Assembly (NCBI GenBank): GCA_050261675.1
Contig: JBLNDO010000030.1
Location: 11,424 to 75,423 of the forward strand
Reading direction: 5' to 3'
Length of the DNA stretch: 64,000 nt
DNA from: Bacillota bacterium
GTDB taxonomy: Bacteria > Pseudomonadota > Gammaproteobacteria > Natronospirales > REEB76
The notes under the pieces were generated by a model. The model was not told where the DNA came from. It did not search any database and worked only from the letters and a program-made list of their open reading frames with translations. The position numbers and the translations under genes are program-made. Of this stretch, positions 1-64,000 are shown one piece after another (within the stretch, counting starts at the first letter, position 1; the number at the start of each line of letters is the position of its first letter).

Positions 1-43
1 CATCCGTGACGAGCGTGATCAGTTGGATATCGAAGGACGACAT
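1..43 (-). CDS. 5' end of an unidentified CDS running off the left edge of the window
   Basis: Minus-strand ATG at 43 (MSSFDIQLITLVTD...) with GGAGG 8 nt upstream (complement of 52-56). Only 14 codons are visible. Confidence 0.3.
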   Translation of the reverse strand, partial: MSSFDIQLITLVTD

Positions 44-219
44 GGCTTCAACCTCCCGGCTTCACGCCCAGGTAATCCAGCCTATGCTTCGCGCCGTCGG
101 CACAGGCCGGAGCGAATTCTATGCGGTCTGAACGCATTGACCATCAATGGTTTTGCCAAGCTCCGCTTCGGACACGCACAGATGGGTATTCCAAGGCCTG
201 GCCCCATTTCTCCGAATTC

Positions 220-930
220 TTAGAATACATGCGTAAGCAGCAACTGGGTGCCGTCCACCAGGTCGCGGACCTGGAGCTTCGTCGGGGCCTCGCCTTGCTT
301 CAGGCAGCGGGCGTGGATCTCCGCGAGCCAGCCGGCCTGGCTCCAGGCCGGGACATCCAGGACCTGGGCTGCCTTGAGACCCTCGGCAAGCTCGTCGATG
401 GACGGCGCCTGCTTGCGCAGCTTCACCCGGTGCTTGATCGCGAGCTTGCGGAGGAAGGCTTCCAGCGCCGTGCCCGCGAGGGCCCCCGCGGCGCGTTCGC
501 TGACCTCGATGAGGTCCCGGGCGGTGTCGAGAAGCGCGAGCTGCAGGCCCCTTTCCGCCTGGTCCTCCGTTGCCAGCGTGGTCCAGGCGAGGCGGTCCGC
601 GACCAACTTCAGAATGGCCAACTGGTTCTTGAAACAGCGGATCGCTTCCCCGAAGGCGTCGTCGGACTTCCGGTCGCGGAAGTAATCCTGAATGACATAG
701 GCGCTCCGGTCGCGCCGCGAATACCTTGGGTCCACATAGCGCCTGAACGCGAATGCGTCTTGTCCGCAACGCGACTCGAACTGGGCGCGTAATTCCCTCA
801 AAAATAGCGGATTTTGGTTCCTGGCTAGGCGCGGGTGGCCGAGCAACCGGAGCGTACTCTTAGCGTTCGTGAGGATTGTGAGGGCGGCCGCAACACCGCC
901 AGGGGCCAAAAGACGCATTTTTGCCGGCAT
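220..930 (-). CDS. hypothetical protein (no family recognised)
   Basis: ORF track 220..930 with coding-like composition over the C-terminal ~190 aa. There is no internal Met, so the start is ATG 930/918 or possibly TTG 801. The 801-930 stretch is lower-GC and looks intergenic. Confidence 0.5.
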   Translation of the reverse strand: MPAKMRLLAPGGVAAALTILTNAKSTLRLLGHPRLARNQNPLFLRELRAQFESRCGQDAFAFRRYVDPRYSRRDRSAYVIQDYFRDRKSDDAFGEAIRCFKNQLAILKLVADRLAWTTLATEDQAERGLQLALLDTARDLIEVSERAAGALAGTALEAFLRKLAIKHRVKLRKQAPSIDELAEGLKAAQVLDVPAWSQAGWLAEIHARCLKQGEAPTKLQVRDLVDGTQLLLTHVF

Positions 931-1011
931 GACCTGGATCAGGGCGGGGAGCCGGGCTCTGTTCTAGCCTTCTCTTACATCCCCACAGCGGCCCTGCCGC
1001 GGGAGGCCCCC

Positions 1012-1206
1012 ATGATGACGGCTCAACTGGCGAAACTGGCGTTCTTCGCGGCGGTGCTGGTGATGATCTTCGGCATCGGCTCCATGGCCACCGGCCACGA
1101 GACGGCGGAGGACATGGAGCGCAGCAACAAGCTGATGCGCTGGCGCGTGGGTATCCAGGCGGTGGCCCTGGGTCTCGTGCTGCTGGGCATATTGCTGGAA
1201 AGCTGA
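1012..1206 (+). CDS. HIG1-domain / twin-transmembrane-helix small protein
   Basis: In-frame ATG at 1012 inside ORF 835..1206. The 64-aa product has two TM helices joined by an 'RSNKLMRWRVGIQ' loop typical of HIG1-type small membrane proteins. Confidence 0.7.
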   Translation: MMTAQLAKLAFFAAVLVMIFGIGSMATGHETAEDMERSNKLMRWRVGIQAVALGLVLLGILLES

Positions 1207-1213
1207 GGCGGCC

Positions 1214-1435
1214 ATGGGTCCCGTCTGGCAATTCATGGGTCTCACCCTCGCGGCGGTGGTGCTGGGGCTCCTGGTGGGCATCGTGAAGCTGAGCTTCGGC
1301 CCGGACGAAGCGACGCAGCAGTTGCCCGGCCAGAAACCCGACCCCAAGCATGCGCTGCACCGGCAGGAGATCCAGCTCCTGGTGCTGGGGTTGATCTTCG
1401 TTCTATTCATGGTCATCTGGCGGGTGGCGCGGTAA
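1214..1435 (+). CDS. small membrane protein (two predicted TM helices)
   Basis: ATG 1214 lies 8 nt after the preceding stop, with GAGG 5 nt upstream. Hydrophobic N- and C-terminal helices flank a charged loop. Confidence 0.5.
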   Translation: MGPVWQFMGLTLAAVVLGLLVGIVKLSFGPDEATQQLPGQKPDPKHALHRQEIQLLVLGLIFVLFMVIWRVAR

Positions 1436-1466
1436 CGCGCCCTCACCAGTCCTTGAAACGGTCGCT

Positions 1467-1493
1467 CTCATGTATTACAATGTAATACATGAG
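1467..1493. promoter_or_regulatory. 27-bp perfect palindrome, putative operator of the RHH/PIN module
   Basis: ctcatgtattaca-a-tgtaatacatgag: 13-bp arms, AT-rich, with the right arm containing the ATG (1489) of the RHH gene. Confidence 0.6.
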
Positions 1494-1704
1494 CACCATT
1501 ACGGTACGATTGGACAAGGAACTCGGGCGTATGTTGGCCCGCGTGAGCCGCCTCTCGAAACGTAAGCGCAGCGACATCGTACGCGAGGCCTTGCGGCGTC
1601 AACTCGCCATCCAGGCCTTCGATGAACTCCGTGCCCGCGTGGCGCCCTTCGCCGAGGCGGCGGGCTATCTCACCGATGAAGACGTATTCCGCGACATCTC
1701 GTGA
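1489..1704 (+). CDS. ribbon-helix-helix (CopG/VapB-type) antitoxin
   Basis: 71 aa with an N-terminal strand 'TITVRLDKEL' followed by two helices ('RSDIVREALRRQL'). Its stop overlaps the start of the PIN gene (GTGA at 1701-1704). Confidence 0.8.
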   Translation: MSTITVRLDKELGRMLARVSRLSKRKRSDIVREALRRQLAIQAFDELRARVAPFAEAAGYLTDEDVFRDIS

Positions 1705-2102
1705 GGGTGTTGCTGGACACCAACGTACTGGTGAGCGCCTTCGCCACCCGCGGACTGTGCGCCGACGTGTTCCGCTTGGCCGCCGCCGAACATGAGGTGA
1801 TTTGCGCAGAAGTGGTGCTGGACAAACTCCAGCGCGTGCTGACCGAGCGCTTCCATCTCCCGGCGGGCACCGTCTCGGACATCACAGCGCTTCTCAGGAG
1901 CTTCGAGTTCGTCCCGAAACCGCGGGGCCTGCCCAAGATCAAGGTACGCGATGAGGATGATGCCTGGGTGCTGGCCTCTGCCCTTACCGGCCGGGCGGAT
2001 ATCCTGGTGACGGGCGACCGGGATCTGCTCGTCCTGGGCGACGTGGCGGCAATGCGCATCCTAGATCCGCGCGGCTTCTGGAGCCTCGTAAAAACCGCCT
2101 GA
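1701..2102 (+). CDS. PIN-domain toxin (VapC-like ribonuclease)
   Basis: 133 aa with 'VLLDTNVLVSA', 'DEDDAWVLA' and 'LVTGDRDLL' acidic motifs characteristic of PIN domains. It is translationally coupled to the RHH gene. Confidence 0.8.
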   Translation: MRVLLDTNVLVSAFATRGLCADVFRLAAAEHEVICAEVVLDKLQRVLTERFHLPAGTVSDITALLRSFEFVPKPRGLPKIKVRDEDDAWVLASALTGRADILVTGDRDLLVLGDVAAMRILDPRGFWSLVKTA

Positions 2103-2185
2103 ACACCCGGCTGACAGGCGGGCCGGCGCGGGAGTAGATTCTTGACGGATTGCTCCCGGGTCGGGAGCGCATGGGGTGAACCAGC

Positions 2186-2599
2186 ATGGCACGACGTTTC
2201 GCCTGGTCGTTTTCCGCCGCGGTTCTCGCGGCGCTCGCCGCCGCCTGCGGCAAGGCGCCCAACCCGCCCACGGCACCGGCCGCTCCCGCAAAGCCGGCCG
2301 CGCCTGCTCCGACGGCCGCGGTGACGTACCAGTGCTCTTCCCCGCAGAAAAGCCGCGACCTCTTCATGCGCTTCGGACCGGACGGCGCGCTCTACCTGGG
2401 CGACAACGCCACGGACATGAAGCCGACCGGAGACATGATTCTCTTCGACAAGAGCGGTGTGGCGAACTGGACCGACAAGCTGCCCAACGGGAGCGAGACC
2501 AACCGTTTCGACAAGAACACGGGCGAGTGGATCTGGGAGATGGACACCCGTTCGGGCGAGAGCTTCGACCAGGCCCGCTATTCCTGCAAGCCGGTCTGA
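2186..2599 (+). CDS. lipoprotein, function unknown
   Basis: Signal peptide with lipobox LAAAC|G, a Pro/Ala-rich linker, then a ~90-aa globular part with 3 Cys. Confidence 0.6.
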   Translation: MARRFAWSFSAAVLAALAAACGKAPNPPTAPAAPAKPAAPAPTAAVTYQCSSPQKSRDLFMRFGPDGALYLGDNATDMKPTGDMILFDKSGVANWTDKLPNGSETNRFDKNTGEWIWEMDTRSGESFDQARYSCKPV

Positions 2600-2846
2600 C
2601 GCGCGGCCTTACGTTTCGTTACTTACCAATCGTTACACTGTAATAGTCAACTTTCACCCTCACGTTCCGTTAAGGGCTGGGTGGCACCGAAACGGCTCTT
2701 TTGCTCCATGGCGGCGTTGCGCATGACCTCAAAAGCTTCATGTACTGCCTTGTACACTCCAGTTTCTCGGTCCTCCACGCCTTGCCACGAAGCAAAATTT
2801 CTCGTTTCGGAGCCACCCCACCCAATCTGAAAAGAGGAAGACGACC

Positions 2847-3242
2847 ATGAAACCGAGACATATATTGATGGCGGCCCTGCTGGGCCTCGTTTCCACGGCG
2901 GTCTTCGCCGCCAACCCCGCACCGGCGGCGGCCACGGGCGGCAGCATGGGCCACGGCCCGGGCATGAAGTTCTGCGAGAGCCACGCCAAGGACTGCGCCG
3001 ACCAGGCGGCGAAGTTCGACCAGTGGTGTTCGGCCAACGCCCAGAAATGCACGGACCTCAAGGCCTTCGTCGAGCGGCACCGGGAGTGGTGCGAGGCGAA
3101 CAAGGGCGAGTGCAAGGAAGTGCGCGAGCAGGCCCGGGCCGACCGGAAGGAATGGTGCTCGAAGCATCCGGACCGGATGCGCTGCAAGGCGATGAACACG
3201 AAGGACGAAGACACCGAAAACGACACGATGCCGCCTTCTTGA
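2847..3242 (+). CDS. secreted cysteine-rich helical protein with four (F/W)C-x6/8-C motifs
   Basis: Sec signal 'MKPRHILMAALLGLVSTAVFA|A' and RBS gaggaag upstream. Motifs are FCESHAKDC, WCSANAQKC, WCEANKGEC and WCSKHPDRMRC. Confidence 0.65.
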   Translation: MKPRHILMAALLGLVSTAVFAANPAPAAATGGSMGHGPGMKFCESHAKDCADQAAKFDQWCSANAQKCTDLKAFVERHREWCEANKGECKEVREQARADRKEWCSKHPDRMRCKAMNTKDEDTENDTMPPS

Positions 3243-3264
3243 TCCATGCTGATCCTGCTGAGAC

Positions 3265-3292
3265 AAAACCGGCTCGAAAGAGCCGGTTTTTA
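3265..3292 (+). terminator. rho-independent terminator
   Basis: aaaaccggctc-gaaa-gagccggttttt hairpin plus T-run, 23 nt after the stop at 3242. Confidence 0.75.
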
Positions 3293-3439
3293 TCTGCCGC
3301 GAAGAGGACGATTCGGACGAAGCGGTTTATTCGGACTGGATTCCTGCTTCCGCAGGAATGACGGAATCAGGCCGGTTTTTTGTTCCGAGACAGGCGATGC
3401 TACCATCCGCTTGAGTCCGCAACCTCACCGGGGAAATCC

Positions 3440-3844
3440 ATGCCGCAGCGACCCACGAGCGTGACGGTGATCGCCATCCTGCTGATCGTGTTCGGCACCC
3501 TCGCCTTCCTCGGTCTCGCGGCGTTCCAGGCGGTGAAGGACGATCCGAGCGTGCAGGCGGCGCTGGCGAATCTCCCTTCCACCAACACGCTGGACTTCGT
3601 GGTGGGATACATCGGCGCCGGCCTGTACGTGGCCTGCGGCACCGGCTTCCTCCTCCGCCAGGGCTGGATGCGCTTCCTGCTGCTGCTCTGGACCCTGCTC
3701 TCCCTGGTCTACGAGAACTACCGGGGGCACATGACGGTGTTTTCCTTCGGCCGGGATCTTGTGTTCTACGGGGTGGTGTTTTTCTTCCTGTTCACGGCCA
3801 AGGCCCGGGGCTGGTTCGGCGCCAAGGCTGCCCAGAAGCCCTAG
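3440..3844 (+). CDS. integral membrane protein (4 predicted TM helices), function unknown
   Basis: In-frame ATG 3440 inside ORF 3380..3844. The product 'MPQRPTSVTVIAILLIVFGTLAFLGL...' is strongly hydrophobic. Confidence 0.6.
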   Translation: MPQRPTSVTVIAILLIVFGTLAFLGLAAFQAVKDDPSVQAALANLPSTNTLDFVVGYIGAGLYVACGTGFLLRQGWMRFLLLLWTLLSLVYENYRGHMTVFSFGRDLVFYGVVFFFLFTAKARGWFGAKAAQKP

Positions 3845-3951
3845 GGACCGGCCGGCCACCCCCATGATCGCGACATATTGTGGTCATAAAATCCCGGTTA
3901 TACTTAACATATATTTCTGATTACATAATCGCTTTCCAGAGGGGTGAGGGT

Positions 3952-6246
3952 ATGACGATCTCGAAGATGGCGCCCGGCCGGGCGCTCCTGGTTTCCCTGT
4001 TGTCGCTCGCCGGCGCCTTCCACCTGGCCGCCGCGTCCGCCGCCACGGTGGCGAGCATCACGCTCGCCGTGCCCACCAAGACCCTGACCGCCGGCAACAC
4101 CGAGACCCTGAAGGCGACGGCCAAGGACTCCAGCGGCCACGTGATCAGCGGCGTGGCGTTCACTTGGACCTCCAGCAGCACCAAGGTGCTCACGATCTCG
4201 AGCGCGGGCCTCGCCAAGGGCCTGTTCCCGGGAAGCAGCACGGTCAAGGTCACGGGCGGCGGCAAGACCGCCAGCGTCACCCTCAGCGTGGTGGTGGCCA
4301 GCGTCACCCTCACCGCACCCAGCAAGACCCTGAAGGTGGGCAGCCACGAGACCCTGAAGGCGGTGGCCAAGAACTCCGCCGGCCAGGTGATCACCGGGGT
4401 GACGTTCAAGTGGACCTCCAGCCACAGCACCATCGTGAGTGTCGGTTCCACCGGCGTGGCGACGGCCCTGACCTCCGGCAGCGCGACCCTCAAGGCGTCG
4501 GTCGGCCCGAAGTCGGCGAGCGTCGTCATCACCGTGCCTCCCCACGTCGCGGGCATCGCCGCCAAGGGCAGCGCCATCGCCGGGGCCACCGTCACACTGG
4601 TGGACAAGAACGGCGCGACGATCTCGACCGTCACCGGGAGCGACGGCAGCTACAGCCTGGACACCACCGGCCTCACGCCGCCCTTCATGGTGTCCGTGCA
4701 GGTGGATCCCAAGACCGTGCTCTACAGCGTCAGCGACACCGCGAACCCTGGCATGGTCATCAACGTGACGCCCCTGACGGACCTCATCATCCGCTCCTGG
4801 TACAGCGTGCAGGGCCTGGATGTGGCCACGGCCTTCGCGGCCCCGGTCACCGACCCGCCGCCCTCCCCGACCGACGTGCAGATCATCAGCAACGTGGTGG
4901 TGCAGGTCACCGCCCTGTGGCTGCAGCAGAACGGCGTGGACACCACCAGCTTCAGCCCCATCAGCACGGCCTTCACGGCGAACGGCACCGGCGCGGACGC
5001 GGTGCTGGACGACACCACGGTGGACACGGGCACCGGCGCCATCACCATCAGCGCCGGCACCGTCAGCCAAAGCTCGACCGTGACCTACGACACGGGCACC
5101 AGCTCCATGAACGTGGCCACCACCACCACCGACAGCAGCACCAGCACGACCGACAGCAGCGTGCAGGGCACGGTGGTCGCGACCAGCAGCGATGCGCAGA
5201 CGGCGCTCACTGCGATCACCACCACGCTCAACTCCTTCGCCAGCACGGTGAATACGAAAGGTAGCGCTCTCGCGGCCAGCGACGTCAAACCTTTCTTGGA
5301 TACCGGCTTGCTGAACGAAGGTTTGGATCAGGACCTGTTCGCGGACAACATCGCCGATAACTTCAACGGCACACAGACGGGCGGCACGCCCGTGAGCGTC
5401 TCGTTCCAGGTGCTGAATATCCAGACGCTCGATACCGTCAACGGCCTCGCCGACGTGAACTTCATCATGACCGAGACCGCGGGCAACCAGACCCAGACCC
5501 AGACCGACGAGTTCTTCTTCAAGGACCAGGGCAATGGTACCTGGCTCTTCTACGGCGACAATCGGCCCGCCAAGCTCAGCGTCGCCGCCGAGGTGCGCAC
5601 CAACCAGGGCACGAATAACGCCGCGAACGGGCCCGACATCAACCTCGACGTCCGTCCGCTCACGGGCCTCTACTCGGGCATCACCGCGAACGGCGGCCCC
5701 ATCAGCAATCAAGCCTTCACCCAGCAGGGCACCGAGGATGACGTCTATATCCCGGATCCGGCCGTCCCGGCCACCACCGTGACCGTGACGCGGGACGTCT
5801 TCTTCTACAACACCGGGGTGTTGGGAAGCCTGCCCTCTCCCGGCACCAGCCTGACCATCACCCTGACGCCCGTCTCCGGTCCGGCGCAGCCCTACACGGT
5901 GCTGACCAACGCCGTCACCAACGAGGGCATCTCCATCACGAGCCCCACCGGCTCCACCCTGGCCACGGCCACCTTGGGCACGCCGCTGCACGTGGTTTGG
6001 ACCCTGCCGAAGACCTTCGCCGTGGCGGAAGTGAAATTGGAAGGCTTCGCGGAAACCGACCCGGGCCAGAACGACAACATCCAATGCAACGCTCCCAAGC
6101 CGGTGCTCTCCAACACGGCCACCTCGGGCGACATCACGATACCCACCACCTGCGGCGGCAAGTCCGTCCTGGGCGCGATCCTCAACGTGAACGTGATCGG
6201 CGTGAACGGCGAGCGGGAGATCATCGACTACGAATTCCAGAACTGA
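3952..6246 (+). CDS. large secreted protein with two Big_2 Ig-like domains and a carboxypeptidase-regulatory-like domain
   Basis: ATG 3952 with RBS ggtgaggg and signal peptide '...LAGAFHLAAASA'. Two ~80-aa tandem repeats ('ITLAVPTKTLTAGNTETLKATAKDSSGHVISGV.FTWTSS') are followed by 'ATVTLVDKNGATISTVTGSDGSYSL' and a Thr/Ser-rich C-terminal 500 aa. Confidence 0.75.
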   Translation: MTISKMAPGRALLVSLLSLAGAFHLAAASAATVASITLAVPTKTLTAGNTETLKATAKDSSGHVISGVAFTWTSSSTKVLTISSAGLAKGLFPGSSTVKVTGGGKTASVTLSVVVASVTLTAPSKTLKVGSHETLKAVAKNSAGQVITGVTFKWTSSHSTIVSVGSTGVATALTSGSATLKASVGPKSASVVITVPPHVAGIAAKGSAIAGATVTLVDKNGATISTVTGSDGSYSLDTTGLTPPFMVSVQVDPKTVLYSVSDTANPGMVINVTPLTDLIIRSWYSVQGLDVATAFAAPVTDPPPSPTDVQIISNVVVQVTALWLQQNGVDTTSFSPISTAFTANGTGADAVLDDTTVDTGTGAITISAGTVSQSSTVTYDTGTSSMNVATTTTDSSTSTTDSSVQGTVVATSSDAQTALTAITTTLNSFASTVNTKGSALAASDVKPFLDTGLLNEGLDQDLFADNIADNFNGTQTGGTPVSVSFQVLNIQTLDTVNGLADVNFIMTETAGNQTQTQTDEFFFKDQGNGTWLFYGDNRPAKLSVAAEVRTNQGTNNAANGPDINLDVRPLTGLYSGITANGGPISNQAFTQQGTEDDVYIPDPAVPATTVTVTRDVFFYNTGVLGSLPSPGTSLTITLTPVSGPAQPYTVLTNAVTNEGISITSPTGSTLATATLGTPLHVVWTLPKTFAVAEVKLEGFAETDPGQNDNIQCNAPKPVLSNTATSGDITIPTTCGGKSVLGAILNVNVIGVNGEREIIDYEFQN

Positions 6247-6272
6247 CGATCGCTTCGCTCATCGCTCAAAAC

Positions 6273-6300
6273 AAAACCGCCCCGAAAGGGGCGGTTTTTT
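6273..6300. terminator. bidirectional rho-independent terminator between convergent genes
   Basis: aaaa-ccgcccc-gaaa-ggggcgg-tttttt. It lies between the stop at 6246 (+) and the stop at 6299-6301 (-). Confidence 0.8.
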
Positions 6301-6814
6301 ATGAGGATTTACACGCCTGGATGGCCGCAGCGATGCCGCGCAGGAGCGCCTCGGGCGAGGGCGGGCAGCCGGGCACTTCCACGTCCACCGGGATCACGTC
6401 CGCGACGCGGCCGCGCAGGGCGTAGCTCGGGCAGAAGATGCCCTCGCCCCTGCCGCAGGCGCCCACGGCCACCACCAGGCGCGGCTCGGGCGTGGCCTCG
6501 TAGACGCGCTTCAGGGCCGCTTCCATGTGCTTGGACACGGGCCCGGTGACCAGTAGCAGGTCCGCGTGGCGCGGGCTCGCCACGAACTTGATGCCCAATC
6601 CTTCCAGGTTGTAGTAGGGATTGGTGAGGGCGTGGATCTCGAGTTCGCAGCCGTTGCAGGAGCCGGCGTCCACGTGGCGGATGCAGAGCGCGCGGCCGAG
6701 CACGCCGAGGATGTCCGCGCCGAGCGCCTCGCGGCGGCGCCAGGCCTCCTCCGCCCGCGGCGCGGGTTCGGTGACGACGCCGATCCGGCCGATCTGCTTC
6801 AGGGTCTTGAGCAC
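6299..6814 (-). CDS. NuoB/HycG/HyfI-like small subunit (keeps all 4 Cys for one [4Fe-4S] cluster)
   Basis: 'GSCNGCELE', 'SPRHADLLLVTGPV', 'GACG' and 'PGCPP' motifs. GTG start 6814 with GGAGGG 4 nt upstream. Confidence 0.85.
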   Translation of the reverse strand: MLKTLKQIGRIGVVTEPAPRAEEAWRRREALGADILGVLGRALCIRHVDAGSCNGCELEIHALTNPYYNLEGLGIKFVASPRHADLLLVTGPVSKHMEAALKRVYEATPEPRLVVAVGACGRGEGIFCPSYALRGRVADVIPVDVEVPGCPPSPEALLRGIAAAIQACKSS

Positions 6815-6824
6815 GCGCCCTCCG

Positions 6825-8366
6825 CTACAGGTCCTGCCCGCTGTAGGACAGGTTGAAGGATTTGTTGATGAGCGGGAAATCCGGGACGATGTTGCCGAGC
6901 ACCGCGTGCTCGAGCACCGGCCAGTTCTGCCACGACGGGTCGTGGGGATGGCAGCGGCGGACGGTCTCGCCCTCGCCGCTCTCCAGCATCACGAGCACCG
7001 GCCCGCGCCAGCCCTCGATCCAGCCGACCCCCAGGCGCCCCGCCGGAGCGGGCGGCGGTTCGACGCGCGTCCCGCCCGCGGGCAGGTCTTCGAGCAGCCG
7101 CCGGCAGAGGCGCAGGGATTCCAAGAGCTCGTCGAAGCGCACGTCGACGCGGGCGGCCACGTCGCCCGCGAGGGCGCCGCACTGGCGGAGGTCCAGGCGG
7201 TCGTAGGGCGCCGTGGGATGGTCGGCGCGCAGGTCCCAGGACTGGCCGCTGGCCCGGCCGGCGAGGCCGATCAGCCCTAAGTCCCGGGCGAGCGCCGGCG
7301 CCACGCGACCGGCGCCCAGGAAGCGGTCCTGCAGGCCGGCGTGGTCGTCGTAGATGTCCCGCAGCGCGAGCACTTCTTTTTCCAGCGGCGGCAGCGCTTC
7401 CAGCAAGGCGCGGCGCTGGTCCTCCGCGAGATCGGAAGCCACGCCGCCCGGCACCACCGCGTCCATGGAATAGCGGGCGCCGAAGGCGCGGGCGTTCATG
7501 CGCAGCAGGTCTTCCTTCAGGCGCGAGAAATGGGCGAGGCCCACGGTGAAGCCGGCGTCGTTGCCGAGCGCCCCGAGGTCGCCGAGGTGGTTGGCGAGGC
7601 GCTCGCGTTCCAGCAGGAGCGCCCGCAGCCAGAGCGCGCGCGCGGGCGGGGCCGCGCCGGTGATGGCTTCCAGCGCCATGCAGTAGGCCCAGGAGAAGGC
7701 CACGGCGGAATCCCCGGAGACCCGCGACGCGAGGCGGTGGCCTTCCATGAGCGGCAGGGCCTCGAAGCGCTTCTCGATGCCCTTGTGCACGTAGCCGAGC
7801 CGCTCCTCGAGACGCAGCACCTTCTCGCCCACCACGGAGAAGCGGAAATGCCCGGGCTCGATGGTGCCGGCGTGCACCGGTCCCACGGCGATCTCGTGCA
7901 CGCCCTCCCCCGCCACGGCCACGAAGGGATAGTGCTCGTCCTTCACGGGTCCGGTCTCGCGGGGGGCGTCGCGCCGCAGGGGGTAATGGTCCAGGGGCCA
8001 GGCGGCGTGGCGCAGCCAGTCGCGGGTGTCGCCGCCGTAGGCGCAGAGCCCCAGGAGGTCGAAGGCCGCCCGCTGCATGCGTCCGGCGGCCGGGAAGATC
8101 TCCGCCAGGTTCGGATAGCCGGAGGTGGCGCCGCCGTCCAGCGCGTGCTCCAGGATCAGCAGGCCCTCCGCGTCCTGCAGCGCGACGCGCAGCAGGAAAC
8201 CGCCGCTCCGGTCGCGCTCGTCGGTGCCCCACAGGGCGTGCAGCAGGCCGCCGTTCTCGCGCACGGCGGCGCAGGCGGCGCGCAGCTCCGCCGCCTCGAC
8301 CCAGGCACGGCGCGCCGGCGCCGCCCCGGGCAGGGTCTCGTACGTGAGTTTGGGCATCTCGATCAC
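6825..8366 (-). CDS. HycE/HyfG/NuoCD-like large subunit homolog lacking the NiFe-binding cysteines
   Basis: 'GPVHAGTIEPGHFRF', 'LEERLGYVHKGIEK' and an N-terminal NuoC-like part. The RxCGxC position reads RVSGDS (codons 7707-7718). The C-terminal DPCxxC position reads NLSYSG (6837-6851). Confidence 0.85.
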   Translation of the reverse strand: MIEMPKLTYETLPGAAPARRAWVEAAELRAACAAVRENGGLLHALWGTDERDRSGGFLLRVALQDAEGLLILEHALDGGATSGYPNLAEIFPAAGRMQRAAFDLLGLCAYGGDTRDWLRHAAWPLDHYPLRRDAPRETGPVKDEHYPFVAVAGEGVHEIAVGPVHAGTIEPGHFRFSVVGEKVLRLEERLGYVHKGIEKRFEALPLMEGHRLASRVSGDSAVAFSWAYCMALEAITGAAPPARALWLRALLLERERLANHLGDLGALGNDAGFTVGLAHFSRLKEDLLRMNARAFGARYSMDAVVPGGVASDLAEDQRRALLEALPPLEKEVLALRDIYDDHAGLQDRFLGAGRVAPALARDLGLIGLAGRASGQSWDLRADHPTAPYDRLDLRQCGALAGDVAARVDVRFDELLESLRLCRRLLEDLPAGGTRVEPPPAPAGRLGVGWIEGWRGPVLVMLESGEGETVRRCHPHDPSWQNWPVLEHAVLGNIVPDFPLINKSFNLSYSGQDL

Positions 8367-8369
8367 GGC

Positions 8370-9821
8370 CTAGCCGATGAGCTTCGCCGCCTCGCGGAAC
8401 CATTCCGCGAGGTAGGGCGGCATCCACAGGCCCAGCATCAGGACGAGGGCCAGGTGCGTGAACACGGGGATGAGCGCCGGCGAGTGCGGCAGGCGCGGCA
8501 GGTGGGTTTCGCCGAACACCATGGCCTGCACGCGGGTGAAGATGGCGCCGAAGGCGACGCCGAGCGCCGTGAGCAGGATGGGCGTGGCCCAGGGGTGGTC
8601 GCGCATGGCGGTGATCAGGATCAGGAACTCGCTGGCGAACACGCCGAAGGGCGGCATGCCGAGGATAGCGAGGGTGCCGACCATGAGCCCCCAGCCCACG
8701 GTGGGGCTGACGGTGATGAGGCCGCGGATCTGGTCCATGACCTGGGTCTTGGCCTTCTGGGCGGCGTGGCCCACGGCGAAGAAGATGGCGGACTTGGTGA
8801 GGGAATGCACGGTCATGTGCAGGAGCGCGGCGAAATTCGCCACCGGCCCGCCCATGCCGAAGGCGAAGGTGGCGATGCCCATGTGCTCGATGGAGGAATA
8901 GGCGAACAGGCGCTTCACGTCCTTCTGCCGCCACAGCAGGAACGAGGCCAGCACCACCGAGAGCAGGCCGAAGCCCATCATGAGGCCTCCGGCCACGTGG
9001 GTCTGCACCGCGCCCTCCACCAGCACCTTGCAGCGCACCACGGCGTAGAGCGCGACGTTGAGCAGCAACCCGGAGAGCACCGCGGACACGGGCGTCGGGC
9101 CCTCGGCGTGGGCGTCCGGCAGCCAGTTGTGCAGGGGCGCCAAGCCCACCTTGGTGCCGTAACCCACCAGCAGGAACACGAAGGCGAGCGAGAGCACCGT
9201 GGGCTCGAGCTGGCCTTTTACCTGGTTCAGGTGGGTCCAGAGGAGCGCGGTGGTGCCGGAACTGCCGAGCAGCTTCTCGGCGGCGAAGTACAGCAGGATG
9301 GTGCCGAACAGGGCCTGGGCGATGCCGACACCGCAGAGCACGAAATACTTCCACGCCGCCTCGATGGAGGCCGGCGTGCGGTAGAGCGACACCAGGAGCA
9401 CCGTGGCGAGCGTCGCCGCCTCCAGCGCCACCCACAGGAGTCCCATGTTGTTGGTGGTGAGCGCCAAGAGCATGGTGAACATGAAGAGCTGGAACATGCT
9501 GTGGTAGAGCCGGAGGCGCCGCGGGTTCACCCGGCCGTGGTGCGCCTCGATGCGCATGTAGGGCCGCGAGAACAGCGTGGTGGTGAAGCCCACCAGCGCC
9601 GTCAAGGCCACCAGGAACACGTTGAACGGGTCCATGAAGAACTGCTCGTTCAGGGCGAGCATCGGCCCGCCGGCGATCACCTTCCAGGTGAGCCAGACGG
9701 CGGCGGCGAAGGTGCCGGCGCCCACGGCCACGTTGGCCTCCGGCGCCCAGCGGCGCTCGCCGATGATCGCCAGGAGAAGGCTCCCGGAGAGCGGCAGGGC
9801 GAGCAGCACGAGTATCTCCAC
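8370..9821 (-). CDS. HyfF/NuoN(M)-like antiporter-type membrane subunit
   Basis: 483 aa, polytopic. 'WVALEAATLATVLLV', 'AWKYFVLCGVG', 'GLAPLHNWLPDAHAEGPTPVSA' and 'KRLFAYSSIEHMG' are Mrp/NuoLMN-family motifs. GTG start with AAGGAGGA upstream. Confidence 0.85.
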   Translation of the reverse strand: MEILVLLALPLSGSLLLAIIGERRWAPEANVAVGAGTFAAAVWLTWKVIAGGPMLALNEQFFMDPFNVFLVALTALVGFTTTLFSRPYMRIEAHHGRVNPRRLRLYHSMFQLFMFTMLLALTTNNMGLLWVALEAATLATVLLVSLYRTPASIEAAWKYFVLCGVGIAQALFGTILLYFAAEKLLGSSGTTALLWTHLNQVKGQLEPTVLSLAFVFLLVGYGTKVGLAPLHNWLPDAHAEGPTPVSAVLSGLLLNVALYAVVRCKVLVEGAVQTHVAGGLMMGFGLLSVVLASFLLWRQKDVKRLFAYSSIEHMGIATFAFGMGGPVANFAALLHMTVHSLTKSAIFFAVGHAAQKAKTQVMDQIRGLITVSPTVGWGLMVGTLAILGMPPFGVFASEFLILITAMRDHPWATPILLTALGVAFGAIFTRVQAMVFGETHLPRLPHSPALIPVFTHLALVLMLGLWMPPYLAEWFREAAKLIG

Positions 9822-9822
9822 C

Positions 9823-10482
9823 TCAGTCCTCCTTGAGCTTTTCCATGTGGTGCAGGTCGAGGCTGTCGAACTGCTCCCGGATCTGGAAGAAGAAGATGCC
9901 GAGGATCAGCACGCCCACCAGCACGTCCAGCGCCACGCCGAGCTCCACCACCATGGGCATGCCGTAGGTGGTGCTGGTGGCGGCGAAGAACAGGCCGTTC
10001 TCCATGGCGAGGAAGCCGAGCACCTGGGTGATGGCCTTGCGGCGGGTGATCATCATAAGGAAGGAGAGCAGCACCACCGCGAGCGCGATGCCGAGGGTGC
10101 TGCGGGTCACCGTGTGGCCGAGCTCGGAGATGGGCTGGGCGAGCGAGAAGCAGAAGATCACCAGCACGAGCCCGGCGAGCATGATGGTGGGGGCGTTGAT
10201 GATGGTCTCGCTCTCCCAGCGCGCCCCGAGGCGGGCGATGAGGCGGTGCATGATGAACGGCAGGGCGATGACCTTGAGCAGCAGCGTCAGCGCCGCGGAG
10301 AAGAACAGGTGGTACTGGCCGGTGGACACCATCACCACGGTGATGGAGACGAATAGGGCCGCGCCCTGCAGGGCGTACAGGGTCACGAGGGTGAGCACCC
10401 TCCGCTGCGCCAGCATGGCGAAGGACAGCAGCAGCAGCAGCGCCGCGCAAAGGTCGATGAGCTGGGAGGCGAAGCCGGCCAC
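9823..10482 (-). CDS. HyfE/NuoK-like membrane subunit
   Basis: GTG 10482 lies just after the upstream stop (10485). The 219-aa hydrophobic product has 'GFLAMENGLFFAA' typical of HyfE/HycP-like proteins. The remainder of ORF 9823..11361 is a 5' artefact. Confidence 0.75.
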   Translation of the reverse strand: MAGFASQLIDLCAALLLLLSFAMLAQRRVLTLVTLYALQGAALFVSITVVMVSTGQYHLFFSAALTLLLKVIALPFIMHRLIARLGARWESETIINAPTIMLAGLVLVIFCFSLAQPISELGHTVTRSTLGIALAVVLLSFLMMITRRKAITQVLGFLAMENGLFFAATSTTYGMPMVVELGVALDVLVGVLILGIFFFQIREQFDSLDLHHMEKLKED

Positions 10483-10484
10483 GG

Positions 10485-11435
10485 TCAGCTCCCCAGGAGC
10501 AGGTGCACCAGGAGCCCCAGCACCGCCAGCAGGAAGGCGGTGGCGAGGAACTCCGGGGCCCGGAAGATGCGCATCTTGGCGTTCAGGGTCTCGACGAGCG
10601 CGAGACCCGCGCCCGCCGCGGCGAGTTTCACGGTGGTCACGGGGACGGCGAGCAGGAGCCCCAGGTTGTCGCCGGTGTCGGCGGCGAGGCCCCAGGGCAG
10701 GAACAGGGCCAGGCCGATGCAGGTGTAGTTGAAGAGCTTGAGCGCCACGGACCACTCGATGAGCGCGAGATGCCGCGCCGAATACTCGAGGACGGTGGCC
10801 TCGTGGATCATGGTGAGCTCGAGGTGCGTCGCCGGATTGTCCACCGGGATGCGGGCGTTCTCGGCCAAAAGCACCATGAGGAAGGCGATGCCGGCGAAGG
10901 CCAGGCTGGGATAGAGCGCGAGTTCCCGGTGTGCCAGCACGTCCACGGTGGTGGGCAGCGAGGTGCTGTGGGAAATCAGCGAGGCGGTGAAGAACACCAT
11001 GAGCAGCGCGGGCTCGGCGAGGAAGCCCACCAGCATCTCGCGGCGCGCGCCCAGGGAGCCGAAGGCGGTGCCGATGTCCATGGCGGCGAGCGCGAGGGCG
11101 ACCCGCGCCGTGGCGAACAGGCCCACGAGGGCGATGGCGTCCGCCGCCACGGCGAACGGCAGGCCGGTCCAGAGCGTGGGGATGATGGCGGCGGCGAGGC
11201 CCATGGCCGCGAACTGCACGTAGGGGACGAGGCGGAACAGCGGCGAGGCGCCCTCGGCGATGACCGCGTCCTTGTGGAACAGCTTGCGCAGCAGGCGGTA
11301 GGGCTGCAGGAGCCCGGGACCGCTCTTGTTCTGCAGCCAGGCGCGGCACTGGTTCACCCAACCCATGAGCAGGGGCGCCGCCGCCACCGCCAGGAGGATC
11401 TCGACGCCTTGGGCAACGAGGCGCGCGGCGCTCAC
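10485..11435 (-). CDS. HyfC/HycD/NuoH-like membrane subunit
   Basis: GTG 11435 overlaps the upstream stop (GTGA). The 316-aa product has 'RAWLQNKSGPGLLQPYRLLRKLF' and 'ENARIPVDNPATHLELTMIHE' (NuoH/HycD signatures). Confidence 0.85.
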   Translation of the reverse strand: MSAARLVAQGVEILLAVAAAPLLMGWVNQCRAWLQNKSGPGLLQPYRLLRKLFHKDAVIAEGASPLFRLVPYVQFAAMGLAAAIIPTLWTGLPFAVAADAIALVGLFATARVALALAAMDIGTAFGSLGARREMLVGFLAEPALLMVFFTASLISHSTSLPTTVDVLAHRELALYPSLAFAGIAFLMVLLAENARIPVDNPATHLELTMIHEATVLEYSARHLALIEWSVALKLFNYTCIGLALFLPWGLAADTGDNLGLLLAVPVTTVKLAAAGAGLALVETLNAKMRIFRAPEFLATAFLLAVLGLLVHLLLGS

Positions 11436-13435
11436 AGCACGAACACCAGGAGCGCCACCAGGGTGGCGAAGCTGAACAGGAGGTACACGCCGATGCGCCC
11501 CTGCTGCACCAGGCCCGCCACCCGGGAGCCCGCCACGACCGCCCCGCCCACCGGCAGGTACAGCCAGTGCCAGAGGCGGTCTTCCACGCGCACGTGGTAG
11601 CGCGGGTTGGCGTCGAAGGCCGTGGGCAGCTCGCGCTGCATGCGATAGAAGGGCTCGAAGATCTGGCGGATGGGCTGGCCGAAGCCCTCGGCGGTGTCCT
11701 GCATGCGCGGCGTGAGCCAGGGGAAGCCGCAGGCCCAGGGCGGCGCCTTGCGCACGCGTCCGTGGTAGAAGCCGCGCACCAGCAGGACCACCAGCACCAC
11801 CAGCGCCACGGTGCCGAGCAGGAACACGGCGGGACTGTAGGACGCCCGCTCGGCCGACATGGGCGCGAGCAGCCACCACTGCTGCAGCCCGCCTCCCAGG
11901 CCCGCGCCCAGGAGTTCCTGGCTCACGCCGTCCAGGAGCGACAGCACGTGCACCGGAAAGAGCCCGAGGAGCACGCAGCCCGCCGCGAGCCAAAGCAGCG
12001 CCACCCGCTCCCGCCGGCCGCAGTCATGGGCCTTGGCGAGCTTGGGCTCGCGGGGTTGGCCGAGGAAGATGATGCCGTAGAACTTCACCATGACGTAGGC
12101 GGCGAGCGCCGCCACCAGGGCCAGCGCCGCGGCGCCGATGGGCAGCAGCATGTTGATGAACTGGTGCGGCAGTTCCGGCGTGAACAGGAAGGATTGCAGC
12201 AGCAGCCACTCGGACACGAAGCCGTTCAAGGGCGGCAGCCCGGCGATGGCGAGGGTGCCGACGAGGGCGAGCCAGGCGACCCAGGGCATGCGGTGGATGA
12301 GTCCGCCGAGCCTTCCCAGGCTGCGCTCGCGGGTGGAGTGCAGCACAGAGCCGGTGGCGAGGAACAGCAGGCTCTTGAAGAACGCGTGGTTCAAGGCGTG
12401 GTAGAGCGTGGCCGCGAGAGCCAGGGCCGCGAACCGGGGCATGCCGAAGGCGTGGAACAGGATGGTGAGGCCCAGCCCCAGAAACAGGATGCCGATGTTC
12501 TCGATGGAGGAATAGGCGAGCAGGCGCTTCATGTCGGTCTGCACCGCCGCGAAGATCACGCCGTAGAACGCGGTGAAGAGGCCTAAGCCGAGCGCCACCA
12601 GGCCCCACCACCAGAGCTGCGCATGCAGAAGGTCGAACGTGACGCGCAGCACGCCGTAAATGGCGGTCTTCAGCATCACGCCGCTCATGAGCGCGGACAC
12701 GGGGGACGGCGCCGCCGGGTGCGCCTCCGGCAGCCACACGTGCAGCGGCACGAGGCCCGCCTTGGCGCCGAAGCCGAACAGCGCCAGGAAGAACGCGACG
12801 CTCGCCCAGATCGGCGAGAGTGTGGCGGCACGCATGGCCTCGAAGGTGAACTGCCAGCTTCCGCCCTGCAGCACGCCGAAGCACAGGAGGATGCCGATGG
12901 CGCCGACGTGGGCGATGACGAGGTAGATGAACCCGGCGCGGCGGATCTCCGGCAGCCGGTGCTGGCTCGTGACCAGGAAATAGGACGAGAGCGCCATGGT
13001 CTCCCAGGCGACCATGAAGAGGTAGGCGTCGTCCGCCATCAGCACCACGGCCATGCTGGCGAGGAACACGTGGTACTGCAGGCCGAGGAGCCCGGGGGCC
13101 GCGCCCTCGCCGCTGCGGAAGTAGCCCGAGGCGAACACCGAGATGCCGCCGGAGACGAAGCCGAGCAGCATGAGGAAGAAGCAGGACAGGCCGTCCACGC
13201 GCACGTGGAACGGCAATTCCGAGAGCCCGAGCGGCAGCACCAGGGCCTCGGGGGGCTGCGAGAGCTGCAGAAACGCGGCGATGCCGAGCGCAAAACCGGC
13301 GACGCCGCCCAGCGGGAACAGGATGCGCCCCACCCAGGCGATGCTGCGCGCGCCCAGGAGGCCGAGGACGGCGATCGCGACCCACGCCACGGGGATCGAG
13401 AGGATCCCGATGAGAGTCGGATTCGCGGACAACAT
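11432..13435 (-). CDS. HyfB/NuoL-like antiporter-type membrane subunit
   Basis: 667 aa. 'FMVAWETMALSSYFLV', 'GLVPLHVWLPEAHPAAPSPVSALMSG' and 'KRLLAYSSIENIG'. ATG 13435 with GAGGTGG upstream. Confidence 0.85.
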   Translation of the reverse strand: MLSANPTLIGILSIPVAWVAIAVLGLLGARSIAWVGRILFPLGGVAGFALGIAAFLQLSQPPEALVLPLGLSELPFHVRVDGLSCFFLMLLGFVSGGISVFASGYFRSGEGAAPGLLGLQYHVFLASMAVVLMADDAYLFMVAWETMALSSYFLVTSQHRLPEIRRAGFIYLVIAHVGAIGILLCFGVLQGGSWQFTFEAMRAATLSPIWASVAFFLALFGFGAKAGLVPLHVWLPEAHPAAPSPVSALMSGVMLKTAIYGVLRVTFDLLHAQLWWWGLVALGLGLFTAFYGVIFAAVQTDMKRLLAYSSIENIGILFLGLGLTILFHAFGMPRFAALALAATLYHALNHAFFKSLLFLATGSVLHSTRERSLGRLGGLIHRMPWVAWLALVGTLAIAGLPPLNGFVSEWLLLQSFLFTPELPHQFINMLLPIGAAALALVAALAAYVMVKFYGIIFLGQPREPKLAKAHDCGRRERVALLWLAAGCVLLGLFPVHVLSLLDGVSQELLGAGLGGGLQQWWLLAPMSAERASYSPAVFLLGTVALVVLVVLLVRGFYHGRVRKAPPWACGFPWLTPRMQDTAEGFGQPIRQIFEPFYRMQRELPTAFDANPRYHVRVEDRLWHWLYLPVGGAVVAGSRVAGLVQQGRIGVYLLFSFATLVALLVFVL

Positions 13436-13491
13436 CAGACAGCGCCACCTCGGCGCGCGGAGAACGCGCGCGGCTTGACAGGCCCGTGAAG

Positions 13492-13512
13492 TATTATCAT
13501 CCTATGATAATA
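13492..13512. promoter_or_regulatory. inverted repeat (9-bp arms, 3-bp spacer) in the divergent hyf-like / RHH intergenic region
   Basis: tattatcat-cct-atgataata is the only AT-rich patch in the 97-bp intergenic region. A TTGACA hexamer lies at 13475-13480. Confidence 0.5.
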
Positions 13513-13532
13513 GTATGTAAATCAGGTCGCCC

Positions 13533-13730
13533 ATGCCCCGGGAAAGCCGCACCGCCCGCCTGACCATCCTCGTCGATCCGCGCAAGAAGGCGGTGTTCGA
13601 GGCCCTGTGCGCGGACGTGGACCAGACGCCGAGCCAGGTGGTCAGGAAGTTGATCCGGGATTACATCGAGTACCGGACGGGGAAGGCTTGGGATCCGGAC
13701 GCGGTTTCAACGCGGAAAGCGAAGCGTTGA
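13533..13730 (+). CDS. orphan ribbon-helix-helix (CopG/Arc-MetJ-type) DNA-binding protein
   Basis: 65 aa. 'ARLTILVDPRKKAVFEALCADVDQTPSQVVRKLIRDYI' follows the strand-helix-helix pattern. No toxin gene follows; a terminator comes directly after. Confidence 0.7.
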   Translation: MPRESRTARLTILVDPRKKAVFEALCADVDQTPSQVVRKLIRDYIEYRTGKAWDPDAVSTRKAKR

Positions 13731-13736
13731 ACAAAT

Positions 13737-13764
13737 AAAAAGCCGCCTGCTCAGGCGGCTTTTT
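13737..13764. terminator. bidirectional rho-independent terminator
   Basis: aaaa-agccgcc-tgctca-ggcggct-tttt between convergent genes (stop at 13730 on +, stop at 13785 on -). Confidence 0.75.
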
Positions 13765-13784
13765 GCTTTCGGCGAAGAATTATA

Positions 13785-13889
13785 TCAACCGCGTGCCGCC
13801 CTTTTGGCAGCCTTCTCGGCGCGCTTCTCTTTCAGGGTCTTCTGCGGCTTCTTCCGGTCTTCCTTCTTGCGGTCCATACCCTTGCTCAT
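13785..13889 (-). CDS. small Lys/Arg-rich protein (34 aa), not in the ORF track
   Basis: Hand translation gives MSKGMDRKKEDRKKPQKTLKEKRAEKAAKRAARG*, with GAGGAG 6 nt upstream of ATG 13889. It is followed by the terminator at 13737-13764. Confidence 0.45.
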   Translation of the reverse strand: MSKGMDRKKEDRKKPQKTLKEKRAEKAAKRAARG

Positions 13890-13939
13890 GGCGGTCTCCT
13901 CTGGATGGCACTGGATGGGGGAATAATCTTACCAGCCCC

Positions 13940-14710
13940 TCACGGCGGCGGCGCGATCTCCACGGTCCAGAAATCCCCGGCGAGTTTCGGGTCCGTGAGG
14001 TAGCCATAGGGGAGGTAGAAATAGCCGCCCTGCCCCCACTTCGGACCGTAGGAATTCCTGGCGACGAAGCGCTTCCCGGCATCCTCGTAGCCCACGGCCA
14101 TGACGGCGTGATTGCCGAGCAGCTTCTCCCCCGCTTTCGGGATGGGCGGCATGTCCGCCTGCCGGGCCTCGGGGGTGTCGAAGCTCTCGTAGACGGCGAA
14201 GGCGAAGATGAAGGGCCGGCCGGACGCGAGGCAGGCCTGGAGATGGGCGAGGTCTTGCGCCAAGCGCGCGTAATGGACCTGGCGGTATTTCACCGCAGCC
14301 TTATAACAGCGGGCCGGAGGTTCCACGTCCACCTGGGCGGGGTCGTAGGGCCAGAGGTCCTCGGGACAGTCGCCCTGCTTCGCCAGGGACTTGATGGCTT
14401 CCCGCAGGGGAGCGCCGCCGTCCCGACTCTCGGTGCCGAGCATCCTGCGTTCGTTGTAGTAGATGAAGAGCCGCGAGGGGACGAAGTCCGGCTTGAGCTT
14501 CAGGCGCCGGCGCTCGAACTGGATGGCGCCCGCGGCGGCATTGGCGGTGCAGCTCTGCAGGGGGCGCTGGTCGTAGGCCTGGGGACAGAGGGAGCGGAGG
14601 TCTACGGATGCCGGGCGCTTCTTGAGGAACTCGGCCGGCGGTGCGTAGGCGTGGTCGCGCGCGTCGGGTTTGTCCCGGATACAGCCAAAGTGACGGGCGG
14701 GCTCAGTCAT
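13940..14710 (-). CDS. papain-like C1-family cysteine peptidase, no signal peptide
   Basis: Catalytic-type motifs 'LQSCTANAAA' (Cys), 'GNHAVMAVGY' (His) and 'ARNSYGPKWGQGGYFY' (Asn/Trp). The N-terminal 'DKPDARDHAY' is typical of bacterial C1 peptidases. Confidence 0.8.
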   Translation of the reverse strand: MTEPARHFGCIRDKPDARDHAYAPPAEFLKKRPASVDLRSLCPQAYDQRPLQSCTANAAAGAIQFERRRLKLKPDFVPSRLFIYYNERRMLGTESRDGGAPLREAIKSLAKQGDCPEDLWPYDPAQVDVEPPARCYKAAVKYRQVHYARLAQDLAHLQACLASGRPFIFAFAVYESFDTPEARQADMPPIPKAGEKLLGNHAVMAVGYEDAGKRFVARNSYGPKWGQGGYFYLPYGYLTDPKLAGDFWTVEIAPPP

Positions 14711-14740
14711 GCGCCCATTATAAGGAGAGGCAGGAAGACC

Positions 14741-15928
14741 TTAGATGCCTAATTGCTGTGGGTTGACGCCGTAAGCGCCGTTCTGCAGACAGCGATCGAT
14801 CCAGACACGGCCGCTGTCGGACCAGGCGTTGTCGAACATCATGTCCACCACCGCCGGGTAGGTGAGCGGCTTCTTGGCTTCGTCCAGCACCAGCGCGATG
14901 CGGGGACGGAGCTTCTGCGGGTTCTGGGCCAGCACCACGCCGACCGCGCCGGTGTTGAGTTCGATGACCGAGCCCGTCGGGAAGGCGCCCACCATCTGCA
15001 TGAATTTCTCCACCGCCTCCGTCTGGAACAGCTTGCCGCGCGCGCCGAAGATGAAACGGATCGCCTCGTGGGGCGAGCGTTCGCCGGCGTAGGGCCGGAA
15101 GCTCACCAGCGCGTCGTAGGTGTCCACGATGCCGGCGATCACGGCGTAGAGGGGTATGGACGTGCCCTTCAGCCCGGCGTGGTAGCCGCTGCCGTCGAAG
15201 CGCTCATGGTGGTGCTTGACGAGTTCCATGATGCGCGGGGTGATGCCGTCCATGCCGCGGAGGATCTCGAGACTCTGGCCCACGTGGCCGTGCACCGCCC
15301 GGGTCTCGGCCTCGTTCAGCGGGCCGGGGCGCAGGAGCAGGGTCAGGGGCAGTTGGGTCTTGCCCACGTCGAAAAGCATGCAGCCCAGGCCGACTTCGTG
15401 GATCTCTTCCTTCTCGAGGCCGAGATGGCGCGCGAACGCCAGGCCCCAGATGGAGGTATTGAGGGCGTGGCTGAAGATGTAGGAGTCATGCTGCTTCATG
15501 CGCGTGAGCCAGATGAGCGCATTGGGGTTGCGCAGCATGCTCTCGAGCATGGGGGTGATGGTCTTCCGGGCCAGGTCCACGTCGAGGCGGCCGCTCTGCA
15601 GCATCTGGGTGAAGATGGCCTTGGCGGCGGCGCTGGCGTCGCGGTGGATCTCCTTGGCGCGGACGATCTCCTTCTCGACCGTCTGCGTCACGGGATAGCG
15701 GTCGGGGACGTGGGGCCGGGTGCGGGGGGTCGTGTCTTCGATCCGCTCCGCGTCCACGAACACGTACTGGCAGACGCGCTGCAGTTCTTCGAGGGTCTCC
15801 TGGTTGCGGATGAAGAAACCCTGGTACATGAAGCGCGTGTCGGTCCACGGCCGATCCAGCCGATCGACGTACATGCCGACCTTCAGATCGCCGACGGCAA
15901 GCTTCCTGAGCTTCGAGGTACCTGACAC
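14741..15928 (-). CDS. HD-GYP domain phosphodiesterase with DUF3391-like N-terminus
   Basis: 'HHERFDGSGYHAGL' (HD-GYP), 'MLFDVGK' and 'KVGMYVDRLDRPW'. GTG 15928 has AAGGAG 5 nt upstream; the ORF-track 5' extension to 16096 is Arg/Pro/Gly-rich and was rejected. Confidence 0.8.
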   Translation of the reverse strand: MSGTSKLRKLAVGDLKVGMYVDRLDRPWTDTRFMYQGFFIRNQETLEELQRVCQYVFVDAERIEDTTPRTRPHVPDRYPVTQTVEKEIVRAKEIHRDASAAAKAIFTQMLQSGRLDVDLARKTITPMLESMLRNPNALIWLTRMKQHDSYIFSHALNTSIWGLAFARHLGLEKEEIHEVGLGCMLFDVGKTQLPLTLLLRPGPLNEAETRAVHGHVGQSLEILRGMDGITPRIMELVKHHHERFDGSGYHAGLKGTSIPLYAVIAGIVDTYDALVSFRPYAGERSPHEAIRFIFGARGKLFQTEAVEKFMQMVGAFPTGSVIELNTGAVGVVLAQNPQKLRPRIALVLDEAKKPLTYPAVVDMMFDNAWSDSGRVWIDRCLQNGAYGVNPQQLGI

Positions 15929-16191
15929 CCGCGCTCCTTCGGCACGCACCTCCCTCTCAGGTGCGTCCCACCCGATGGATGCCGGCCCCCCTCGCCGGTC
16001 CAAGCGAACAGGAGTCTGGACCCCTCCGGCTCGCCCCGGCAAGGGCGGACAGGCAGGTAAACACCGGTACTTTGGGTAGGAAACACCTGACGGCACGGCC
16101 GCCCGCGGGAATTTCGCCGCAAATTCAGCGGATTACCGGAAACACCTGGAAAGCTCGTCCGCTGTCACATTCAGCGGAACCGGGCGGCCGC

Positions 16192-17472
16192 TCAGGTCTT
16201 GGCGGCGACGGTGATCTCGATGCCACGCAGGTTCGGCCGGGTCATGCAGCTCAAGGCGATGACGGAGAGGCACAGGCCCGCGCCCAGGAACAGCTGCGTC
16301 AACGAGACGAAATGCAGGAGCAGGCCCGCGAGCGCCGCCGAGAGCGGTCCCACGCCGAGGAAGGTGAAGAACAGGATGCTCATGGTGCGGCCCATCATGG
16401 CCTGGGGCACGCGCTTCTGGATCCAGCTGAACAGCGCCACTTGGCCGATGCCGGCAAAACAGCCGACGATGGCGAGCGGGAGCGCGCCGCTCCAGATGTG
16501 GTACGCGTTGGAGAGCGTGGCGAACAGGAGGCCCGCGACGGTGTCGAGCGTCAGGATCATCAGCCCCAGGTGCCCGCGTGCGATGCGGGTGGCGACCACG
16601 GAGAGGCCGTTGCCGAGCAGCATGCCGAGGCCGTAGACGGTCATGAGGATGCCGAAGGCGCTGGCGGAGTTGAGGCGGTCGTCGGCCAGCACCGGCAGAC
16701 CCACCTGCACGGGCCCGCCCACGAAGAAGGAGACGATGGCCACGTAGAAGATGAAGGAGCGGAGCTGCAGGTCCGCCCACACGCCCTGGAAGCCTTTCCA
16801 CACGTCCGCGAGGATGCCGCCTTCCGGCTTGGGCGGATGATAGTCGGTATGGATGCGGATGAGGTACAGGGACACCAGCGAGAAGATGAAGCTCACCGCG
16901 TCGATGCTGAAGGCGAAGCCCATGCCGCCCGCGTCCGCGAAGCGCGCATCGCCGGTGTGGATGTTGGCGGCCACCAGGAGGCCCGCGAGGATCGGGCCCA
17001 CGATCATGGCCACCTGCCGCATGCCCATGATCATGCCGTTGGCGGCCTGCAGGTGCTCCTTCTCCACGAGTTGCGGGAGGATGGAGGAACCGGCGGGATA
17101 CACGAAGGCGGTGGACAGGCCGATGCCAAGCGATAGGGCGTAGACCTCCCACATCTGGATGGCGCCGGCCACCACCAGGACGGCGAGCGCAGCCACGAAG
17201 ACCGCATTCCAGGCGCGGGAGATGAGCAGGATGCGCCGCGGAGAACTCCGGTCCACCACCGCGCCGCCCACGAACATGAAGGCCGCCCGCGGCAGCGCCT
17301 GCAAGAGGGCCGTGAGGCCCACCGCCGCCGGGTCGTGGGTAAGCTTCAGCACCAGCCAGGGCAGCGCCACCAGGGTGAAGGTGTCGCCGATGGCGGAGAT
17401 GCTGCTGCCGCAGAAGAGCAGCAGGAAGTCGCGGTTCGAGAAGACGGAGGTCTTCGGGGCGGGCACGGACAT
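16192..17472 (-). CDS. MFS transporter
   Basis: 12-TM-like hydrophobic profile with 'FLLLFCGSSISAIGDTFTLVALPWLVL' and 'GAVVDRSSPRRILL'. Start set at ATG 17472 because a terminator hairpin occupies 17563-17590. Confidence 0.75.
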   Translation of the reverse strand: MSVPAPKTSVFSNRDFLLLFCGSSISAIGDTFTLVALPWLVLKLTHDPAAVGLTALLQALPRAAFMFVGGAVVDRSSPRRILLISRAWNAVFVAALAVLVVAGAIQMWEVYALSLGIGLSTAFVYPAGSSILPQLVEKEHLQAANGMIMGMRQVAMIVGPILAGLLVAANIHTGDARFADAGGMGFAFSIDAVSFIFSLVSLYLIRIHTDYHPPKPEGGILADVWKGFQGVWADLQLRSFIFYVAIVSFFVGGPVQVGLPVLADDRLNSASAFGILMTVYGLGMLLGNGLSVVATRIARGHLGLMILTLDTVAGLLFATLSNAYHIWSGALPLAIVGCFAGIGQVALFSWIQKRVPQAMMGRTMSILFFTFLGVGPLSAALAGLLLHFVSLTQLFLGAGLCLSVIALSCMTRPNLRGIEITVAAKT

Positions 17473-17551
17473 GGCGCGGACCTTTATATAGGAATGCGCA
17501 TGATGCCCCAGACCCCCACGGACGGGGAAGTGGCATTTGTCATGCAGCATC

Positions 17552-17590
17552 GAAAAAGACAAGGGGCGGACCGGGTATACGGCCCGCCCC
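17552..17590 (-). terminator. rho-independent terminator downstream of the small peptide gene
   Basis: ggggcggaccg/cggcccgcccc hairpin (10 of 11 bp), followed on the minus strand by cttgtcttttt. Confidence 0.7.
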
Positions 17591-17605
17591 TGCTGTTTAG
17601 CCTGA

Positions 17606-17800
17606 TCAAATACCGATGAAATAGATGGGATAAGCGGTCAACAAGTCAGAGGCGGCATCGCCACCGCTGGTGGTGGAGTTGCCCTGGCCATCCCTACCCG
17701 CGCCAAGGGCCTGGCCACCGGCACCACCGAATCCATACGCAGTGGTCACGCAGCCGAACAACACGATGGCAACCAAGAAAGCCGCGGTGAACTTACGCAT
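17606..17800 (-). CDS. small exported Gly-rich peptide (64-aa precursor, possible lipoprotein)
   Basis: ATG 17800 with strong RBS aaaaagggagtaagg. Signal 'MRKFTAAFLVAIVLFGC' is followed by 'GFGGAGGQALGAGRDGQGNSTTSGGDAASDLL' and a hydrophobic tail 'TAYPIYFIGI'. It lies in a lower-GC region 108 nt downstream of the CHAT gene. Confidence 0.5.
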   Translation of the reverse strand: MRKFTAAFLVAIVLFGCVTTAYGFGGAGGQALGAGRDGQGNSTTSGGDAASDLLTAYPIYFIGI

Positions 17801-17908
17801 GATCCTTACTCCCTTTTTGATGTGTGAATGTGACCCCAAGTCCGTACCGCCGTTTCAGACGGCTCGTAGCTTGAGCCTATGGGCTCGAACCTCGCGGTGT
17901 CAACAACT

Positions 17909-18560
17909 CTACTGCCCGACCATGACGAAGGCGCCCCAGTAGTACGGCAGGTCCTGGCTGTAACGCGCCTTCACCACCTCCCGCTCCTTGAGTTCCGCCT
18001 GCCTAAGCGCTTCGTGCTTCTCCATGCCGCCCAGCCAGTTGGCGTAGAAGAACTGCATCAGCTCCCGGGTCTCCTGGTCCGGCACGGACCACATGCTCAT
18101 GATCACCGCCTGGGCGCCCGCTTCCTGCAGGGCGCGGTTGAGCCCGAACACGCCCTCGCCGTTCTGGGAGCTGCCCAAGCCGGTGTCGCAGGCGGAGAGC
18201 ACCACGAGTTCGGTGCCTTCGAGGTCGAGCTGCTCCGCCTCGTAGGCGGTGAGCACGCCGTCATCCGCCCCCTCCGGCGACGGGTTGCCGGCGAGCGTGT
18301 TGTCCGCCCCGGCGAAATAGAGCCCGGAGCGCAGCATGGGATCTTCCACGAGATTCTTCTGGTCCGGCAGGAAGAAGCCGTGGGTCGCGATGTGCAGGAG
18401 GCGCGGATGGTGCACGGACTTGATGGCTTCTTCCAGGGCGAGGTCGCTTTGGTAGAGCCGCGCCTGCCACTGCTTGCGGCTGAGGAGAGCGTCGATGCCC
18501 GCCACCTCCTCCGCCGTGCCGGGCAACGGACAGAGGATGCCGGTGTCGGGCAGGGGGCAA
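17909..18560. repeat. high-identity paralogous segment (CHAT-domain 3' end), copy A
   Basis: By eye, about 9 in 10 nt match 21304-21960 over the first ~260 nt. Identity is lower but clear further in. The end point is approximate. Confidence 0.7.
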
Positions 18561-21277
18561 TGGGCCGCTTCGGCGCCGCGCGCGACCGGGATGCTGACTT
18601 GGGTGCGCGCCGCGAGCCGGGTGTCGTTCGTTCCGCCGCCGAGCTTCCCCACCGCGGCGAGGTAATCCGCCGCGGGGAGGTCGAACGAGGGGCCTCCCAT
18701 GAGGACGGCATCCTCGGACGTGGCGCCGGTGACGTGCCGCAGCACGTCCTTGGTGCTGGGGACGATGCGCAGGTCGTAGCGCTCCATGAGGAGCTTGCCG
18801 GCGGGGTCCGGCACGATGCCGAGCGAAGCCTGGTTGAATACGCCGTCCGGCGAGAGGTACACGCGTGTGGCGCCCTTGAGCGCGGGCTCCAACGGCGCCC
18901 AGTAGGCCTCGTAGAACGTGGTCTGGCCCGGAAGCGGGGCGGGGCCGGCCTTGCGCAGGCGCGCGGCGTAGTCCGCCACGGGATCGGACTCGAGGCCGGC
19001 GGCCTTGCCGATGACGATGAACTGCGGCTGGTCGCGGGTCTCGGGCGTCACCACCAGGGCCACGTAGTAGTTCTCGTGGGTGTCGAGCCAGCCCTCCATG
19101 TAGTGGAAGCGCACCACTTCCACCGCGGCCTCGCCGGGTTTGAGCGCATCGCGCACCTGTTGCCAGGTGACGCTCTGCAGCCGCTGGCCCTCGGCCACGG
19201 CGGCGGAGCGCTTGGCGAGCTGCCGCTCTAGGTCGTCGGTGTCCGCCTGCTGCTGTTGCACCTTGGCGAGCCACTGGTCGCGGTCCTGGCCGGGGTTGTT
19301 GAGCAGCGTGGCGAGCTTGGTCTTGCTGGCGCTGAGCTTGTCCAGGAGCGCGAGGGAATCGGGGTCGCCGCTGGAGGCGATCTTGGCCCGGAGCGCGGTG
19401 ATGGTGTTGCCCACGAAACCCTTCTGCCACAGGAGCACGTTGTACATCTTGCCGGCGAGCGCGGGGTCCTGCTCGTGGTATTTCAGGCAGAAACTGTAAT
19501 ACTCGGGGAACCGGTCGGCGATGGAATTGAGGAACTGCAAGCGGTCGCGCTCGTTCATGTAGACGAACTGGCTCTCGAGGTCGTGGTGCAGTTTCTCCAT
19601 GGACGCATCCAGCACCGGAGCCGCCGCCTTGCGGTCACCCATCTGGAACAACAGCATCGAGTACTTGAACTGGACGGTGATGGCCATGGCGCTCTGCTCG
19701 CCGTTGACCTTCATGACCACCGGCAGGGCGCGTTCGAAGAGCGGCCGGGCCTCGGCAAGTCGGTTGTGGAAGGCGTAGAACTCCCCCACATTCACCGATT
19801 GCTGGGCCGTATCGGTCTGGTCCGGACCCAGGGTCTTCATGTCCATGGCCATGGCATCCAGATAGAGTTTCTCCGCTTCCGCCGTGCGGTGTTCGTGGTC
19901 GTAGATGTCCGCCAGGATGTTCATCTGGTGGGCGACCTGGGGATGCACGGGCCCGAGCGTGCGCTGATCCATGGCGAGCGCCTTCTCCGCCAGGTCCTGC
20001 GCCTCCTTCCATTGGGACAGGTTGTTGTAGAGCACCGCCAGGTTGCTGAGCGCGGTGGCGGTATTCGGATGGTCCGGCGGATAGACCTTCTCGAAGATGG
20101 CGATGGTCTGCTGCATGAAGGGAATGGCGTCCTTGACCCGCCCCATCTCCCGGTACAGCACGGCCATGTTGTTGAGGTCGTAGCCGACCTGGATGTCGTC
20201 CTCGCCGCGCACCTTGCGGTCTATCTCCAGGGCGCGGCGGTAAAGCGATTCCGCCCGGTTGTAATCGCCGAACACCTCGTACATGTAGGCGATGCTGCCC
20301 TCCACCTGGCCGACGTTGGCGCTCATCTCGCCCTGGGTCTTGACGTAGACGTCGAGGGATTGCTGGTAATACGGCAGCGCCTTGTTGTAGAGACCCTGGT
20401 CGTCGTAGCTGCGCGCCACGTCGTTGAGCATGTTGGCCACGTCCGGGGTCTCCGGCCCCTGAGCCTCGCGCATGATCTGCAGCGCCCGCAGGAACAAGGG
20501 CTCCGCCTCCGCGGGATGCCCCTCGTTGAGGTCCACATTGCCGAGGTAGTCGATCGCGTAGGCGAGGGCCGGCGTCTGCGGCCTGCCGGGCTTATCCAGG
20601 ATGGCAAGCGCGCGGTTGAGCACCTTGCGCGCACCGGCGTTGTCGCCGTTCACCAGGAGCAAGAGACCCTGGCCGGTGAGGGTTTCCGCCAGGTCCTCCT
20701 GGTCCTTGCCCGGCGCCGTCTCCTGGATCGCCAGCGCACGCTGGTAATCCTGGCTCGCCGCGTCCATCTTGTTGAGGTTGTACTCCACCATGGCGAGGTC
20801 GCCGAGGGTGGCGGCCACCTCCGGGTCCGCCGGGCCCAGGAGCTTCTCCTGGGCAGCGAGCACGGCGGTCAGGTCCTTCTCCGCATCTTCGAACCGTCCC
20901 TGGCTCGACTCGGCCCGGGCGATGAGCCGCTGACCCATGGCCGCTTCGGCGCTCCCGGCACCGTGGCGCTTCTGTTCGAGATTGAGCGCCAGGCGGAAAT
21001 AGCTCTCCGCCTCGGGGTAGTTGCCCACGTCGAGCTCGGCCGCCGCCAGGTCGTTCAGGGCTTCGGTCATCTCCGCCGAATCCGCCGGAAGGGTCTTCTG
21101 GGCCGCGGCATATTCGTCTTTCGCCGCCGCGAGAGCGGGCACGAACTGGGCCTTATCCTCCAGGGCCTGGCGCTTGGCTTGCAGCGTCTTCCAGCCGGCC
21201 GGCGCGGGGGGCGCCGAGGCGCAGGCGGCGAGCGCGGCAAGAGCGAGCAGGACGGAAACCGGACGTGGGAGTTTCAT
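17909..21277 (-). CDS. lipoprotein TPR-repeat CHAT-domain (caspase-like) peptidase, paralog 2
   Basis: ATG 21277 with GGAGGGG RBS and signal plus lipobox 'LALAALAAC|A'. About 550 aa of TPR repeats precede a C-terminal CHAT domain with 'HIATHGFF' and 'VLSACDTGLG' (Cys codon 18188-18190). Confidence 0.85.
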   Translation of the reverse strand: MKLPRPVSVLLALAALAACASAPPAPAGWKTLQAKRQALEDKAQFVPALAAAKDEYAAAQKTLPADSAEMTEALNDLAAAELDVGNYPEAESYFRLALNLEQKRHGAGSAEAAMGQRLIARAESSQGRFEDAEKDLTAVLAAQEKLLGPADPEVAATLGDLAMVEYNLNKMDAASQDYQRALAIQETAPGKDQEDLAETLTGQGLLLLVNGDNAGARKVLNRALAILDKPGRPQTPALAYAIDYLGNVDLNEGHPAEAEPLFLRALQIMREAQGPETPDVANMLNDVARSYDDQGLYNKALPYYQQSLDVYVKTQGEMSANVGQVEGSIAYMYEVFGDYNRAESLYRRALEIDRKVRGEDDIQVGYDLNNMAVLYREMGRVKDAIPFMQQTIAIFEKVYPPDHPNTATALSNLAVLYNNLSQWKEAQDLAEKALAMDQRTLGPVHPQVAHQMNILADIYDHEHRTAEAEKLYLDAMAMDMKTLGPDQTDTAQQSVNVGEFYAFHNRLAEARPLFERALPVVMKVNGEQSAMAITVQFKYSMLLFQMGDRKAAAPVLDASMEKLHHDLESQFVYMNERDRLQFLNSIADRFPEYYSFCLKYHEQDPALAGKMYNVLLWQKGFVGNTITALRAKIASSGDPDSLALLDKLSASKTKLATLLNNPGQDRDQWLAKVQQQQADTDDLERQLAKRSAAVAEGQRLQSVTWQQVRDALKPGEAAVEVVRFHYMEGWLDTHENYYVALVVTPETRDQPQFIVIGKAAGLESDPVADYAARLRKAGPAPLPGQTTFYEAYWAPLEPALKGATRVYLSPDGVFNQASLGIVPDPAGKLLMERYDLRIVPSTKDVLRHVTGATSEDAVLMGGPSFDLPAADYLAAVGKLGGGTNDTRLAARTQVSIPVARGAEAAHCPLPDTGILCPLPGTAEEVAGIDALLSRKQWQARLYQSDLALEEAIKSVHHPRLLHIATHGFFLPDQKNLVEDPMLRSGLYFAGADNTLAGNPSPEGADDGVLTAYEAEQLDLEGTELVVLSACDTGLGSSQNGEGVFGLNRALQEAGAQAVIMSMWSVPDQETRELMQFFYANWLGGMEKHEALRQAELKEREVVKARYSQDLPYYWGAFVMVGQ

Positions 21278-21303
21278 GGACCCCTCCACAAAGCATCAAT
21301 TCA

Positions 21304-21960
21304 TCAACGCCCCACCATGACGAAGGCGCCCCAGTAATACGGCAGGTCCTGGCCGTAACGCGCCTTCACCACTTCCCGCTCCTTGAGTTCCGCCTGCCTC
21401 AAGGCCTCGTGCTTCTCCATGCCGCCCAGCCAGTTCGCGTAGAAGAGCTGCATCAGTTCCCGGGTCTCCTGGTCCGGCACGGACCACATGCTCATGACCA
21501 CCGCCTGGGCACCCGCTTCCTGCAGGGCGCGGTTGAGCCCGAACACGCCCTCGCCGTTCCCGGCACTGGTGCCCAAGCCCGTGTCGCAGGCGGAGAGCAC
21601 CACGAGTTCGGTGCCCTCGAGATCGAGCTGCGCCGCCTCGTAGGCGGTGAGCACGCCGCTGTCAGCTCCCGCCGGCGGCGGGTTGCCAGCGAGCGCGTTG
21701 TCGGCTCCAGCGAAGTATAGGCCGGAGCGCAGCATGGGGTCTTGCCTCACTCTCCGTTGGTCCGGCAGAAAGAACCCGTGGGTGGCGATGTGCAGGAGCC
21801 GCGGATGGTGCGCGGCTTGGATGGCTTCCTCCAGGCCCTGTTCACCTTGATATAAAGACGCCTGCCATTGTTTACGCGTCAGCAAGCCGTCGATGTCGCT
21901 CACTTCCTGCGCCGCACCCGGCAAGGGACAGAGGATACCGGTGTCGGGCAGGGGACATTT
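21304..21960. repeat. high-identity paralogous segment (CHAT-domain 3' end), copy B
   Basis: Direct repeat of 17909-18560, same orientation, 3.4 kb apart. The end point is approximate. Confidence 0.7.
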
Positions 21961-24675
21961 GCCGCCGGCGGATAGATCCCGCGCCACCGGCAGCCCTGCG
22001 CCGCGGATGCCGGCGTAGCGTGTCTCCGCCGCGCCGGGAACGTTCAATTTGGCCACGGCGGCGAGATACCGATCCGGCTTGAGATCGAACGCCGGCCCGC
22101 CCAACAGCACCGCCGTATCCGAAGCGGTCGCCGGTGGGGCGCGCAGCACGTCGCGGGTGCTGGGCACGATGCGCAAATCATAGCGCTCCATCAGGAGCCT
22201 GCCCTGCTCGTCGGGGACGATGCCCAACGAAGCCTGGTTCAAGATGCCATCAGGGGACAGATAAACCCGGGTGGTGCCCTTCAGCGCGGGCTCCAGCGGT
22301 TTCCAGAACGCCTGGTAGAAGCTGGTCTTGGAAGTCGCGGCCGTAGTGCCAAACTTGCTCAGGCGGGCGGCGTAATCCGCTACGGGTCCCGACTCCAGGT
22401 CTTCGGCCTTGCCCACCACGATGAACTCGGGGGCATCCCGGGTCTCGTGCGTCAGCACCAATGCGACGTAATAGTCAGTCTTGGTGTGACCAGTTCCGTT
22501 GAGATAGTTGAAATGGGCGAACTCCACCGCGGCCTCGCCGGGTTTGAGTCCCTTCTGCACATCGCGCCAACTGATCTTCTCCAGGGACTGCTCCCGTGTG
22601 AAGCTCTGGGAGCGCGCCAGCAGCTGCTGTTCGACCCCATCTGTCTCTGCCTGCAGCTGGCTCACCTGGGACTCCCATTGGGCGTGGTCGTCTCCCGGGT
22701 TGTTGAGCAGTTGCGCGAGCTTGGCCTTGAGGTCGCCCAACCGTCCCAGCAGGGAGACCGCCTCGGCATCGCCGCTCGCGGCGATCTTGGCCCGGAGCGC
22801 CGCGATGCTGTTGCCCACCAGGCCCTTCTGCCACAACAGGATGTCGTACATCTTGGCGGCAAGCGCAGGGTCTTCCGCGTGATAATCGAGACAGAAACTG
22901 AAATACGTTGGAAACGCGTCCTTGCTGCGCGCGAGAAGCTGCAGGCGGTCGCTCTCCTTCATGTATCGGTACTGGGCCAGGAAGAACGCGTGCATGATGT
23001 CGAAATAGTCGTCGAACAGCGGGCTAGCGCCCTTGCGGTCACCGGCATGGAAGCGTTCGACCGCCCAGTCGAATTCAAGATCGGCGATGTTGGAATGGCG
23101 CGGTCCGTAGGTTTTCTTGAATATCGCCAGCGCGGCGGGGTAGCGCGCCTCCGCCTCGGAAAACTTGCTTTCCAAGTTGAGCAGGTTAGCAAGGTTCTGC
23201 GAATATTGGGCCGTCATCGCGTGTTCCGGTCCCAGGGTCTTCAGCGTGATGGCGTAAGCCTTCCTGTACAGCGCTTCCGCATCGGCGTACTTGTGTTCCC
23301 CTTCGTAGGCTTCCGCCAGGTTGTTGTACCAGGTGGCGAGCGCAGGATCGTCCGGACTCAAGGTCTTCTCGCCGATGGCGATCACCTGCGTGAAATAGGG
23401 CACAGACTCTGAGTACTTCTCTTCTTCGGTGTACAACTCGCCGATGTTATTCAGCACGGTGAGCACGTAGGTGTGGTCCGGTGGCAGGAGCTTCTGGAAT
23501 ATGGCCAAGGCCTGCTGCAACAGCGCTTCAGCCTGCTCATTCTGGCCGAGGAGCCGGTATAGCTGGGCGTAGTTGTTGTAATCGAAAGCCATGTTGATGC
23601 GATCGTGGGTCCAGCTGTGGCTGTCGATGTCTATGGCGCGCTTGAAGTTAGCCTCCGCTTGCTGGTACTCCCCGGTGTTGTCCTGCATCTGGGCAAGATT
23701 CCCCGTGATGCTTCCGAGATTGACGTTGTCCGCGCCCAGGGCACGGGTGTAGGTGGCGATGGAGCGGTTGTAATAATCCTCGGCCTGCGGGTAATGGCCT
23801 TCGTCGTCGTAGGTGCGGGCGATGTCGTTCTGCGCGTTCGCCACGTTCTGATGGTCAGGGCCGAAGAGCTGGGTATACATGTCCAGGCAGCGCCGGAACT
23901 TGGGCTCCGCGTCCGGGAAGTGACTGCGGTCCAGGTCCACGTTACCCGAGAGGTCGAGGGCCTCCGCCAGCTCCGGCCGGTCCCCGGCGCCGGATACGTC
24001 CATGATCGCGAGGGAGCGCTGCGCCGTCTTCTCCGCGCCGTCATCATCGCCGCTCATGATGGAGAGATACGCGGATTGGTTCAGCGTGAAGGCCAGGTCC
24101 CGCTTCCCGGGCCCGGGGTGCTGCTCGCGTATGGCGAGCGCCCGGTCGAGGATTTGCCGGGCGGTATCGTTGTCGTTGTAGTCCGCCAAGGCACGCCCGT
24201 AATCCGTGAGCGTGAGACCCAGGGCCGGATCGTCCTTGGGCAAAAGTCTTTCCTGGATCGCGAGCGCCGCCTTGTATCCCTCGAGCGCGGCAGGCAGGTC
24301 TCCCGTCAGGTGGATGTTCCGCGCCAGCCCCTCCTGCACCTCGGCGGCTTGCGGGCTTTCCGCACCGAACTTCGCCTTGCGGATGTCCAGGGCCCGCCGG
24401 TAGTGCGCGGCGGCGTCCGTGTATGCGCCGGTCTCGCGTTCCACATAGGCGAGATCCATGAGCGCCGTTGAGAGCTCAGGAGAATCCGCGGGCAGGGTTT
24501 TTTCGGCGGCGGCCAATTCCTGCTGTGCGGATTTCAGCGCATCGCGGAAGCGGGCGGCCTCCACGCTCTTTGCCGTCTCGGCCTGGTAGGCATGCCAGTC
24601 GTCCGCGGGTTTGGGTGCGTTCGCAGCACAAGCGGCGACGATAACCACGCCGGCGACGGCGGAAAGGCGCTTCAT
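21304..24675 (-). CDS. lipoprotein TPR-repeat CHAT-domain (caspase-like) peptidase, paralog 1
   Basis: Signal plus lipobox 'VVIVAAC|A'. TPR repeats precede a C-terminal CHAT domain with 'HIATHGFF' and 'VLSACDTGLG' (Cys codon 21586-21588). Confidence 0.85.
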   Translation of the reverse strand: MKRLSAVAGVVIVAACAANAPKPADDWHAYQAETAKSVEAARFRDALKSAQQELAAAEKTLPADSPELSTALMDLAYVERETGAYTDAAAHYRRALDIRKAKFGAESPQAAEVQEGLARNIHLTGDLPAALEGYKAALAIQERLLPKDDPALGLTLTDYGRALADYNDNDTARQILDRALAIREQHPGPGKRDLAFTLNQSAYLSIMSGDDDGAEKTAQRSLAIMDVSGAGDRPELAEALDLSGNVDLDRSHFPDAEPKFRRCLDMYTQLFGPDHQNVANAQNDIARTYDDEGHYPQAEDYYNRSIATYTRALGADNVNLGSITGNLAQMQDNTGEYQQAEANFKRAIDIDSHSWTHDRINMAFDYNNYAQLYRLLGQNEQAEALLQQALAIFQKLLPPDHTYVLTVLNNIGELYTEEEKYSESVPYFTQVIAIGEKTLSPDDPALATWYNNLAEAYEGEHKYADAEALYRKAYAITLKTLGPEHAMTAQYSQNLANLLNLESKFSEAEARYPAALAIFKKTYGPRHSNIADLEFDWAVERFHAGDRKGASPLFDDYFDIMHAFFLAQYRYMKESDRLQLLARSKDAFPTYFSFCLDYHAEDPALAAKMYDILLWQKGLVGNSIAALRAKIAASGDAEAVSLLGRLGDLKAKLAQLLNNPGDDHAQWESQVSQLQAETDGVEQQLLARSQSFTREQSLEKISWRDVQKGLKPGEAAVEFAHFNYLNGTGHTKTDYYVALVLTHETRDAPEFIVVGKAEDLESGPVADYAARLSKFGTTAATSKTSFYQAFWKPLEPALKGTTRVYLSPDGILNQASLGIVPDEQGRLLMERYDLRIVPSTRDVLRAPPATASDTAVLLGGPAFDLKPDRYLAAVAKLNVPGAAETRYAGIRGAGLPVARDLSAGGKCPLPDTGILCPLPGAAQEVSDIDGLLTRKQWQASLYQGEQGLEEAIQAAHHPRLLHIATHGFFLPDQRRVRQDPMLRSGLYFAGADNALAGNPPPAGADSGVLTAYEAAQLDLEGTELVVLSACDTGLGTSAGNGEGVFGLNRALQEAGAQAVVMSMWSVPDQETRELMQLFYANWLGGMEKHEALRQAELKEREVVKARYGQDLPYYWGAFVMVGR

Positions 24676-24692
24676 AACAAGCTACGCTGCGC

Positions 24693-25478
24693 TCAGGGCG
24701 AGGGGCTGGCGCGCAGGTGCTCCGCCTGGGCGAAGTCGGCGTCCGCGTCGCCTTGCGTCACGGGAAGCTGCGCGAACAGCGTGCCGCGGCCCTCGTAAAG
24801 CTCGGCACGCGCGGGGTACTTCTGCATCAGGCGGGTGTAGGCGCTCACGGCATCGTACCAGAGGCGCGCGTCGGTGTAGATGCGCGCCTTGGCGAGGTCG
24901 GCAGCGTAGGCGTCCGTATCCTTTACGGCGGCGAGCTTGTCCGCCACGGCCTTGCGCGGATCGCCCGCCACCACTTCGAAGCCCACCGGCGCAGACTGCT
25001 GGTTGCCGGACATGCTGGGTGGCGTCTCCACCGTCCAGAAATAGGTCTTGCCGGGCTCGAGCTTGGGCGCAGTCTCAGGATAATGGAAACGGTAACCCTT
25101 CACCTCGGTGTGAAACAGGGATTTCTGGTTGTCGTCCCACAGGGTGAAGACGTAGCTCCCGCCGCCGCCAGCGTCGCTCCAATAGAATTCCGGCAGGTTG
25201 TCGTAGAGCTTGCCCAGGTGCGGCGCGAGGGCGACCGGCGCCGCGCCCTCGCCGCGGGACGCACCGGCGGCCATGGCCTGCTTCTTGAGGGCATCCTTGT
25301 CCACAAGGTCGAAACCCGAGAGCACCGTCACCACGCGCGGCCGCTTGGCGGCGGCGGGTTTGACGGAGGTGCCGGCCGAGGCCGCCTTCGCCGCCGTGGA
25401 GGCGGCGGGCGCCGCGCGCAAGCCGGAGGCGGCACAAAGACCCAGAATCGCGGACAGGATCACGAGACGACGCAACAT
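24693..25478 (-). CDS. exported DUF928-like protein with TPR-like C-terminal tail
   Basis: ATG 25478 with RBS gaaggggaggg and signal 'MLRRLVILSAILGLCAASGLRA|A'. The core 'LPEFYWSD...YVFTLWDD...LEPGKTYFWTVE' matches my recollection of the DUF928 pattern. The tail is 'ARIYTDARLWYDAVSAYTRLMQKYP'. Confidence 0.55.
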   Translation of the reverse strand: MLRRLVILSAILGLCAASGLRAAPAASTAAKAASAGTSVKPAAAKRPRVVTVLSGFDLVDKDALKKQAMAAGASRGEGAAPVALAPHLGKLYDNLPEFYWSDAGGGGSYVFTLWDDNQKSLFHTEVKGYRFHYPETAPKLEPGKTYFWTVETPPSMSGNQQSAPVGFEVVAGDPRKAVADKLAAVKDTDAYAADLAKARIYTDARLWYDAVSAYTRLMQKYPARAELYEGRGTLFAQLPVTQGDADADFAQAEHLRASPSP

Positions 25479-25501
25479 CGACTTACCCTCCCCTTCAGAA
25501 A

Positions 25502-27382
25502 TCATTCGTGGGAATCGCTCCCCACCACAGTATAGACCCGGATCTTGCCCTCGAAACCACGCACGGCCGCCTCACCGAGGTCACGCGTCCGGAAGCGCCC
25601 ACGCACCAGGGCTTCGGTGTCCGCGGTGAGTATGACGGGCACGTGAAATTCCTTGGTGAGGCTCTCCAGGCGCGAGGCCAGGTTCACGGCGGCGCCGATC
25701 ACGGAGTATTCGAGGCGCGTGCGTGAGCCCACGTTACCGGCAGTCACCCGGCCGCTGTGGATGCCGATGCCGATCTTAATTTCCGGGAAGCGCGCATCGC
25801 CCCGGTGCTTGCGGTTCCACTCTTCCACCCGCTCCAGCATGCGCAACGCAGTATCCAGCGCATGGGTGGCATCTTCGGCCTGGCTCGCGCTCAGCGGCAC
25901 GCCGAACAGCACCATGATGCCGTCGCCGATAAACTTGTTGAGAAAGCCGTGCTGCTCCTCGATGACGGCGCTCATCTCCGTGAGGTAGTCGTTGAGCCAG
26001 AACAGCACCTCGCCCGGCGGCTTGCCGGCCGTGATGGCGGTGAAATTGCGGATATCGGTGAACATCACCGTCGCCTCGCGCTCCTCGCCGGCGAGCGTGA
26101 TCTCCCCGCGACGCTTCCAGATCTCGGCCGCGGCCTCCGGCGAGACGTAGCGGGAGAACAGGCCCATGAGTTCGCCGCGCTCCCGCTCGGCACGGCCCTT
26201 GAGCCAGCGTTCCTCCGCGAAGCGGAAGCCGAAGCCCGCAGGCAGGCTCAAGACGAACGCGAGCTCCGCCAGCACGAAGGGCTGCCAGATGCGGCCGAAG
26301 GCATACAGGCCCCAGGCGATGGCGAAGGCCGTGAGCATGAGCAGCAACACGCCCGGCAGGCTCCAACGCGGCGGCGCCAGCACGATGAGCAACAAGGCCA
26401 GGGCGAGATAGATTCCCGCGATCACCAACGCCTCGGCCAGCGGCATCACCTGGATGGCGGAGCCGTCCAGCAGGGTCTGGATGGCCGCCGCCTGCACCAG
26501 TGTTCCGGGCATCTGATGCCGCTCTCCTTCTGCATCGCGGAAGCGGAACTGGGGCGTGAAATGCAGGTCGTTGCCGGCGGTGCTGCTCTGGCCGAGGAGC
26601 ACGATCTTGTCTGCGAACGACGCGCCCGGCACGCGGCCGGCGAGCACCTCGCCGGCGGGTATGACCTCTGGCCGGGAGGCGGGCCAGTTGATGAGCGCGG
26701 TGCGCAGGGGGCCGCCGTCGAAGACGGTGCGTGCCTTGCCGATGCATACCGCGTCTGCGCCGCAGGGCGTGGGCGGCGCCCGCAGGCGGTTCGCCGCCAC
26801 CGCCACCGGGAATGGCAGCGCGGGGTAGCCCTTGGGCGGCAAGAGGAACAGGCGGCGCACGAAGCCGTCGTCGTCCACCGGCATGTTGATGAAGCCGGCG
26901 GCGAAGGCACTGCCTTCCTTGCAGTTGGATGGATTCGCCGGATCCAGGACGCAATAGTCCGGTAGAGGCTCGTTCACCGGCATGTTGTCGGTGCCGAGCT
27001 GGGTCGTGACGATGACGTTGCCGGCCGCCGCCATGGCGGCGGCGAGGCGCTTGTCCTCTTCCGGCGCGCGCCGCTCGGAGAGCAGGAGGTCGAAGCCGAT
27101 CAGGTCCGGGCGGCCGGCCGCCACCTTCTCCACTACCTCCGCCACCACGCCGCGGGGGACGGGAAAGGCACGCAGCTGTTGGAGCAGCGCGTTGTCGAAG
27201 TCCACCACCACGATGTCCGCGCGCGGGGCGGCGCGGGACCCGGTGTGTACCAACAGGTCATAGCCGGAGGCTTCCAGGTCCCGGACGGCGGCGCTGCCGG
27301 AAAGCAGCGCGAGCAGGCCCGAGAGCAGCGGCACGGCCGCCGCCACGAACAGATACTTGAGGGAGCCCTGCTTGAGCTTCAC
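25502..27382 (-). CDS. CHASE2 sensor-domain class III adenylate/guanylate cyclase
   Basis: N-terminal TM, then a CHASE2-like ectodomain ('DIVVVDFDNALL..FPVPRGVVAEVV..PDLIGFDLLLSE'). Three TM helices and a cyclase domain follow ('ATVMFTDIRNFT', 'FLNKFIGDGIMVLFGVP', 'GAAVNLASRLES'). GTG start 27382. Confidence 0.85.
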   Translation of the reverse strand: MKLKQGSLKYLFVAAAVPLLSGLLALLSGSAAVRDLEASGYDLLVHTGSRAAPRADIVVVDFDNALLQQLRAFPVPRGVVAEVVEKVAAGRPDLIGFDLLLSERRAPEEDKRLAAAMAAAGNVIVTTQLGTDNMPVNEPLPDYCVLDPANPSNCKEGSAFAAGFINMPVDDDGFVRRLFLLPPKGYPALPFPVAVAANRLRAPPTPCGADAVCIGKARTVFDGGPLRTALINWPASRPEVIPAGEVLAGRVPGASFADKIVLLGQSSTAGNDLHFTPQFRFRDAEGERHQMPGTLVQAAAIQTLLDGSAIQVMPLAEALVIAGIYLALALLLIVLAPPRWSLPGVLLLMLTAFAIAWGLYAFGRIWQPFVLAELAFVLSLPAGFGFRFAEERWLKGRAERERGELMGLFSRYVSPEAAAEIWKRRGEITLAGEEREATVMFTDIRNFTAITAGKPPGEVLFWLNDYLTEMSAVIEEQHGFLNKFIGDGIMVLFGVPLSASQAEDATHALDTALRMLERVEEWNRKHRGDARFPEIKIGIGIHSGRVTAGNVGSRTRLEYSVIGAAVNLASRLESLTKEFHVPVILTADTEALVRGRFRTRDLGEAAVRGFEGKIRVYTVVGSDSHE

Positions 27383-27431
27383 GCCGGTACCCCATGCCGG
27401 GACGCGGCCCCATTATGCCGGGGACCGGACG

Positions 27432-27460
27432 CCTATATATAGGTATCTATATATGTATGC
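27432..27460. promoter_or_regulatory. AT-rich palindromic patch upstream of the CHASE2 operon (putative promoter/operator)
   Basis: cctatatatagg (perfect 12-bp palindrome, 27432-27443) followed by tatctatatatgtatg. This is the only AT-rich sequence in the 79-bp gap between 27382 and 27462. Confidence 0.45.
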
Positions 27461-27461
27461 G

Positions 27462-28499
27462 TTACTGGCGGTGCATCACCAATACCGCGAAGGTGCCGGG
27501 GAGCACGTCGCGCTTGGGCCGGGCCGCCTGGCCCGTGGCGCCCGCCGGGGCGGGGGTCACGTGCACCTCGGCGGTGAGCAGATAGACGTCGTGGTTGTCC
27601 GGGTTGAGCGTCATGGTGCGGGCGAACTTCTGGGTGGCGGCGTTCTCCACCACCGAATACTTGTCCGGCGCGTCCTCGTGGATCACGGTGAGGGTGCCGT
27701 CGCCGCCGTTGGAGCTGAACGCGTACCCGGTGCCGGGATCGAAGCCAGCGCCGTCCACGCCCTCCCCGATGGGCAGCGTGGCGACCACTTTGCCCGTCTC
27801 CGCGTCGCTCACCGCCATGAGCTTGTTGTGGCAGCCCGAGAAGACGCGGTGGTGGTTGGCGTCGAGCCCGATGCCGGAGGGTCCGTCACAGGGGGCGATG
27901 GACCAGGTCTTGATGACCTTGGCGCTGCGGGCGTCGATGAGGCTGACCTCGCTCTTGTCCTCGATGTTGACGTACACGCGGCCTTCTCCGTCCGCCACCG
28001 CGAACTCGGGGTTGCCGTCGAAGGGGATGGTGGCCGTCACCTTGTCGTTCGTCGCGTCGATGACCGTCGCGTCGTTGCTGTGGCCGTCGAAAGCGAACAC
28101 GCGCTTGGTGGCGGGTTCGTAGACGATGGCGTCCGGATTCTGGCCCGAAACGTTGATCCTGGTGAGGGACTTCAGGGTCTTGAGGTCGAACACCGTGACG
28201 GTGTTGTCCTTGCCGTTGCTGGTATAGCCCTTGCCGAGCTCGGGGGCCAGGGCGATGTCGTGCACGCCGGCGGTGTCGGGGATCTCGCCCAGGAGTGCGC
28301 CCTTCTCCACGTCCATCACCATCACCCGGGTGGCGCGGGAGATGAACAGGCGCTTGCCGGCGGGATCATAGGTGAGCGCATCCCAGCCGCCGTCGCCGCC
28401 CAGCACGAACTTGTGGGCGAGCTGGTAGTGGGGGGCGGGATCGGCGGATACGATGGAAGAAGAGCAGAGAAAAAGACAGGCGACCAGAGCGATGCGCAT
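27462..28499 (-). CDS. secreted YncE/YVTN-type beta-propeller repeat protein
   Basis: Signal 'MRIALVACLFLCSSSIVSA|D'. Repeated '..G..P.GIA.D....RVYV.N...N.V.VID..T.KV' type blades. Confidence 0.65.
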   Translation of the reverse strand: MRIALVACLFLCSSSIVSADPAPHYQLAHKFVLGGDGGWDALTYDPAGKRLFISRATRVMVMDVEKGALLGEIPDTAGVHDIALAPELGKGYTSNGKDNTVTVFDLKTLKSLTRINVSGQNPDAIVYEPATKRVFAFDGHSNDATVIDATNDKVTATIPFDGNPEFAVADGEGRVYVNIEDKSEVSLIDARSAKVIKTWSIAPCDGPSGIGLDANHHRVFSGCHNKLMAVSDAETGKVVATLPIGEGVDGAGFDPGTGYAFSSNGGDGTLTVIHEDAPDKYSVVENAATQKFARTMTLNPDNHDVYLLTAEVHVTPAPAGATGQAARPKRDVLPGTFAVLVMHRQ

Positions 28500-28570
28500 G
28501 GGAGCCTCTTAATGCAGAGGTGAATTCAAAGCCTAGGACTATACTGCACCGTGGACATCGCAAGTACGAC

Positions 28571-29485
28571 ATGAACCAAGCTACTTCCACCTCCGTCTTC
28601 GAGACCCTGCCCGACCACAGCGCCAATATCGGCGGTGGCATGGACGTGCGGCGCGCCCTGCCCCATCGGCTGAAAAGGCGTGTGGGAGCCTGGTGTTTCC
28701 TGGACCATTACGGCCCCGTGACCCTCGGGTCAGACGATGTCGGCATGCGCATCGGCCCCCACCCGCACATGGGCCTGCAGACCGTGAGCTGGCTGTTCGA
28801 GGGCGAGGTGCTGCACCGGGACAGCCTGGGCTCCGTGCAATCCATCCGCCCCGGCCAGCTCAACCTCATGACCGCGGGCCGGGGAATCTCCCATTCCGAG
28901 GAAACGCCCGCGGCTCATCCGCCCGGCATCCACGGTCTGCAGTTCTGGATCGCGTTGCCGGAAATCCGCCGCCACGGCGAGGCGGCCTTCGACCATCACC
29001 CCAGGCTGCCCGCGGTCTCGCGGGAGGGCTACGAGGCCACGCTCATCGTGGGCGAAGGCCTCAAGGAGCGCTCCCCGGCGAGGGTCTACACGCCGCTCGT
29101 GGGCCTCGATCTCCGGTTCACCGACACGGGCGAGCGAAAAATCCCGCTCGATCCGCGATTCGAGCACGCCCTAATCATCATCGAAGGTGAACTCGCCCAC
29201 GGCGAAAATACCCTGGTCCCCGGGAACCTCTATTACTTCGGCCGCGGCCGCGAGGCAGTCGCACTCGGCAACCACGCCCCCGCCCGGGCATTCCTGCTGG
29301 GAGGCGAACCCCTGGAGGAGGATGTGCTCCTGTGGTGGAACTTCGTGGGGAGAAGCAACGAGGAGATGCGGGAAGCCCGCGCCGAATGGAAAACACGGGC
29401 TGCGCGTTTCGGCGAGGTGAAAGGCTACGACGGGGCGAGGCTTACGGCCCCGGAATTCAGCGGCCGTCTCAAGACGTCTCCCTAA
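28571..29485 (+). CDS. pirin family protein
   Basis: ATG 28571. 'FLDHYGP', 'GPHPHMGLQTVSWLFEGEVLHRDSLGS' and 'MTAGRGISHSE' are cupin/pirin motifs. Confidence 0.85.
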   Translation: MNQATSTSVFETLPDHSANIGGGMDVRRALPHRLKRRVGAWCFLDHYGPVTLGSDDVGMRIGPHPHMGLQTVSWLFEGEVLHRDSLGSVQSIRPGQLNLMTAGRGISHSEETPAAHPPGIHGLQFWIALPEIRRHGEAAFDHHPRLPAVSREGYEATLIVGEGLKERSPARVYTPLVGLDLRFTDTGERKIPLDPRFEHALIIIEGELAHGENTLVPGNLYYFGRGREAVALGNHAPARAFLLGGEPLEEDVLLWWNFVGRSNEEMREARAEWKTRAARFGEVKGYDGARLTAPEFSGRLKTSP

Positions 29486-29642
29486 GCCCTTGGCCCGGCT
29501 CCAGTCCGGGCACCCGGGCCCGGGGCACTGGTATAGCCTAAAACCGGGTTTATGCCCGGTTCTGGATATTCGTCTTCCAAGGGCATATATTTTCGTGGCT
29601 TGGGATTTATATCGAATAAATGACTGATTTTGGGGGTTTCCG

Positions 29643-30164
29643 ATGAATTTCGACAAGATCGACCTGCAGATCCTGCGGGAGCTGCGACAGAACGCGCGCA
29701 TACCCAATAAAGTGCTGGCCGGCCGGGTCGGCATCGCGCCATCCACCTGCATCGCCCGCGTCCGGCGCCTGGTGGACGGGGGCGCCATCTCCGGCTTCTA
29801 CGCCGAGTTCAACCCGAAGGGCGTGGGCGTGAGTGCCCAGGCCATGATCTGCCTGCGCATGGTGCGCCACGACCGTGACCTCATCGATTCCTTCCGCGCC
29901 CACTGCCTGGCGCGCGACGAGGTGGTGTGTTTCTACCACGTCTCCGGGGACGACGACTTCATGCTGCACGTGGCCGTGCGCGACGTGGACCATCTGCGGG
30001 AATTCATCATCAACAACCTCTCGGTGCGGCCCGAGATCGTGCACATCGAGACGCGGCTCATCTTCGAGGAACGGCGCAACCCGGGCTTCCCGGTGTATGT
30101 GCCGGCTCCGGCGGAAGCCGAGCCCGCCGAGGGCTCCCGCTACTTCAAGATGGCCGTTGGATGA
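29643..30164 (+). CDS. Lrp/AsnC family transcriptional regulator
   Basis: 'DKIDLQILRELRQNARIPNKVLAGRVGIAPSTCIARVRRL' HTH plus a RAM/AsnC_trans_reg domain. An AT-rich leader lies upstream. Confidence 0.85.
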   Translation: MNFDKIDLQILRELRQNARIPNKVLAGRVGIAPSTCIARVRRLVDGGAISGFYAEFNPKGVGVSAQAMICLRMVRHDRDLIDSFRAHCLARDEVVCFYHVSGDDDFMLHVAVRDVDHLREFIINNLSVRPEIVHIETRLIFEERRNPGFPVYVPAPAEAEPAEGSRYFKMAVG

Positions 30165-30624
30165 GCTCGGTCTTGACGATGGCGTACTGAATCTCGTCGA
30201 GGCGGAAGAACGCCGGTTCGCCGGCGCCATCCGAGAGCATGATGCAGCCCGGGACTTCCTCGCCGTAGCGGGTGTCGGCCAGGCCGTGGAACATGTCGTC
30301 CAGCGGGCCGCGGCCGGTGTAATCCAGTTCCAACGGCTTCTTGGCGCCCTTCAGATAGAACGCCACGCCATGCCTGAGCGCGGGCGGCTTCCAGTCGTCT
30401 CCGTTGGGCTTCGAGGTGAGCTGCACGGTCTGCAGTTCGTGCACAGAGATGAGCGCGCTCAAGCTTTCGCTGATGGCGAAAAGATAGAACGCCTGGATCT
30501 CCTTGCCGCCTGCCGAGAGCGCCTTGACCCCGCCAACAATGAGGTCCGCGTCCACCTTGCCGATGGCAAAGTGGAGGACCTCGTCGCGCCCGTAGAACGT
30601 GAGCCGCAGATACTGCTTGGCCAT
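30145..30624 (-). CDS. hypothetical protein
   Basis: 159-aa ORF with normal composition. It converges on the Lrp gene with a 20-nt overlap. No family recognised. Confidence 0.5.
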   Translation of the reverse strand: MAKQYLRLTFYGRDEVLHFAIGKVDADLIVGGVKALSAGGKEIQAFYLFAISESLSALISVHELQTVQLTSKPNGDDWKPPALRHGVAFYLKGAKKPLELDYTGRGPLDDMFHGLADTRYGEEVPGCIMLSDGAGEPAFFRLDEIQYAIVKTELIQRPS

Positions 30625-30788
30625 CGCCGCACCTCTTCACTCGTTGAGTAACAGGCCGTCCATGGCTCGAGTGAATTTAACATATCCGGCTGCGATGTCA
30701 CCGCAGTACTTGGCTATTTTTTGACCTGCCGTTTAGAACCTGGGAGATAGCGAATTTTAGCGTCACATTGGCCGCTTTAGCCCTTGTC

Positions 30789-31442
30789 TCAAGCGGCCTT
30801 GGCCCAGAGCTCCACACCCTCTTCGCGGAGCACCTTCTGCACGGCCGGCCGGGCTTCGACGCGCTCTGCATGGGCCGCCCAATGGGGATAGCTGTCCCGC
30901 ATGGACAGGCCGATGCGCCCGCCCCAGGCGAAGAACACCAGCAGGTAAGGGTCCACCACCGTATACGCATTGCCCACCGACCAACCGCGCCCCGTGAGAC
31001 GCTGCTCGATCATGGCGAAGTTCTCCAGGATGTTGGCCCGGCCCTTCTGCTTCACCCGTGGGAACAGCTCTTCCTCCGCCACGAAGCGCTGCGGTCGCCA
31101 GTACTGCCCGAATGCCATGGCGTGCACCGTGCCCGAAAGCCAGTTGAACCACTCGAAGCAGCGCGTGGCCGCGAGCCTCCCGTGGGGAAAGAGTGCGGGC
31201 GACGTGGAAAGCTGCGCGACATACCAGGAAATGGCGGGCAACTCCGTGAGGATCTCCCCCTCCTCCGTTCGCAGCACCGGCACCCGTCCCTTGGGATTGA
31301 TAGCGAGATACTCGGGACTGCGGGTTTTCCCTTTCGCGATGGAGACGAGCTCCAGCTCGTAGGGTGCATTCACCTCTTCCAGCAATATATGCACCGCCAG
31401 GGAGCAGGCGCGAGGGGAGTAATAGAGCTTCAGCATGGCCAT
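30789..31442 (-). CDS. glutathione S-transferase
   Basis: 'MLKLYYSPRACSLAVHILLEE', 'INPKGRVPVL' and 'LTELPAISWY' form a GST N-terminal thioredoxin-like fold, followed by a helical C-domain. GGAGA RBS sits 2 nt after the upstream stop. Confidence 0.8.
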   Translation of the reverse strand: MAMLKLYYSPRACSLAVHILLEEVNAPYELELVSIAKGKTRSPEYLAINPKGRVPVLRTEEGEILTELPAISWYVAQLSTSPALFPHGRLAATRCFEWFNWLSGTVHAMAFGQYWRPQRFVAEEELFPRVKQKGRANILENFAMIEQRLTGRGWSVGNAYTVVDPYLLVFFAWGGRIGLSMRDSYPHWAAHAERVEARPAVQKVLREEGVELWAKAA

Positions 31443-31449
31443 TCTCCGT

Positions 31450-32337
31450 TCACTTCTTCACCCGGACATTCACCAAGATAACGCTCCCGATCACGATGGC
31501 GCCGCCCAGGAGCGCCTGAGCCGCGGGCTGCTCGTCCAGGAGCAACCAGGACATGAGGGTGGCGATGGGGGCGATGAGATAGAGCGCCGCAGAAGCGCGG
31601 CCTGCCGGCAGGCGCGACAAGGCATAGGCCCAGGTGAGGTTGCCGATGGCCGCCGGGAAAAGCCCGAGATAGACACCCGAGGCCAGGGCTTTCAGGGAAA
31701 TATGCCCGAGGTCGGCGGCCAAGGCGGGCCCGTAGGCGAAAAGGCTCACGGCACCCGCCACGCCCACCCAGGTGGTGACGATATAAGGCCCGAGCCTCGC
31801 CAGCAAGGGTTTCTGGATGATGAAGCTCAGGGATTGGGCGCTTGCCGCCACCAGCACGAACAAGCCCCCGAGTTCCAGGTGCGCGCCGCCGTGACGGCCG
31901 GTGATCAGGAGTGCCGCCCCCGCGAAACCGAGGAGCACGCCGATCCAGCCGCGCAGACCCAGGTGTTCCTGCAACAACCGGCGCGCCAAGAGGGCCGTGA
32001 TGATGGGGGAGGTATTGATGATGAGGCTCGCCGTACCGGCATCCACGCTCTCCTCGCCGGTGATGAGCGAGAGCTGGTAGAGGGCGATGCCGATCACGCC
32101 AGCCGCGATGAGCGGCAGGAGGTCGGCGCGGCGCAGGCGGCGGAAGGCGTCGCGCTGCCAGACGAGCGCTCCCCCCAGCATGGCGAGCGCCGTGACGCTG
32201 TTGCGGAAGAACGCCAGGGCCCCCGGATCGAACTCCCGGACCGCCACGCGGATGGCAGTGAAGGCCGAGGCCCAGAGCAGCAGGGTGATGCCGAGGGCCA
32301 GGACCACGCCCCAGGCGATGCGGCGCACCGCAGGCAT
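31450..32337 (-). CDS. DMT superfamily (EamA-type) transporter
   Basis: ATG 32337 lies within the fused ORF 31450..33627. The product is 295 aa with about 10 TM helices and two EamA-like halves. Confidence 0.75.
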   Translation of the reverse strand: MPAVRRIAWGVVLALGITLLLWASAFTAIRVAVREFDPGALAFFRNSVTALAMLGGALVWQRDAFRRLRRADLLPLIAAGVIGIALYQLSLITGEESVDAGTASLIINTSPIITALLARRLLQEHLGLRGWIGVLLGFAGAALLITGRHGGAHLELGGLFVLVAASAQSLSFIIQKPLLARLGPYIVTTWVGVAGAVSLFAYGPALAADLGHISLKALASGVYLGLFPAAIGNLTWAYALSRLPAGRASAALYLIAPIATLMSWLLLDEQPAAQALLGGAIVIGSVILVNVRVKK

Positions 32338-32435
32338 CGCCCTCTCCACCGCCGGCAAGGGAATGGGTACGCCCCGCGCCGCGTTAACCGCCGCATCAAG
32401 GCTGACGGCGGCGCAGCTCTCGTCGCAACGCTCGT

Positions 32436-33890
32436 TCACTTGGAGAACTCCCGGCCCAGATCCCGCACGGCCGTGACCAGGGCGTCGAAATCTTCGCGTC
32501 GACTGCGGTGGTTGGTGATGGCCACGCGGATCGCGAAGCGGCCCTGCAGCACCGTGGACGAGGGCACGGCGATGCCCCGCTCCTGGAGAGCGATGAGGAT
32601 GCGGGCATTGAGCTCGTCCAACACCTCCCCGTCCGGGCCCTTGCCCCGGTAACGGAGATTCACCACATTCATGGGTACGGGAGCGAGCAGCTCGAGCTCC
32701 GCCTCCCGCTTCACCCGCTCCTCGAGATAACGTGCCTGATCCAGGTTCTGGGCGATCTGACGCGCGAAAGCCTTCAGGCCATAAGCCTTCAAGCTCATCC
32801 AGACCTTGAGGGCCCGGAATCCGCGGGATAGCTGCGGTTCGTAGTCCGTGAACAGCCCCGGACCGGGGGCGGCCACGCCGCCCGAGAGCTTGTTGAGGTA
32901 GCTCGCCTGCACCGAAAACGCGGCCTTGTGTTTCTCGCGGTCGCGGATCAGCACGCAGCCCACGTCGTAGGGAAGGTGCATCCATTTGTGCAGGTCGAAG
33001 GCGAGGGAATCGGCCCGTTCCATCCCCTTCAATCGCCCGCGGGTCGCCGGGTCCAGCACTGTCAGGGCGCCGAAGGCCCCGTCGACGTGCAGCCACAGAC
33101 CCTCGGCCTGGCAGAGATCCGCGAGCGCGTCCAGGGGATCCACGGCGCCGGTGTTGACGGTGCCAGCGTTGCCGACGACGCAGAACGGGCGAAGCCCGGC
33201 CTGGCGGTCCGCCGCGATGCGCTGCCGCAGCTGGACGACGTCGACGGTGTAGTCGTCTTGCACGGGGATCTTCGCCAGTGCCGCGGCTCCGAGCCCCATG
33301 AGCTCGAGCGCCTTCGGCACCGAACTGTGGGTCTCGCTGGAGGCGTAGACCCTGAGTTGGGGATGGCGGGCGTGCCCCTCGGCGCGCACCGGAAAGCCCG
33401 CGTGCGCGGCACGCGCCACGTTGATCCCGACCAGGTTCGCCATGGAGCCGCCGGTCACGAGCACACCGCTCGCCTCCTTGGGGTAGCCCATGATCTCCTT
33501 GAACCATTCCACCACCTGCAGCTCCACGTAGGTGGAGCTCTGGTCGAAGCCGCCGGCGTTCGTGTTCATGGTGGCGGCGAGCATCTCCGCCACCATGCCG
33601 AGCGGCGTGCCGCCGCCCATCACCCATCCCCAGAAGCGCGGATGGATGTTGCCCACGGGGTAGGGCTGCACCAACTCCCGGTAGTCCGCGTAAGCCTTCT
33701 CGACCCCTTCCCCCTCCCGGGGCAGCGGCGCGGCAATCTTGTGGCGCACCTGCTCCGGAACCGGCTTCCAGGCTGGGCGCTCACGCACGCCCCTGAGGTA
33801 GTCCAGGGAGTCGTCCAAGGCTTGGTGGGCGAAGCGCCGGAACGCCTCCCAATCCTTCGGATCCAGGCTTTCTTCGAGGGAAGTTTTCAT
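32436..33890 (-). CDS. group II PLP-dependent amino-acid decarboxylase
   Basis: 'GGSMANLVG', 'WLHVDGAFGA' and 'DSLAFDLHKWMHLPYDVG' (PLP-Lys). The substrate cannot be assigned from sequence alone. Confidence 0.8.
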   Translation of the reverse strand: MKTSLEESLDPKDWEAFRRFAHQALDDSLDYLRGVRERPAWKPVPEQVRHKIAAPLPREGEGVEKAYADYRELVQPYPVGNIHPRFWGWVMGGGTPLGMVAEMLAATMNTNAGGFDQSSTYVELQVVEWFKEIMGYPKEASGVLVTGGSMANLVGINVARAAHAGFPVRAEGHARHPQLRVYASSETHSSVPKALELMGLGAAALAKIPVQDDYTVDVVQLRQRIAADRQAGLRPFCVVGNAGTVNTGAVDPLDALADLCQAEGLWLHVDGAFGALTVLDPATRGRLKGMERADSLAFDLHKWMHLPYDVGCVLIRDREKHKAAFSVQASYLNKLSGGVAAPGPGLFTDYEPQLSRGFRALKVWMSLKAYGLKAFARQIAQNLDQARYLEERVKREAELELLAPVPMNVVNLRYRGKGPDGEVLDELNARILIALQERGIAVPSSTVLQGRFAIRVAITNHRSRREDFDALVTAVRDLGREFSK

Positions 33891-34002
33891 GGGTTTGTAC
33901 TGTCAATAATTTTCACAGGCGGTTATTCTAGGTTGCGGGCCGCATGCGGAACAAACGATGTTTTTGCACGTTGAGCTGTGCAATATAGTCACAAGGTGAA
34001 AT

Positions 34003-34887
34003 ATGGACACCCTGCCCCCACCCAATGCCCTCAAGGCCTTCGAAGCCGCCGCCCGCCACGGCAGCCTGAGCAAGGCGGCCGTGGAACTGCACGTGACACA
34101 CGGAGCCGTGAGCCGCCAGGTGCGCCAGCTGGAGGACTTCCTGGGCTGTGAGCTTTTCCACCGCCTGCCGCGGGGCCTACAACTCACCGCCCGGGGCCGG
34201 GAGTTCGCCTTCGGCGTGCAGGGCGCCTTCGAGCAGATCCGCGAAGCGGTGGCGGCGGTGCGCGTGCCGCGGGATCACCGGGTGGTGACCGTCAGCACGC
34301 TCGCCTCCCTCGCCGCCCGCTGGCTCGTGCCCCGCCTGCACCGTTTCCAGAACGCCCATCCCGAACTCGAGATCCGCTTGAGCACCTCGCCGCAGCTCAC
34401 CAACTTCGACCGGGACGGCATCGATCTCGCCATCCGTTACGGACGCGGCCGCTGGCCCGGCGTGACGGCGCTGCGCCTGTTCACTCCCGAGGAGTTTCCG
34501 GTGTGCTCGCCGAAGCTCCTGGAAGGCGCGCACCCGCTGCGCACACCGGCGGACCTGAAGCACGTGGCGCTCTTGCACGACACCACCCACCGCCACTGGC
34601 AGCAATGGCTGGAACTCGCCAAGGTGCGCGGCGTGGACGCCCACCAGGGCCTGGTGGTGGAGGACATGAACGTGCTCATCCAGGCGGCCATCGAGGGCCA
34701 GGGCGTGGCGCTCGCCTCCGCGCCCCTGGTGCAGGCGGAACTAGAAGCGGGCCGGCTGGTGAAACCCTTCAGCCTGAAGCTGCCGGTGGAACTGGCGTTC
34801 TACGCGGTCTATCCCAAGAGCCACGGCCAGGACGCGGCGGTGCAGTCCCTGATAGCCTGGCTACAGCAAGAGGCCGGGAACACCTGA
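34003..34887 (+). CDS. LysR family transcriptional regulator (GcvA-like subgroup)
   Basis: 'LPPPNALKAFEAAARHGSLSKAAVELHVTHGAVSRQVRQLE'. It is divergent from the decarboxylase operon. Confidence 0.85.
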   Translation: MDTLPPPNALKAFEAAARHGSLSKAAVELHVTHGAVSRQVRQLEDFLGCELFHRLPRGLQLTARGREFAFGVQGAFEQIREAVAAVRVPRDHRVVTVSTLASLAARWLVPRLHRFQNAHPELEIRLSTSPQLTNFDRDGIDLAIRYGRGRWPGVTALRLFTPEEFPVCSPKLLEGAHPLRTPADLKHVALLHDTTHRHWQQWLELAKVRGVDAHQGLVVEDMNVLIQAAIEGQGVALASAPLVQAELEAGRLVKPFSLKLPVELAFYAVYPKSHGQDAAVQSLIAWLQQEAGNT

Positions 34888-34900
34888 AGACGGAATAACC

Positions 34901-35803
34901 ATGAACCGCCTGCGCGCCGACCTCCTGCTCCTGCTCACCGCCTTCATCTGGGGCACGGCCTTCATCGCCCAGAAGGACGCCAACCAAAGCATGGGGCCCG
35001 TGACCTTCGTGGGAGCACGCTTCCTGCTCTCGGCTCTGGCGCTCATCCCGCTCGCCATCTACGAGTGGCGCCACGCGGGCGCGCCCTTGAGCCGACGGGA
35101 CTGGCGGCAAGCCACGGGGGTAGGCCTCTGTCTCGCCTCCGGCGCCTGCCTGCAGCAATTGGGACTCGTGACCACCACCGCCACCAACGGCGGCTTCCTC
35201 ACCGCCCTGTATGTGGTGATCGTGCCCTTCCTGCTCTGGGGCATGATCCGCCGCCGGCCCCGGGTGCTGGTGATCGCGGCCTGCGGCATCTCCATCCTGG
35301 GAGCCTGGCTCCTGGCGGACAACGGCGAAGCCAAACATTGGAGTTTCGGCGACCTGCTGGTGACGCTGGCGGACGTGGCCTGGGCCCTCGCTATCGTGCT
35401 CATCGGCCTTTTCCAGGAACGCACCCACCGGCCTTTCTTCCTGTCCTTCATGCAGTACGCCATCACCGCGGTACTGGCGCTGCCCGCCGGCCTCGCGTTC
35501 GAGCCAGTCAGCCTCCCGGGCTTAAGTGCAGCCCTGCCCGCCATCCTCTACGCCGGACTCCTGTCCGGCGGCGTGGCTTATACCCTGCAGATCGTGGCCC
35601 AGAAGCACACCCCGCCGGCCGAGGCGGCGCTCATCATGTGCCTGGAGAGCGTGTTCGCGGCCCTCGCGGGCGCCGTCATGCTGAAGGAGCGCCTCACGCT
35701 GCCGGCCGCGGTGGGCTGCGCGTTGATACTGCTCGGCGTGGTGATGGTGGAAACGGGGCCGGCACTGCTGCGCAGCCTGAAACCGCGCTTCAGCGAGGAT
35801 TAA
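34901..35803 (+). CDS. DMT superfamily (EamA-type) transporter
   Basis: 300 aa with 10 predicted TM helices ('LLLLLTAFIWGTAFIAQK'). It starts 14 nt downstream of the LysR gene. Confidence 0.8.
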   Translation: MNRLRADLLLLLTAFIWGTAFIAQKDANQSMGPVTFVGARFLLSALALIPLAIYEWRHAGAPLSRRDWRQATGVGLCLASGACLQQLGLVTTTATNGGFLTALYVVIVPFLLWGMIRRRPRVLVIAACGISILGAWLLADNGEAKHWSFGDLLVTLADVAWALAIVLIGLFQERTHRPFFLSFMQYAITAVLALPAGLAFEPVSLPGLSAALPAILYAGLLSGGVAYTLQIVAQKHTPPAEAALIMCLESVFAALAGAVMLKERLTLPAAVGCALILLGVVMVETGPALLRSLKPRFSED

Positions 35804-35810
35804 AGCCCGC

Positions 35811-37085
35811 TCAGGTCGACATATCCTCCACGGGGGCGTCGGGCGAGGGCGGCGCGGTCTTGTGGGTGCGCTTCTGCTCGTACATGGCCCGGTCGGCGGT
35901 GTTGACCGCGTTGCGCAGCCCGTCCAGATCGCCGTAATCCGCCCCACCCATGCTCACTTCCAGCTTGAGACTCACGCTGCCGTCGAACACCGTGAGCGGC
36001 GGTGCCTTATATAGGAGCCGGTTCAGGCGCTCCGCCACGCTGACATAGGTGGCGCCGGGCAGGAGCAGCAAGAACTCGTCGCCGCCCCAGCGGTAAAGCT
36101 GGTCCGCCGGGCGCAAGCCTCCGCGCAGCACCAGCACGAAGTACTTGAGCAGTTCGTCGCCCGCCTCGTGGCCGTGGCTGTCGTTCACGTGCTTCAGGTT
36201 GTCGAGGTCGAAGATGAACACCGAGCCGTAGGTAGAGCCGGCCGCCTGCAGGAATATCCCGCGGGTGAAGGCCATGCGGTTGTAGACGCCAGTGAGGATG
36301 TCCGTGAGCGATTCGTGCAAGAGCTTCTCGTGGGCGACCGCGAGTTCGGCGTGGGCGGCGTTGGTCTCGCGGCGCGCCTCCTCCAGGAGCATCAGCACCA
36401 TCCCGAAGGCCATAAGGAGTTCCAGCAGCGAATCGAAATACCCGTTGAAATCCGCCACCAGCGCCACGAACGGGGTATAGGACTGGAGCGGGATGAAATG
36501 CTGCTTGTACAGCGCGAGGCTGTAGAGCAGCCACAAGAGCGCGTAGAACATGAACGACATGCCGGTAACACGGGTTCCCAGGCTGCGGCGCACCGGCGGC
36601 ACGCTCAGCAGCCGCACGCCGCTGTAGAGCGGCACCAGGATACAGAACGGCAGCTGCAGCAGCATGAGCTCATTCAAGTCAGCTGCGAGCGGAAACGAGG
36701 CGAGTCCGGCGCCCACGCCTGCGAGCCACCCGAACCTCACGAATTGCGTCGGCAGCCTGCCGCTCAGGAATTCGGTCGTCCCGGTGAGCAGCATGACGAG
36801 GAACAGGAACTTGCCGAGCTGGTAAAGCAGCAACAGGGCGGGCTGCACCGCCGACAGTTCCCACGCCGTGAGCTTCAAGTGCGGCAGGCCGTAGAAGTCT
36901 ATGGCCAGGAACGAGAGCGCCAGCACCAGGGCGACCCAGGCATAGGACCAGAACTGGAAGAAGCGGCAGCGGCGCCCCGCGTGGCGCTTGAGCAGCAGGA
37001 AAAACAGCCACAAAAGCGCCGTGATACCGGCCTGCCCGAACAGGCCGATGAAGGAGATCAAGGCCCAAAAGTATTCTTCTGTCAC
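35811..37085 (-). CDS. membrane-anchored diguanylate cyclase (GGDEF with RxxD I-site)
   Basis: About 6 TM helices, then 'RPADQLYRWGGDEFLLLL'. The start is uncertain: GTG 37085 is preferred, and the ATG 37205/37247 extensions are Arg/Pro/Gly-rich. Confidence 0.75.
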   Translation of the reverse strand: MTEEYFWALISFIGLFGQAGITALLWLFFLLLKRHAGRRCRFFQFWSYAWVALVLALSFLAIDFYGLPHLKLTAWELSAVQPALLLLYQLGKFLFLVMLLTGTTEFLSGRLPTQFVRFGWLAGVGAGLASFPLAADLNELMLLQLPFCILVPLYSGVRLLSVPPVRRSLGTRVTGMSFMFYALLWLLYSLALYKQHFIPLQSYTPFVALVADFNGYFDSLLELLMAFGMVLMLLEEARRETNAAHAELAVAHEKLLHESLTDILTGVYNRMAFTRGIFLQAAGSTYGSVFIFDLDNLKHVNDSHGHEAGDELLKYFVLVLRGGLRPADQLYRWGGDEFLLLLPGATYVSVAERLNRLLYKAPPLTVFDGSVSLKLEVSMGGADYGDLDGLRNAVNTADRAMYEQKRTHKTAPPSPDAPVEDMST

Positions 37086-37304
37086 TATCCCTGGCCTGAG
37101 GGGGAAGCGCTCCAGCCCGCGGGAAAGTATAGACCTCCCGTCCGGCCCCCACGGCCGGGAGCCCGGATTCCATCGACCCAAATACGTGCGCCCGGCACTG
37201 GACATAAGCACCCCGAATCTGCACACTGCGCCCGGACTTCTTGGCAATCAGGGTCGGATCCGGAACCCCGCTTGAAGACGGGACGGGAGAGACCGGGAGA
37301 CGTG

Positions 37305-39320
37305 ATGGCGTTGGCCACCATGGTGGACCCGCGCGTGCCAAGCCGGGACGTGACCCGGCAGGTGCAGGCGGAACTCACCAACCTGCTCTATCAGAACACC
37401 CGCGGGATGCACCTCGCGGGCCTCGCCGTCTCCCTCCTTCTGGTGATCATGTTCCGTGACAGCGCCCTGGACCGCCGCGTCCTGGAAGCCTGGTTCGCGT
37501 GCATGGCGGCCATCGAACTCGGCCGCGGACTCCTGAGCCGCCGCTTCCGCCACCGCAGCATCCCCCTGAACGACGCCCGTCCCTGGCGGCGGCGCTTCAA
37601 TTCGGGTTCGCTGCTCTCGGCCCTCGGCTGGGGCGCGGCGGGCGTGTTCCTGTTCCCCGCCGGCGACGTGCCGCATCAGCTGTTCCTGACCATGGTCGTG
37701 CTCGGCGCCTGCGCCGTCACCCTGCCGGCGCTGTCGGCGGACCTGGTCTGCTACCTCAGCTTCCTGCTGCTCGCCGCCCTGCCCCTGTCCGCGCGGCTCA
37801 TCGCCGCGGGCGGCGAGATCCCGCTCACGGCGGGCATCATGGCCTGCGTCGGCATCGTGCTCCTGGTGCGCATGGCCTTCGGGACGCACAAGCGGCTCGT
37901 GGAGCAACTCAACATCCGCTTCGCGGTAGCCGACATCGCCGAGGAACTGCGCATCGAGATGTCGGACCGGCGGCGCGCCGAGGAACAGCTCACCCAGCTC
38001 GCGAACTACGATCCGCTCACGGGCCTGCCGAACCGCACGCTCTTCGAACACAAGCTCGGGCGCGCCATCGCCCGCGCCCGCGGCGGCCAAGCGCAGATCT
38101 CGGTGCTGTTCGTGGACCTGGACCGGTTCAAGACCATCAACGACTCCCTCGGCCACAACATCGGCGACGAAGTGCTGAAGCGCGTGGCCCAGCGCCTGCA
38201 GCGCTCCGTGACCGAACGCGACACCGTGGCGCGGCTCTCGGGCGACGAGTTCATCATGCTCATCGAGGACGCCGAGGACCGCGACGACCTCAACATGCTC
38301 GCCGAGCGCATCCTCCGGGTCATCGCCAAGCCCATGTTGCTCGGCGAGACCGAGCTGCGCATCACCGCCAGCATCGGCATCACCCTGCTCGCGGAAGACA
38401 GTCCGGACGTGAAGAGCCTGCTCGCCAACGCCGACACCGCGCTCTACCGTGCCAAGAAGCGCGGCCGCAACCGCGCCCAGTTCTTCACGCCCGACATGCA
38501 TGAGGCGGCGATCCAGCGCCTGGGCCGCGAGGTGGAATTGCGCAAGGCGCTCAGACGCGACGAACTCAGACTCCACTACCAGCCGCTCTACGACCTGCCG
38601 AGCGGACGGCTCACGGGCGTGGAGGCCCTGGTGCGCTGGCAGAGCCACGAGTTCGGCCTGGTCCCGCCCTCGGAATTCATCCCGCTCGCCGAGGAGACCG
38701 GCCTCATCATCCCGATCGGCGAGTGGGTGCTGCGCGTGGCCTGCCGCCAGGCGGTACACTGGCGCGCCATCTGCGGCGAGCATTTCCACATGGCGGTGAA
38801 CCTCTCGGCGCGCCAGTTCACCCAGCCCGACCTCGCCGGCAGCATCGGCCGCATCCTGGGCGAGACCGGGCTCCCGCCCTCGGCGCTGCTCCTGGAGATC
38901 ACCGAGAGCGTGACGCTTGCCAACGAGGAAGGGAACATGGAAGAGCTGCGCAAGCTGCGCGGCCTCGGCATCCGCCTCGCGCTCGACGACTTCGGCACCG
39001 GCAATTCCTCGCTCGGCTACCTGAAGCGCTTTCCCATCGAGGTGCTGAAACTCGACCAGAGCTTCGTGCGCGACGTGGCGCACAACCCGCAGGACGCCGC
39101 GGTGGCGCGCGCCACCATCCGCCTCGCCAACACCCTCGGCCTGCACGTGGTGGCGGAAGGCGTGGAGACCGAGGACCAACTCGAATGGCTGCAGCGCGAG
39201 AGCTGTGCACTCATCCAGGGCTACCTGTTCAGCGAGCCTCTGGACGTGGACGCCTGCGAGCACCTCCTACGGCAGGGCACCCACGTCATGCCCACCGTGG
39301 GCGGCACGTCGCTCAACTGA
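37305..39320 (+). CDS. membrane GGDEF(degenerate, SGDEF)-EAL protein, probable c-di-GMP phosphodiesterase
   Basis: ATG 37305 with GGGAGA RBS. An N-terminal 5-6 TM module is followed by 'ARLSGDEFIMLI', 'EALVRW', 'DDFGTGNSSLGYL' and 'QGYLFS'. Confidence 0.85.
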   Translation: MALATMVDPRVPSRDVTRQVQAELTNLLYQNTRGMHLAGLAVSLLLVIMFRDSALDRRVLEAWFACMAAIELGRGLLSRRFRHRSIPLNDARPWRRRFNSGSLLSALGWGAAGVFLFPAGDVPHQLFLTMVVLGACAVTLPALSADLVCYLSFLLLAALPLSARLIAAGGEIPLTAGIMACVGIVLLVRMAFGTHKRLVEQLNIRFAVADIAEELRIEMSDRRRAEEQLTQLANYDPLTGLPNRTLFEHKLGRAIARARGGQAQISVLFVDLDRFKTINDSLGHNIGDEVLKRVAQRLQRSVTERDTVARLSGDEFIMLIEDAEDRDDLNMLAERILRVIAKPMLLGETELRITASIGITLLAEDSPDVKSLLANADTALYRAKKRGRNRAQFFTPDMHEAAIQRLGREVELRKALRRDELRLHYQPLYDLPSGRLTGVEALVRWQSHEFGLVPPSEFIPLAEETGLIIPIGEWVLRVACRQAVHWRAICGEHFHMAVNLSARQFTQPDLAGSIGRILGETGLPPSALLLEITESVTLANEEGNMEELRKLRGLGIRLALDDFGTGNSSLGYLKRFPIEVLKLDQSFVRDVAHNPQDAAVARATIRLANTLGLHVVAEGVETEDQLEWLQRESCALIQGYLFSEPLDVDACEHLLRQGTHVMPTVGGTSLN

Positions 39321-39368
39321 CCTTATCTGCTACCATCCGCTGGGTGTTCCTCCGGCGACTGACCAGCC

Positions 39369-39974
39369 ATGTCCCATGAACTCCTGCGGGATTACGGCTA
39401 TGTGATGCTGTTCTGCGTGATGCTGGCGGAAAGCTTCGGCATCCCCGCCCCCGGGCAGACGCTCCTCATCGCCACCGCCCTGCTCGCTTCCCGCGGCGAA
39501 CTCAACATCGCCGTGGTGCTCTTGGCCGCCTTCGTTGGCACCGCACTCGGCGGCGTCATCGGCTACGGCATCGGCACCTACGGCGGCCGGAGCGTGATCC
39601 TGCGTTTCGGCCGCTACGTGCGCATCGGCAAGCCGGAACTCAAACGCCTCGAGAACTCCTTCACGCGTTACGGGATCGGCTTCGTGCTGTTCGCGCGTTT
39701 CTTCGAGGTGCTGCGGCAGCTGAACGGCATCGTCGCCGGCACCGTGGGCATGCCGCTGCGCGCCTTCCTGCTGTCCAACTTGGCCGGGTCCGCCCTGTGG
39801 GTGGGCGTGTGGGGACTTGGAAGCTGGCGGCTGGGCAAGCAGATGGAGAGCTACTCCGATATCGCCCAGAAAGCCAGCGCGCTGGTGGTGGTGCTGGGGC
39901 TCCTGGTGCTGCTGACGCTGCTCGGCCTTTACATCAAGCACCATTGGCGCAAGCGTCGCGCGCGTGGGCACTAG
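39369..39974 (+). CDS. DedA family membrane protein
   Basis: 'YGYVMLFCVMLAESFGIPAPGQTLLIA' and 'GRYVRIGKPELKRLENSFTRYG' are DedA/SNARE-associated motifs. Confidence 0.8.
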   Translation: MSHELLRDYGYVMLFCVMLAESFGIPAPGQTLLIATALLASRGELNIAVVLLAAFVGTALGGVIGYGIGTYGGRSVILRFGRYVRIGKPELKRLENSFTRYGIGFVLFARFFEVLRQLNGIVAGTVGMPLRAFLLSNLAGSALWVGVWGLGSWRLGKQMESYSDIAQKASALVVVLGLLVLLTLLGLYIKHHWRKRRARGH

Positions 39975-40042
39975 CTCCGCCAAGACTTAGGCAGCCGTTC
40001 TGGACTATACTTCGACGAAACACATCCACTGGGGGGTGGATC

Positions 40043-40534
40043 ATGAAAAGACTCGTCTGGTTGATATTCATCCTGGCCTTCGCCGCCTGCAGCAAGGCCC
40101 CTGACGTCACCGTGCAGGGCGCGGCGCCCAACGCCAACGTGCAGGCCATCGTGGACGACGCCACCAAGATGCTCAATACCGCCTGCACCGGCCTTAACCA
40201 GTATGTCTACGACCTGGTGAAGAAAAGCTGGAGCGCCTCGGTGTCCAACAACGCCGGCAACAGCTTCAATTACCACACCGAGCGCTGGGGCTGGACCAAG
40301 TGGGTGACCCTGAGCGTGCAGGTGAGCCCCAAGGCGAAGGACCTGCCCAAGGAATGGGACGCCCCAGGCAAGATCCTCACCTACGACATCGGCGGCGGGA
40401 AATACCCCGGCATCGCCACCCGCGACAAGCTCTCGCAGCTCATGTGCCGCTCCATGTCCGTGAGCAACAGCGTCGAGGACCCGGACAGCCACCTCGACTG
40501 GCCGGACGCGAGCGAAATCGACAAGCTGCCCTGA
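40043..40534 (+). CDS. lipoprotein, function unknown
   Basis: ATG 40043 (RBS ggggggtgg) with lipobox 'LAFAAC|S'. The remainder of ORF 39797..40534 is a 5' artefact. Confidence 0.65.
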   Translation: MKRLVWLIFILAFAACSKAPDVTVQGAAPNANVQAIVDDATKMLNTACTGLNQYVYDLVKKSWSASVSNNAGNSFNYHTERWGWTKWVTLSVQVSPKAKDLPKEWDAPGKILTYDIGGGKYPGIATRDKLSQLMCRSMSVSNSVEDPDSHLDWPDASEIDKLP

Positions 40535-40556
40535 ACGGCGGCAGATTCGGAAATCG

Positions 40557-40586
40557 GGCCGAGAGGCTTTCCTCTCGGCCTTTTTT
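40557..40586 (+). terminator. rho-independent terminator
   Basis: ggccgagagg-cttt-cctctcggcc followed by tttttt. Confidence 0.85.
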
Positions 40587-40639
40587 ATCCCCGGCGCACG
40601 GTTTATCCTGAACCCCGTACCGGAATTACGCCGACCACC

Positions 40640-41449
40640 ATGACCGAAGAGCCGATACCGCCGAAACCGCCGCGCCGCCTCCTGTCCTCGGGCATGCCCG
40701 GGGCGGATTACGGCGTGTTCCTGCTGGCGGCGCCGCTCATCGGCATGGCGGCGCTCGTCATCACCGCCTTCGCCGCCCATTCCCTGAGCGGCTACTTCTG
40801 GTTACTGGCGCTCACCGCGTTCGTCACCGCGCTGCTCGCGGTGCTGGAGATCTTCCAGGCGCCGGCCGCCTGGGATTCGGGCAGTCCCGCAAGGCTCATG
40901 GGCCGTTGGGCCGCCGCCATCCTGTTTCTCTGGCCGGCCGGTTACCCCCTGTATCTCCGGGCTCGCAAGCAACTCAGGCTGGACGACTGGATGAAGGCGG
41001 CGGTGCTGGTGGAAATCCTTTTCCTAGCCGGTGCCGTGGGCGCCGCGGCCGTCACCGTCACGGGTTACGGCACGCCGCCGCCGGAGGCCGCTGCGGCCGA
41101 AGAAAAGGACGTGGGCCTGCTCACGGCCGACCGCCACTGGCTGCCGGACAAGGACGACATCGACATCGTGAAGACCGGGCACCTGGACACCTGCCCGCAG
41201 AAGACCCTCGACCGGGAGGTTTCGGGCTATTTCGAGACACCGCGCTGGGACGCCGGCGCCACCGCCGACGGGCTGGATTTCGTGAACGCCAGCGGCATCG
41301 TCACTTACCAGGACAAGCCGGCGGTGGCTGTGCTGCAGTTCGTGATGAACAGGGACAAGAGCGGCTTCCGTTACCAGGCGTTCACCATCAACGGTGTGCC
41401 GCAACCGCTTTACGTGGCGGCGTTCACTTTAGCCCAGATGTGCGAATAG
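40640..41449 (+). CDS. membrane protein (4 TM) with C-terminal soluble domain, function unknown
   Basis: 269-aa ORF with a hydrophobic N-terminal half and a C-terminal ~110-aa domain. No family recognised. Confidence 0.55.
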   Translation: MTEEPIPPKPPRRLLSSGMPGADYGVFLLAAPLIGMAALVITAFAAHSLSGYFWLLALTAFVTALLAVLEIFQAPAAWDSGSPARLMGRWAAAILFLWPAGYPLYLRARKQLRLDDWMKAAVLVEILFLAGAVGAAAVTVTGYGTPPPEAAAAEEKDVGLLTADRHWLPDKDDIDIVKTGHLDTCPQKTLDREVSGYFETPRWDAGATADGLDFVNASGIVTYQDKPAVAVLQFVMNRDKSGFRYQAFTINGVPQPLYVAAFTLAQMCE

Positions 41450-42026
41450 CCGCGGGCGCCTTCGCGGGCGCGGGCTCCACCCTCGTGAGCAGGTTCTGGG
41501 CCTCGTGCAGCCGGTGCCGGATCGAATTCAGGTAGGCGTCCTTCTCGATTTCCTGATCCGACATGGTGCGCGCGTGGTACGGCCCCTTGTTGTAGCAGAC
41601 GACGCCGCGTTCCCAGGATGTCATGGTCTGCATGCAATAGGAAAGATAGCGGGCTGCGGTACGGATGTTGAAGGAATCGTTGTGCTGCAGCTTGTGCGCG
41701 GTCACCGGCTCGCCGTTGACGAGCTTGGCCGCGGGCTTGCGCACCTGGCCGCAACCGTAGGAAGTCTTGTCCATGCCGCGTTTGTGCTGGCAGAGGCTCG
41801 ATTCCTGGGCGAGCACCGCCGTGAGCGTGCGGGGAAAATCGTAGGACGCCGGCAGGGAATCGGCGTAATAGCTCGTACCCACCACGGAGGCGTAAAGCAC
41901 CGCCCAGTTCTGCTCGCGCGAGAGGGCATTCCCGGCGGGGGACGCGACGGCGGCGCTGCAGAAGACGAAGAGCGCGGCGGACGCCAGCGCCAGACAAACC
42001 TTCCGGATCAAACCCTGTTCTCCCAT
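41424..42026 (-). CDS. secreted lytic transglycosylase-like (SLT-domain) protein
   Basis: Signal peptide, then 'LTAVLAQESSLCQ' (catalytic Glu-Ser motif), 'YGCGQV' and 'AARYLSYC'. Confidence 0.55.
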   Translation of the reverse strand: MGEQGLIRKVCLALASAALFVFCSAAVASPAGNALSREQNWAVLYASVVGTSYYADSLPASYDFPRTLTAVLAQESSLCQHKRGMDKTSYGCGQVRKPAAKLVNGEPVTAHKLQHNDSFNIRTAARYLSYCMQTMTSWERGVVCYNKGPYHARTMSDQEIEKDAYLNSIRHRLHEAQNLLTRVEPAPAKAPAAIRTSGLK

Positions 42027-42119
42027 ACCTGATAGAAGCGCATCCGGGTGCTTCCAGTTGACATATTATACAAGTCGCTGATTTGTCAAACAAGCGGAAG
42101 CGGCGCTTTTGGCTGCGTT

Positions 42120-42386
42120 TCAGCGCAGCTGGCTGTCTTTGCTGCCGCGGCGATTGTAGAGGTTGTGGGTCTTCACCTGCTTGTCCGCTTCCACCTGGCA
42201 GGCGAGGCAGAGGCGTACCCCGGGCACGGCCCGGCGCCGCGCCTCGGGGATGTCGGCGCCGCACTCCGCACAGTGCTTGAGGCCCAGACCCGTGGGAATG
42301 CGGCGGCGCACGTTCTTGACGGCGTCCTTGATGGACGCGTCGATCTGCTCCTGCACCGCTCCGTCCTTCGCCCAACCCGTGGCCAT
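42120..42386 (-). CDS. DksA/TraR family C4-type zinc-finger protein
   Basis: 88 aa with 'CAECGADIPEARRRAVPGVRLCLACQ' (CxxC-x17-CxxC). Confidence 0.85.
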   Translation of the reverse strand: MATGWAKDGAVQEQIDASIKDAVKNVRRRIPTGLGLKHCAECGADIPEARRRAVPGVRLCLACQVEADKQVKTHNLYNRRGSKDSQLR

Positions 42387-42413
42387 GCCCGACTCCGGTG
42401 ATTACCGCGATGA

Positions 42414-43472
<1,059 letters not shown>

Positions 43473-43475
43473 GCC

Positions 43476-44120
43476 GTGCGCATCGGCATCCTGGGCTCCG
43501 GATTGATGGGGGCCAAGCTCGGCACGCTTTTCGCCCGGGCCGGCCATGAGGTCATCTTCAGCTACGCCCGAAGTGAGCAGAAACTCAAGCGCCTCGCGCG
43601 TAAGGCAGGCCGCAAGGCACGGGCCGGGACGGTCCGGGAAACCGCTCGGGATGCGGACGCGGTTTTAATGGCGGTGCATTGGTCACGGGTCCCGGACGTG
43701 CTGAGGCAAGCGGGCAGCCTCTCGGGGAAGCTGGTACTCAGCTGCTCCCTGCCCATGAACAAGGACAACACCGAATTGGTGATCGCCCACACTTCTTCGG
43801 GTGCCGAAGAACTGGCGAAGAAAATCCCCAAGGCCAAGGTGGTGGGCGCCTTCGGTACCGTGCCCAGCGAAGTGCTATTCGATGTCTACGCCGCCCGGCG
43901 CAGGAAGAACCGCCCCAGCCTCGTCTACTACGGCGACGATAAGCGCGCCAAGAAACTCGCCGCCGGATTGATCCGCGAACTGGGCTTCGAACCGGTGGAC
44001 GCGGGTTCGTTGAAAATCGCCCGCTACGTCGAGCCTTTCACCCTGCTCATCGCGCAGCTCGCCTATGAAGGCCGCGGCGGGGCGGAGCTGGCCTATCGCT
44101 TTGAACGCTTCGGGGATTGA
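43476..44120 (+). CDS. NADP oxidoreductase, coenzyme F420-dependent-type (Npd-like) Rossmann protein
   Basis: GTG 43476 lies 4 nt after the AKR stop. 'RIGILGSGLMGAKLGTLFARAGHEV' is a dinucleotide-binding motif. Confidence 0.6.
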   Translation: MRIGILGSGLMGAKLGTLFARAGHEVIFSYARSEQKLKRLARKAGRKARAGTVRETARDADAVLMAVHWSRVPDVLRQAGSLSGKLVLSCSLPMNKDNTELVIAHTSSGAEELAKKIPKAKVVGAFGTVPSEVLFDVYAARRRKNRPSLVYYGDDKRAKKLAAGLIRELGFEPVDAGSLKIARYVEPFTLLIAQLAYEGRGGAELAYRFERFGD

Positions 44121-44198
44121 GCGGCGCGGGCAGGCCGCATCTCAGCGCGGTTGTTTGTCAGATGCCTTCAAGAGGCCGGTGACACGCCAGTCCGGCGG

Positions 44199-44645
44199 CT
44201 AGCGTCCAACCAGGCGTCGCCAGCCTTGGGCCTGTGCCGGGCGCGGCTCGCCCGGGCCAAGGAGGGTATCGCCTTCGTCGCAAGGCCGGAAGAACACCAC
44301 CACCGGAGGGTGCCCCGTGTCGTAGGTGGCGCTCCCGGCGTGGTGGTTCACGAGCGAAGGCACGCTCATCTCACTGTCCTCGGCGATGCGCTCCACCAGC
44401 GCTTGCGGGGCCACCTCCAAGTCCAGGGTCACGAGCCGGCCGTTGGAACGGAAGATCTTCACCGCCGTCACCTCCACCAGTCTTTCCCGTTGGCGGCGCG
44501 AGAGGGAGGTTTTCTCGTCATAGGCATAAACCCGTTGGCCGACCTTCACGTCGGCCCCGTAAGGGCAGAACACGCAGCTTGCGCTGGTCACGTCCTGCAC
44601 GTAGCTCGGCAGCCTTTGCTGCTTGCCCTGTTCCACTGCTGCCAT
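44199..44645 (-). CDS. hypothetical protein
   Basis: 148-aa ORF. The first ~110 aa have a normal composition; the C-terminus is Pro/Gly/Arg-rich. No family recognised. Confidence 0.4.
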   Translation of the reverse strand: MAAVEQGKQQRLPSYVQDVTSASCVFCPYGADVKVGQRVYAYDEKTSLSRRQRERLVEVTAVKIFRSNGRLVTLDLEVAPQALVERIAEDSEMSVPSLVNHHAGSATYDTGHPPVVVFFRPCDEGDTLLGPGEPRPAQAQGWRRLVGR

Positions 44646-44853
44646 GATGACCTCCTGCTCGAATGCCCCAGTGGCCCGTAGTGGCCACTTTCCATAACGC
44701 TTGGGGCATTGTTATGAAAAATCAGCAGGCCAGGAATCAGGTGAAGCCCCGAACTGGTGCATAGGATTTACCCGATATTTATGCAGCGACGTGCAACAAA
44801 GGGGGCAGCTGCGGGTCGGGACAGGCTTAAGGGGTCGTAGGGCGGCGGGTTCA

Positions 44854-45441
44854 TCAGCGCCGGGGCTTGGTCTTCTTGCTGCTGCGCGTCGGCGCCCCGG
44901 GACCCGCGCCGCCCTGCTCGGTTTTCATTTTCGGCCGGATCACCCATACCTGGTAGGCGATGGTGTCCCAGGCATTGTGGATACCGATGAAGAGCAGCAC
45001 CAGGGCCGCGCCGCCGGCCCAGAACAGGGCGTCGCGCAGATGGGCCCCGGCGTCGAACGCCGAGATCCCGAGAGCCGCGTAGGCCCCGATCGGCAGCAGC
45101 GCGTGGAACAGCCAGTCCTCGAACACCGGTGCATAGGCGGTCTGGGTATACATGCGCCGGGTGACGAAGAACGTGTACACCAGTCCCGCTACCCCCATCA
45201 CGCCCCACAAGACCGCCGCGGACGCGATGGTTCCCCAGGGCATGCGCAGCAGCGCCGACAAAAGCAGCACGGCGCTGAAATGGATGATGGTGGGCGTGGC
45301 GAAGGCCGGGCCCGCCTCCGCCGCGCGGGCCGGCGGGTTTTCGGCGATGAGCGTCATCACCACGAACTGCAGGCCGATGAGGGCTCCGGCGGCGGAGCCC
45401 ACTATCACGTAGAAGCTGTCCCAGTCTGTCAGAGCGGACAT
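44854..45441 (-). CDS. membrane protein (5 predicted TM), function unknown
   Basis: ATG 45441 inside ORF 44854..45525: 'MSALTDWDSFYVIVGSAAGALIGLQFVVM...' with a Lys/Arg-rich C-terminal tail. Confidence 0.6.
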   Translation of the reverse strand: MSALTDWDSFYVIVGSAAGALIGLQFVVMTLIAENPPARAAEAGPAFATPTIIHFSAVLLLSALLRMPWGTIASAAVLWGVMGVAGLVYTFFVTRRMYTQTAYAPVFEDWLFHALLPIGAYAALGISAFDAGAHLRDALFWAGGAALVLLFIGIHNAWDTIAYQVWVIRPKMKTEQGGAGPGAPTRSSKKTKPRR

Positions 45442-45817
45442 GGCATTGCCTGTTTCGGTGAGGGCTCTTAAACCTAATCTAAAGAGTATGGGCCAAGCTT
45501 GCCGTTTGAACCACCGACGAAACAAATCGGTGTTCGATTCCGCCCAAACCCAAAGGCGAATTCCACGTTTGTCTGAAGCTTGGGTAGGTCACGCCATCCC
45601 TGGTGCTTTCCAGCCGCCCGCTACGCGGCACATCGTGTGCCGCTTGCGGTCCAGGGCCTACATACTTGTAGGCCCGTTCGCCGCATGCGGCGAACCCCGG
45701 CAGCGGCGTTCGACCCAGGAGTGGAATCACTGATTGGGTGTGGTTCGATTCCGCCTGTCAATTTTTTGATAGCGGCGAGAAACACTACAGGGGTAAGTAT
45801 TGGACCCTTGAAGTGAG

Positions 45818-45893
<76 letters not shown>

Positions 45894-46051
45894 TCGCTAA
45901 AGACACAGCCCTCACCCATTGCCGCTACCTGGCCTTGAGGAGGTTTTTGACTTGCCCCGCCTCCGAAAAGCGGGAAAACACGTAATAAATACGTCGAAGG
46001 GCGGGTATTAGACCGGCAGGGACAGCCGGGGTCAAGGGGTTTGGCTGTTTT

Positions 46052-46081
46052 TTGACTTCCCGCCCGTGCCGCCACTACCCT
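46052..46081 (+). promoter_or_regulatory. possible sigma70-type promoter for egtB
   Basis: TTGACT (46052-46057), an 18-nt spacer, then TACCCT (46076-46081). The GAGGAG RBS is at 46087-46092. The -10 is weak. Confidence 0.3.
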
Positions 46082-46098
46082 GCCTTGAGGAGCTGCGC

Positions 46099-47355
46099 AT
46101 GAACATCCGGGCTTTCCCTGCCGCCGCCACAGCCGCCGAGCCGCCGCCGGCAGAACGCTATGGCGCGGTGCGCGTCCTGACCCTGGAGCTCTGTCGCGGG
46201 CTCGGTCCCGAAGACATGGCGCTGCAGAGCATGCCGGACGCCAGCCCCGCCAAGTGGCATCTCGCCCACACCAGCTGGTTCTTCGAGGAGTTCGTGCTCG
46301 CCCCCCACGCGAAGGGCTACACGCCCTTCCATCCGGATTTCCGCTATCTGTTCAATTCCTATTATGAAAGCGTGGGGCCTCGGCACCCGCGTCCCGCGCG
46401 CGGCCTGTTGTCGCGCCCCGGCGTCTCCGAGATCCTGGATTACCGGGCCCACGTGGACCGGTACATGCAGGCGCTGCTCGAGGCGCGCCGCGGCGATGCG
46501 GCGCTGGATGCCCTGGTGACCCTCGGCCTCAACCATGAACAGCAACACCAGGAATTGCTGCTCATGGACATCAAGCATCTGTTTTCGCTGAACCCCCTGA
46601 GACCTGCATGGCGGGACCTGCCCGCGATGCCCTCGCCTGCGGACGTCCCCTTGAAGTTTCTCCCGCGCGGCGCGGGCCAAGTGTCCATCGGCCACGGGGG
46701 GCGCGGCTTCGCCTTCGACAACGAGACCCCGCGGCACGCCGCACTGCTCACGGCCCACGCGCTCGCTTCGCGTCCCGTCAACAACCGCGAATACAAGGAG
46801 TTCATCCGGGACGGCGGTTACCGGCGGTCCGAGCTCTGGCTCTCGGACGGCTGGGCGGCACGCGAACGGGAAAGCTGGGAACGGCCGCTCTACTGGGAGG
46901 CGAATCTGCGGGAGGAATTCACCCTCGGGGGACCTCGCGAGATCGCGGACAGCGCACCTGTGTGCCACGTGAGCTGGTACGAGGCGGACGCCTACGCCCG
47001 CTGGGCGGAGGCGCGCCTGCCCACGGAAGCGGAATGGGAAAGCTTCGCGGCGGCGGAACCCGTCACGGGCAATTTCCTGGACGCAGGACTGTTCCGCCCG
47101 GCACCGCCGGCAGGCTTGGGCCTCTTCGGTGACGTGTGGGAATGGACCGGGAGCCCCTACTCCCCCTACCCCGGCTTCAAGCCCCTGGGCGGCGCCCTCG
47201 GGGAATACAACGGCAAGTTCATGGCCAACCAGTTCGTGCTCCGGGGCGGGGCGTGCGTGAGCCCGGCCGGCCATCTGCGTGCGAGCTATCGGAACTTCTT
47301 CTACCCGCAGCAACGCTGGATGTTCGGCGGCCTGCGCCTCGCCCGGGATGTCTGA
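46099..47355 (+). CDS. egtB: ergothioneine biosynthesis protein EgtB (hercynine sulfoxide synthase; DinB_2 + FGE-sulfatase domains)
   Basis: 'PDASPAKWHLAHTSWFFEEFVL', 'LNHEQQHQELLLMDIK' and 'GDVWEWTGSPYSPYPGF'. ATG 46099 with GAGGAG RBS. Confidence 0.85.
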   Translation: MNIRAFPAAATAAEPPPAERYGAVRVLTLELCRGLGPEDMALQSMPDASPAKWHLAHTSWFFEEFVLAPHAKGYTPFHPDFRYLFNSYYESVGPRHPRPARGLLSRPGVSEILDYRAHVDRYMQALLEARRGDAALDALVTLGLNHEQQHQELLLMDIKHLFSLNPLRPAWRDLPAMPSPADVPLKFLPRGAGQVSIGHGGRGFAFDNETPRHAALLTAHALASRPVNNREYKEFIRDGGYRRSELWLSDGWAARERESWERPLYWEANLREEFTLGGPREIADSAPVCHVSWYEADAYARWAEARLPTEAEWESFAAAEPVTGNFLDAGLFRPAPPAGLGLFGDVWEWTGSPYSPYPGFKPLGGALGEYNGKFMANQFVLRGGACVSPAGHLRASYRNFFYPQQRWMFGGLRLARDV

Positions 47356-48337
47356 TATGCGCATCACCGAATCCTCGCCCCTCACCCTGCACGACTACCA
47401 CCCGCGGCTCGACGAGATGTGCGAGGAGGTGCTGGCGGGTTTGAGCGAGCCGCAGAAGACCCTGCCCTGCAAGTATTTCTACGACGAGCGCGGTTCGGTG
47501 CTCTTCGAGGCCATCTGCGGGCTGCCGGAGTATTACCTGACGCGCACCGAGCTCGGCATCATGGAGACCCATGTGGGCGCCATGGCGGCGGCCCTGGGCA
47601 CGGGGGTGCTGCTGGTGGAACCGGGTAGCGGCAGCGGCGTGAAGACGCGCCTATTGCTCGAACACCTCCCGGACCCGGTGGCCTACGTGCCGGTGGACAT
47701 CTCCCGGGAGGCGCTGCTCGCCTCCGCTGTGCGCCTGAACCGGCTCCACCCCAGGCTCGAGGTGCTGCCGGTATGCGCCGATTTCAGCCAAGCCTTCGCG
47801 GTGCCGGCGCCGCGGCGCCGGCCGCAACGGGGCGCGGTGTATTTCCCGGGCTCCACCATCGGCAATTTCACCCCCGCCGAGACGGTTCGCCTCCTGCGCC
47901 ACATGCGCGATCTCGCCGGTCCCGACGGGGCGCTGCTCATCGGCGTGGACCTGAAGAAAGACAAGGCCGTGCTGGAGCGGGCCTACGACGATGCGGCGGG
48001 GGTCACCGCCGATTTCAACCTCAACCTCCTCGCGCGCATCAACCGGGAACTCGACGGGGATTTCGATCTCCAGACCTTCGACCACCGTGCGGTCTACAAC
48101 GAGGCCGAGGGCTGCATCGAGATGCATCTCGTGAGCGCCTGCCAGCAGCAAGCCGTGGTGGCGGGTGAGCGTTTTCACTTCGCCGCGGGGGAACACATCC
48201 TGAGTGAACGCTCGTACAAGCACAGCCCAGAGGGTCTCGCGGCCCTCGCCGCCCAGGCAGGCTTGCGCATCGAGCAACAATGGACGGACGACCGGCGCTA
48301 CTTCAGCGTGATGTACCTCGTCCCTGAGACCCGTTAA
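47348..48337 (+). CDS. egtD: L-histidine N(alpha)-methyltransferase EgtD
   Basis: 'LPCKYFYDERGSVLFEAICGLPEYYLTRTE', 'VEPGSGSG' and 'YFPGSTIGNF'. ATG 47348 overlaps the egtB stop (alternative ATG at 47357). Confidence 0.85.
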   Translation: MSDMRITESSPLTLHDYHPRLDEMCEEVLAGLSEPQKTLPCKYFYDERGSVLFEAICGLPEYYLTRTELGIMETHVGAMAAALGTGVLLVEPGSGSGVKTRLLLEHLPDPVAYVPVDISREALLASAVRLNRLHPRLEVLPVCADFSQAFAVPAPRRRPQRGAVYFPGSTIGNFTPAETVRLLRHMRDLAGPDGALLIGVDLKKDKAVLERAYDDAAGVTADFNLNLLARINRELDGDFDLQTFDHRAVYNEAEGCIEMHLVSACQQQAVVAGERFHFAAGEHILSERSYKHSPEGLAALAAQAGLRIEQQWTDDRRYFSVMYLVPETR

Positions 48338-48604
48338 TTATTCTGGTTTATATCCGTCCGGCTTCTTGGCACCGCCTTCGAACAAGAACTTCTGCATCTC
48401 TTCTTCGAGAAACTTGCGGGCCTTCGGCTCGATCAGGGACAGGCGGTATTCGTTGATGAGCATGGTCTGGTGGCGCAACCACAGCTGCCAGGCCTGTTGG
48501 GAAACCTGCTCGTAGACGCGCTTGCCGAGTTCGCCGGGATAGGGCGGCCGTTCGAAGCCCGGCAACTCTTCCTTCAGCAACGCGCACATCACAGTCCGGG
48601 CCAT
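48338..48604 (-). CDS. yggX: oxidative damage protection / Fe(II)-trafficking protein YggX
   Basis: 88 aa. '[34 protein letters not shown]' closely resembles E. coli YggX. Confidence 0.9.
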
Positions 48605-48607
48605 CGC

Positions 48608-49675
48608 TTACCCTCCCGCCAGAGTGTCCAGAAGTCGTTTCACCGGCGCCGCGAGGCCGAGCCGCGGCAGCGCGCCGACCGTCTGCCAACGGCTGTCCCC
48701 GGCGTCTTGCACCGCGGCGGCGGCCGGCAACGAGAGTTCCACAGGCTCGATGTCCAGGTGAAAGTGACTGAAGCTGTGCCGCAGGCGCGGCCAGCTGCGG
48801 ACCACGCGCGGCGTGGCGCCGAAGCGCGCCCGGCACCAGGCGAACGGGTCCGCATCATGGGCGATTTCCGGGAATCCCCACAACCCGCCCCACAGGCCCG
48901 CCGGCGGACGCCGCTCCAGCAGCACCGTATCTTCCTGGCGCACCAGGAGCATGCGGGTGCGTTTCACCGGCAGCGTCTTCTTCGGGCGTGCCGCCGGATA
49001 CCGGGCCTCGCGGCCGAGCGCGTGGGCGCGGCAATCCGCCGATACGGGGCACTCGCCACAACGCGGCCGGCTGCGGGTGCACACCGTGGCGCCGAGATCC
49101 ATGATGGCCTGGGTGTAATCCGCCACCCGCTGTTCCGGCGTCAGCGACTCCGCCAGCGCCCAGAGCTTCGCCTCCACTTTCTTCTCGCCGGGCCAGCCCT
49201 GCACCGCTCCGTGGCGGGCCAGCACGCGCTTCACGTTGCCGTCCAGGATCGGGTGCCGCTGTCCCGATGAGAGCGCAAGAATCGCCCCGGCGGTGGAACG
49301 GCCGATGCCGGGGAGCGCCGCCACCGCCTCGAAGTCACGGGGGAACCGGCCATCGTGCCGGTCACGCACCGCTTGCGCCGCCTTCTGCAGGTTGCGGGCC
49401 CGGGCGTAGTAACCCAACCCCGTCCAGAGGTGCAGCACTTCATCCAGGGGGGCGTCGGCGAGTGCGTGCACATCGGGGAAACGCTCGAGGAAGCGCCGGT
49501 AATAGGGAACCACCGCCGCCACTTGGGTCTGCTGCAGCATGATCTCCGAGACCCACACGCGGTAGGGCGTACGGCGCCGCTGCCAGGGCAGGTCGTGCCG
49601 CCCGTGGCGCCGCGCCCAGGCGAGCAGCCGGCCCGCGAAGCGCCTAGAGCGTGCCGCCGGACGGGTTCTTTTCAT
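48608..49675 (-). CDS. mutY: A/G-specific adenine DNA glycosylase MutY
   Basis: ATG at ORF-track coordinate 49675. '[24 protein letters not shown]', '[13 protein letters not shown]' (HhH), '[17 protein letters not shown]' (4Fe-4S loop) and a C-terminal NUDIX-like domain. Confidence 0.9.
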
Positions 49676-50255
49676 CTTCCGCTCCGCCGGTGAGCGGCGG
49701 CAGCTGCGCCTCTTCCCGCGCCAGTTTCTCGATGCCTGCAGCGCTGCGCTCGCCCTCGGCGCGCAGGCTCCCGGAGAGCAGCACCGGTCCGATGAGCGGC
49801 GGCACCCAGAATCCCGGCTCGATGGCGAGTTCCCAATGCAGGCGCGTGCCGCCACGCTCCGCCTCCACATGCAGGAGGGCGCTGCCCGATTTGATGTTGT
49901 TCTCCGGCTTCGGTACCACTTCCGCACTCAGGTCTTCCGGCGAAAGCTGCACGATACGCTGCAATTCGCGGGCATGACGGCAATAGATGAAGATGCAGAC
50001 GCGGGTGTCGGTGTAGACGAGCGCCGTGGCCGCGTCCAGCCTCTGCACCAGGCTGCTCTTCACCACCGAGGGCGAGATGCGCGAGAGGTGTGCGTAATCG
50101 GTGAGCACCTTGTAGACCTGCTCCGGCGGCGCCGCCAAGTGGATGTCGGCCACCATCCTGTACACACCGTCGTCGTGGCTCACCTGCAGGGAATAGAACT
50201 GGGCGGCGGCGACGGGGCCGCTCGCGAGGTACAGCGCCAGACAGAGTGCGCGCAT
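49644..50255 (-). CDS. secreted SRPBCC (START/polyketide-cyclase-like) family protein
   Basis: Signal '[17 protein letters not shown]|A'. '[18 protein letters not shown]' is typical of the SRPBCC fold. Its 3' end overlaps the mutY start by 32 nt. Confidence 0.6.
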
Positions 50256-50330
50256 CCTCCACCTCCCATGGCCCCGGGTCCGGGGAGTCCGACCGCGTCC
50301 GGGCGCCGCCGATTCCCCGCGACATGGGCG

Positions 50331-52322
50331 CTAGGGCTTGCCCTTCACCGCGCCCGTGTCCGGACGCACCATGAGGTCCGAGAGCGTGCCGGTCACATGC
50401 AATGGGATGCTCTGGCCCTTGAGGGGAGCCAGAACCCCGCCCTCGCCGGGCCCGGTGACCCGCCCCTTGAGGGCATAGTCCACCGTCAGGCTCAACAGGT
50501 CCAGTTTCCCCGCACCGCTCAAGCCCAGGCCCGGCAGCAGCGCGGCAAAATTACGGTCGTTCAAGACGCCGTCCCGCACGCCGCCGGAACCGCGCAGTTC
50601 GGTGAATTCGGTGCGCAACCGCGTGGGGGACGGGACCGGCTGACCGCGCACGGCGGCCCAGGCGCGTGCGATGCTGTCCGTGACGTTCACCCCCTCGATT
50701 GCGCCGTTCTTGAGCGCGAAGCTCAGGCTCCCTTTCAGGGTGCGGCGCAGCAAGAGCACGAAGCGCCCATGGGCGCGCCCGGTGCTGCTCACGTCCAGGC
50801 TGCCCGAGTAGTGGCTCGGTTTGCCCAGGTCCTGCCCAAGGCCGGCGAGCTGCACACCCTTGAGCGTCAGCGTCTCGTCCACCACGGGATCGTCGGCATT
50901 GGCCAGACGCGCGTCCACCTGCATTTCTGCGTTGAGGCTGCCGCCGTACAGCGACGCCGTCATGGGTTTGAGCTGCACCAGGCCGTCATGGGCGCTCAGG
51001 TCCATGTCGAGATCGGTAGTCTTGGTGCCGATGAACGTGAACTGTCCGACGTGCAGGTGGCCATCCAGGTTCATGCTGCGCACGGTGCGCAGCGGGATGC
51101 CGACCTTGTTGATGTCCACCTCCTCGCGTGGCTTGTCCGGGGTGCCGAGCTGCTGCGGCGGCAGGTAGCGGTCCACGTCCAACTGGTCGGCGGTGAGGTC
51201 GAAGGAGAATGCGTGGCTGCTGTAGTCCTTGATGCCGGCGCCGCCGATCAAGTGCGTGCTGTCCAGCATCATGTCCAGGCCGTTGATGGAGAGCGACGTG
51301 GGCGTGGCCACGAACGTGAAACTCGCGGTGGCGCTCGCAAGCGCGTTGTTGTCGCGGATATCCGCGTAGGCGGCGCGCCCGACGGCCTTGAGCACGTCGC
51401 GCGGCGAGAAACGCGCGAACTTCACGGTGCCCGTATAGTTCGGACTTTTCTCGATGTCCCGGCCCTGCGCCTCCACGTCCAGCTTGAGGCCGTACAGTTC
51501 CGCCTCGAAACCGTTCACCGCCACGCTCTGCTGCTCCAGGTTGGCGGCGGCATGTTGCCAGCGCAAACTCGCGTCCGCCGTGCCGCCCGGCACGCCGTCG
51601 CCCTTCGCCTGCAGCTTCAGCGTGGCGGCATCCGCGCTGTAGATGTGGTGTTCCAGGTCCGCGTCGGCGGTGCCGGCGAAATCCACGTGCCCGGCGAGCG
51701 CCGGGTTGGTGCCGCTGAAATCGAAGCCAGAGGTCACAGCAAAGGGCTTGCCGGAAGCGAATTGGCCGAGCGTGAGACTGAAGTCGCTGATCTTGTACTG
51801 CTGGTGTTTCTGGGCGTCGGTCCAGCGCACCTCGCTGTCGCCGACGCCGACGCTCGCGCCCGAAAGATCCACGCCGCCGCCCGACCCGCCTTCGCCCTCT
51901 TTCGCGCCGCGCGAGAGACGCTCGGTCAGATCCTGCCAATTGCTGTGGCCGTCCGCGTCGCGCTCGAGATCAAGGCTCAGGCCGTCGATCTTGATGTCGC
52001 CCACTTCCACATGTCGGCGCAACAGCGGCCAGAAGGCCACGTGCACGTCGGTCTCGTTCACGGCGGCGAACGGCACCGCGCCGAAACCCCTGGCGTTCGA
52101 CAATTCCAACGGCCCGATCTGCAGACCGAGCCAGGGGAACACCGAGAGCTTGATGTCGCCCTGGACCGCCAGCTCGCGGCCGGTCCTTTCCTTGACCAGT
52201 TGCGCGATGTCGTCCTTGAAGCGGTTCGGATTGATCAGGAAGGGCAGCAGCACGGCGAGCGCGATGATCAAGAGCACCAGGATCCCAACGACGATACCGG
52301 TGATCTTCAGCGCTTTCTTCAT
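50331..52322 (-). CDS. asmA: AsmA family outer-membrane biogenesis protein
   Basis: N-terminal anchor 'MKKALKITGIVVGILVLLIIALAVLLPFLINPNRFKDDI', then a long beta-rich body with a C-terminal AsmA-like region. Confidence 0.8.
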   Translation of the reverse strand: MKKALKITGIVVGILVLLIIALAVLLPFLINPNRFKDDIAQLVKERTGRELAVQGDIKLSVFPWLGLQIGPLELSNARGFGAVPFAAVNETDVHVAFWPLLRRHVEVGDIKIDGLSLDLERDADGHSNWQDLTERLSRGAKEGEGGSGGGVDLSGASVGVGDSEVRWTDAQKHQQYKISDFSLTLGQFASGKPFAVTSGFDFSGTNPALAGHVDFAGTADADLEHHIYSADAATLKLQAKGDGVPGGTADASLRWQHAAANLEQQSVAVNGFEAELYGLKLDVEAQGRDIEKSPNYTGTVKFARFSPRDVLKAVGRAAYADIRDNNALASATASFTFVATPTSLSINGLDMMLDSTHLIGGAGIKDYSSHAFSFDLTADQLDVDRYLPPQQLGTPDKPREEVDINKVGIPLRTVRSMNLDGHLHVGQFTFIGTKTTDLDMDLSAHDGLVQLKPMTASLYGGSLNAEMQVDARLANADDPVVDETLTLKGVQLAGLGQDLGKPSHYSGSLDVSSTGRAHGRFVLLLRRTLKGSLSFALKNGAIEGVNVTDSIARAWAAVRGQPVPSPTRLRTEFTELRGSGGVRDGVLNDRNFAALLPGLGLSGAGKLDLLSLTVDYALKGRVTGPGEGGVLAPLKGQSIPLHVTGTLSDLMVRPDTGAVKGKP

Positions 52323-52595
52323 TCTTCGGGCTGCCTCGTCCGGGAGCGCGCCCTGGCGCGCCGCACACGGTCCATGTTAGCAGCTTGCCCCCCGCGGGCC
52401 TAGCGAACCGGCGGTTTCGAAGGCCTCAACACGGCACGGAAACGGTCGAATTCCAGCGGCCGACCGGTGAGATAACCCTGCGACAGATCGCAACCGTGAC
52501 ACTCTGGGAACACAGCGGGTGCGCAGTCTCATACAGAGGCAGGTCGTCGGATGAAACCGCTCAGGCAGCGGTCAGGCTGGACTTAGGAGAACGGC

Positions 52596-53048
52596 TCAGG
52601 CGTTGATCGCTTCGAGCTGCGGTATCAGGTCCTGGTAAATCTCGGATTTGACCACGAAACCGTCGGCGCCGGATTGCATGGCCATGTCCTTGTACTCGGG
52701 TTCCATGTGGGACGTGACGATGACGACCTTGGGTGGCTTGGGTCCTGCCTTCAAACGGCGTGTCACGCTGAGGCCATCCATGTCGGGCATGCTGAAATCC
52801 ACCAGCACCAGGTCGGGCTCCAGCTCCGCCGCGAGCTTGAGTCCGTCCTTGCCGTTGTGGGCGCGCCCCACCACCACGATCCCCGACCGGCTGCGCAGCA
52901 GCGCCGTGAGGGCATCGATGAAAGGTGGGTAGTCGTCCACCAGAATTACGCGCATGCCGGCCGGATCCTCACCAACAGCGGGAAGGCCCTCCCGATCGGG
53001 TTCCGCCCCTTTATGGGCGGCGGCGTTTTCCACATCACTCTCGAGCAT
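52596..53048 (-). CDS. single-domain response regulator (REC only)
   Basis: 'RVILVDDYPPF', 'DLVLVDFSMPDMDG' and 'VVIVTSH..K'. The start is ambiguous (ATG 53105, 53048 or 52955); 53048 was chosen on AGGAG spacing. Confidence 0.7.
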   Translation of the reverse strand: MLESDVENAAAHKGAEPDREGLPAVGEDPAGMRVILVDDYPPFIDALTALLRSRSGIVVVGRAHNGKDGLKLAAELEPDLVLVDFSMPDMDGLSVTRRLKAGPKPPKVVIVTSHMEPEYKDMAMQSGADGFVVKSEIYQDLIPQLEAINA

Positions 53049-53204
53049 CTGTCCGGGCTCCTGGTTACGGCCCAGACTGTGCACCTTTATGTGAAAAGAG
53101 TGCATGAGGGGGGCCCTGATTTGGCATCAGGGAATCCCTGATTTGAAGGAAACCGGGTGGCAGAAGGCTTGGCGGGAGCCGGCCCGCCCCCCGGGGCCGG
53201 GGAG

Positions 53205-53834
53205 TCAGCCGCTGATCAGTCCTTTGCGCATGGCGAACTTGATGAGGCCGGCCACGTCGTGAATGTCCAGGCGGTCCATCAGCTGGGCCCGATGTGTCTC
53301 CACCGTTTTCACCGAAAGATGCAGGGTCTCGGCGATATCGCGGGTGGACTTGCCCTCGGCGATGAGCTGCAGGATTTCCCGCTGGCGCGGCGTGAGGAGG
53401 TCGAGACCGGTGGGGCCGCCATGCAGCAAGGTATCCACCACCTGCCGTGAAATGGCCGGGCTCAGGTAGAACTGGCCCATGGACACGGACTTCAAGGCCA
53501 TCTCCAGCTCGGCCGTGGCGGCGTCCTTCAAAAGGTACCCGGACGCCCCTGCCTTGAGGGCTTGGGCCACGTATTCCTCGCTGGCGTGCATGGAGAGGAT
53601 GATGATCTTCACTTGCGGCAGGATGCCGTGGATGCGCTCTGCGGCCTCCAGGCCGTTCAGGCCCGGCATGGCGATGTCCATGAGCACGATGTCCGGCTGC
53701 AGGTCGCGGGAGAGGCGCAGCGCCTTGCGGCCGTCGTCCGCCTCGGCCACCACCTCCATGTTCGGCAGACGCGCGATGAGCTGCACCAGCCCCGCGCGCA
53801 TGAGGTTGTGATCGTCCGCTACCAGTACTTTCAT
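53205..53834 (-). CDS. NarL/FixJ-family two-component response regulator (REC + LuxR HTH)
   Basis: 'KVLVADDH', 'DIVLMDIAMPGLNG' and 'LTPRQREILQLIAEGKSTRDIAETLHLSVKTVETHR'. Confidence 0.9.
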   Translation of the reverse strand: MKVLVADDHNLMRAGLVQLIARLPNMEVVAEADDGRKALRLSRDLQPDIVLMDIAMPGLNGLEAAERIHGILPQVKIIILSMHASEEYVAQALKAGASGYLLKDAATAELEMALKSVSMGQFYLSPAISRQVVDTLLHGGPTGLDLLTPRQREILQLIAEGKSTRDIAETLHLSVKTVETHRAQLMDRLDIHDVAGLIKFAMRKGLISG

Positions 53835-53864
53835 CGCCGCACCCTCCGCGCCGTCCTTGACCGC

Positions 53865-55682
53865 TTAAGGCTCGCGTTCGGTGGCCGGGAGCCAGACATG
53901 CACCCGGGTCCCTCGTCCAACGCCTGATTCTATCGCGATTCGCCCGCCAGCGAGCCGCACCCGCTCCCGCATGCCCAGCACACCCAGGCTCTTCCCCGAG
54001 AGTGCGTGTTTGCGCGCAGCTTCGGGTTCGAAACCCCTGCCGTCGTCCCGCACCTGCATCTCCAGCGAATTCCCCTCCCGGGTCAGCGTCACCGTCACTT
54101 GGCGCGCCTCGGCGTGGCGCAACACGTTGGAGAACGCCTCCTGGAAAACGCGATAGGCGGTGTTCTCCACCACTGGCAGGAAGCGCGGCAGATTGTCGGG
54201 CAGACTCAGGTCGACCTTCAATTCGTTGCCGCCCGTCCGGGTACGCACCATCCAGCGCATCGCCGCCGCGAGCCCCAGATCGTCCAGCACGGAAGGGTGA
54301 AGGTCGAGGGATAGCTGACGCACCTGCTGTAGGAGTTTGGCCACGATCCCCGCCGATTCCGCCGCCTGCACCGAGAGCGGCCCCCCGCCCGCGTCCTTCT
54401 CGAGCTTCCCGAGGTTGAGGCGCGTGGCGGTCAAGGCCTGGCCCACCTCGTCGTGCAGTTCCCGGGCGATGGCGCGGCGCTCGGTCTCCTGAGCCTCCAG
54501 CAGCCGCTGCGACATCACCCGCATTTCCTCCTGGTGCTCGAGCTCGCGCGCCTCGGCGGCCTTGCGCTCGCTGATGTCGATGATGGACGCGAGCACGCGC
54601 CGCCCTTCGCCGGTCATAACCGGATTGAGGCCGATTTCCACGGGGAACTCCGTGCCGTCCCGGCGGAGCCCGAAGAGGTCGCGACCCTTGCCCATGGGCC
54701 GGCTCGTGGGCTCGCGGTGGAACCCGCTGCGCAGGGCCTCGTGGCCGTGACGCGATTTCATGGGTATGAGCATTTCCACAGGTTTGCCCAAGAGCTCCTC
54801 CCGCCGGTAGCGGAACATGCGCTCGGTTTCCGAATTGACCATGAGGATCGAGCCCCGCTCATCCACCATCAACATGGCATAGGGTGCGCCTTCCACCATC
54901 GCCCGGAACAACTCCTCCGCGCGGGCGCGCTCGGTGACGTCGCGCACCGTGGACTGGATGTCGCCGCTCGGGAGCCGCTTGACGCTGACTTCTACGCTGA
55001 GCACATGACCGCCCTTGTGCAGCATGCGTTTGTGCAAATGCACGCCAGCGCCACTCTCAAGGCGCTGCACCTGTTCCACGGTCTCGGCGTCCTCCGGGTG
55101 CACCAGGTCGCGGATGCCCATCTTGAGCAGTTCTTCGCGGCTGTAACCCAGCATCTGGCAAAGCGCAGCGTTCACGTACATCAATTCACCGGATTGGCGG
55201 CGCAGCAGGATGCCTTCCTGGGCCTGTTCCACCAATTCCTGGTAGCGCTGTTCGCTTTCGGCACGGGCGCGTTCCGCGGTCTTGCGGTCGCTGATGTCCA
55301 CCACCACCGACTGCAGATTGCCGCCCACCAGGCGCTGGGTGACGTACTGCACCTCGCGCACGGCCCCGCCCTTGCACTTCATGAGGGTCTCGATGCGGGT
55401 GGATTCGCCGGGCTTCAGCGCCGCCACCTTGTCCAACACCGTTGGATCCACCACCATGTCGCGGGCCTTGAGCTTGAGCAATTCTTCGCGCGAATAGCCG
55501 GTCATCCTGCAATACGCCTCGTTGACGATCAGCAACTGGCCGTCGGGGCGTCGTACCACGAAGCCGGTGATGGCCTGCTCAATCAGCTGTGCATAGCGCT
55601 GCTCGCTCTCCTCGAGGCGCACGGCGACATACCGGCCCGACCAGCCTGGGAACAGCTTCGCCAGAAACGAGCTAGCACTCAT
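53865..55682 (-). CDS. cytoplasmic triple-PAS sensor histidine kinase (HisKA_3/NarX-type)
   Basis: ATG 55682. Three PAS repeats ('SEQRYQELVEQAQEGI..' type), H-box 'ARELHDEVGQALTA' and an HATPase 'VRDDGRGF...GMRERV'. No TM segment. Confidence 0.85.
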   Translation of the reverse strand: MSASSFLAKLFPGWSGRYVAVRLEESEQRYAQLIEQAITGFVVRRPDGQLLIVNEAYCRMTGYSREELLKLKARDMVVDPTVLDKVAALKPGESTRIETLMKCKGGAVREVQYVTQRLVGGNLQSVVVDISDRKTAERARAESEQRYQELVEQAQEGILLRRQSGELMYVNAALCQMLGYSREELLKMGIRDLVHPEDAETVEQVQRLESGAGVHLHKRMLHKGGHVLSVEVSVKRLPSGDIQSTVRDVTERARAEELFRAMVEGAPYAMLMVDERGSILMVNSETERMFRYRREELLGKPVEMLIPMKSRHGHEALRSGFHREPTSRPMGKGRDLFGLRRDGTEFPVEIGLNPVMTGEGRRVLASIIDISERKAAEARELEHQEEMRVMSQRLLEAQETERRAIARELHDEVGQALTATRLNLGKLEKDAGGGPLSVQAAESAGIVAKLLQQVRQLSLDLHPSVLDDLGLAAAMRWMVRTRTGGNELKVDLSLPDNLPRFLPVVENTAYRVFQEAFSNVLRHAEARQVTVTLTREGNSLEMQVRDDGRGFEPEAARKHALSGKSLGVLGMRERVRLAGGRIAIESGVGRGTRVHVWLPATEREP

Positions 55683-55812
55683 GGGGTTGCGAAACTGAAC
55701 TGCGCGAGCAAGACAAAACAAGGGCGTGCCGCATGCGGCACGCGACCGAACAAGGATGTCCGGGCTGGACATAACGCCATGGACGGATCAGTGCATCCAT
55801 GTTCGAAAGAAT

Positions 55813-55886
55813 TGGAGCGGGTGATGGGAATCGAACCCACGTTATCAGGTTGGGAACCTGAAGTTCTACCATTGAACTACACCCGC
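55813..55886 (-). tRNA. tRNA-Gly (anticodon CCC), CCA encoded
   Basis: Hand-folded: GCGGGTG/CACCCGC acceptor, TCAGG-TTCCCAA-CCTGA anticodon arm, GTGGG-TTCGATT-CCCAT T-arm, TCCA end. 74 nt. Confidence 0.9.
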
Positions 55887-55990
55887 GTGAGAAAGCCATT
55901 CTAGCCGGGCTCCCCCGACTGTCAAACCATGGCAAATCCCGCCCTCCCGCTTGCGGTAAAATTGCTCCTTCCACCCTCCTTCTGTGGCCC

Positions 55991-56191
55991 ATGCAGATCC
56001 TCTTGAACGGCGCCGCGACCGAACTGCCTCCGGGCCTCACCGCCCGGGAGCTGGTTGAACGCCTGGAACTCGCAGGCTCGCGCATCGCCATGGAAGTGAA
56101 CGGCGAGATCGTGCCGCGCAGCACTTACGCCGTGCACAAGATCGTGGATGGAGACAAAGTGGAAATTGTTCACGCAATCGGTGGGGGCTGA
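55991..56191 (+). CDS. thiS: sulfur carrier protein ThiS
   Basis: 66 aa ending in '[10 protein letters not shown]' (C-terminal GG). It lies immediately upstream of thiG. Confidence 0.9.
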
Positions 56192-56195
56192 GTCC

Positions 56196-57005
56196 ATGAA
56201 TACCGTTTCCAAACCCTACCTTGCCGACGCCGATAGTTTCACGGTGGCCGGGCGGCAATACCGCTCCCGGCTGTTGATTGGTACCGGAAAATATAAGGAT
56301 ATGGACGAGACCCGCCGCGCCGTGGAGGCGAGCGGTGCCGAGATCGTCACCGTGGCGGTGCGCCGCAGCAACCTCGGCCAGAAGAAGGGCGAACCGAACC
56401 TGCTGGACGTGCTGCCGCCCTCCAAGTACACCATTCTCCCCAACACCGCCGGCTGCTACAGCGCCGAGGAGGCGGTGCGTACCTGCCGCCTGGCGCGGGA
56501 ACTCCTGGACGGCCACAAGCTGGTGAAATTGGAAGTGCTGGGCGACGAGAAAACCCTCTATCCCGACGTGACCGAAACGCTCGAGGCGGCGGCGACCCTG
56601 GTGAAGGAAGGCTTCGAGGTGATGGTGTACACCACCGACGACCCGCTGGTGGCCAAGCGCCTGGAGGAACTGGGCTGCGTAGCGGTGATGCCTTTGGGCG
56701 CGCCCATCGGCTCGGGACTAGGGCTGCGCAACCCCTACAACATCCTCACCATCGTCGAGCAGGCACGCGTGCCCATCTTGGTGGACGCCGGCGTAGGCAC
56801 GGCGTCGGATGCCGCCATCGCCATGGAGCTCGGCTGCGACGGCGTGCTCATGAACACCGCCGTGGCCTTGGCCAAGGACCCGGTGCTGATGGCCTCCGCC
56901 ATGAAGAAGGCCATCGAGGCGGGCCGCGAGGCCTATCTCGCCGGCCGCATCCCGAAGAAGCGCTTCGCCTCCGCCTCCTCGCCGCTCGACGGTCTCTTCT
57001 TCTGA
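56196..57005 (+). CDS. thiG: thiazole synthase ThiG
   Basis: ATG 56196. '[13 protein letters not shown]', '[14 protein letters not shown]', '[13 protein letters not shown]' and '[12 protein letters not shown]'. Confidence 0.9.
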
Positions 57006-57008
57006 AAC

Positions 57009-57686
57009 ATGTCCGCGACTGAACCGCGTCGCGTGCGAAGTTTCGTACTGCGGCAAGGCCGCATGACGGCGGGCCAGGCGCGCGCGCTCAAGGAACTGCT
57101 CCCGCGTTACGGCGTGCCCGAAGGTGCCATCGACCTGCGCGCCCTGTTCGGCCGCGATGCGCCGCTCACCCTCGAGATCGGCTTCGGGGACGGCCACAAC
57201 CTGGCGGAACTGGCGCGGCGCCACCCGGAACGGGACTTCCTCGGGGCGGAGGTGCATCGCCCCGGCGTCGGCCGCCTGCTGCTCACGCTCGAATCGGACG
57301 GGCTGAAGAACGTGCGCGTCATCCCGGAAGATGCCGTCATGGTGCTCAAGGGCCGCTTGCCGGACACCTGCCTGGACGCGGTGCTCATCTATTTCCCGGA
57401 TCCCTGGCCCAAGAAGCGCCACCACAAGCGCCGCCTGCTGCAAGCCGAATTCGCGGAACTCCTGGCCCGGAAACTCAAACCCGGCGGCCGCGTACACCTC
57501 GCCACCGACTGGGAGGACTACGCCCACCACGCGCTCGCGATTCTCGCCGCCGCTCCCGAGTTCGAGAACACCGCCACCTCCGGCGGCTGCGTGCCGCGCC
57601 CCGCGGAGCGCCCCGAAACCAAGTTCGAACGCCGCGGCGTGAAACTCGGCCACGGCGTATACGACCTGGTCTTCCGGCGCCGCTAG
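57009..57686 (+). CDS. trmB: tRNA (guanine46-N7)-methyltransferase TrmB
   Basis: 'LEIGFGDGHNLAELA', 'FLGAEVHRPGV' and 'YFPDPWPKKRHHKRRL'. Confidence 0.9.
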   Translation: MSATEPRRVRSFVLRQGRMTAGQARALKELLPRYGVPEGAIDLRALFGRDAPLTLEIGFGDGHNLAELARRHPERDFLGAEVHRPGVGRLLLTLESDGLKNVRVIPEDAVMVLKGRLPDTCLDAVLIYFPDPWPKKRHHKRRLLQAEFAELLARKLKPGGRVHLATDWEDYAHHALAILAAAPEFENTATSGGCVPRPAERPETKFERRGVKLGHGVYDLVFRRR

Positions 57687-57758
57687 CCAGCGGCTATTGC
57701 AGGCCCCGGGCGCATCTTCTAGGCTGTCTCCCCCTTCCTGGCATAATCGTGGACGTCC

Positions 57759-58571
57759 ATGGCCACGGCTGAGATGCAGTCAAGCCGCTTCGGCGCGATC
57801 GTCGGCTGGACCGGACGTCGCACGCTGTCGGTGGGCGGCTATGTGCTCGACCTCAGCCTGTTTGTGGCGCATGCGTTCCGCGACTGGGCGCGCAGCGGCC
57901 GGGTATTCAACCGCGCCACCCTGCAGACGCTCTACGGCCAGGTGATCTTCACCGGCGTGGATGCCCTGCCGCTGGTCACCTTCCTCGGCCTCGCGGTGGG
58001 CCTCAGCATCACCTCGCAAATGTTGAAGCTCGCCACCGCCTTGGGCAGCGAGAGCGACGTGGCGAGACTGCTCACGAACATCGTCGGCGTGGAACTGTCT
58101 TCCATCCTCACCGCCATCGTGCTCATTGGCCGCTCGGGCTCGGCCATCGCCGTGGACCTGGGGTCCATGAAGTTGCGCGGCGAGGTGGAGGGCCTGGAGC
58201 TCCTCGGGATCGACGTCAACGAATTCTTCGTCACCCCGCGCATCATCGGTGCCGCGGTGGCGCAATTCACCCTGGCGGTGTATTTCGCGCTGATCGCGCT
58301 CTTCGGCGGCGTGTTCCTCAACGACCTTCTTACCCCCGGCAGCAGCACCCACCAGCTGGCGAAACTGGCGGAAGCCATCGGCCCCGAGCAGACGATCCTG
58401 TTCATGATCAAGAACCTCCTGTTCGGCGTCATCATCGCCGGCACCGCCTGTTACCACGCTCTCAAGGTGCGCACCTCGACCACCGAAGTGCCGCAGCAGA
58501 CGCAGCGCGCCATCGTCACCGGCCTGGTGCTGGTGTTCGCCACCGACGGCATCCTAGCGATCGTGGCATGA
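57759..58571 (+). CDS. MlaE-family ABC transporter permease
   Basis: 270 aa. 'LYGQVIFTGVDALPLVTFLGLAVGLSI' and 'GRSGSAIAVDLGSMKLRGEVEGLELLGID' are MlaE/Ttg2B-type motifs. Confidence 0.8.
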   Translation: MATAEMQSSRFGAIVGWTGRRTLSVGGYVLDLSLFVAHAFRDWARSGRVFNRATLQTLYGQVIFTGVDALPLVTFLGLAVGLSITSQMLKLATALGSESDVARLLTNIVGVELSSILTAIVLIGRSGSAIAVDLGSMKLRGEVEGLELLGIDVNEFFVTPRIIGAAVAQFTLAVYFALIALFGGVFLNDLLTPGSSTHQLAKLAEAIGPEQTILFMIKNLLFGVIIAGTACYHALKVRTSTTEVPQQTQRAIVTGLVLVFATDGILAIVA

Positions 58572-59311
58572 GCGAAGCCCCACTCATCGAAGCGGAAGAC
58601 CTGAAGCCGATGCGCGAGGACGGCAGCGCCTTCCAGCACGGCCTCAGCTGCCGCATCCCCGGCGGCCGCGTGGTCTGCCTGGTGGGCCCCAACGGCAGCG
58701 GCAAGACCGCGTACCTGCGCGCGCTCGCGGCGGTGGATCCGCCGGCCGGGGGCCGGCTGAAACTCTTCGGACAGGAAGCATCGCGGCTCGGTCCGGAATC
58801 GCGGCGCGCGATGCGCCTCAAGGCGGCGTTCATCGCCGAAGGCGCCCCGCTGCTGTCGGTGGTGTCGGGCCTTTCCAACGTCACCCTGCCGGCCATGTAC
58901 CACCGCCTGGGCCACGCCCTCGAGATCCGCGCCAGCGCCGAGGAGACGCTCAAGTTCCTCCATTATCCGGGGCGTGACGACCTGCTTCCCGCCTACCTCA
59001 ACCAGCACGAGCGCCTCTTGCTCGCCATCGCCCGCTGCCTCATGCTGTCGCCCCAGCTGATGTTCCTGGACGAGCCCTTCCACATGACCGACAGTGCCTG
59101 CCGGTCGCGGGAGTCGGACATCTACGTCAGGCTCGCGAAGGAGCGGGGTCTCGGGGTGCTGATCGCCACCCACAACCTGGGATTCGTGAAGCGCCACGCC
59201 GAGGAGATACTCTTCCTGCATCCGTCCGGCACGGCGCGTTTCGCGGGTTGGAAACCGTTCGTGGAATCAGGCCGCGCCGAGGTGAACGCCTTCCTCGACA
59301 TGGCGGCATGA
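58568..59311 (+). CDS. ABC transporter ATP-binding protein (MlaF-like) with degenerate signature motif
   Basis: Walker A 'GPNGSGKT' and Walker B 'LMFLDEP', but the LSGGQ position reads 'LNQHE'. The ATGA start overlaps the permease stop. Confidence 0.8.
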   Translation: MSEAPLIEAEDLKPMREDGSAFQHGLSCRIPGGRVVCLVGPNGSGKTAYLRALAAVDPPAGGRLKLFGQEASRLGPESRRAMRLKAAFIAEGAPLLSVVSGLSNVTLPAMYHRLGHALEIRASAEETLKFLHYPGRDDLLPAYLNQHERLLLAIARCLMLSPQLMFLDEPFHMTDSACRSRESDIYVRLAKERGLGVLIATHNLGFVKRHAEEILFLHPSGTARFAGWKPFVESGRAEVNAFLDMAA

Positions 59312-59319
59312 GGTTAAGC

Positions 59320-60264
59320 ATGGCCGAGAAAGAGCAAGTCCACTACATCCACCGCTTGAACTACACGGCGCGCGAGCGCCTGGTTGGGATCTTCGTGCTC
59401 GTGGCCGTCGCGATCCTGGTCTTCATCCTTTCCTACAACGAGCAGACTCGGCTGTTCTTCGCACCCAAGTTCCGTGTCCACGCCTACATCACCGACGCCA
59501 CCGGCGTCAGCACCGACACCCCGGTGATGGCCTACGGCCTGAACATCGGCAAGGTGACCCGGCTCAGCCTGAGTGAGAACAATCGCATCATGGTTACCAT
59601 GGAGATTCTGCAAAAATTTCACCGGCTGGTACGCACCGATTCTACCGCCGAGATCAGTAAGCTCTCGGTGATCGGCAACGCCGCAATCACCATCAAGCCG
59701 GGTTCCACCGACAAGCCCATGGTGACCAACGATGCGGAGATACCGCTGACCCAACCCATGTCTATGGATCAGATGATGAGCCAGATATCGCCGGTGCTGG
59801 ATAACGTGAAATCCACCCTGGCCCAGGTCAACCAGTTGAGCCACGCCATCGACCCCAAGGACCTGAACGCGCTGGTCAAGAACCTGGCGGTGGTGAGCGG
59901 GAACCTCAAGAACATCACCGGCCAAGTGGCGGATTCCCACGCGGTGGAGGACCTGGCGGCAACCCTGAAGGAGACGAAGGATCGCGTGGCGGAGCTGCAA
60001 CCGCTCATCAAGAACGCCAACGCCGCCTCGGCGGACATGCCGGAACTCCTGGCCCAGACCCGCAAACTGGTGACCCAACTCAACACCACCATGGGTACGG
60101 TGAACTACCAGATGCAGGCCCTGCCCGACATGGTGACCCGCACCCGTCAGGTGCTGGACCAGGTGGATACCACCCTGCAGGCGGTGCAGAACACCTGGCC
60201 GATTTCCTCGTCCGTGGCGAAGAAGCCCACGGAGACCCTCACCCCCGTGCAGCCGCCACCTTAA
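59320..60264 (+). CDS. MlaD/MCE-domain substrate-binding protein
   Basis: ATG 59320 (GAGG RBS; alternative ATG 59308). A TM anchor is followed by the MCE domain 'VHAYITDATGVSTDTPVMAYGLNIGKVTRLSL' and a long helical C-terminus. Confidence 0.8.
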   Translation: MAEKEQVHYIHRLNYTARERLVGIFVLVAVAILVFILSYNEQTRLFFAPKFRVHAYITDATGVSTDTPVMAYGLNIGKVTRLSLSENNRIMVTMEILQKFHRLVRTDSTAEISKLSVIGNAAITIKPGSTDKPMVTNDAEIPLTQPMSMDQMMSQISPVLDNVKSTLAQVNQLSHAIDPKDLNALVKNLAVVSGNLKNITGQVADSHAVEDLAATLKETKDRVAELQPLIKNANAASADMPELLAQTRKLVTQLNTTMGTVNYQMQALPDMVTRTRQVLDQVDTTLQAVQNTWPISSSVAKKPTETLTPVQPPP

Positions 60265-60267
60265 TCC

Positions 60268-61197
60268 ATGCGCCTAGCCGCACCCATCCTTTTCGCGCTC
60301 CTCGTAGCCGGCTGCGGCAGCCGCCCGGTGCAGCCGCCCGCGCCGGTCACGGCCACCAGCACCTTCATGGCCAACGCCATGACGGCCTACCAGGACAACC
60401 GCTATGTGGAAGCGCGCGCATTCTTCGGCCGCGCGCTGGTGCTCTACCGCAGCGTGGACGAGCTGAACGGACAGGCGGAGGCGCTCATCGACATGGCCGA
60501 TTGCGCGCTGCTGCAGGGGGACGTGCCGGCGGCCCGGGCCAACCTCGCCGAGGTACGAAGCCTCGCCACCGATCATAAGTTCCTGGCGCCGCTCCTGCCT
60601 CGGGTGACGCTGCTCGACGCTTACGCGGACCTGCAGGCCCCGGACCCGGCTGCGGCATCGGCCAAGCTCGACGGAATTCTCAACGACCCCGCCGCGCCGG
60701 CCGAGGTGAAGAGCGCCGCGCTCTTCGCCCGCACCCAGGCGGCCTTTGACCAGAAGGCTGGCGATGCGGCCCAGTGGCTGGCTAAGCTCAACGCCGCAGA
60801 AACCGGCAGTAAGGATCCGCTGACCGCGGCGCGCTTGGAACGCCTGCAGGCGAAGGCGGAAAGCGATGCCATCAAGGCTTCGGCGCTCTATGCCGACGCC
60901 TTGTCGCGCTATCAGGCCGCCTATTACCGTCCCGGCATCGCCGCCACCCACGAGGAATGGGGTGGATTGCTGCTCGCCCGCGCGGATTGGCCCGGCGCCC
61001 GCGACCACCTCTACCGGGCCCTGCAGGCGCGGCTGTGGATGTACGACAGCGCCGATTCCCTGCGCGACCTGCAAGGCCTTTCCCAGGCGGACCAAGCGCT
61101 TGGCAACGCCGATGCTGCGAAACAGGATGCCGCTTTAGCACAGTACTTGAAGGACGGAGGGGATCCGTCTCAACCATTACCGCCAGCAAAACCCTAG
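60268..61197 (+). CDS. lipoprotein with TPR-like helical repeats (Mla-like operon accessory?)
   Basis: Lipobox 'LLVAGC|G'. Ala/Leu-rich TPR-like repeats ('AYQDNRYVEARAFFGRALVLY'). It starts 3 nt after the MCE gene stop. Confidence 0.65.
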   Translation: MRLAAPILFALLVAGCGSRPVQPPAPVTATSTFMANAMTAYQDNRYVEARAFFGRALVLYRSVDELNGQAEALIDMADCALLQGDVPAARANLAEVRSLATDHKFLAPLLPRVTLLDAYADLQAPDPAAASAKLDGILNDPAAPAEVKSAALFARTQAAFDQKAGDAAQWLAKLNAAETGSKDPLTAARLERLQAKAESDAIKASALYADALSRYQAAYYRPGIAATHEEWGGLLLARADWPGARDHLYRALQARLWMYDSADSLRDLQGLSQADQALGNADAAKQDAALAQYLKDGGDPSQPLPPAKP

Positions 61198-61222
61198 GCT
61201 TCAATCTTCTGGAGTCATTACC

Positions 61223-61852
61223 TTAAGAAAAAAATCCCGCCCGCACCCCGTCCATCACGAATTGCACGGCCAAGGCGGCCAAAATCACGCCGAACAGCCG
61301 GTCCATGACATTGGCGCCGGTCTCGCCCAGGAGCTTCATTAGCCGGCCTGCCGACAGGAGGCACACCAGCGTCAGCGCCAGCACCGCGAGCAGTACGCCG
61401 ATCATGGCGGCGAAGTACAGCGCATGCCCGCGGCTCTCGCCCACCATCAAGAGTAGCGTGGTGAGCGCGCCCGGGCCCGCGATCAGCGGGAACGCCAGCG
61501 GGAACACCGAGATGTCCTCCTTGTGGCGCGCCTCTTCCTGCTCGCGCCCGGTGGCGGATCGCCCGCCCGACTGCCGGGCGAACACCATGTCCATGGCGAT
61601 CAGGAACAACAGCACGCCGCCCGCGATCTTGAAGGCCGGCAGGCTGATGCCCAGCGTGGTCAGGAGCCAGTCGCCGATGAAGGCGAACACCAGCAGGATG
61701 GCCGCGGCCAGGGCCGTGCCCTTCAACGCCATGCGGCGGCGGTGCAGCTCCCCGCCGCCACGGGTGAGCGCGCCGAACATGGGCGTGACGCCGACGGGGT
61801 CGATGACCACCAGCAGCACCACGAACATGTTAAAAATCTTCTCGAGTGTCAT
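61223..61852 (-). CDS. MarC family (UPF0056/NAAT) membrane protein
   Basis: 'FVVLLVVIDPVGVTPMFGALT' and 'ISVFPLAFPLIAGPGALTT'. Confidence 0.85.
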   Translation of the reverse strand: MTLEKIFNMFVVLLVVIDPVGVTPMFGALTRGGGELHRRRMALKGTALAAAILLVFAFIGDWLLTTLGISLPAFKIAGGVLLFLIAMDMVFARQSGGRSATGREQEEARHKEDISVFPLAFPLIAGPGALTTLLLMVGESRGHALYFAAMIGVLLAVLALTLVCLLSAGRLMKLLGETGANVMDRLFGVILAALAVQFVMDGVRAGFFS

Positions 61853-62092
61853 GTGCGCCGAAAAACGAGGGTTTACACCGGGCTACGCGCTTTTTGTGAA
61901 CGCGGTCTCACCGTGGAGCAATTTCTCCGCCGGGGAGGCTTGCAAGCGCCCCGTTCTGGTTCTATAACAATATCGAACGCAGCCCGGCTGCGGCCACAAC
62001 AACAAAGACACGGGAGTTCCCGCGCTCACCAAACCGCCGCCGTGCCGTCCGCGAGGCATGGTAACAACCTTTTGGGCCGGGGGCCCACTGTC

Positions 62093-62401
62093 ATGGAAAG
62101 CATGATGGAACAAGAGCCGGCAGACCCGCCCAGGGTGGGCGAGTGGTACGCCGACCCCCAGGGAGCCCTGTTCGAGGTGGTGGCCATAGACCAGGACGAC
62201 GGCACGGTGGAAGTGCAGTACTTCGACGGCACCGTGGAAGAGCTGGAAGCGGACTCCTGGGAGGAGATGCGGCCCAAGCCCACCGATCCGCCGGAAGACT
62301 GGTCCGGGTCTCTCGACATGGACCGCGAGGATTACGGCGTAGATCTCGATGACGGCGATCGCAGCATGTGGGCGAATCCTCTCGACGGCTTCGATCGCTG
62401 A
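62093..62401 (+). CDS. small acidic protein, function unknown
   Basis: ATG 62093 inside ORF 61523..62401. The 102-aa product is rich in Asp/Glu ('VEVQYFDGTVEELEADSWEEM'). Confidence 0.55.
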   Translation: MESMMEQEPADPPRVGEWYADPQGALFEVVAIDQDDGTVEVQYFDGTVEELEADSWEEMRPKPTDPPEDWSGSLDMDREDYGVDLDDGDRSMWANPLDGFDR

Positions 62402-62412
62402 AAGATAATTCT

Positions 62413-62769
62413 TTAGGCCGGCTCCGGCCCGTACACCACCACCTCTCCCTCTTCCACCGCAACCGGCAGCGGCGTGAGCGCCCGGCCGAGACAGGCGCCG
62501 GCCACGCATAGGCCGTCCTGCGGGTCGAACAGCGCACCGTGGCCCGAGCACATGATCAGCGTGTGATCGCGGGTCAGGAAAGCGTCCGGCTTCCAATTGA
62601 GGAAGCGCCCCGCGTGGGGGCAAACGTTGCGGTAGGCGTAGACCTTGCCGTACCAGTGCACCAGGAACCATTCGTCCGGGAACTGGGCGCCCGGGAACGA
62701 GAAGCCACGTGCCCCGGGGTCCGGGACCTCCTCCAAGCGGCAGATGACGTGGCGTTGGGGTTCAGGCAT
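62413..62769 (-). CDS. Rieske [2Fe-2S] domain protein
   Basis: 118 aa with 'CPHAG' and 'CSGHGALF' cluster-binding boxes. Confidence 0.85.
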   Translation of the reverse strand: MPEPQRHVICRLEEVPDPGARGFSFPGAQFPDEWFLVHWYGKVYAYRNVCPHAGRFLNWKPDAFLTRDHTLIMCSGHGALFDPQDGLCVAGACLGRALTPLPVAVEEGEVVVYGPEPA

Positions 62770-62850
62770 GTGATGCGGTCCGGCAACTCGCTTGCCCTCG
62801 ACAGGCGCTTTCTTCTATTGTCGGCATTCCCCGAGGAAGCGGATGCGCCG

Positions 62851-63264
62851 ATGTTCGCCACGCCCGATGAAGCGGAGAACGCATTCTACACCGCCTTCGC
62901 CGACGGCGACCTCGACGCCATGATGGGCGTGTGGCTCGACAGCGATACCGTGATCTGCGTCCACCCGGTGGGGCCGCGCATCAGCGGCCAGCGTGCGGTG
63001 CGCGCGGGCTGGAGCGAGTTGTTCAGGAACGGCGGCGGCCTGCGCTTCCGGCTCGCGGAGGTGAGCCGCGTCCAGGACGCGTTGCTCTCCATCCACGTGC
63101 TGCACGAATACATCACCGTACCCGGCGAATCCGCCGAACGGCCGGCGACGGTGGCCACCAACATCTACCAGCTGACCAAGGACGGCTGGCGCATGATCCT
63201 GCACCACGCCTCGCCCGTCGCAAGCCAGCTCCGGAACGAGAAGCCCGGCGCCAAGCTGCATTAA
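62851..63264 (+). CDS. SnoaL-like / NTF2-fold (DUF4440-type) protein
   Basis: ATG 62851. 'AENAFYTAFADGDLDAMMGVWLDSDTVICVHP' and 'TNIYQLTKDGWRMILHHAS'. Confidence 0.7.
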   Translation: MFATPDEAENAFYTAFADGDLDAMMGVWLDSDTVICVHPVGPRISGQRAVRAGWSELFRNGGGLRFRLAEVSRVQDALLSIHVLHEYITVPGESAERPATVATNIYQLTKDGWRMILHHASPVASQLRNEKPGAKLH

Positions 63265-64000
63265 CCCGCGACCGGCTCGGCTGATGCGGAACGCCGCAGT
63301 ATCCAGACAATCAAGAAGAGCGCCGGCAGGCTCAACAGCGCCGTAATGGCAAAGAACGGGCCGTAACCCGTCGCGTCCACCACCCTGCCCGAGAATCCCG
63401 CCAGGAACTTGGTGGGCACACTCCACAACGAGCCGAACAGGGCGTACTGCGTCGCAGTGTAGGCTCGGTTGGTAAGCGAGGACATGTAGGCAATGAAGGC
63501 CGTGCCGGCGATGCCGTTACCCACGTTGTCCACACTGATGGCCGCAGCAAACCAGCCGATGCCTGGATGGATACCCGCGATATAAGCGTAGAACAGGTTG
63601 GCGCCTGTCAGCAGCAGCAAGCCCACGAGCATGGCGCGCAGCGTGCCCCAGCGCGCCACCAGGACGCCGGCGATGAAGGCCCCCGTGAGAGTCATGATGA
63701 TGCCGTAGACCTTCGCCACCTCGGCGATCTGCAACAGCGTGAAGCCAAGGTCAAGATAGAAGGGGTTCGCCATCACCCCCATGCTCATGTAACTCAGGCG
63801 GTAGAGCACGATGAGCAGGAGGATCGGCAGGGCTACGCGCCAGCCGTTGCGGGCGAAGAAATCCATGAACGGGCAGACCACCGCGCCGATCGCCCAGGCC
63901 ACAGCCTGGCGTAGCGGCTCCGGCCAATGGCGGGAGCCTTCTAGGAAATCCACCACCCGCTGCTCCCGCGCCAGGGTCGCTCGGTCCAGGTGTCGGTCTG
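63261..64000 (-). CDS. ampG: AmpG-family muropeptide MFS transporter (C-terminal part; gene continues past the right edge)
   Basis: 'MGVMANPFYLDLGFTLLQIAEVAKVYG' and 'AFIAYMSSLTNRAYTATQYALFGSLWS'. The reading frame stays open to position 64000. Confidence 0.7.
   Translation of the reverse strand, partial: DRHLDRATLAREQRVVDFLEGSRHWPEPLRQAVAWAIGAVVCPFMDFFARNGWRVALPILLLIVLYRLSYMSMGVMANPFYLDLGFTLLQIAEVAKVYGIIMTLTGAFIAGVLVARWGTLRAMLVGLLLLTGANLFYAYIAGIHPGIGWFAAAISVDNVGNGIAGTAFIAYMSSLTNRAYTATQYALFGSLWSVPTKFLAGFSGRVVDATGYGPFFAITALLSLPALFLIVWILRRSASAEPVAG

Follow-up and report, generated by a model that had tools for sequence, protein, structure and literature searches.

A six-gene Ehr-type operon for a complex I-related membrane complex, lacking the [NiFe] site, and its candidate RHH_9 regulator

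Introduction

The locus described here raises the question of whether a compact set of genes resembling the Escherichia coli hyf and hyc operons encodes a hydrogenase at all and, if not, what kind of membrane complex its products might form. A preliminary description of the same DNA had read the genes as an Ehr complex of as yet unknown function. Published work defines Ehr by a cysteine-less large subunit of the NuoD/group 4 type, accompanied by NuoB-, NuoH- and antiporter-like partners and falling in a cysteine-less clade, and likewise gives the function as unknown (PMC6349859, PMC10284858, PMC10432482). The window referred to below is the whole 64-kb stretch of DNA that was analysed.

Results

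Organisation of the operon

Positions 6299-13435 of the window, on the minus strand, comprise six tightly packed and intact open reading frames that constitute one operon for a membrane complex, with HyfB-, HyfC/NuoH-, HyfE-, HyfF-, NuoC+NuoD- and NuoB-like products. Domain profiles and the sequence placed all six genes where the preliminary description had located them, and its account of their tight packing was equally sound: the GTG start of gene 2 overlaps the HyfB stop codon in the GTGA at 11432-11435, and the remaining gaps, from genes 2 to 6, measure 2, 1, 3 and 10 nt. The operon is bounded by a promoter-like site on one side and a terminator hairpin on the other. The latter, a minus-strand intrinsic-terminator-like hairpin with a T-run (AAAAAACCGCCCCTTTCGGGGCGGTTTTGTTTTG, 6262-6298), lies directly 3' of the small-subunit stop codon and was read from the sequence; the terminator scan did not report it, probably owing to the interrupted T-run.

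Membrane subunits

Gene 1 (11432-13435) encodes a HyfB/HycC-like protein of the NuoL class, 667 aa long and with a conserved C-terminal extension, which matched PF00361 at 6.5e-53 and the 'hydrogenase 4 subunit B' model NF005086, with 895 bits where the cutoff is 667. Its top PDB match was HycC (7z0s_C, 4e-65), and conservation among 54 orthologues is 97% or more at each of E145, K225, K256, H346, H350, K354 and E409. The HyfF-like product of gene 4 (8370-9821, 483 aa, NuoM/N class) scored 852 bits with NF005045, 'hydrogenase 4 subunit F', for which the cutoff is 543; MbsH (6u8y_H, 4e-33) was its top PDB match, and E134, K224, H335, H339, K343 and E398 are conserved. Both proteins, which thus bear out the two antiporter-like subunits proposed beforehand, gave matches to MrpA and MrpD with E-values between 1e-21 and 1e-40 and keep the TM5 glutamate, TM7 lysine and TM12 glutamate. 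In the HyfF-like protein, Asn255 occupies the position of the TM8 lysine of MbhH, MbsH and ND4.

Gene 2 (10485-11435, 316 aa) encodes a HyfC/HycD-like protein of the NuoH type, with matches to PF00146 at 4.9e-29 and to HycD (7z0s_D) at 1.4e-37, and with a conserved loop, AENARIPxDNPATHLELTMIHEAxxLEYS, that includes E192, D199, E206, E212 and E217. The HyfE-like product of gene 3 (9823-10482, 219 aa), with seven predicted helices and with E161 and E180 conserved among orthologues, matched the 'hydrogenase 4 membrane subunit' model NF008556 at 1.1e-26 (94 bits), below the model cutoff. A PDB sequence search with this protein gave no match, and a Foldseek search with its AF2 model (pLDDT 62) gave no significant hit. 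Of the NuoH- and NuoK-like subunits of the preliminary description, the former therefore stands, on the PF00146 match, while the latter is a tentative assignment, PF00420 (NuoK) giving weak matches, none better than 0.004, in 21 of 34 HyfE-like homologues.

Peripheral subunits

The peripheral pair is NuoB/NuoCD-like, as previously proposed. Gene 6 (6299-6814, 171 aa) encodes the small subunit, of the NuoB/HycG/MbhJ type, which matched PF01058 at 6.4e-29 and aligned with MbhJ (6cfw_J, 2.5e-41) and HycG (7z0s_G, 2.4e-36) with the cysteines in register. Residues C53, C56, C120 and C150 show conservation of 97% or more among 73 orthologues and are the only conserved cysteine set in the complex; they are predicted to be the ligands of one [4Fe-4S] cluster of the N2 type, in keeping with the single cluster anticipated for the complex.

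Gene 5 (6825-8366, 513 aa) encodes the large subunit, a NuoC-NuoD fusion of the HycE/HyfG type that matched PF00329 and the NuoD-type profile PF00346, but not PF00374. Alignment with E. coli HycE (7z0s_E, 6e-62, identity approximately 34%) revealed that all four [NiFe] cysteines have been replaced, RVCGIC reading RVSGDS and DPCYSC reading NLSYSG, within NLSYSGQDL. Neither the L1 motif RxCGxCxxxH nor the L2 motif DPCxxCxxR is present, the cysteines being replaced in this protein as in 30 close homologues. The substitutes are themselves retained, as R-x-S-G-D-[STEN] and N-L-S-Y-[SA]-G-x-D-L, across 73 cluster representatives of 33-61% identity. Among 80 orthologues, conservation covers R215, D219, E170, H165, R454, D476 and the tail DFPLINKSFNLSYSGxDL. 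The protein also keeps the ExxRG arginine and a beta1-beta2 loop of the hydrogenase type, GPxHxxxxEPGHFR, and Cys472-His-x-His475 is a feature of the subclade to which the query belongs. In the AF2 model, pLDDT falls below 50 at residues 142-196 and 489-513, which is exactly the pocket.

Mature HycE ends at Arg537, the position of the last HycE residue aligned to the large subunit. The C-terminus found here, ...SGQDL, runs two residues further and its end point is conserved in orthologues; neither these nor the HycE alignment gave any sign of a cleavable extension of the kind that HycI cuts off once the metal is in place. The quinone-headgroup ligands of NuoD/Nqo4 are Tyr87 and His38 (Thermus thermophilus numbering), and these too are absent, being replaced in the Nqo4 alignment by Gly218 and Ile169, respectively. 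Judged by its sequence, the complex cannot bind nickel-iron and is not a hydrogenase.

Missing modules

The preliminary description had also reported no HyfA/HyfH-type ferredoxin subunit, no HyfD, and no formate dehydrogenase, FocB or hyp/hycI genes, and the scans of the 64 kb agree. A third antiporter-like subunit (HyfD) is absent from the operon. In group 4a hydrogenases, ferredoxin-type subunits (HycF/HyfH, HycB/HyfA) connect the small subunit with formate dehydrogenase, but the corresponding motif CxxCxxCxxxC[PA] was found in none of the six frames of the window; in the flanks of related loci it occurred in 3 of 1155 open reading frames, none of them recurring. Pfam searches of approximately 55 candidate open reading frames of the window returned no hyp, HycI, formate dehydrogenase or FocA domains, Pfam and motif scans of the window returned neither the NADH-oxidising module NuoE, F and G nor the NuoI connector, and no operon gene gave a Pfam match to MrpE, F or G.

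Relatives and phylogeny

Close orthologues (55-80% identity) were present in at least 584 species genomes from two phyla. Of 80 species loci retrieved, all whose contigs reach far enough have the six genes in the same order. Hosts include Proteobacteria and Acidobacteria, with Gallionella, Acidiferrobacterales and Casimicrobiaceae represented, and the cultured hosts among the matches include Cupriavidus, Burkholderia, Variovorax and Rhizobium. Conservation of the substitute pocket motifs, cluster ligands and ion-channel residues stands at 95-97% or above, which indicates that the complex is functional.

Neighbour-joining trees with bootstrap were constructed for the large subunit from cluster representatives plus HycE, MbhL and Nqo4, with the motif columns masked. 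The query fell inside a clade composed only of cysteine-less sequences, with at least 19 representatives (median 41), in 100 of 100 masked bootstrap trees, and HycE, MbhL and Nqo4 were separated from this clade with 98-100% support. Monophyly of all cysteine-less sequences relative to the nearest cysteine-containing clade was recovered in 24 of 100 neighbour-joining trees, and in 0 of 100 with the motifs masked. The phylogeny that the preliminary description had called for thus groups the large subunit with cysteine-less relatives and outside HycE. That description had named linked hydrogenase modules and placement within group 4a as findings that would count against Ehr; given the loss of the cysteines and the position in the tree, neither holds. 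Collectively, the HycE alignment, the profiles, the trees and the published definition support the Ehr assignment: a cysteine-less large subunit of the NuoD/group 4 type is found with NuoB-, NuoH- and antiporter-like partners in a cysteine-less clade. By its sequence features, the operon encodes a six-subunit, Ehr-type member of the complex I/group 4 hydrogenase superfamily from which the [NiFe] site has been lost. The class is already known and widespread, and the operon is an ordinary copy of it.

Promoter region and neighbouring genes

A sigma-70-like promoter, TTTACA-17-GATAAT (13493-13521, minus strand), which matches at 10 of 12 positions and is the only promoter-like match in 6100-13900, lies upstream of gene 1. 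A perfect palindrome at 13492-13512, TATTATCAT-AGG-ATGATAATA, covers the -10 hexamer and is a candidate operator; in four related loci (L005, L059, L021 and L004), ATGATAA/TTATCAT half-sites occur in the interval that separates the RHH gene from hyfB. The divergent RHH_9 gene (13533-13730, plus strand; 65 aa; PF19839 at 1.3e-21), a candidate regulator, is followed on its 3' side by a bidirectional terminator at 13737-13764 that was found by the terminator scan. In 54 related loci the upstream sequence was sufficient to look for RHH_9; homologues were encoded upstream of the operon in 16 of these, at a distance of no more than 300 bp in 11. ArsR genes occupied upstream positions in five related loci. 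The RHH_9 protein probably represses the operon via the palindrome over the -10 element. Regulators and neighbours among the relatives also include genes for Hsp20 and universal stress protein, and a neighbour resembling PRK04457-like aminopropyl/methyl-transferases recurs. The present analysis adds two recurrent features, namely an RHH_9 gene that is divergent from the operon and accompanied by a promoter-covering palindrome, and this aminopropyltransferase-like neighbour.

Discussion

Proposed mechanism and alternatives

The locus is rather likely to be accounted for by three elements jointly, namely Ehr identity, a coupled redox and ion-translocation machine, and repression by RHH_9. The complex would still act as such a machine. 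Electrons would be exchanged between the single [4Fe-4S] cluster, in the NuoB-like subunit, and a separately encoded soluble carrier docking at the site normally taken by HycF/NuoI. Chemistry or a shift of charge in the remodelled large-subunit pocket (Asp219, Asp476, Glu170, His165, Arg454 and the buried C-terminal tail) would be relayed, by way of the loop of the NuoH-like subunit and the glutamates of the HyfE-like one, to both antiporter-like subunits, and these would then move protons or cations. Quinone would be the most likely acceptor, and either direction could apply, forward (pumping) or reverse (gradient-driven reduction). The lack of any built-in electron input, with the ferredoxin motif absent from the window and non-recurrent in relatives, speaks for this explanation, as does the retention of the cluster cysteines, the acidic NuoH-type loop, the HyfE-like E161 and E180 and the TM5, TM7 and TM12 residues of the antiporter-like subunits; loss of the NuoD quinone ligands (Gly218, Ile169) and of the central TM8 lysine (Asn255 in the HyfF-like subunit) speaks against it.

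The same want of an electron input or output partner, in the window or recurrently in relatives, is what one would expect of a redox-independent Mrp-type cation/proton antiporter or channel, with the NuoB/NuoCD cap being structural or gating transport in the role of a redox or metal sensor, with no turnover of electrons. The MrpA/MrpD matches, an acidic pocket (D219, D476, E170) suited to ion binding, and the RHH, ArsR, Hsp20 and universal stress protein genes near relatives' operons, suggestive of a stress role, point the same way. However, strict conservation of the cluster cysteines, the hydrogenase-type Glu170 and Arg454 and the NuoH loop is to be expected of a redox-coupled enzyme, and we know of no Mrp antiporter (seven-subunit MrpA-G) with NuoB, NuoD or NuoH homologues, whereas this operon encodes all three kinds and leaves MrpE, F and G unmatched; such a transporter is unlikely. 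It is rather unlikely that the substitute pocket (Ser217-Gly-Asp219-Ser220, Asp476, Glu170, His165, Arg454 and, in the subclade, Cys472-His-x-His475) has become a novel site of catalysis or ion loading, separated by roughly one electron-transfer step from a [4Fe-4S] cluster that a soluble carrier feeds directly, and that the complex has accessory genes of its own; these would be the RHH_9 regulator and the PRK04457-like transferase, the latter modifying a subunit or supplying substrate. If true, this would make Ehr a catalytic branch in its own right within the complex I superfamily. Dedicated reverse running, in which the membrane potential pushes electrons from the quinol pool or another mid-potential donor to a soluble carrier of low potential, for instance ferredoxin or flavodoxin, would draw on an anatomy identical to that of the coupled machine and would suit aerobic or lithotrophic hosts in need of low-potential reductant (Gallionella, Acidiferrobacterales, Casimicrobiaceae). 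Ehr has also been reported for comammox Nitrospira as well as for archaea that oxidise ammonia (PMC10284858, PMC10432482). Yet neither a ferredoxin nor a flavodoxin gene is linked to the operon and many hosts (Burkholderia, Rhizobium, Cupriavidus) are heterotrophs, making this distinctly unlikely.

A genuine Hyf/Hyc group 4a [NiFe]-hydrogenase or formate hydrogenlyase (FHL) core, with its ferredoxin subunits, formate dehydrogenase and hyp/hycI genes elsewhere in the genome, is what the names would imply: 'hydrogenase 4 subunit B/F' is the name that NCBIfam equivalog models give to two of the proteins, 'formate hydrogenlyase' is the database label for the family, and the top solved homologues are E. 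coli FHL subunits. That identity is nevertheless very improbable and is refuted at the sequence level, since neither this protein nor any close orthologue has the four metal-binding cysteines, the C-terminus has no cleavable extension, and HycE falls outside the clade. The missing catalytic cysteines might alternatively mark a decaying, functionless remnant of a hydrogenase operon; this is scarcely credible, being refuted by six intact open reading frames with a 4-nt overlap or 1-10 nt gaps, by conservation of the operon across two phyla and by the near invariance of the replacement residues.

Comparison with known systems

E. coli Hyc FHL-1 (7Z0S) supplies the top solved homologues of four subunits (HycC, HycD, HycE and HycG), and the order B-C-E-F-G-I is that of the E. 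coli hydrogenase-4 operon hyf (HyfABCDEFGHI), but the operon lacks the Ni/Fe cysteines and maturation peptide of Hyf/Hyc as well as HyfA, HyfH/HycF and HyfD. The superfamily also takes in Mbh (6CFW) and Mbs/Mbx (6U8Y) of Pyrococcus furiosus, MbhJ being the best match of the small subunit and MbsH that of the HyfF-like protein, although MbhL falls outside the large-subunit clade; these complexes are larger, with 13-14 subunits, among them a ferredoxin subunit resembling NuoI, and with a complete Mrp module, and Mbs is presumably another case of an altered [NiFe] site that supports non-hydrogen chemistry. Complex I shares homologues of NuoB, NuoC, NuoD, NuoH and NuoL/M/N, weakly NuoK, and the N2-type cluster, but differs in that NuoE, F, G, I, A and J and the Nqo4 Tyr87/His38 pair have no counterpart here.

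Our literature search returned no functional study of Ehr, only reports of abundance changes. In Geobacter sulfurreducens, the Ehr cluster GSU0739-0745 (EhrA-1, EhrC, EhrL, EhrS and others) is most similar to Ech hydrogenase operons and its abundance is higher with formate; the published subunit list matches the present operon in its NuoL-like, HyfE-like, cysteine-less large and NuoB-like small subunits (PMC7894505). Geobacter is an anaerobe, whereas the hosts here are aerobic-type Gammaproteobacteria. The Mycobacterium tuberculosis locus Rv0082-Rv0087 presumably comprises six genes for the same kinds of subunit, in an order that we take to start with the small subunit, unlike that found here. 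The two loci are likened by composition, and the regulator is of the RHH_9 type here as opposed to the ArsR-type Rv0081 in M. tuberculosis. This 'hyc' locus, with the Rv0081 regulator gene upstream, has been described as a cysteine-less EHR complex and not a functional hydrogenase (PMC6728331).

Organisation of the operon

Positions 6299-13435 of the window hold six ORFs on the minus strand, rich in GC at the third codon position. Pfam and NCBIfam models assigned these to a HyfB-like protein (11432-13435, 667 aa; PF00361, with NF005086 at 895 bits, over the cutoff), a HyfC/NuoH-like protein (10485-11435, 316 aa; PF00146), a HyfE-like protein (9823-10482, 219 aa; NF008556 at 94 bits, under the cutoff), a HyfF-like protein (8370-9821, 483 aa; NF005045 at 852 bits), a large subunit comprising a NuoC and NuoD fusion (6825-8366, 513 aa; PF00329 and PF00346) and a NuoB-like small subunit (6299-6814, 171 aa; PF01058). 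Direct reading of the sequence revealed that the HyfB-like and HyfC-like genes share a GTGA start/stop overlap at 11432-11435, the remaining intergenic gaps being 2, 1, 3 and 10 nt. The family matches, the overlap and the gaps of 1-10 nt thus bear out the tightly packed six-gene Hyf/Hyc-like operon, and its gene order, proposed in the preliminary description. Its upstream border is marked by a sigma-70-like sequence, TTTACA-17-GATAAT, running from 13521 to 13493, which is the sole such site between 6100 and 13900, and its downstream border by a hairpin with a T-run at approximately 6262-6298.

That description also had the ferredoxin-type subunit, formate dehydrogenase and hyp/hycI genes missing from the 64 kb, which the present searches upheld: Pfam scans of ~55 candidate ORFs in the 64 kb identified neither Hyp or HycI nor a formate dehydrogenase, FocA or a subunit of ferredoxin type, and a regular-expression search of all six frames of the whole window found no CxxCxxCxxxC[PA] motif. 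No electron wire is built into the complex. The immediate flanks of the operon are unrelated, encoding a Big_2 surface protein, a papain-like peptidase, an HD-domain protein, an MFS transporter and two TPR-CHAT proteins.

Loss of the [NiFe] site and remodelling of the pocket

Alignment of the large subunit with E. coli HycE (7z0s_E, E = 6e-62) places RVSGDS opposite RVCGIC and NLSYSG opposite DPCYSC, such that all four Ni/Fe ligands are replaced; on this sequence evidence a true hydrogenase is excluded. The protein ends two residues past the last aligned HycE residue, at the position of the mature C-terminus of HycE, and the large subunit therefore carries no maturation peptide. The quinone ligands of NuoD are absent also, with Tyr87 and His38 of Nqo4 (T. 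thermophilus complex I) aligned to Gly218 and Ile169, respectively. The hydrogenase-type loop GPVHAGxIEPGHFRF is retained, together with the arginine of the ExxRG motif (R454). Residues H165, E170, R215, D219, R454 and D476, and the tail DFPLINKSFNLSYSGxDL, are at least 97% conserved among 50-80 orthologues. The alignments show a predicted pocket that is both conserved and remodelled. A C-H-x-H-D sequence at residues 472-476 is an extra feature of the subclade of cysteine-less proteins to which the query belongs; being confined to that subclade, with only Asp476 widespread, it was rejected as a general metal site in complexes of the energy-converting hydrogenase-related (Ehr) class. The AF2 model of the large subunit has a pLDDT <50 in the pocket segments and is unusable for the geometry of the pocket.

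Phylogenetic position of the large subunit

Motifs were compared across the 97 full-length representatives among the top 150. All four cysteines are present in 17 of these, which are 33-42% identical to the query, and the remainder are cysteine-less, having R-x-S-G-D-[STEN] and N-L-S-Y-[SA]-G-x-D-L in common. In neighbour-joining trees, HycE, MbhL (Pyrococcus) and Nqo4 separate from all other sequences at 98-100% bootstrap support. In the point estimate the cysteine-less sequences form one clade, bar one odd sequence, with a clade of ELCY[AS]CxDR hydrogenases as its sister, although the split between the two is weak, appearing in 24 of 100 bootstraps and in none of 100 when the motif columns are masked. 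Since the bootstraps give no support to strict monophyly of the cysteine-less sequences, a nesting test, the more robust of the two, was used instead. With motif columns masked, all 100 replicates placed the query in an exclusively cysteine-less clade, whose size was at least 19 representatives with a median of 41. As a check against bona fide hydrogenases, the large-subunit phylogeny leaves HycE outside the query's clade, at 98-100% support, and the earlier reading of the complex as Ehr-type stands: the query nests among cysteine-less relatives, apart from HycE, MbhL and Nqo4, and the Ni/Fe ligands are gone.

Iron-sulphur cluster, coupling loop and channel residues

Alignments of the small subunit to MbhJ of Pyrococcus (2.5e-41) and to E. 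coli HycG (2.4e-36) bring the four cysteines of the cluster into register. These residues (C53, C56, C120 and C150) are at least 97% conserved in the 50-80 orthologues, in agreement with the single FeS cluster predicted previously, one site having been retained. The same level of conservation applies to E192, D199, E206, E212 and E217 in an acidic loop of the HyfC-like subunit, to E161 and E180 of the HyfE-like subunit, to E145, K225, K256, K354 and E409 of the HyfB-like subunit, and to E134, K224, K343 and E398 of the HyfF-like subunit. In the last of these, Asn255 replaces the central TM8 lysine of MbhH, MbsH and ND4, and conservation of the asparagine itself reaches 95% or more across 72 orthologues. 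Judged from residue conservation, the coupling loop and most of the putative channel residues have been kept. The fold of the HyfE-like subunit could not be assigned, the AF2 model having a pLDDT of 62 and Foldseek returning nothing below E = 0.5 against the PDB.

Distribution and relationship to known Ehr complexes

Database searches with the large subunit gave more than 8000 close hits and matched 6750 cluster representatives (50% identity clusters); scanning a single genome for each species produced matches in at least 584 species. Hosts are mainly Beta- and Gammaproteobacteria, including Nevskiales, Steroidobacter, Gallionella, Casimicrobiaceae, Accumulibacter and Rhodoferax, with further carriers among Acidobacteriaceae and one Myxococcaceae MAG. 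Orthologues with 55-61% identity reside on chromids and megaplasmids of Cupriavidus necator, C. metallidurans CH34, Burkholderia, Paraburkholderia and Variovorax, those of Rhizobium and Azospirillum being more distant. PGAP labels the orthologous genes as hyfB, NuoH, 'formate hydrogenlyase', hydrogenase 4 subunit F, NuoC and NuoB family. Of the 80 loci fetched, every one whose contig is long enough preserves the order B-C-E-F-large-small. The conserved residues and gene order exclude a decayed remnant, and by this sequence evidence the complex is functional and common.

Group 4 hydrogenase relatives that lack Ni/Fe ligands and have Mrp-like subunits have been described as Ehr complexes, their function being stated as unknown (PMC6349859, PMC10284858, PMC10432482). 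Examples include GSU0739-45 of Geobacter sulfurreducens, which encodes NuoL-like EhrA-1, HyfE-like EhrC, EhrL and EhrS, proteins that are more abundant with formate (PMC7894505), and Rv0081-Rv0087 of M. tuberculosis, regarded as an EHR complex and not a functional hydrogenase (PMC6728331). The present operon is a typical member of this known and very common class, and its architecture is not new. The literature searched yielded no functional or structural study of Ehr.

The lone FeS cluster probably exchanges electrons directly with a soluble carrier, and chemistry in the pocket would drive, or be driven by, ion movement via the two antiporter-like subunits. That the complex acts instead as an antiporter, either redox-gated or redox-independent, seems rather unlikely, and that it runs in reverse is less probable still. 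Found in pathogens (M. tuberculosis), in nitrifiers and in metal reducers, Ehr complexes rank with the most widespread complex I superfamily members that lack an assigned reaction, and an understanding of one would close a gap in the evolutionary route leading from hydrogenases to complex I. Usable handles are the family-wide signature that replaces the lost [NiFe] site, a pair of recurrent accessory genes (encoding an RHH_9 and an aminopropyltransferase-like protein), and orthologues of 58-61% identity in cultured bacteria (among them C. necator, C. metallidurans CH34 and Burkholderia) in which knockouts and purification could be tried; the window copy makes Ehr function no more testable than these known orthologues do.

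Putative regulator and recurrent neighbours

Divergent from the operon is a gene for a 65-aa RHH_9 protein (13533-13730; PF19839, 1.3e-21). Reading of the intervening sequence revealed a perfect 9-3-9 palindrome, TATTATCAT-AGG-ATGATAATA, at 13492-13512, covering the -10 hexamer of the operon promoter; TATTATCATAGGATGATAATA is a candidate target of the RHH_9 protein as a putative repressor of the operon. Of the 54 related loci with enough upstream sequence, 16 have an RHH_9 homologue upstream of the operon, 11 of them within 300 bp, and ATGATAA/TTATCAT half-sites are present in four of the 16.

In 10 loci, which belong to Proteobacteria and Acidobacteriota, the operon is flanked by a PRK04457-like protein of ~250 aa with an aminopropyltransferase (spermidine-synthase) fold (L081:1600-2436; L082:2702-3436 and 11639-12397; also L016, L037, L040, L043, L045, L046, L070 and L075); this protein is absent from the 64-kb window. 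It matches PF01564, scores below the cutoff as PRK04457-like and carries the annotation 'fused MFS/spermidine synthase'. Genes for ArsR and for Hsp20 each recur beside the operon in five loci. The metG gene is directly upstream in 16 loci; metG and apbC were read as housekeeping synteny of Betaproteobacteria as opposed to functional neighbours, mrp and metG being adjacent in E. coli too. A small protein with twin transmembrane helices (HIG_1_N / NF033233), encoded at 835-1206, 5 kb from the operon, and just after the B. pyrrocinia operon (L081:11470-11682), was dismissed as coincidence, since a phmmer search of every ORF in 83 loci turned up no further case.

Genomic context and other genes

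The GC content of the operon is 0.69-0.71 versus 0.62-0.68 in its surroundings (window 6001-12000), and its genomic context differs among taxa, both of which are compatible with horizontal spread. The M. tuberculosis Rv0081-Rv0087 locus was probably gained horizontally (PMC3087520). The source MAG bears the label 'Bacillota bacterium'; the GC content of the window is ~66%, and all close relatives are Gammaproteobacteria (Nevskiales, among them Fontimonas and Sinimarinibacterium); either the label or the binning of the contig looks wrong.

Elsewhere in the window, adjacent EgtB-type (FGE-sulfatase and DinB_2) and EgtD-type (Methyltransf_33) genes at 46066-48337 look like an ergothioneine biosynthesis pair. 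The minus strand of 17909-28499 encodes two tandem TPR-CHAT proteins of ~1125 aa and then a DUF928 protein, a CHASE2-adenylate/guanylate cyclase and a beta-propeller protein. At 35811-39320 the longest ORFs of a minus-strand GGDEF gene and a plus-strand GGDEF-EAL gene overlap by ~1 kb, and the true start of the latter is probably well downstream of 36168. Finally, 1701-2102 encodes a protein with a toxin-type PIN domain (PF13470), and a small ORF upstream could be its antitoxin.

Follow-up and report, generated by a model that had tools for sequence, protein, structure and literature searches.

An "energy-converting hydrogenase-related" (Ehr) complex had already been described (Coppi; Marreiros et al.), and Ehr complexes have been reported in Geobacter, Nitrospira, Sulfobacillus, Acidithiobacillus, and Cupriavidus (PMC4378227, PMC10284858, PMC12342949, PMC7735108, PMC2864759, PMC7894505). 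Named examples include EhrABCDLS of Geobacter sulfurreducens (GSU0739-45), hyfBCEFGI of Acidithiobacillus ferrooxidans, Rmet_4666-4671 of Cupriavidus metallidurans, and H16_A2196-A2201 of C. necator. Loss of the cysteines that ligate NiFe is the defining trait of the Ehr/hyfBCEFGI family (PMC4378227, PMC10284858, PMC12342949, PMC7735108), and the hyfBCEFGI-type cluster is regarded as a non-hydrogenase of unknown function (PMC4378227, PMC10284858, PMC12342949, PMC7735108, PMC6349859, PMC2864759). No Ehr complex has a substrate defined by experiment (PMC12342949). These complexes are widespread, their carriers including nitrifiers, iron and sulfur oxidizers, Acidobacteriota, and Cupriavidus, and in evolution they have group 4 hydrogenases on one side and complex I on the other. 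Their misannotation is routine, with the homologs found here labeled "NADH-quinone oxidoreductase subunit C," "hydrogenase large subunit," or "Ni,Fe-hydrogenase III large subunit," and it inflates the H2 metabolism predicted from metagenomes. Pyrococcus MBS/Mbx (6u8y) offers a parallel, being group 4-derived and having given up H2 chemistry while keeping an Fe-S chain and antiporter-like modules; it reduces sulfane sulfur. MBS has also kept part of the cysteines, along with a NuoI-like subunit.

The locus analyzed here comes from an uncultured high-GC bacterium and lies in a 64-kb window, by which we mean the whole stretch of DNA that was analyzed. It carries a single operon on the minus strand with the gene order hyfB-C-E-F-G-I (Table 1). 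Judged from its sequence against the published description of hyfBCEFGI non-hydrogenase clusters (PMC7735108, PMC4378227), the operon is a member of the Ehr family: it encodes a group 4-homologous large subunit without both CxxC motifs and a NuoB-like small subunit with a full [4Fe-4S] ligand set, together with NuoH-like, HyfE-like, and Mrp/NuoL-type antiporter-like subunits in the hyfBCEFGI order. Ehr complexes have the same six genes, with NuoB-like, NuoH-like, HyfE-like, and antiporter-like subunits, and nothing essential is different here. This copy is one more Ehr-family member and adds no new principle; a large subunit devoid of the NiFe cysteines, which a sequence-only reading of the DNA had pointed out, was already known from the Ehr/hyfBCEFGI literature (PMC4378227, PMC10284858, PMC12342949, PMC7735108).

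Table 1 Features of the hyf/ehr-like locus (coordinates are positions in the window)
Feature	Position	Strand	Remarks
Terminator-like hairpin	13737..13764	(-)	12-bp stem and T run, 3' of the upstream papain-like protease gene
Sigma-70-like promoter, predicted	13493..13521	(-)	TTTACA-17-GATAAT, ~58 nt 5' of the hyfB start
hyfB/ehrA-like antiporter-like subunit (NuoL-type)	11432..13435	(-)	667 aa
hyfC-like NuoH/HycD-type membrane subunit	10485..11435	(-)	316 aa
hyfE-like small membrane subunit	9823..10482	(-)	219 aa
hyfF-like antiporter-like subunit (NuoM/N-type)	8370..9821	(-)	483 aa
hyfG/ehrL-like large subunit (NuoC-NuoD fusion)	6825..8366	(-)	513 aa; four NiFe Cys missing
Beta1-beta2 loop, GPVHAGTIEPGHFRF	7839..7883	(-)	aa 162-176
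Former L1 motif	7707..7724	(-)	RVSGDS, aa 215-220, where RxCGxC is expected
Former L2 motif	6837..6854	(-)	NLSYSG, aa 505-510, where DPCxxC is expected
hyfI/ehrS-like small subunit (NuoB-type)	6299..6814	(-)	171 aa

The hyf genes overlap or abut; the GTG start of hyfC overlaps the hyfB stop (GTGA), and hyfI begins with a GTG preceded by GGAGGG. The predicted hairpin marks, by its sequence, the upstream limit of the hyf transcription unit, and the predicted promoter is the sole such site in 5900-14100, where shuffled sequences lead one to expect 0.3. No credible riboswitch or leader RNA was detected 5' of hyfB at E <= 1 in the window, and a search of six relatives returned none at the gathering score, only two tRNAs. 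In the membrane arm, HyfB matches Pfam Proton_antipo_M (6.5e-53) and the NCBIfam model NF005086 "hydrogenase 4 subunit B" (895 bits, cut-off 667), and HyfF matches NF005045 (852 bits, cut-off 543), so that both lie above the equivalog cut-offs for subunits B and F of hydrogenase-4 (Hyf). The best PDB match of HyfF is an MBS subunit (6u8y_H, E = 4e-33). HyfC carries the Pfam NADHdh domain and matches HycD (7z0s_D, E = 1.4e-37), whereas HyfE stays under the cut-off of NF008556 "hydrogenase 4 membrane subunit" (94 bits, cut-off 136).

As first noted by eye, the landmarks GPVHAGTIEPGHFRF and LEERLGYVHKGIEK both occur in the translated ORF of HyfG, and E. coli formate hydrogenlyase (Hyc, 7z0s) provides the best sequence or fold match of HyfG, HyfI, and HyfC alike. 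Among PDB chains, the best phmmer match of HyfG is HycE (7z0s_E, E = 6e-62), which is also the top fold match of its AF2 model (pLDDT 94.8, TM 0.94), with E. coli NuoCD behind; MbsL is a far weaker match (E = 2.7e-21). The database copy of the protein (P0001) has 510 aa, its start lying three codons downstream of that of the 513-aa ORF. Group 4 [NiFe] hydrogenases place two metal-ligating cysteines in each of the motifs RxCGxCxxxH (L1) and DPCxxCxx(H/R) (L2), and HyfG has neither pair. In the HMMER alignment, RVSGDSAVAF of HyfG stands opposite RVCGICGFAH of HycE and RMCGICSFSH of MbhL, with RVSGDS on RVCGIC, and NLSYSGQDL* stands opposite DPCYSCT of HycE, with NLSYSG on DPCYSC. The codons read in the DNA agree: S217 is TCC (7716-7718), S220 is TCC (7707-7709), S507 is TCC (6846-6848), and G510 is GGG (6837-6839), three codons ahead of the TAG stop (6825-6827), so that the protein ends in QDL. 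All four NiFe ligands are thus substituted, by Ser, Ser, Ser, and Gly, as had been proposed.

A database search with HyfG gave >8000 word-indexed matches, the closest 120 of them with the same motifs; at E <= 1e-30 there were 995 cluster representatives. Chance or sequencing error is excluded because the identical substitutions are shared by the 120 close homologs and by most of 150 distant representatives. Because Ser, Ser, Ser, and Gly take the place of the four ligating cysteines, HyfG cannot, by its sequence, hold a canonical NiFe(CN)2CO center, and it should neither produce nor consume H2. This bears out the earlier view that the protein pair does not form an H2-activating site of the ordinary kind, since HyfG appears unable to ligate NiFe canonically. 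The missing C-terminal extension, also recorded at that time, is indeed missing, but it adds no evidence of NiFe loss because the nearest true hydrogenases share the short end: 16/16 of the nearest four-Cys relatives stop three residues beyond the last cysteine (CxDR*).

HyfG is very unlikely to have remained a hydrogenase, or another kind of metal enzyme, through shifted or non-Cys ligands. The fold is predicted to be intact, the equivalents of Glu170 and Arg454 are kept, and a few relatives retain a single Cys, at position 217. However, no alignment column exceeds 62% Cys among 111 Cys-less HyfG relatives, and no Cys appears in their lists of invariant or >=90% conserved residues, which rules out shifted Cys ligands, the finding that would have spoken against the sequence-only reading. 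In addition, HydDB calls the large subunit of A. ferrooxidans hyfBCEFGI a non-hydrogenase (PMC7735108), Ehr expression in N. moscoviensis is unresponsive to H2 (PMC12342949), and the ORFs scanned across the 64-kb window include no hyp, hycI, or Ni-uptake genes.

The pocket left behind by the cysteines is itself conserved. We compared the 111 Cys-less relatives, down to 33% identity, with 16 NiFe (four-Cys) relatives. Ser is found at position 217 in 92% of the Cys-less proteins and at position 507 in 96%, and Gly at position 510 in 99%, where the NiFe relatives have Cys in each case. Asp occupies position 219 in 97% (Val or Ala in the NiFe relatives), position 270 in 95% (Gly in 13/16), and position 476 in 86% (Ser), and position 220 is conserved as Ser or Thr in the Cys-less proteins. 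HyfG meanwhile retains the hydrogenase Glu/His loop (E170, H173) and the Arg of the RG motif (R454). Because the replacement residues are conserved to ~33% identity, the substituted pocket is under purifying selection and looks repurposed rather than decayed, and by homology the gained Asp residues probably lie near the old metal site. This family-wide conservation supplies concrete targets for mutagenesis.

The nearest true [NiFe] group 4 relatives, labeled group 4f in the literature, share ~38-41% identity with HyfG and have equal length, an equal beta1-beta2 loop, and the same C-terminal frame, INKSFxL...Y...D. They carry RxCGxCxxxH and ELCYxCxDR, whereas SGD[ST] and NLSY[SA]GxDL, along with D270 and D476-P477, characterize the Cys-less clade. 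In a crude NJ tree built with the ligand columns masked, 14/16 four-Cys sequences fell with one Cys-less sequence in one bipartition, although that exact bipartition was recovered in 0/30 bootstraps.

A rather doubtful reading of this pocket is that the former NiFe cavity was rebuilt as a hydroxyl/carboxylate site for another metal or cation or for proton loading, which would make Ehr a new ion machine. Such a site may comprise S217, D219, S/T220, S507, and the gained D270 and D476, beside E170, H173, R454, and D512. It could be a proton-loading site gated by the neighboring [4Fe-4S] cluster, with Ehr redox-gated; a ferredoxin-driven Ehr and an Ehr working in pmf-driven reverse electron flow would be variants of the same arrangement. 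If this were true, Ehr would be neither a quinone nor an H2 enzyme.

The small subunit tells a different story from the large one, as its cluster site is complete. The [4Fe-4S] ligands of HyfI are C53 (6656-6658) and C56 (6647-6649) in GSCNGCE, C120 (6455-6457) in GAC, and C150 (6365-6367) in GCPP, and in the alignments they fall on the residues that ligate the cluster in MbhJ (6cfw_J, E = 2.5e-41) and HycG (7z0s_G). All four are invariant in 76/76 sequences, in keeping with the complete site claimed at first sight. The description of this cluster as N2-type stands for its position, which is that of N2, but not for its ligand pattern, which is the CxxC of hydrogenases and not the tandem Cys of NuoB. 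The HMMER alignment of HyfI to NDUFS7 begins only at C56.

The sequence-only reading had gone on to favor a complex-I-like quinone pocket, and on this point the comparison is less kind. As a quinone reductase, the complex would pass electrons from the HyfI cluster to quinone between HyfG, HyfI, and HyfC and thereby drive ion pumping, which we regard as a minority possibility. Its likeness to the complex I Q-module (NuoB, NuoCD, NuoH) is real: a NuoH-like subunit is encoded beside a NuoB/NuoD-like pair, the predicted fold is homologous (TM 0.83-0.89 to E. coli NuoCD), neither has a NiFe site, and flexibility is predicted for the beta1-beta2 loop, which is flexible in complex I too. Comparing HyfG with Nqo4 of T. 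thermophilus in a gap-free HMMER alignment, it becomes clear that of the quinone-site residues only Asp139 has an equivalent (D270), whereas His38 falls on Ile169 and Tyr87 on Gly218. Even D270, frequent in the Cys-less proteins and mostly Gly in the NiFe relatives, is matched by an Asp in the true hydrogenase MbhL. The beta1-beta2 loop is near-invariant across Cys-less and NiFe relatives alike, and it is of hydrogenase type because it is near-identical in the true NiFe relatives. CxxC replaces tandem-Cys ligation in HyfI, and HycE, not NuoD, is the best match of HyfG by both sequence and fold. The curated NCBIfam models point the same way, none for NuoD or NuoB attaining its cut-off, with the best NuoD model scoring 188 bits on HyfG (cut-off 360) and the NuoB subfamily model 115.8 bits on HyfI (cut-off 116); NuoI and the NADH-input module (NuoEFG) of complex I are lacking.

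We then asked what the surroundings of the locus say about electron input. The nearest relatives of this copy belong to Natronospirales (72-74% identity), and 80 related loci span Gammaproteobacteria, Burkholderiales, Gallionellaceae, and Acidobacteriota; the six-gene order is kept at every one of them with a contig long enough. ORFs in their 10-kb flanks were clustered, and no conserved redox partner gene was found within 10 kb at the 80 loci. The recurring neighbors are MetRS and ApbC/Mrp-NUBPL (the usual metG-mrp pair), an ArsR-family regulator, Hsp20, UvrA, SSB, MnmA, and dCTP deaminase, with PntA in a few loci; as redox partners they were dismissed, all being lineage-specific housekeeping neighbors. 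The operon does not encode HycB, HycF/NuoI, FdhF, or NuoEFG, and scanning ORFs across the 64-kb window did not reveal them either. Compared with Hyc and Hyf, the operon thus has neither the four NiFe cysteines nor the C-terminal extension of the large subunit, and it is without HycB/HyfA, HycF/HyfH, HyfD, HyfJ, FdhF, and HycI. The relay subunits HycB/HyfA and HycF/HyfH and the FdhF that characterize FHL-1 and FHL-2 are absent from the operon, from the scanned ORFs of the window, and from the recurring neighbor families of the 80 loci. Because no redox partner gene is encoded or conserved nearby, it is solely the conserved cluster ligands that argue for redox turnover.

A formate dehydrogenase encoded elsewhere could dock on HyfG/HyfI, as in formate hydrogenlyase, and deliver electrons to an acceptor other than protons. 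Formate-grown Geobacter has more Ehr subunits (PMC7894505), and co-occurrence with formate dehydrogenase has been proposed for Margulisbacteria, Nitrospira, and Acidithiobacillus (PMC6349859, PMC5596200, PMC3826726). However, neither the scanned ORFs of the window nor the recurring neighbor families of the 80 loci include a homolog of formate dehydrogenase, HycB, or HycF, and we regard this arrangement as distinctly unlikely.

The same dearth of electron-input genes in and near the operon would suit a transporter that works independently of redox chemistry, such as an Mrp-like cation/proton antiporter or a device for CO2 hydration or pH homeostasis, in which the Fe-S arm would be structural or regulatory. 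Conservation is highest in the membrane subunits (median identity in relatives: HyfF 78%, HyfC 70%, HyfI 65%, HyfG 63%), which would also fit a chiefly transport role; the three conserved Asp residues gained in the pocket could serve in a site for cations or protons, and one A. caldus copy adjoins a beta-carbonic anhydrase (PMC3826726). We nonetheless consider such a transporter unlikely, as the four Fe-S ligands show no variation, HyfG retains the Glu/His loop and R454 of hydrogenases, and carbonic anhydrase is absent from the recurring neighbor families of the 80 relatives.

Taken as a whole, the region probably encodes the peripheral arm of an Ehr-type six-subunit membrane complex that should be inactive toward H2 and would still couple redox chemistry to ion translocation. 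Its membrane arm consists of HyfC (NuoH-like), HyfE, and the two antiporter-like subunits HyfB and HyfF, and we infer that the complex is still a redox-linked ion-translocating machine. A carrier encoded elsewhere would first exchange electrons directly with the HyfI cluster; a ferredoxin or flavodoxin is the likeliest carrier because a NuoI/HycF-like relay is not encoded. A non-H2 reaction or a charge change would then take place in the carboxylate-rich pocket at the junction of HyfG, HyfI, and HyfC, involving S217, D219, S220, D270, D476, S507, and D512 together with the retained E170, H173, and R454; quinone is one tentative candidate for the substrate. The change would finally be relayed to the antiporter-like subunits through HyfC and the flexible beta1-beta2 loop, in which residues 164-169 form the sole low-confidence stretch of the AF2 model of HyfG.

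The hyfG gene encodes a 513-aa large subunit composed of a Pfam Complex1_30kDa domain (NuoC-like, residues 22-136) and a Complex1_49kDa domain (NuoD-like), and no NCBIfam model reached its cut-off for this protein. In a phmmer search of all PDB chains, HycE of E. coli formate hydrogenlyase (7z0s_E) was the top match (E = 6e-62), ahead of T. thermophilus Nqo4, P. furiosus MbhL, and many NDUFS2/NuoD chains. RVSGDS (residues 215-220) aligns on RVCGIC of HycE and RMCGIC of MbhL, and NLSYSG (residues 505-510) aligns on DPCYSC of HycE, which confirms the sequence-only reading of these stretches as the altered RxCGxC and DPCxxC boxes. Read directly from the DNA, the four substituted codons are TCC (7716-7718), TCC (7707-7709), TCC (6846-6848), and GGG (6837-6839), exactly where that reading had located them; the stop codon (6825-6827) lies three codons past Gly510. 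Canonical NiFe ligation is absent from hyfG. Database names for the family are inconsistent, including "NADH-quinone oxidoreductase subunit C," "hydrogenase large subunit," and "Ni,Fe-hydrogenase III large subunit/component G."

When 1.84 billion cluster representatives were searched exhaustively with HMMER, 995 proteins matched at E <= 1e-30, and an alignment was built from the query and 134 full-length relatives with identity down to 31%. At the four ligand positions, 111 aligned sequences lack cysteine altogether, 16 carry it at every position, and 8 carry a single one. Within the Cys-less set (n = 111), Ser217 (92%), Gly218 (96%), Asp219 (97%), Ser507 (96%), and Gly510 (99%) are conserved, and position 220 is Ser, Thr, Glu, or Asn. 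Three further sites change together with the loss of cysteine: Asp270 (95% of the Cys-less set) is Gly in 13 of the 16 NiFe relatives, Asp476-Pro477 (86% and 89%) is Ser-Ala in the NiFe relatives, and Leu513 stands where they have Arg. This conservation shows substitutions that appear to be selected rather than products of decay, with strong purifying selection on what the alignment depicts as a remodelled pocket. Shifted cysteine ligands are ruled out, as the alignment columns of the 111 Cys-less sequences hold no substitute conserved cysteine. The beta1-beta2 loop GPVHAGxIEPGHFRF, Glu170, His173, and Arg454 of the RG motif are retained in Cys-less and NiFe groups alike; a cryptic hydrogenase, sharing these elements with the NiFe relatives and lacking their metal ligation, is extremely improbable. 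Moreover, all 16 four-Cys relatives end three residues past the last Cys (CxDR*), so the missing C-terminal extension, correctly observed before, is a trait of this group 4 branch and did not result from NiFe loss. The eight one-Cys proteins (P0044, P0058, P0125, P0128, P0132, P0229, P0248, and P0253) carry it at the first ligand position, in the patterns CSSG, CSAG, and CASG, and are intermediate forms in otherwise Cys-less clades.

The AlphaFold2 model of hyfG generated with this alignment (pLDDT 94.8, pTM 0.95) has a single disordered stretch, residues 164-169 in the beta1-beta2 loop. Foldseek against the PDB placed HycE first (TM 0.94, 31% identity), followed by E. coli NuoCD (TM 0.81-0.89).

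The entire core of the small subunit, hyfI, aligns to MbhJ (E = 2.5e-41) and HycG, with Cys53 and Cys56 (GSCNGCE), Cys120 (GAC), and Cys150 (GCPP) on their cluster cysteines. All four occur without exception in the 76 sequences compared, showing a conserved, predicted [4Fe-4S] site and bearing out the complete ligand set proposed earlier.

The two genes close an operon of six same-strand genes that abut or overlap. It encodes a complete membrane arm that includes two antiporter-like subunits. HycB/HyfA, HycF/HyfH (NuoI-like), FdhF, HycI, and hyp genes are absent from the operon and were not found among ORFs scanned over the rest of the 64-kb window. A sigma-70-like site ahead of hyfB is the sole such site in the region examined, and no riboswitch or leader RNA was found for the cluster. 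A strong hairpin terminator closes the gene upstream and stands between the operon and the protease and HD-GYP genes. At the other end, a gene for a 788-aa protein converges on hyfI; its GC3 is extreme (0.92), and its antisense frames also contain long open stretches.

Features of the hyf operon, its flanks, and other parts of the window
Feature	Position	Strand	Evidence or remark
Big_2 gene	3880-6246	+	Weak Big_2/Ig-like domains
hyfI	6299-6814	-	Pfam Oxidored_q6; alignment to MbhJ/HycG
hyfG	6825-8366	-	phmmer to HycE; Pfam domains
hyfF-like	8370-9821	-	NF005045, 852 bits, above cut-off
hyfE-like	9823-10482	-	NF008556, 94 bits, below cut-off of 136
hyfC-like	10485-11435	-	GTG start within hyfB stop; HycD E = 1.4e-37
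hyfB-like	11432-13435	-	NF005086, 895 bits, above cut-off
Sigma-70-like site	13521-13493
Hairpin terminator	13764-13737
Papain-family cysteine protease	13940-14740	-
HD-GYP-type protein	14741-16132	-	HD_5 + DUF3391
Apparent CHAT/CHASE2/DUF928 signalling cluster	17909-28508	-
Two tandem TPR+CHAT proteins	17909-21295, 21304-24681	-	~1125 aa each
DUF928 protein	24693-25571	-
CHASE2-adenylate/guanylate cyclase	25502-27412	-
Beta-propeller protein	27462-28508	-
SLT gene	41424-42065
EgtB-like and adjoining EgtD-like genes	46012-48337	+	DinB_2 + FGE-sulfatase; histidine-specific methyltransferase
AsmA gene	50331-52376
MlaE gene	57747-58571

The operon encodes an energy-converting hydrogenase-related (Ehr) complex and is a new member of an already known family, since loss of the NiFe cysteines is the hallmark of this family, which has been described since 2005-2013. 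Sulfobacillus has six syntenic genes "similar to Ehr," with no assigned function and a large subunit without RxCGxCxxxH and DPCxxCxxH/R (PMC4378227). Likewise, the Nitrospira Ehr, near group 4f, is without CxxC motifs and without an assigned function; roughly half of Nitrospirales genomes encode it, and H2 does not induce it (PMC10284858, PMC12342949). The hyfBCEFGI genes of C. metallidurans and C. necator were called an "incomplete" hyf operon (PMC2864759), and the EHR label has also been applied to M. tuberculosis Rv0081-87 (PMC6728331). A formate-linked complex would fit the more abundant EhrABCDLS subunits of Geobacter grown on formate (PMC7894505) and the FDH-Ehr complex hypothesized for Margulisbacteria (PMC6349859); with no FdhF found in the window, we regard it as quite improbable here. 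What is quantified here is the conserved SGD[ST] / NLSYSG / D270 / D476 signature, which suggests a repurposed site.

A word-indexed search gave at least 8000 hyfG matches, the closest 120 of which (63-100% identity) carry [RH][VIL]SGD[ST] and an NLSY[SA]Gx[DL] ending, except for a few that have a single Cys at residue 217. A one-genome-per-species scan located more than 566 hyf loci. The best 80 of these, which were examined, came from Natronospirales, other Gammaproteobacteria, Burkholderiales/Casimicrobiaceae, Gallionellaceae, Sulfuricella, Nitrosomonadales, and Acidobacteriota, and the six-gene order was identical in every one of sufficient length. Their flanks are not conserved, the recurring neighbours (MetRS, ApbC, an ArsR-family regulator, Hsp20, UvrA, and SSB) being housekeeping genes or lineage-specific regulators. 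In 12 related loci the ArsR-family (HTH_5) gene directly precedes the cluster, ~200 nt upstream of hyfB in L023, L031, L039, and other Acidobacteriota/Burkholderiales loci, and in 11 loci Hsp20 lies directly downstream of hyfI; both are absent from the window.

The complex is quite probably an Ehr-type non-hydrogenase working as a redox-linked ion-translocating machine. As the operon has no gene for a NuoI-like relay, a soluble carrier would pass electrons directly to or from the HyfI cluster. The rebuilt acidic pocket would perform or sense a non-H2 reaction and, by way of the flexible loop and then HyfC, may be coupled to the two antiporter-like subunits HyfB and HyfF. A redox-independent transporter would agree with the lack of electron-input genes in the operon; set beside the invariant HyfI cysteines, it seems improbable. 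Each reading was judged separately, so that the estimates do not partition, and quinone as the substrate is a sub-case of the redox-linked ion machine.

The hyfG/hyfI pair is complex-I-like only in the general sense common to the whole superfamily. The HMMER alignment of hyfG to Nqo4, gap-free across residues 27-129 and reproducing the known numbering, places Nqo4 His38 on Ile169 and Tyr87 on Gly218, and therefore both quinone ligands are missing. Nqo4 Asp139 corresponds to Asp270, which by this comparison is the one complex-I-like trait, gained specifically in the Cys-less clade. The true hydrogenase MbhL carries an Asp at this position as well. With this residue in its favour and both ligands lost, a quinone substrate is unlikely. 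The N2 cluster of complex I is ligated by tandem cysteines, whereas hyfI has the hydrogenase CxxC motif and its alignment to NDUFS7 begins only at Cys56; no curated NuoD or NuoB model reached its cut-off for the hyf subunits. The earlier complex-I-like interpretation was half right: the view that this is no ordinary H2-activating site stands, and the closer likeness to complex I does not.

Elsewhere in the window, the AsmA, MlaE, and SLT genes point to a diderm cell envelope. As the genomes nearest for the hyf cluster are also Natronospirales (Gammaproteobacteria), mis-binning or mis-classification is the probable reason why NCBI labels the source MAG protein MGE5624629.1 "Bacillota bacterium." The EgtB-like and EgtD-like genes are likely an ergothioneine biosynthesis pair.

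What the first reader, a model, noticed from the sequence alone, without database searches (positions are those of the whole stretch)
17909..27460. CHASE2-cyclase / DUF928-like / twin lipoprotein TPR-CHAT operon: candidate uncharacterised extracytoplasmic protease-coupled cyclic-nucleotide signalling system
**Four tightly spaced co-directional genes** (gaps of 23, 17 and 26 nt):
1. A CHASE2 ectodomain sensor fused through three TM helices to a class III nucleotidyl cyclase.
2. A signal-peptide protein with a DUF928-like core and a TPR-like tail.
3. and 4. Two ~1120-aa paralogs. Each has a lipoprotein signal (VAAC|A, LAAC|A; Ala at +2), ~550 aa of TPR repeats and a C-terminal CHAT domain with an intact caspase-type dyad (HIATHGFF; VLSACDTG).

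**Why it is unusual.** CHAT proteases studied so far (HetF, type III CRISPR-associated TPR-CHAT, gasdermin activators) act in the cytoplasm. Here everything except the cyclase domain is predicted to face the periplasm.

**Working model.** Regulated extracytoplasmic proteolysis acts on the DUF928-like protein, on the downstream Gly-rich peptide or on an external target. The CHASE2 domain, whose ligand class is unknown, reads this out and converts it into a cNMP signal.

**Prior knowledge.** I recall CHASE2, DUF928 and CHAT genes being neighbours in cyanobacterial annotations, but I know of no experimental characterisation and cannot verify this here.
Basis: partly seen in the sequence, partly recalled or inferred. 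Interest (0 to 1): 0.85.

Follow-up and report, generated by a model that had tools for sequence, protein, structure and literature searches.

The report
Envelope sensor operon with exported proteases
Four co-directional genes encode a membrane sensor that probably makes cyclic AMP, a small periplasmic partner protein and two lipid-anchored caspase-like proteases; the same gene trio recurs in soil Acidobacteria and cyanobacteria, and I found no experimental test of what it senses.

Summary
On the minus strand at 27382-17909 lie a CHASE2 class III cyclase, a DUF928 protein and two 1120-aa TPR-CHAT paralogs. Gaps are 23, 17 and 26 nt. The only strong terminator follows the cluster.

Export signals are supported by conservation. 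Nearly all full-length relatives of the CHAT proteins carry N-terminal signal peptides.

The interpretation needs re-weighting.
- **Conserved core:** CHASE2 plus DUF928. They are adjacent in 32 of 35 species loci, and in 12 of 17 cyanobacterial plasmid loci, whatever cytoplasmic module CHASE2 carries.
- **Optional third part:** exported CHAT is directly adjacent in 9 of 35 species loci, and near DUF928 in 12 of 17 cyanobacterial loci.
- **Not conserved:** the Gly-rich peptide.

The DUF928 model is an FN3-like sandwich plus a TPR-like helical domain. Its best solved match is MtxA, a secreted protein that is itself encoded next to a CHASE2 adenylate cyclase.

Most likely this is an envelope-spanning relay: lipoprotein TPR-CHAT, then the DUF928 adaptor, then the CHASE2 receptor, then cAMP. 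Proteolysis of DUF928 is plausible but unshown.

I rate it a new variant of a known kind, of moderately high interest.

The parts
27383..27461 (-). Intergenic leader between the upstream beta-propeller gene and G1. It is an AT-rich island holding the perfect palindrome CCTATATATAGG (27443-27432) and a repeated TATATAG. Candidate promoter or operator.
   Evidence: Read directly from the sequence. The consensus sigma-70 scan did not call it. Function is inferred only.
25502..27382 (-). G1: CHASE2 receptor fused to a class III nucleotidyl cyclase, probably an adenylyl cyclase. Layout: TM1, periplasmic CHASE2, three TM helices, cytoplasmic cyclase.
   Evidence: Pfam CHASE2 2e-42 and Guanylate_cyc 9e-28. 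Four hydrophobic segments and four ectodomain Cys. Best solved match is P. aeruginosa CyaB, E=5e-33, with metal-binding Asp, Lys (NKFIGDG), Ser (EYSVIG), Asn and Arg in place. Ectodomain AlphaFold2 model has pLDDT 92.8.
24693..25478 (-). G2: secreted DUF928 protein. Order of parts: signal peptide; Pro/Ala/Lys-rich linker; conserved but poorly ordered motif R-x-R-V-V-T-x-L-S-G-F-D-L ... G-A-S/T-R-G ... A-L-A-P-x-L-G-K-L-Y; FN3-like beta-sandwich; five-helix TPR-like tail with RLWYDA.
   Evidence: Pfam DUF928, 40.3 bits against a cut-off of 26. Alignment A1. AlphaFold2 model with pLDDT above 90 for residues 80-257. Foldseek best hit is MtxA 4z29, E=7e-7.
21304..24675 (-). G3: lipoprotein TPR-CHAT protease (lipobox VAAC|A, kinesin-light-chain-type TPR array, conserved middle domain, CHAT with His962/Cys1030).
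   Evidence: Pfam; catalytic motifs; His and Cys invariant in A2; TPR best solved matches are kinesin light chains.
17909..21277 (-). G4: paralog of G3 (lipobox LAAC|A). Identity to G3: CHAT 78%, middle domain 56%, TPR array 39%.
   Evidence: Pfam; region-wise identity. Both paralogs are closest to the single CHAT of L007, at 74% and 71%, so the duplication is recent.
17606..17800 (-). Small ORF (64 aa, MRKFTAAFLVAIVLFGC..., lipobox LFGC, Gly-rich). It has a Shine-Dalgarno-like GGGAG upstream. Doubtful as a part of the system.
   Evidence: Sequence. No homolog in any of 121 related loci.
17562..17591 (-). Intrinsic-terminator-like hairpin (12-bp stem, 10 G-C pairs, T tract) that probably ends the transcription unit.
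   Evidence: Terminator scan.

Best explanation
This operon most likely encodes an envelope-spanning sensory relay that ends in cAMP synthesis.

**Proposed parts**
- G1 is the inner-membrane receiver. Its periplasmic CHASE2 domain controls a cytoplasmic class IIIb-type adenylyl cyclase.
- G2 (DUF928, an FN3-like sandwich plus TPR-like helices) is the dedicated periplasmic partner of the CHASE2 domain. It acts as a co-receptor or adaptor. I infer that CHASE2 is switched by this protein contact rather than by a free small molecule.
- G3 and G4 are lipid-anchored, exported TPR-CHAT cysteine proteases. By the E. coli +2 rule they would sit in the outer membrane. They form an optional input layer.

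**Proposed sequence of events**
1. The diverged peptide-binding TPR arrays of G3 and G4 recognise different envelope or external protein cues.
2. The CHAT domain then acts on G2, most plausibly in its conserved, flexible, Arg-containing N-terminal segment, or on a G2-bound substrate.
3. This changes the G2-CHASE2 contact and hence cyclase activity.

**Status of each step**
- Shown: domain content, export signals, intact catalytic residues, and conserved adjacency across two phyla.
- Inferred: the physical G2-CHASE2 contact, the direction of signalling, and outer-membrane sorting.
- Speculative: cleavage of G2 by CHAT.
For: **Domains and topology.**

**CHASE2-DUF928 pairing**
- Adjacent in 32 of 35 species-representative loci.
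- The pairing persists when the cyclase is replaced by a PP2C/SpoIIE phosphatase.
- In cyanobacterial plasmids it also persists with CHAT/caspase-like, TIR, histidine-kinase or AAA_35 modules, or with no extra domain. The tie is therefore to the sensor domain and not to the output.
- Over 28 loci, DUF928 distances track CHASE2-ectodomain distances (r=0.89, Spearman 0.84). They track the cyclase domain of the same protein less well (r=0.79, Spearman 0.54). Partial r is 0.73 against 0.38. DUF928 and CHASE2 evolve at the same rate, twice that of the cyclase.

**MtxA.** The DUF928 model's best solved match is MtxA. MtxA is secreted, has a trypsin-labile N-terminal part, and is encoded next to a CHASE2 adenylate cyclase (PMC4439547).

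**Link to CHAT**
- CHAT is the immediate neighbour in 9 of 35 species loci, in three different arrangements and with several CHAT subfamilies.
- It lies near DUF928 in 12 of 17 cyanobacterial loci, 4 of which have no CHASE2 gene annotated within the flank inspected.
- CHASE2/DUF928 is the most frequent recurrent neighbour of this CHAT family: 11 of 80 loci, against 5 for the next neighbour cluster.

**Export of CHAT**
- Signal peptides occur on nearly all full-length family members.
- One cyanobacterial neighbour of DUF928 is a fusion of a TPS secretion domain, TPR repeats and CHAT.

**Precedent.** S. meliloti CHASE2 cyclases need the outer-membrane protein NsrA and respond to a protein signal (PMC13001267, PMC7529298).
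Against: - No experiment bears on any step.
- CHAT is missing from about two thirds of CHASE2-DUF928 loci in Acidobacteriota.
- About 85% of sampled homologous TPR-CHAT genes have no CHASE2 or DUF928 nearby, though many of those contigs are short.
- The conserved N-terminal DUF928 motif is equally conserved without a neighbouring CHAT. It need not be a cleavage site.
- The mirror-tree signal can be inflated by the slower, less informative cyclase domain.
- MtxA is not detected by the DUF928 sequence profile, and its deletion gave no phenotype under standard conditions.
- No cNMP-binding effector or phosphodiesterase was found among the roughly 27 larger ORFs scanned in the window.
- No complex prediction could be run.
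- The +2 sorting rule is an E. coli rule.
Confidence: 0.5

Rival explanations
1. Only G1 and G2 form the sensor. The two TPR-CHAT genes are members of a very large family of exported proteases, used for envelope protein turnover or nutrient acquisition. They merely share the transcription unit.
For: - The C-terminal half of G3 has more than 3400 homologs with E <= 0.001.
- 69 of 80 CHAT-centred loci show no CHASE2 or DUF928.
- In the window's CHAT subfamily, linked and unlinked members are interspersed.
- 23 of 32 CHASE2-DUF928 species loci have no adjacent CHAT.
Against: - Immediate adjacency recurs in two phyla, with at least three gene orders and with distinct CHAT subfamilies.
- In cyanobacteria DUF928 keeps a CHAT neighbour even where no CHASE2 gene is annotated in the flank (L127, L137, L139, L140).
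- No other neighbour family of these CHAT genes recurs as often.
Confidence: 0.22
2. The module is a conflict or defence system. CHASE2 detects an attack at the envelope (phage, toxin, competitor), the cyclase emits an alarm nucleotide, and the CHAT proteases are effectors. This would resemble the caspase-based systems described in multicellular bacteria.
For: - Cyanobacterial versions sit on plasmids beside TIR, Trypco2, AAA-like and caspase-CHASE2 genes.
- Such caspase-CHASE2 proteins, often with an ECF sigma factor and DUF1822, were described among apoptosis and immunity systems (PMC8195603).
- The G1 cyclase domain matches Pycsar cyclase models.
Against: - The Pycsar match is generic class III homology. 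No cNMP-binding effector gene was found near the operon.
- The cyclase has the Lys of adenylyl cyclases.
- The CHAT proteins are exported, so they cannot kill from inside.
- The window neighbourhood is ordinary chromosomal housekeeping.
Confidence: 0.12
3. CHASE2 binds a diffusible small molecule directly. DUF928 is only a structural accessory, for example a folding or stability factor for the ectodomain. CHAT processes other exported proteins, such as adhesins or TpsA-like proteins, unrelated to signalling.
For: - CHASE2 has been described as a small-molecule receptor domain (PMC8195603).
- Nine of 17 cyanobacterial loci add two-partner-secretion genes that could be the CHAT substrates.
- The DUF928 sandwich also occurs as tandem repeats in giant proteins.
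Against: - No ligand for CHASE2 is known.
- The only characterised CHASE2 pathway responds to a protein through an outer-membrane partner (PMC7529298).
- The window and the acidobacterial loci contain no TPS, ShlB or DUF1822 genes.
- DUF928 and CHASE2 co-vary.
Confidence: 0.14

Closest known systems
Sinorhizobium meliloti CHASE2 adenylate cyclases CyaD1/CyaD2/CyaK with the outer-membrane protein NsrA (PMC13001267, PMC7529298)
   Same: An inner-membrane CHASE2 class III cyclase. Its activation depends on a separate envelope protein located outside the inner membrane. The signal is of protein nature. The output is cAMP.
   Different: The partner there is a roughly 1200-aa beta-barrel outer-membrane protein. 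It is not a 26-kDa DUF928 protein, and no CHAT protease is involved. The downstream Crp-like regulator Clr is known there, whereas none is identified here.
MtxA and the adjacent CHASE2 adenylate cyclase of magnetotactic bacteria (structure 4Z29; PMC4439547)
   Same: A secreted protein with an Ig/FN3-like sandwich packed on a five-helix TPR-like domain and a protease-labile N-terminal part. It is encoded next to a CHASE2 adenylate cyclase. It is the best structural match of the G2 model.
   Different: No sequence-level match to the DUF928 profile. The gene order is reversed (mtxA first). No CHAT neighbour is reported. The deletion had no phenotype and the function is unknown.
EACC2-caspase-CHASE2 proteins with an ECF sigma factor and DUF1822 (Kaur et al. 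2021, PMC8195603), and the cyanobacterial plasmid clusters seen here
   Same: A CHASE2 sensor next to DUF928 and an exported TPR-CHAT. All three occur together in 8 of 17 plasmid loci examined.
   Different: There the cytoplasmic module is a CHAT/caspase-like domain, TIR, histidine kinase or AAA-like ATPase, not a cyclase. Two-partner-secretion genes, DUF1822 and a sigma factor are added. The paper does not mention DUF928.
LysM-FecR protein with a CHASE2 histidine kinase in Burkholderia (PMC5192318), and the Campylobacterota cluster of CHASE2 cyclase, phosphodiesterase, FecR outer-membrane protein and TPR protein (PMC9239204)
   Same: A CHASE2 sensor gene is paired with a gene for an exported accessory protein. 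In Campylobacterota a TPR protein also accompanies a CHASE2 cyclase.
   Different: The accessory domain is FecR rather than DUF928. There is no CHAT protease.
Characterised CHAT proteases: HetF, the type III-E CRISPR TPR-CHAT (Csx29) and gasdermin-activating CHAT proteases
   Same: A clan CD His/Cys dyad. TPR repeats are fused N-terminally to CHAT in Csx29.
   Different: Those act in the cytoplasm. G3, G4 and their whole subfamily carry export signals. The profile search against solved structures listed only TPR-repeat matches among its 60 best hits and no CHAT protease.
NlpI-Prc and LbcA-CtpA: TPR lipoprotein adaptors for periplasmic proteases (from my own knowledge)
   Same: A lipid-anchored TPR module that selects substrates for a periplasmic protease.
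   Different: There the TPR adaptor and the serine protease are separate proteins acting on cell-wall hydrolases. Here TPR is fused to a cysteine protease and linked to a signalling receptor.

Membership tests
CHASE2-domain transmembrane receptors (PF05226) | CHASE2 domain above the curated score, flanked by one N-terminal and several C-terminal TM helices, with a cytoplasmic output domain after them | tested here: met
   146 bits against a cut-off of 26.3. Hydrophobic segments at 11-29, 318-336, 344-362 and 368-386. The cyclase lies C-terminal to them.
Class III adenylyl cyclases (PF00211), subclass IIIb-like | Two metal-binding Asp, a substrate-specifying Lys with Thr/Ser (Asp in IIIa), and transition-state Asn and Arg | tested here: met
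   Alignment to P. aeruginosa CyaB 3r5g, E=5e-33. Residues seen: FTD, NKFIGDG, EYSVIG (Thr in CyaB), VNLASR. Nucleotide specificity is inferred from these residues and was not measured.
DUF928 (PF06051) | Score above the Pfam gathering threshold; secreted; motif G-[GA]-[ST]-R-G ... L-x-A-L-x-P before a beta-sandwich | tested here: met
   40.3 bits against a cut-off of 26. Homologs carry precomputed PF06051. The motif is shared with annotated cyanobacterial DUF928 proteins.
MtxA-like proteins | Sequence homology to MtxA | tested here: not met
   The A1 profile does not retrieve 4z29 even at E <= 10.
MtxA-like proteins | Ig-like sandwich plus five-helix TPR-like domain; signal peptide; neighbouring CHASE2 cyclase gene | tested here: met
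   Foldseek E=7e-7, TM-score 0.66 normalised to the target. The genomic context of mtxA is taken from PMC4439547 and was not re-examined in sequence data.
CHAT peptidases (PF12770, clan CD) | CHAT domain above threshold with the catalytic His and Cys conserved | tested here: met
   212 and 208 bits. His in ATHG and Cys in LSAC are invariant. Protease activity was not tested.
Bacterial lipoproteins | An n-region, an h-region and a lipobox [LVI][ASTVI][GAS]C within the first ~35 residues | tested here: met
   G3 has VAAC at Cys16 and G4 has LAAC at Cys19, judged by manual pattern. No SignalP or LipoP was available. Outer-membrane sorting from Ala at +2 cannot be tested with these tools.
Pycsar anti-phage system | A cyclase plus an adjacent effector with a cNMP-binding domain | tested here: not met
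   Only generic PycC cyclase matches. No effector or cNMP-binding gene was found near the operon.
EACC2-caspase-CHASE2 / ECF sigma / DUF1822 systems | A cytoplasmic caspase-like domain fused to CHASE2, with neighbouring DUF1822 and sigma factor genes | tested here: not met
   G1 carries a cyclase and no caspase domain. No DUF1822 homolog occurs in the window or the acidobacterial loci.
NsrA-dependent CHASE2 cyclase signalling | A FecR/beta-barrel outer-membrane partner gene | tested here: not met
   No ShlB-type or TPS homolog was detected in the window or related loci, and no FecR domain in the ORFs scanned around the operon. FecR was not searched for specifically across the whole window.

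The most novel reading that the evidence does not exclude
CHASE2 domains in general would not be small-molecule receptors. They would be the inner-membrane receivers of an extracytoplasmic protein relay. In that relay, exported caspase-like CHAT proteases act on DUF928/MtxA-type adaptors, and the adaptor state is what CHASE2 reads. This would be a periplasmic 'caspase-type' signalling cascade. It could be plugged into cAMP, PP2C partner switching, TIR, histidine kinases or cytoplasmic caspases, depending on the lineage.
Probability: 0.2. Interest if true: 0.85.

Novelty: new variant of a known kind. Interest (0 to 1): 0.62.

Why it matters
**An open question about CHASE2.** CHASE2 was defined in 2003 (cited as Zhulin et al., 2003 in PMC8195603 and PMC4439547). 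It occurs on cyclases, kinases, phosphatases and death-type effectors. No ligand appears in the literature I could search, and I found no solved structural match. The only studied pathway, in S. meliloti, points to a protein signal relayed by an envelope partner.

**What this analysis adds.**
- A small secreted protein, DUF928, follows the CHASE2 domain across two phyla and at least six output types. MtxA may be its alphaproteobacterial counterpart.
- Exported CHAT proteases are its recurrent third partner.
- Together these give a concrete hypothesis for how CHASE2 is switched, testable by binding, cleavage and cAMP read-out.

**What it would mean for CHAT.** It would move caspase-like CHAT proteases, so far studied inside the cell, into the cell envelope.

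**Why this version is convenient.** The acidobacterial-type version has an easily measured cAMP output, which makes it the simplest form of the system to reconstitute.

Tried and rejected
- **Gly-rich peptide as a system part: rejected.** No homolog in 121 loci. The nearest relative L007 goes straight from CHAT to the MFS gene.
- **Upstream beta-propeller gene as a part: rejected.** Found only in the identical contig.
- **Pycsar or another defence system: rejected.** Only generic matches.
- **DUF928 profile against solved sequences:** only generic TPR hits; MtxA not found.
- **CHAT profile against solved sequences:** only TPR-repeat proteins, led by kinesin light chains, among the 60 best hits.
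- **tblastn of G2 against plasmids:** no match. The cyanobacterial loci were reached through CHAT and then through a Nostoc DUF928.
- **A common neighbour of 'orphan' TPR-CHAT genes:** none recurs in more than 5 of 80 loci.
- **TPS, ShlB and DUF1822 in acidobacterial loci:** none.
- **A cNMP-binding effector or phosphodiesterase near the operon:** none found.
- **The N-terminal DUF928 motif as a CHAT-specific cleavage site:** not supported. It is equally conserved without a neighbouring CHAT.
- **Complex prediction:** not possible.

Full report
**1. What is in the sequence**

The window is about 66% G+C. Four long ORFs lie head to tail on the minus strand between 27382 and 17909.

- G1: CHASE2 (E=2e-42) plus Guanylate_cyc (E=9e-28).
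- G2: DUF928 (40.3 bits, cut-off 26).
- G3 and G4: TPR_12/TPR_10 arrays plus CHAT (E about 1e-62).

With the starts MLRRL (G2) and MKLPRP (G4), the gaps are 23, 17 and 26 nt, as reported.

The only strong terminator-like hairpin on this strand (12-bp stem, T tract) is at 17591-17562, after a small downstream ORF. The 79-nt leader upstream of G1 is a conspicuous AT-rich island with the palindrome CCTATATATAGG. The layout fits one transcription unit. Co-transcription itself is inferred.

**2. Topology and catalytic competence**

G1 has four hydrophobic segments: 11-29, 318-336, 344-362 and 368-386. It has a Lys-rich N-terminus and an Arg/Lys-rich stretch after the last segment. This places CHASE2 outside and the cyclase inside. 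The ectodomain has four Cys.

The cyclase aligns best to P. aeruginosa CyaB (3r5g, E=5e-33). It keeps both metal-binding Asp, the Lys of NKFIGDG, a Ser where CyaB has Thr, and the Asn and Arg of VNLASR. From established knowledge of class III cyclases, this predicts an active adenylyl cyclase of the IIIb type. Specificity was not measured.

G3 and G4 start with lipoboxes (VAAC|A, LAAC|A). They carry HIATHGFF and VLSACDTG at identical positions. The His and Cys are invariant in the family alignment.

G2 has a cleavable-looking signal peptide. Its single Cys is not in a good lipobox and is not conserved in orthologs.

**3. Export of the CHAT proteins is a family trait**

The C-terminal half of G3 has more than 3400 homologs with E <= 0.001, the best at about 50% identity and mostly from Acidobacteriota-type metagenomes. 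Full-length members begin with a hydrophobic signal followed by A-Q-Q or A-Q-E.

In 87 ORFs from 121 loci, essentially every non-truncated member shows such a signal. A few, like the window's, have lipoboxes. The other CHAT subfamilies found next to CHASE2-DUF928, and the eight cyanobacterial ones, show signals too.

In Acaryochloris the protein next to DUF928 is a fusion of a TPS secretion domain, TPR repeats and CHAT. It is a two-partner-secretion passenger.

The window also encodes an AsmA-like outer-membrane assembly protein. The organism is therefore diderm, despite the 'Bacillota' label of the public record.

**4. Conservation in the closer relatives**

A pattern scan of one genome per GTDB species found 35 loci of this DUF928 subfamily. 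Nearly all come from Acidobacteriota MAGs. One MAG is labelled Gammaproteobacteria (L007, 69% identity) and one Dormibacterota. Iterated profile searches of six-frame ORFs gave these counts:
- A CHASE2 gene lies immediately upstream of DUF928 in 32 of 35 loci.
- The output is a cyclase in 27.
- The output is a PP2C/SpoIIE phosphatase in 5.
- Two of the three remaining loci, L023 and L030, were checked and have unrelated neighbours.
- A complete TPR-CHAT gene is the immediate neighbour (gap of 611 bp or less) in 9 of 35 loci. One further TPR ORF is cut by a contig end.

The CHAT neighbour occurs in three arrangements: upstream co-directional, downstream co-directional and downstream convergent.

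In the roughly 616 kb of these loci, no second CHASE2 gene and no non-adjacent CHAT gene were seen. This serves as an internal background.

The converse sample was 80 metagenome loci centred on homologs of G3 (909 kb in all, median 9.5 kb). CHASE2 and/or DUF928 occurred in 11 of them, 9 within 1 kb. No other neighbour family recurs in more than 5 loci.

**5. The same trio in cyanobacteria**

tblastn of the CHAT domain against PLSDB plasmids led to Nostoc punctiforme pNPUN01. There, a WD40-TPR-CHAT lipoprotein, a Trypco2 protein, a CHAT-CHASE2 fusion and a DUF928 protein are consecutive. The Nostoc DUF928 then found 30 cyanobacterial plasmids.

I inspected 17 annotated loci:

| Feature near DUF928 | Loci (of 17) |
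|---|---|
| CHASE2 protein | 12 |
| Exported CHAT protein | 12 |
| Both | 8 |
| At least one | 16 |
| Two-partner-secretion genes (TPS domain, ShlB/FhaC) | 9 |
| CHAT annotated but no CHASE2 in the flank | 4 |

The CHASE2 proteins next to DUF928 carry a CHAT/caspase-like domain, three TIR domains, a histidine kinase, an AAA_35 ATPase, or nothing. Adding the cyclase and PP2C forms gives six different cytoplasmic modules behind one constant pair. DUF928 is therefore tied to the sensor domain.

Because CHAT accompanies DUF928 in four loci where no CHASE2 gene is annotated, DUF928 looks like the hub between the two.

**6. What DUF928 is**

The alignment shows this order of parts:
- a signal peptide;
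- a low-complexity Pro/Ala/Lys linker;
- a strongly conserved segment, R-x-R-V-V-T-x-L-S-G-F-D-L ... G-A-[ST]-R-G ... A-L-A-P-x-L-G-K-L-Y;
- a beta-rich core;
- a helical tail with RLWYDA.

The G-x-[ST]-R-G, L-x-A-L-x-P and LWYDA elements are shared with cyanobacterial DUF928 proteins.

The AlphaFold2 model (pLDDT above 90 for residues 80-257) is an FN3-like sandwich packed on five TPR-like helices. Residues 1-76 are of low confidence.

The best solved match is the C-terminal domain of MtxA (4z29; Foldseek E=7e-7). Generic FN3 and TPR proteins follow. According to its structure paper (PMC4439547):
- MtxA has a signal peptide.
- It has an Ig-like plus TPR architecture.
- Its N-terminal ~140 residues are trypsin-labile.
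- Its deletion had no phenotype under standard conditions.

The DUF928 sequence profile does not detect MtxA. I therefore treat MtxA as a structural and contextual counterpart, possibly a very remote homolog.

An exhaustive profile search found 5136 cluster representatives at E <= 0.001 and 632 at E <= 1e-10. Among them are giant proteins with up to 33 tandem copies of the sandwich.

**7. CHASE2 itself and co-variation**

The ectodomain model is confident (pLDDT 92.8, pTM 0.92). It has no significant match among solved structures (best E=0.15).

Results over 28 loci:

| Comparison | Pearson r | Spearman | Partial r |
|---|---|---|---|
| DUF928 vs CHASE2 ectodomain | 0.89 | 0.84 | 0.73 |
| DUF928 vs cyclase domain of the same protein | 0.79 | 0.54 | 0.38 |

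DUF928 and CHASE2 also evolve at the same rate (mean distance about 1.05), twice that of the cyclase (0.52).

This is what co-adapting partners would show. A slow domain gives a weaker correlation for trivial reasons, so I count it as supportive only.

**8. The twin proteases**

G3 and G4 are 78% identical in CHAT, 56% in the middle domain and 39% in the TPR array. Both are closest to the single CHAT of the nearest relative L007. The duplication is therefore recent and was followed by divergence of the recognition module.

Their TPRs are of the kinesin-light-chain type. From established knowledge, such TPRs bind short linear peptide motifs. The conserved, flexible N-terminal segment of DUF928 would be a fitting ligand. 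This is inference only.

**9. Most likely mechanism**

I propose an envelope-spanning relay:
1. Lipid-anchored TPR-CHAT proteins sense or capture protein cues through their TPR arrays.
2. They act on the periplasmic adaptor DUF928.
3. DUF928 contacts the CHASE2 ectodomain.
4. The cyclase converts this into cAMP.

My confidence differs by step:
- About 0.8 that G1 and G2 are functional partners.
- About 0.55 that the CHAT proteins belong to the same pathway.
- About 0.2 that cleavage of DUF928 is the actual signal. The Arg-containing loop is attractive for a clan CD protease, but it is conserved in loci without CHAT.

The rivals are set out separately:
- independent neighbouring proteases;
- a conflict system;
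- a small-molecule sensor with a passive accessory protein.

**10. Comparison with what is known, and novelty**

- **Nearest functional precedent:** S. meliloti CyaD1/D2/CyaK, which need the outer-membrane protein NsrA and respond to a protein signal (PMC13001267, PMC7529298).
- **Nearest structural and contextual precedent:** MtxA.
- **Accessory FecR proteins** accompany CHASE2 kinases in Burkholderia (PMC5192318) and CHASE2 cyclases in Campylobacterota, where a TPR protein is also present (PMC9239204).
- **Caspase-CHASE2 fusions** with an ECF sigma factor and DUF1822 were catalogued by Kaur et al. (PMC8195603), without DUF928.
- **DUF928** appears in a single paper of the searchable library, as a neighbour of CHASE2 in N. 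punctiforme (PMC5587647).

No paper was found that links CHASE2, DUF928 and exported CHAT as a system, or that tests it. The library omits most subscription journals.

I therefore file the locus as a new variant of a known kind. The known kind is a CHASE2 receptor cyclase with an envelope partner. The new element is the DUF928 adaptor with exported CHAT lipoproteases.

**11. Limits**

- All functional statements are inferences from sequence, models and gene neighbourhoods.
- The surveys are samples, capped at 35, 80 and 17 loci. They are not exhaustive statistics.
- Many metagenome contigs are short.
- Plasmid gene tables are incomplete.
- Signal peptides were judged by hand.
- No complex prediction could be run.

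Noticed in passing
window 27432-27456: An AT-rich island in a 66% G+C genome, just upstream of G1: CATATATAGATACCTATATATAGG, with the perfect palindrome CCTATATATAGG and a repeated TATATAG. It could be a promoter or a regulator binding site.
   Followed up: partly
window 17606-17800 (minus strand): A 64-aa ORF with a Shine-Dalgarno-like GGGAG, lipobox LFGC, a Gly-rich middle and a hydrophobic tail, followed by a strong terminator. It looks like a real small lipoprotein gene but is absent from all related loci, including the closest relative.
   Followed up: yes
whole window; public record of P0001/P0241: The identical proteins are deposited under 'MAG: Bacillota bacterium'. However, the window encodes lipoproteins and an AsmA-like outer-membrane assembly protein (50334-52376). 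Its closest locus is from a MAG labelled Gammaproteobacteria, and more distant homologs are Acidobacteriota. The taxonomic label is probably wrong.
   Followed up: partly
window 6828-13501 (minus strand): A hydrogenase-4 / formate-hydrogenlyase-like membrane complex: HyfB-like and HyfF-like subunits and a NuoD-like large subunit.
   Followed up: no
window 13943-16132 (minus strand): A papain-family cysteine protease ORF (Peptidase_C1, E=1.5e-8), and an ORF with a partial match (77.9 bits, cut-off 400) to a response-regulator c-di-GMP phosphodiesterase model. They lie just downstream of the MFS gene that follows the operon.
   Followed up: no
window 36015-39317 (+) and 53868-55787 (-): An 1101-aa GGDEF-EAL protein and a multi-PAS histidine kinase. 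The region is rich in signalling genes.
   Followed up: no
window 46012-47352 (+): An EgtB (ergothioneine biosynthesis) homolog that passes the NCBIfam cut-off (545 bits against 360).
   Followed up: no
proteins P0294, P0334, P0338, P0393 and others: The beta-sandwich of DUF928 (profile positions about 95-170) occurs as 8 to 33 tandem copies in giant proteins of 1000-5000 aa. It is therefore also a repeat module of large, probably surface, proteins.
   Followed up: no
L139 6720-11990 (Acaryochloris marina plasmid pREC3): A 1756-aa protein combines an N-terminal TPS (two-partner secretion) domain with TPR repeats and a C-terminal CHAT domain. It lies directly after a DUF928 gene. This is a secreted passenger protein carrying a caspase-like protease.
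   Followed up: partly
L138 2645-5794 (Kovacikia minuta plasmid pB): A protein with three TIR domains fused to a C-terminal CHASE2 domain, divergent from a DUF928 gene. Here an envelope sensor is wired to an NAD-cleaving-type effector domain.
   Followed up: no
L003/L009, L038, L040, L039/L041: Several CHASE2 or DUF928 genes in long-read MAG contigs appear split over two or three frames. These are probably frameshift sequencing errors rather than pseudogenes.
   Followed up: no
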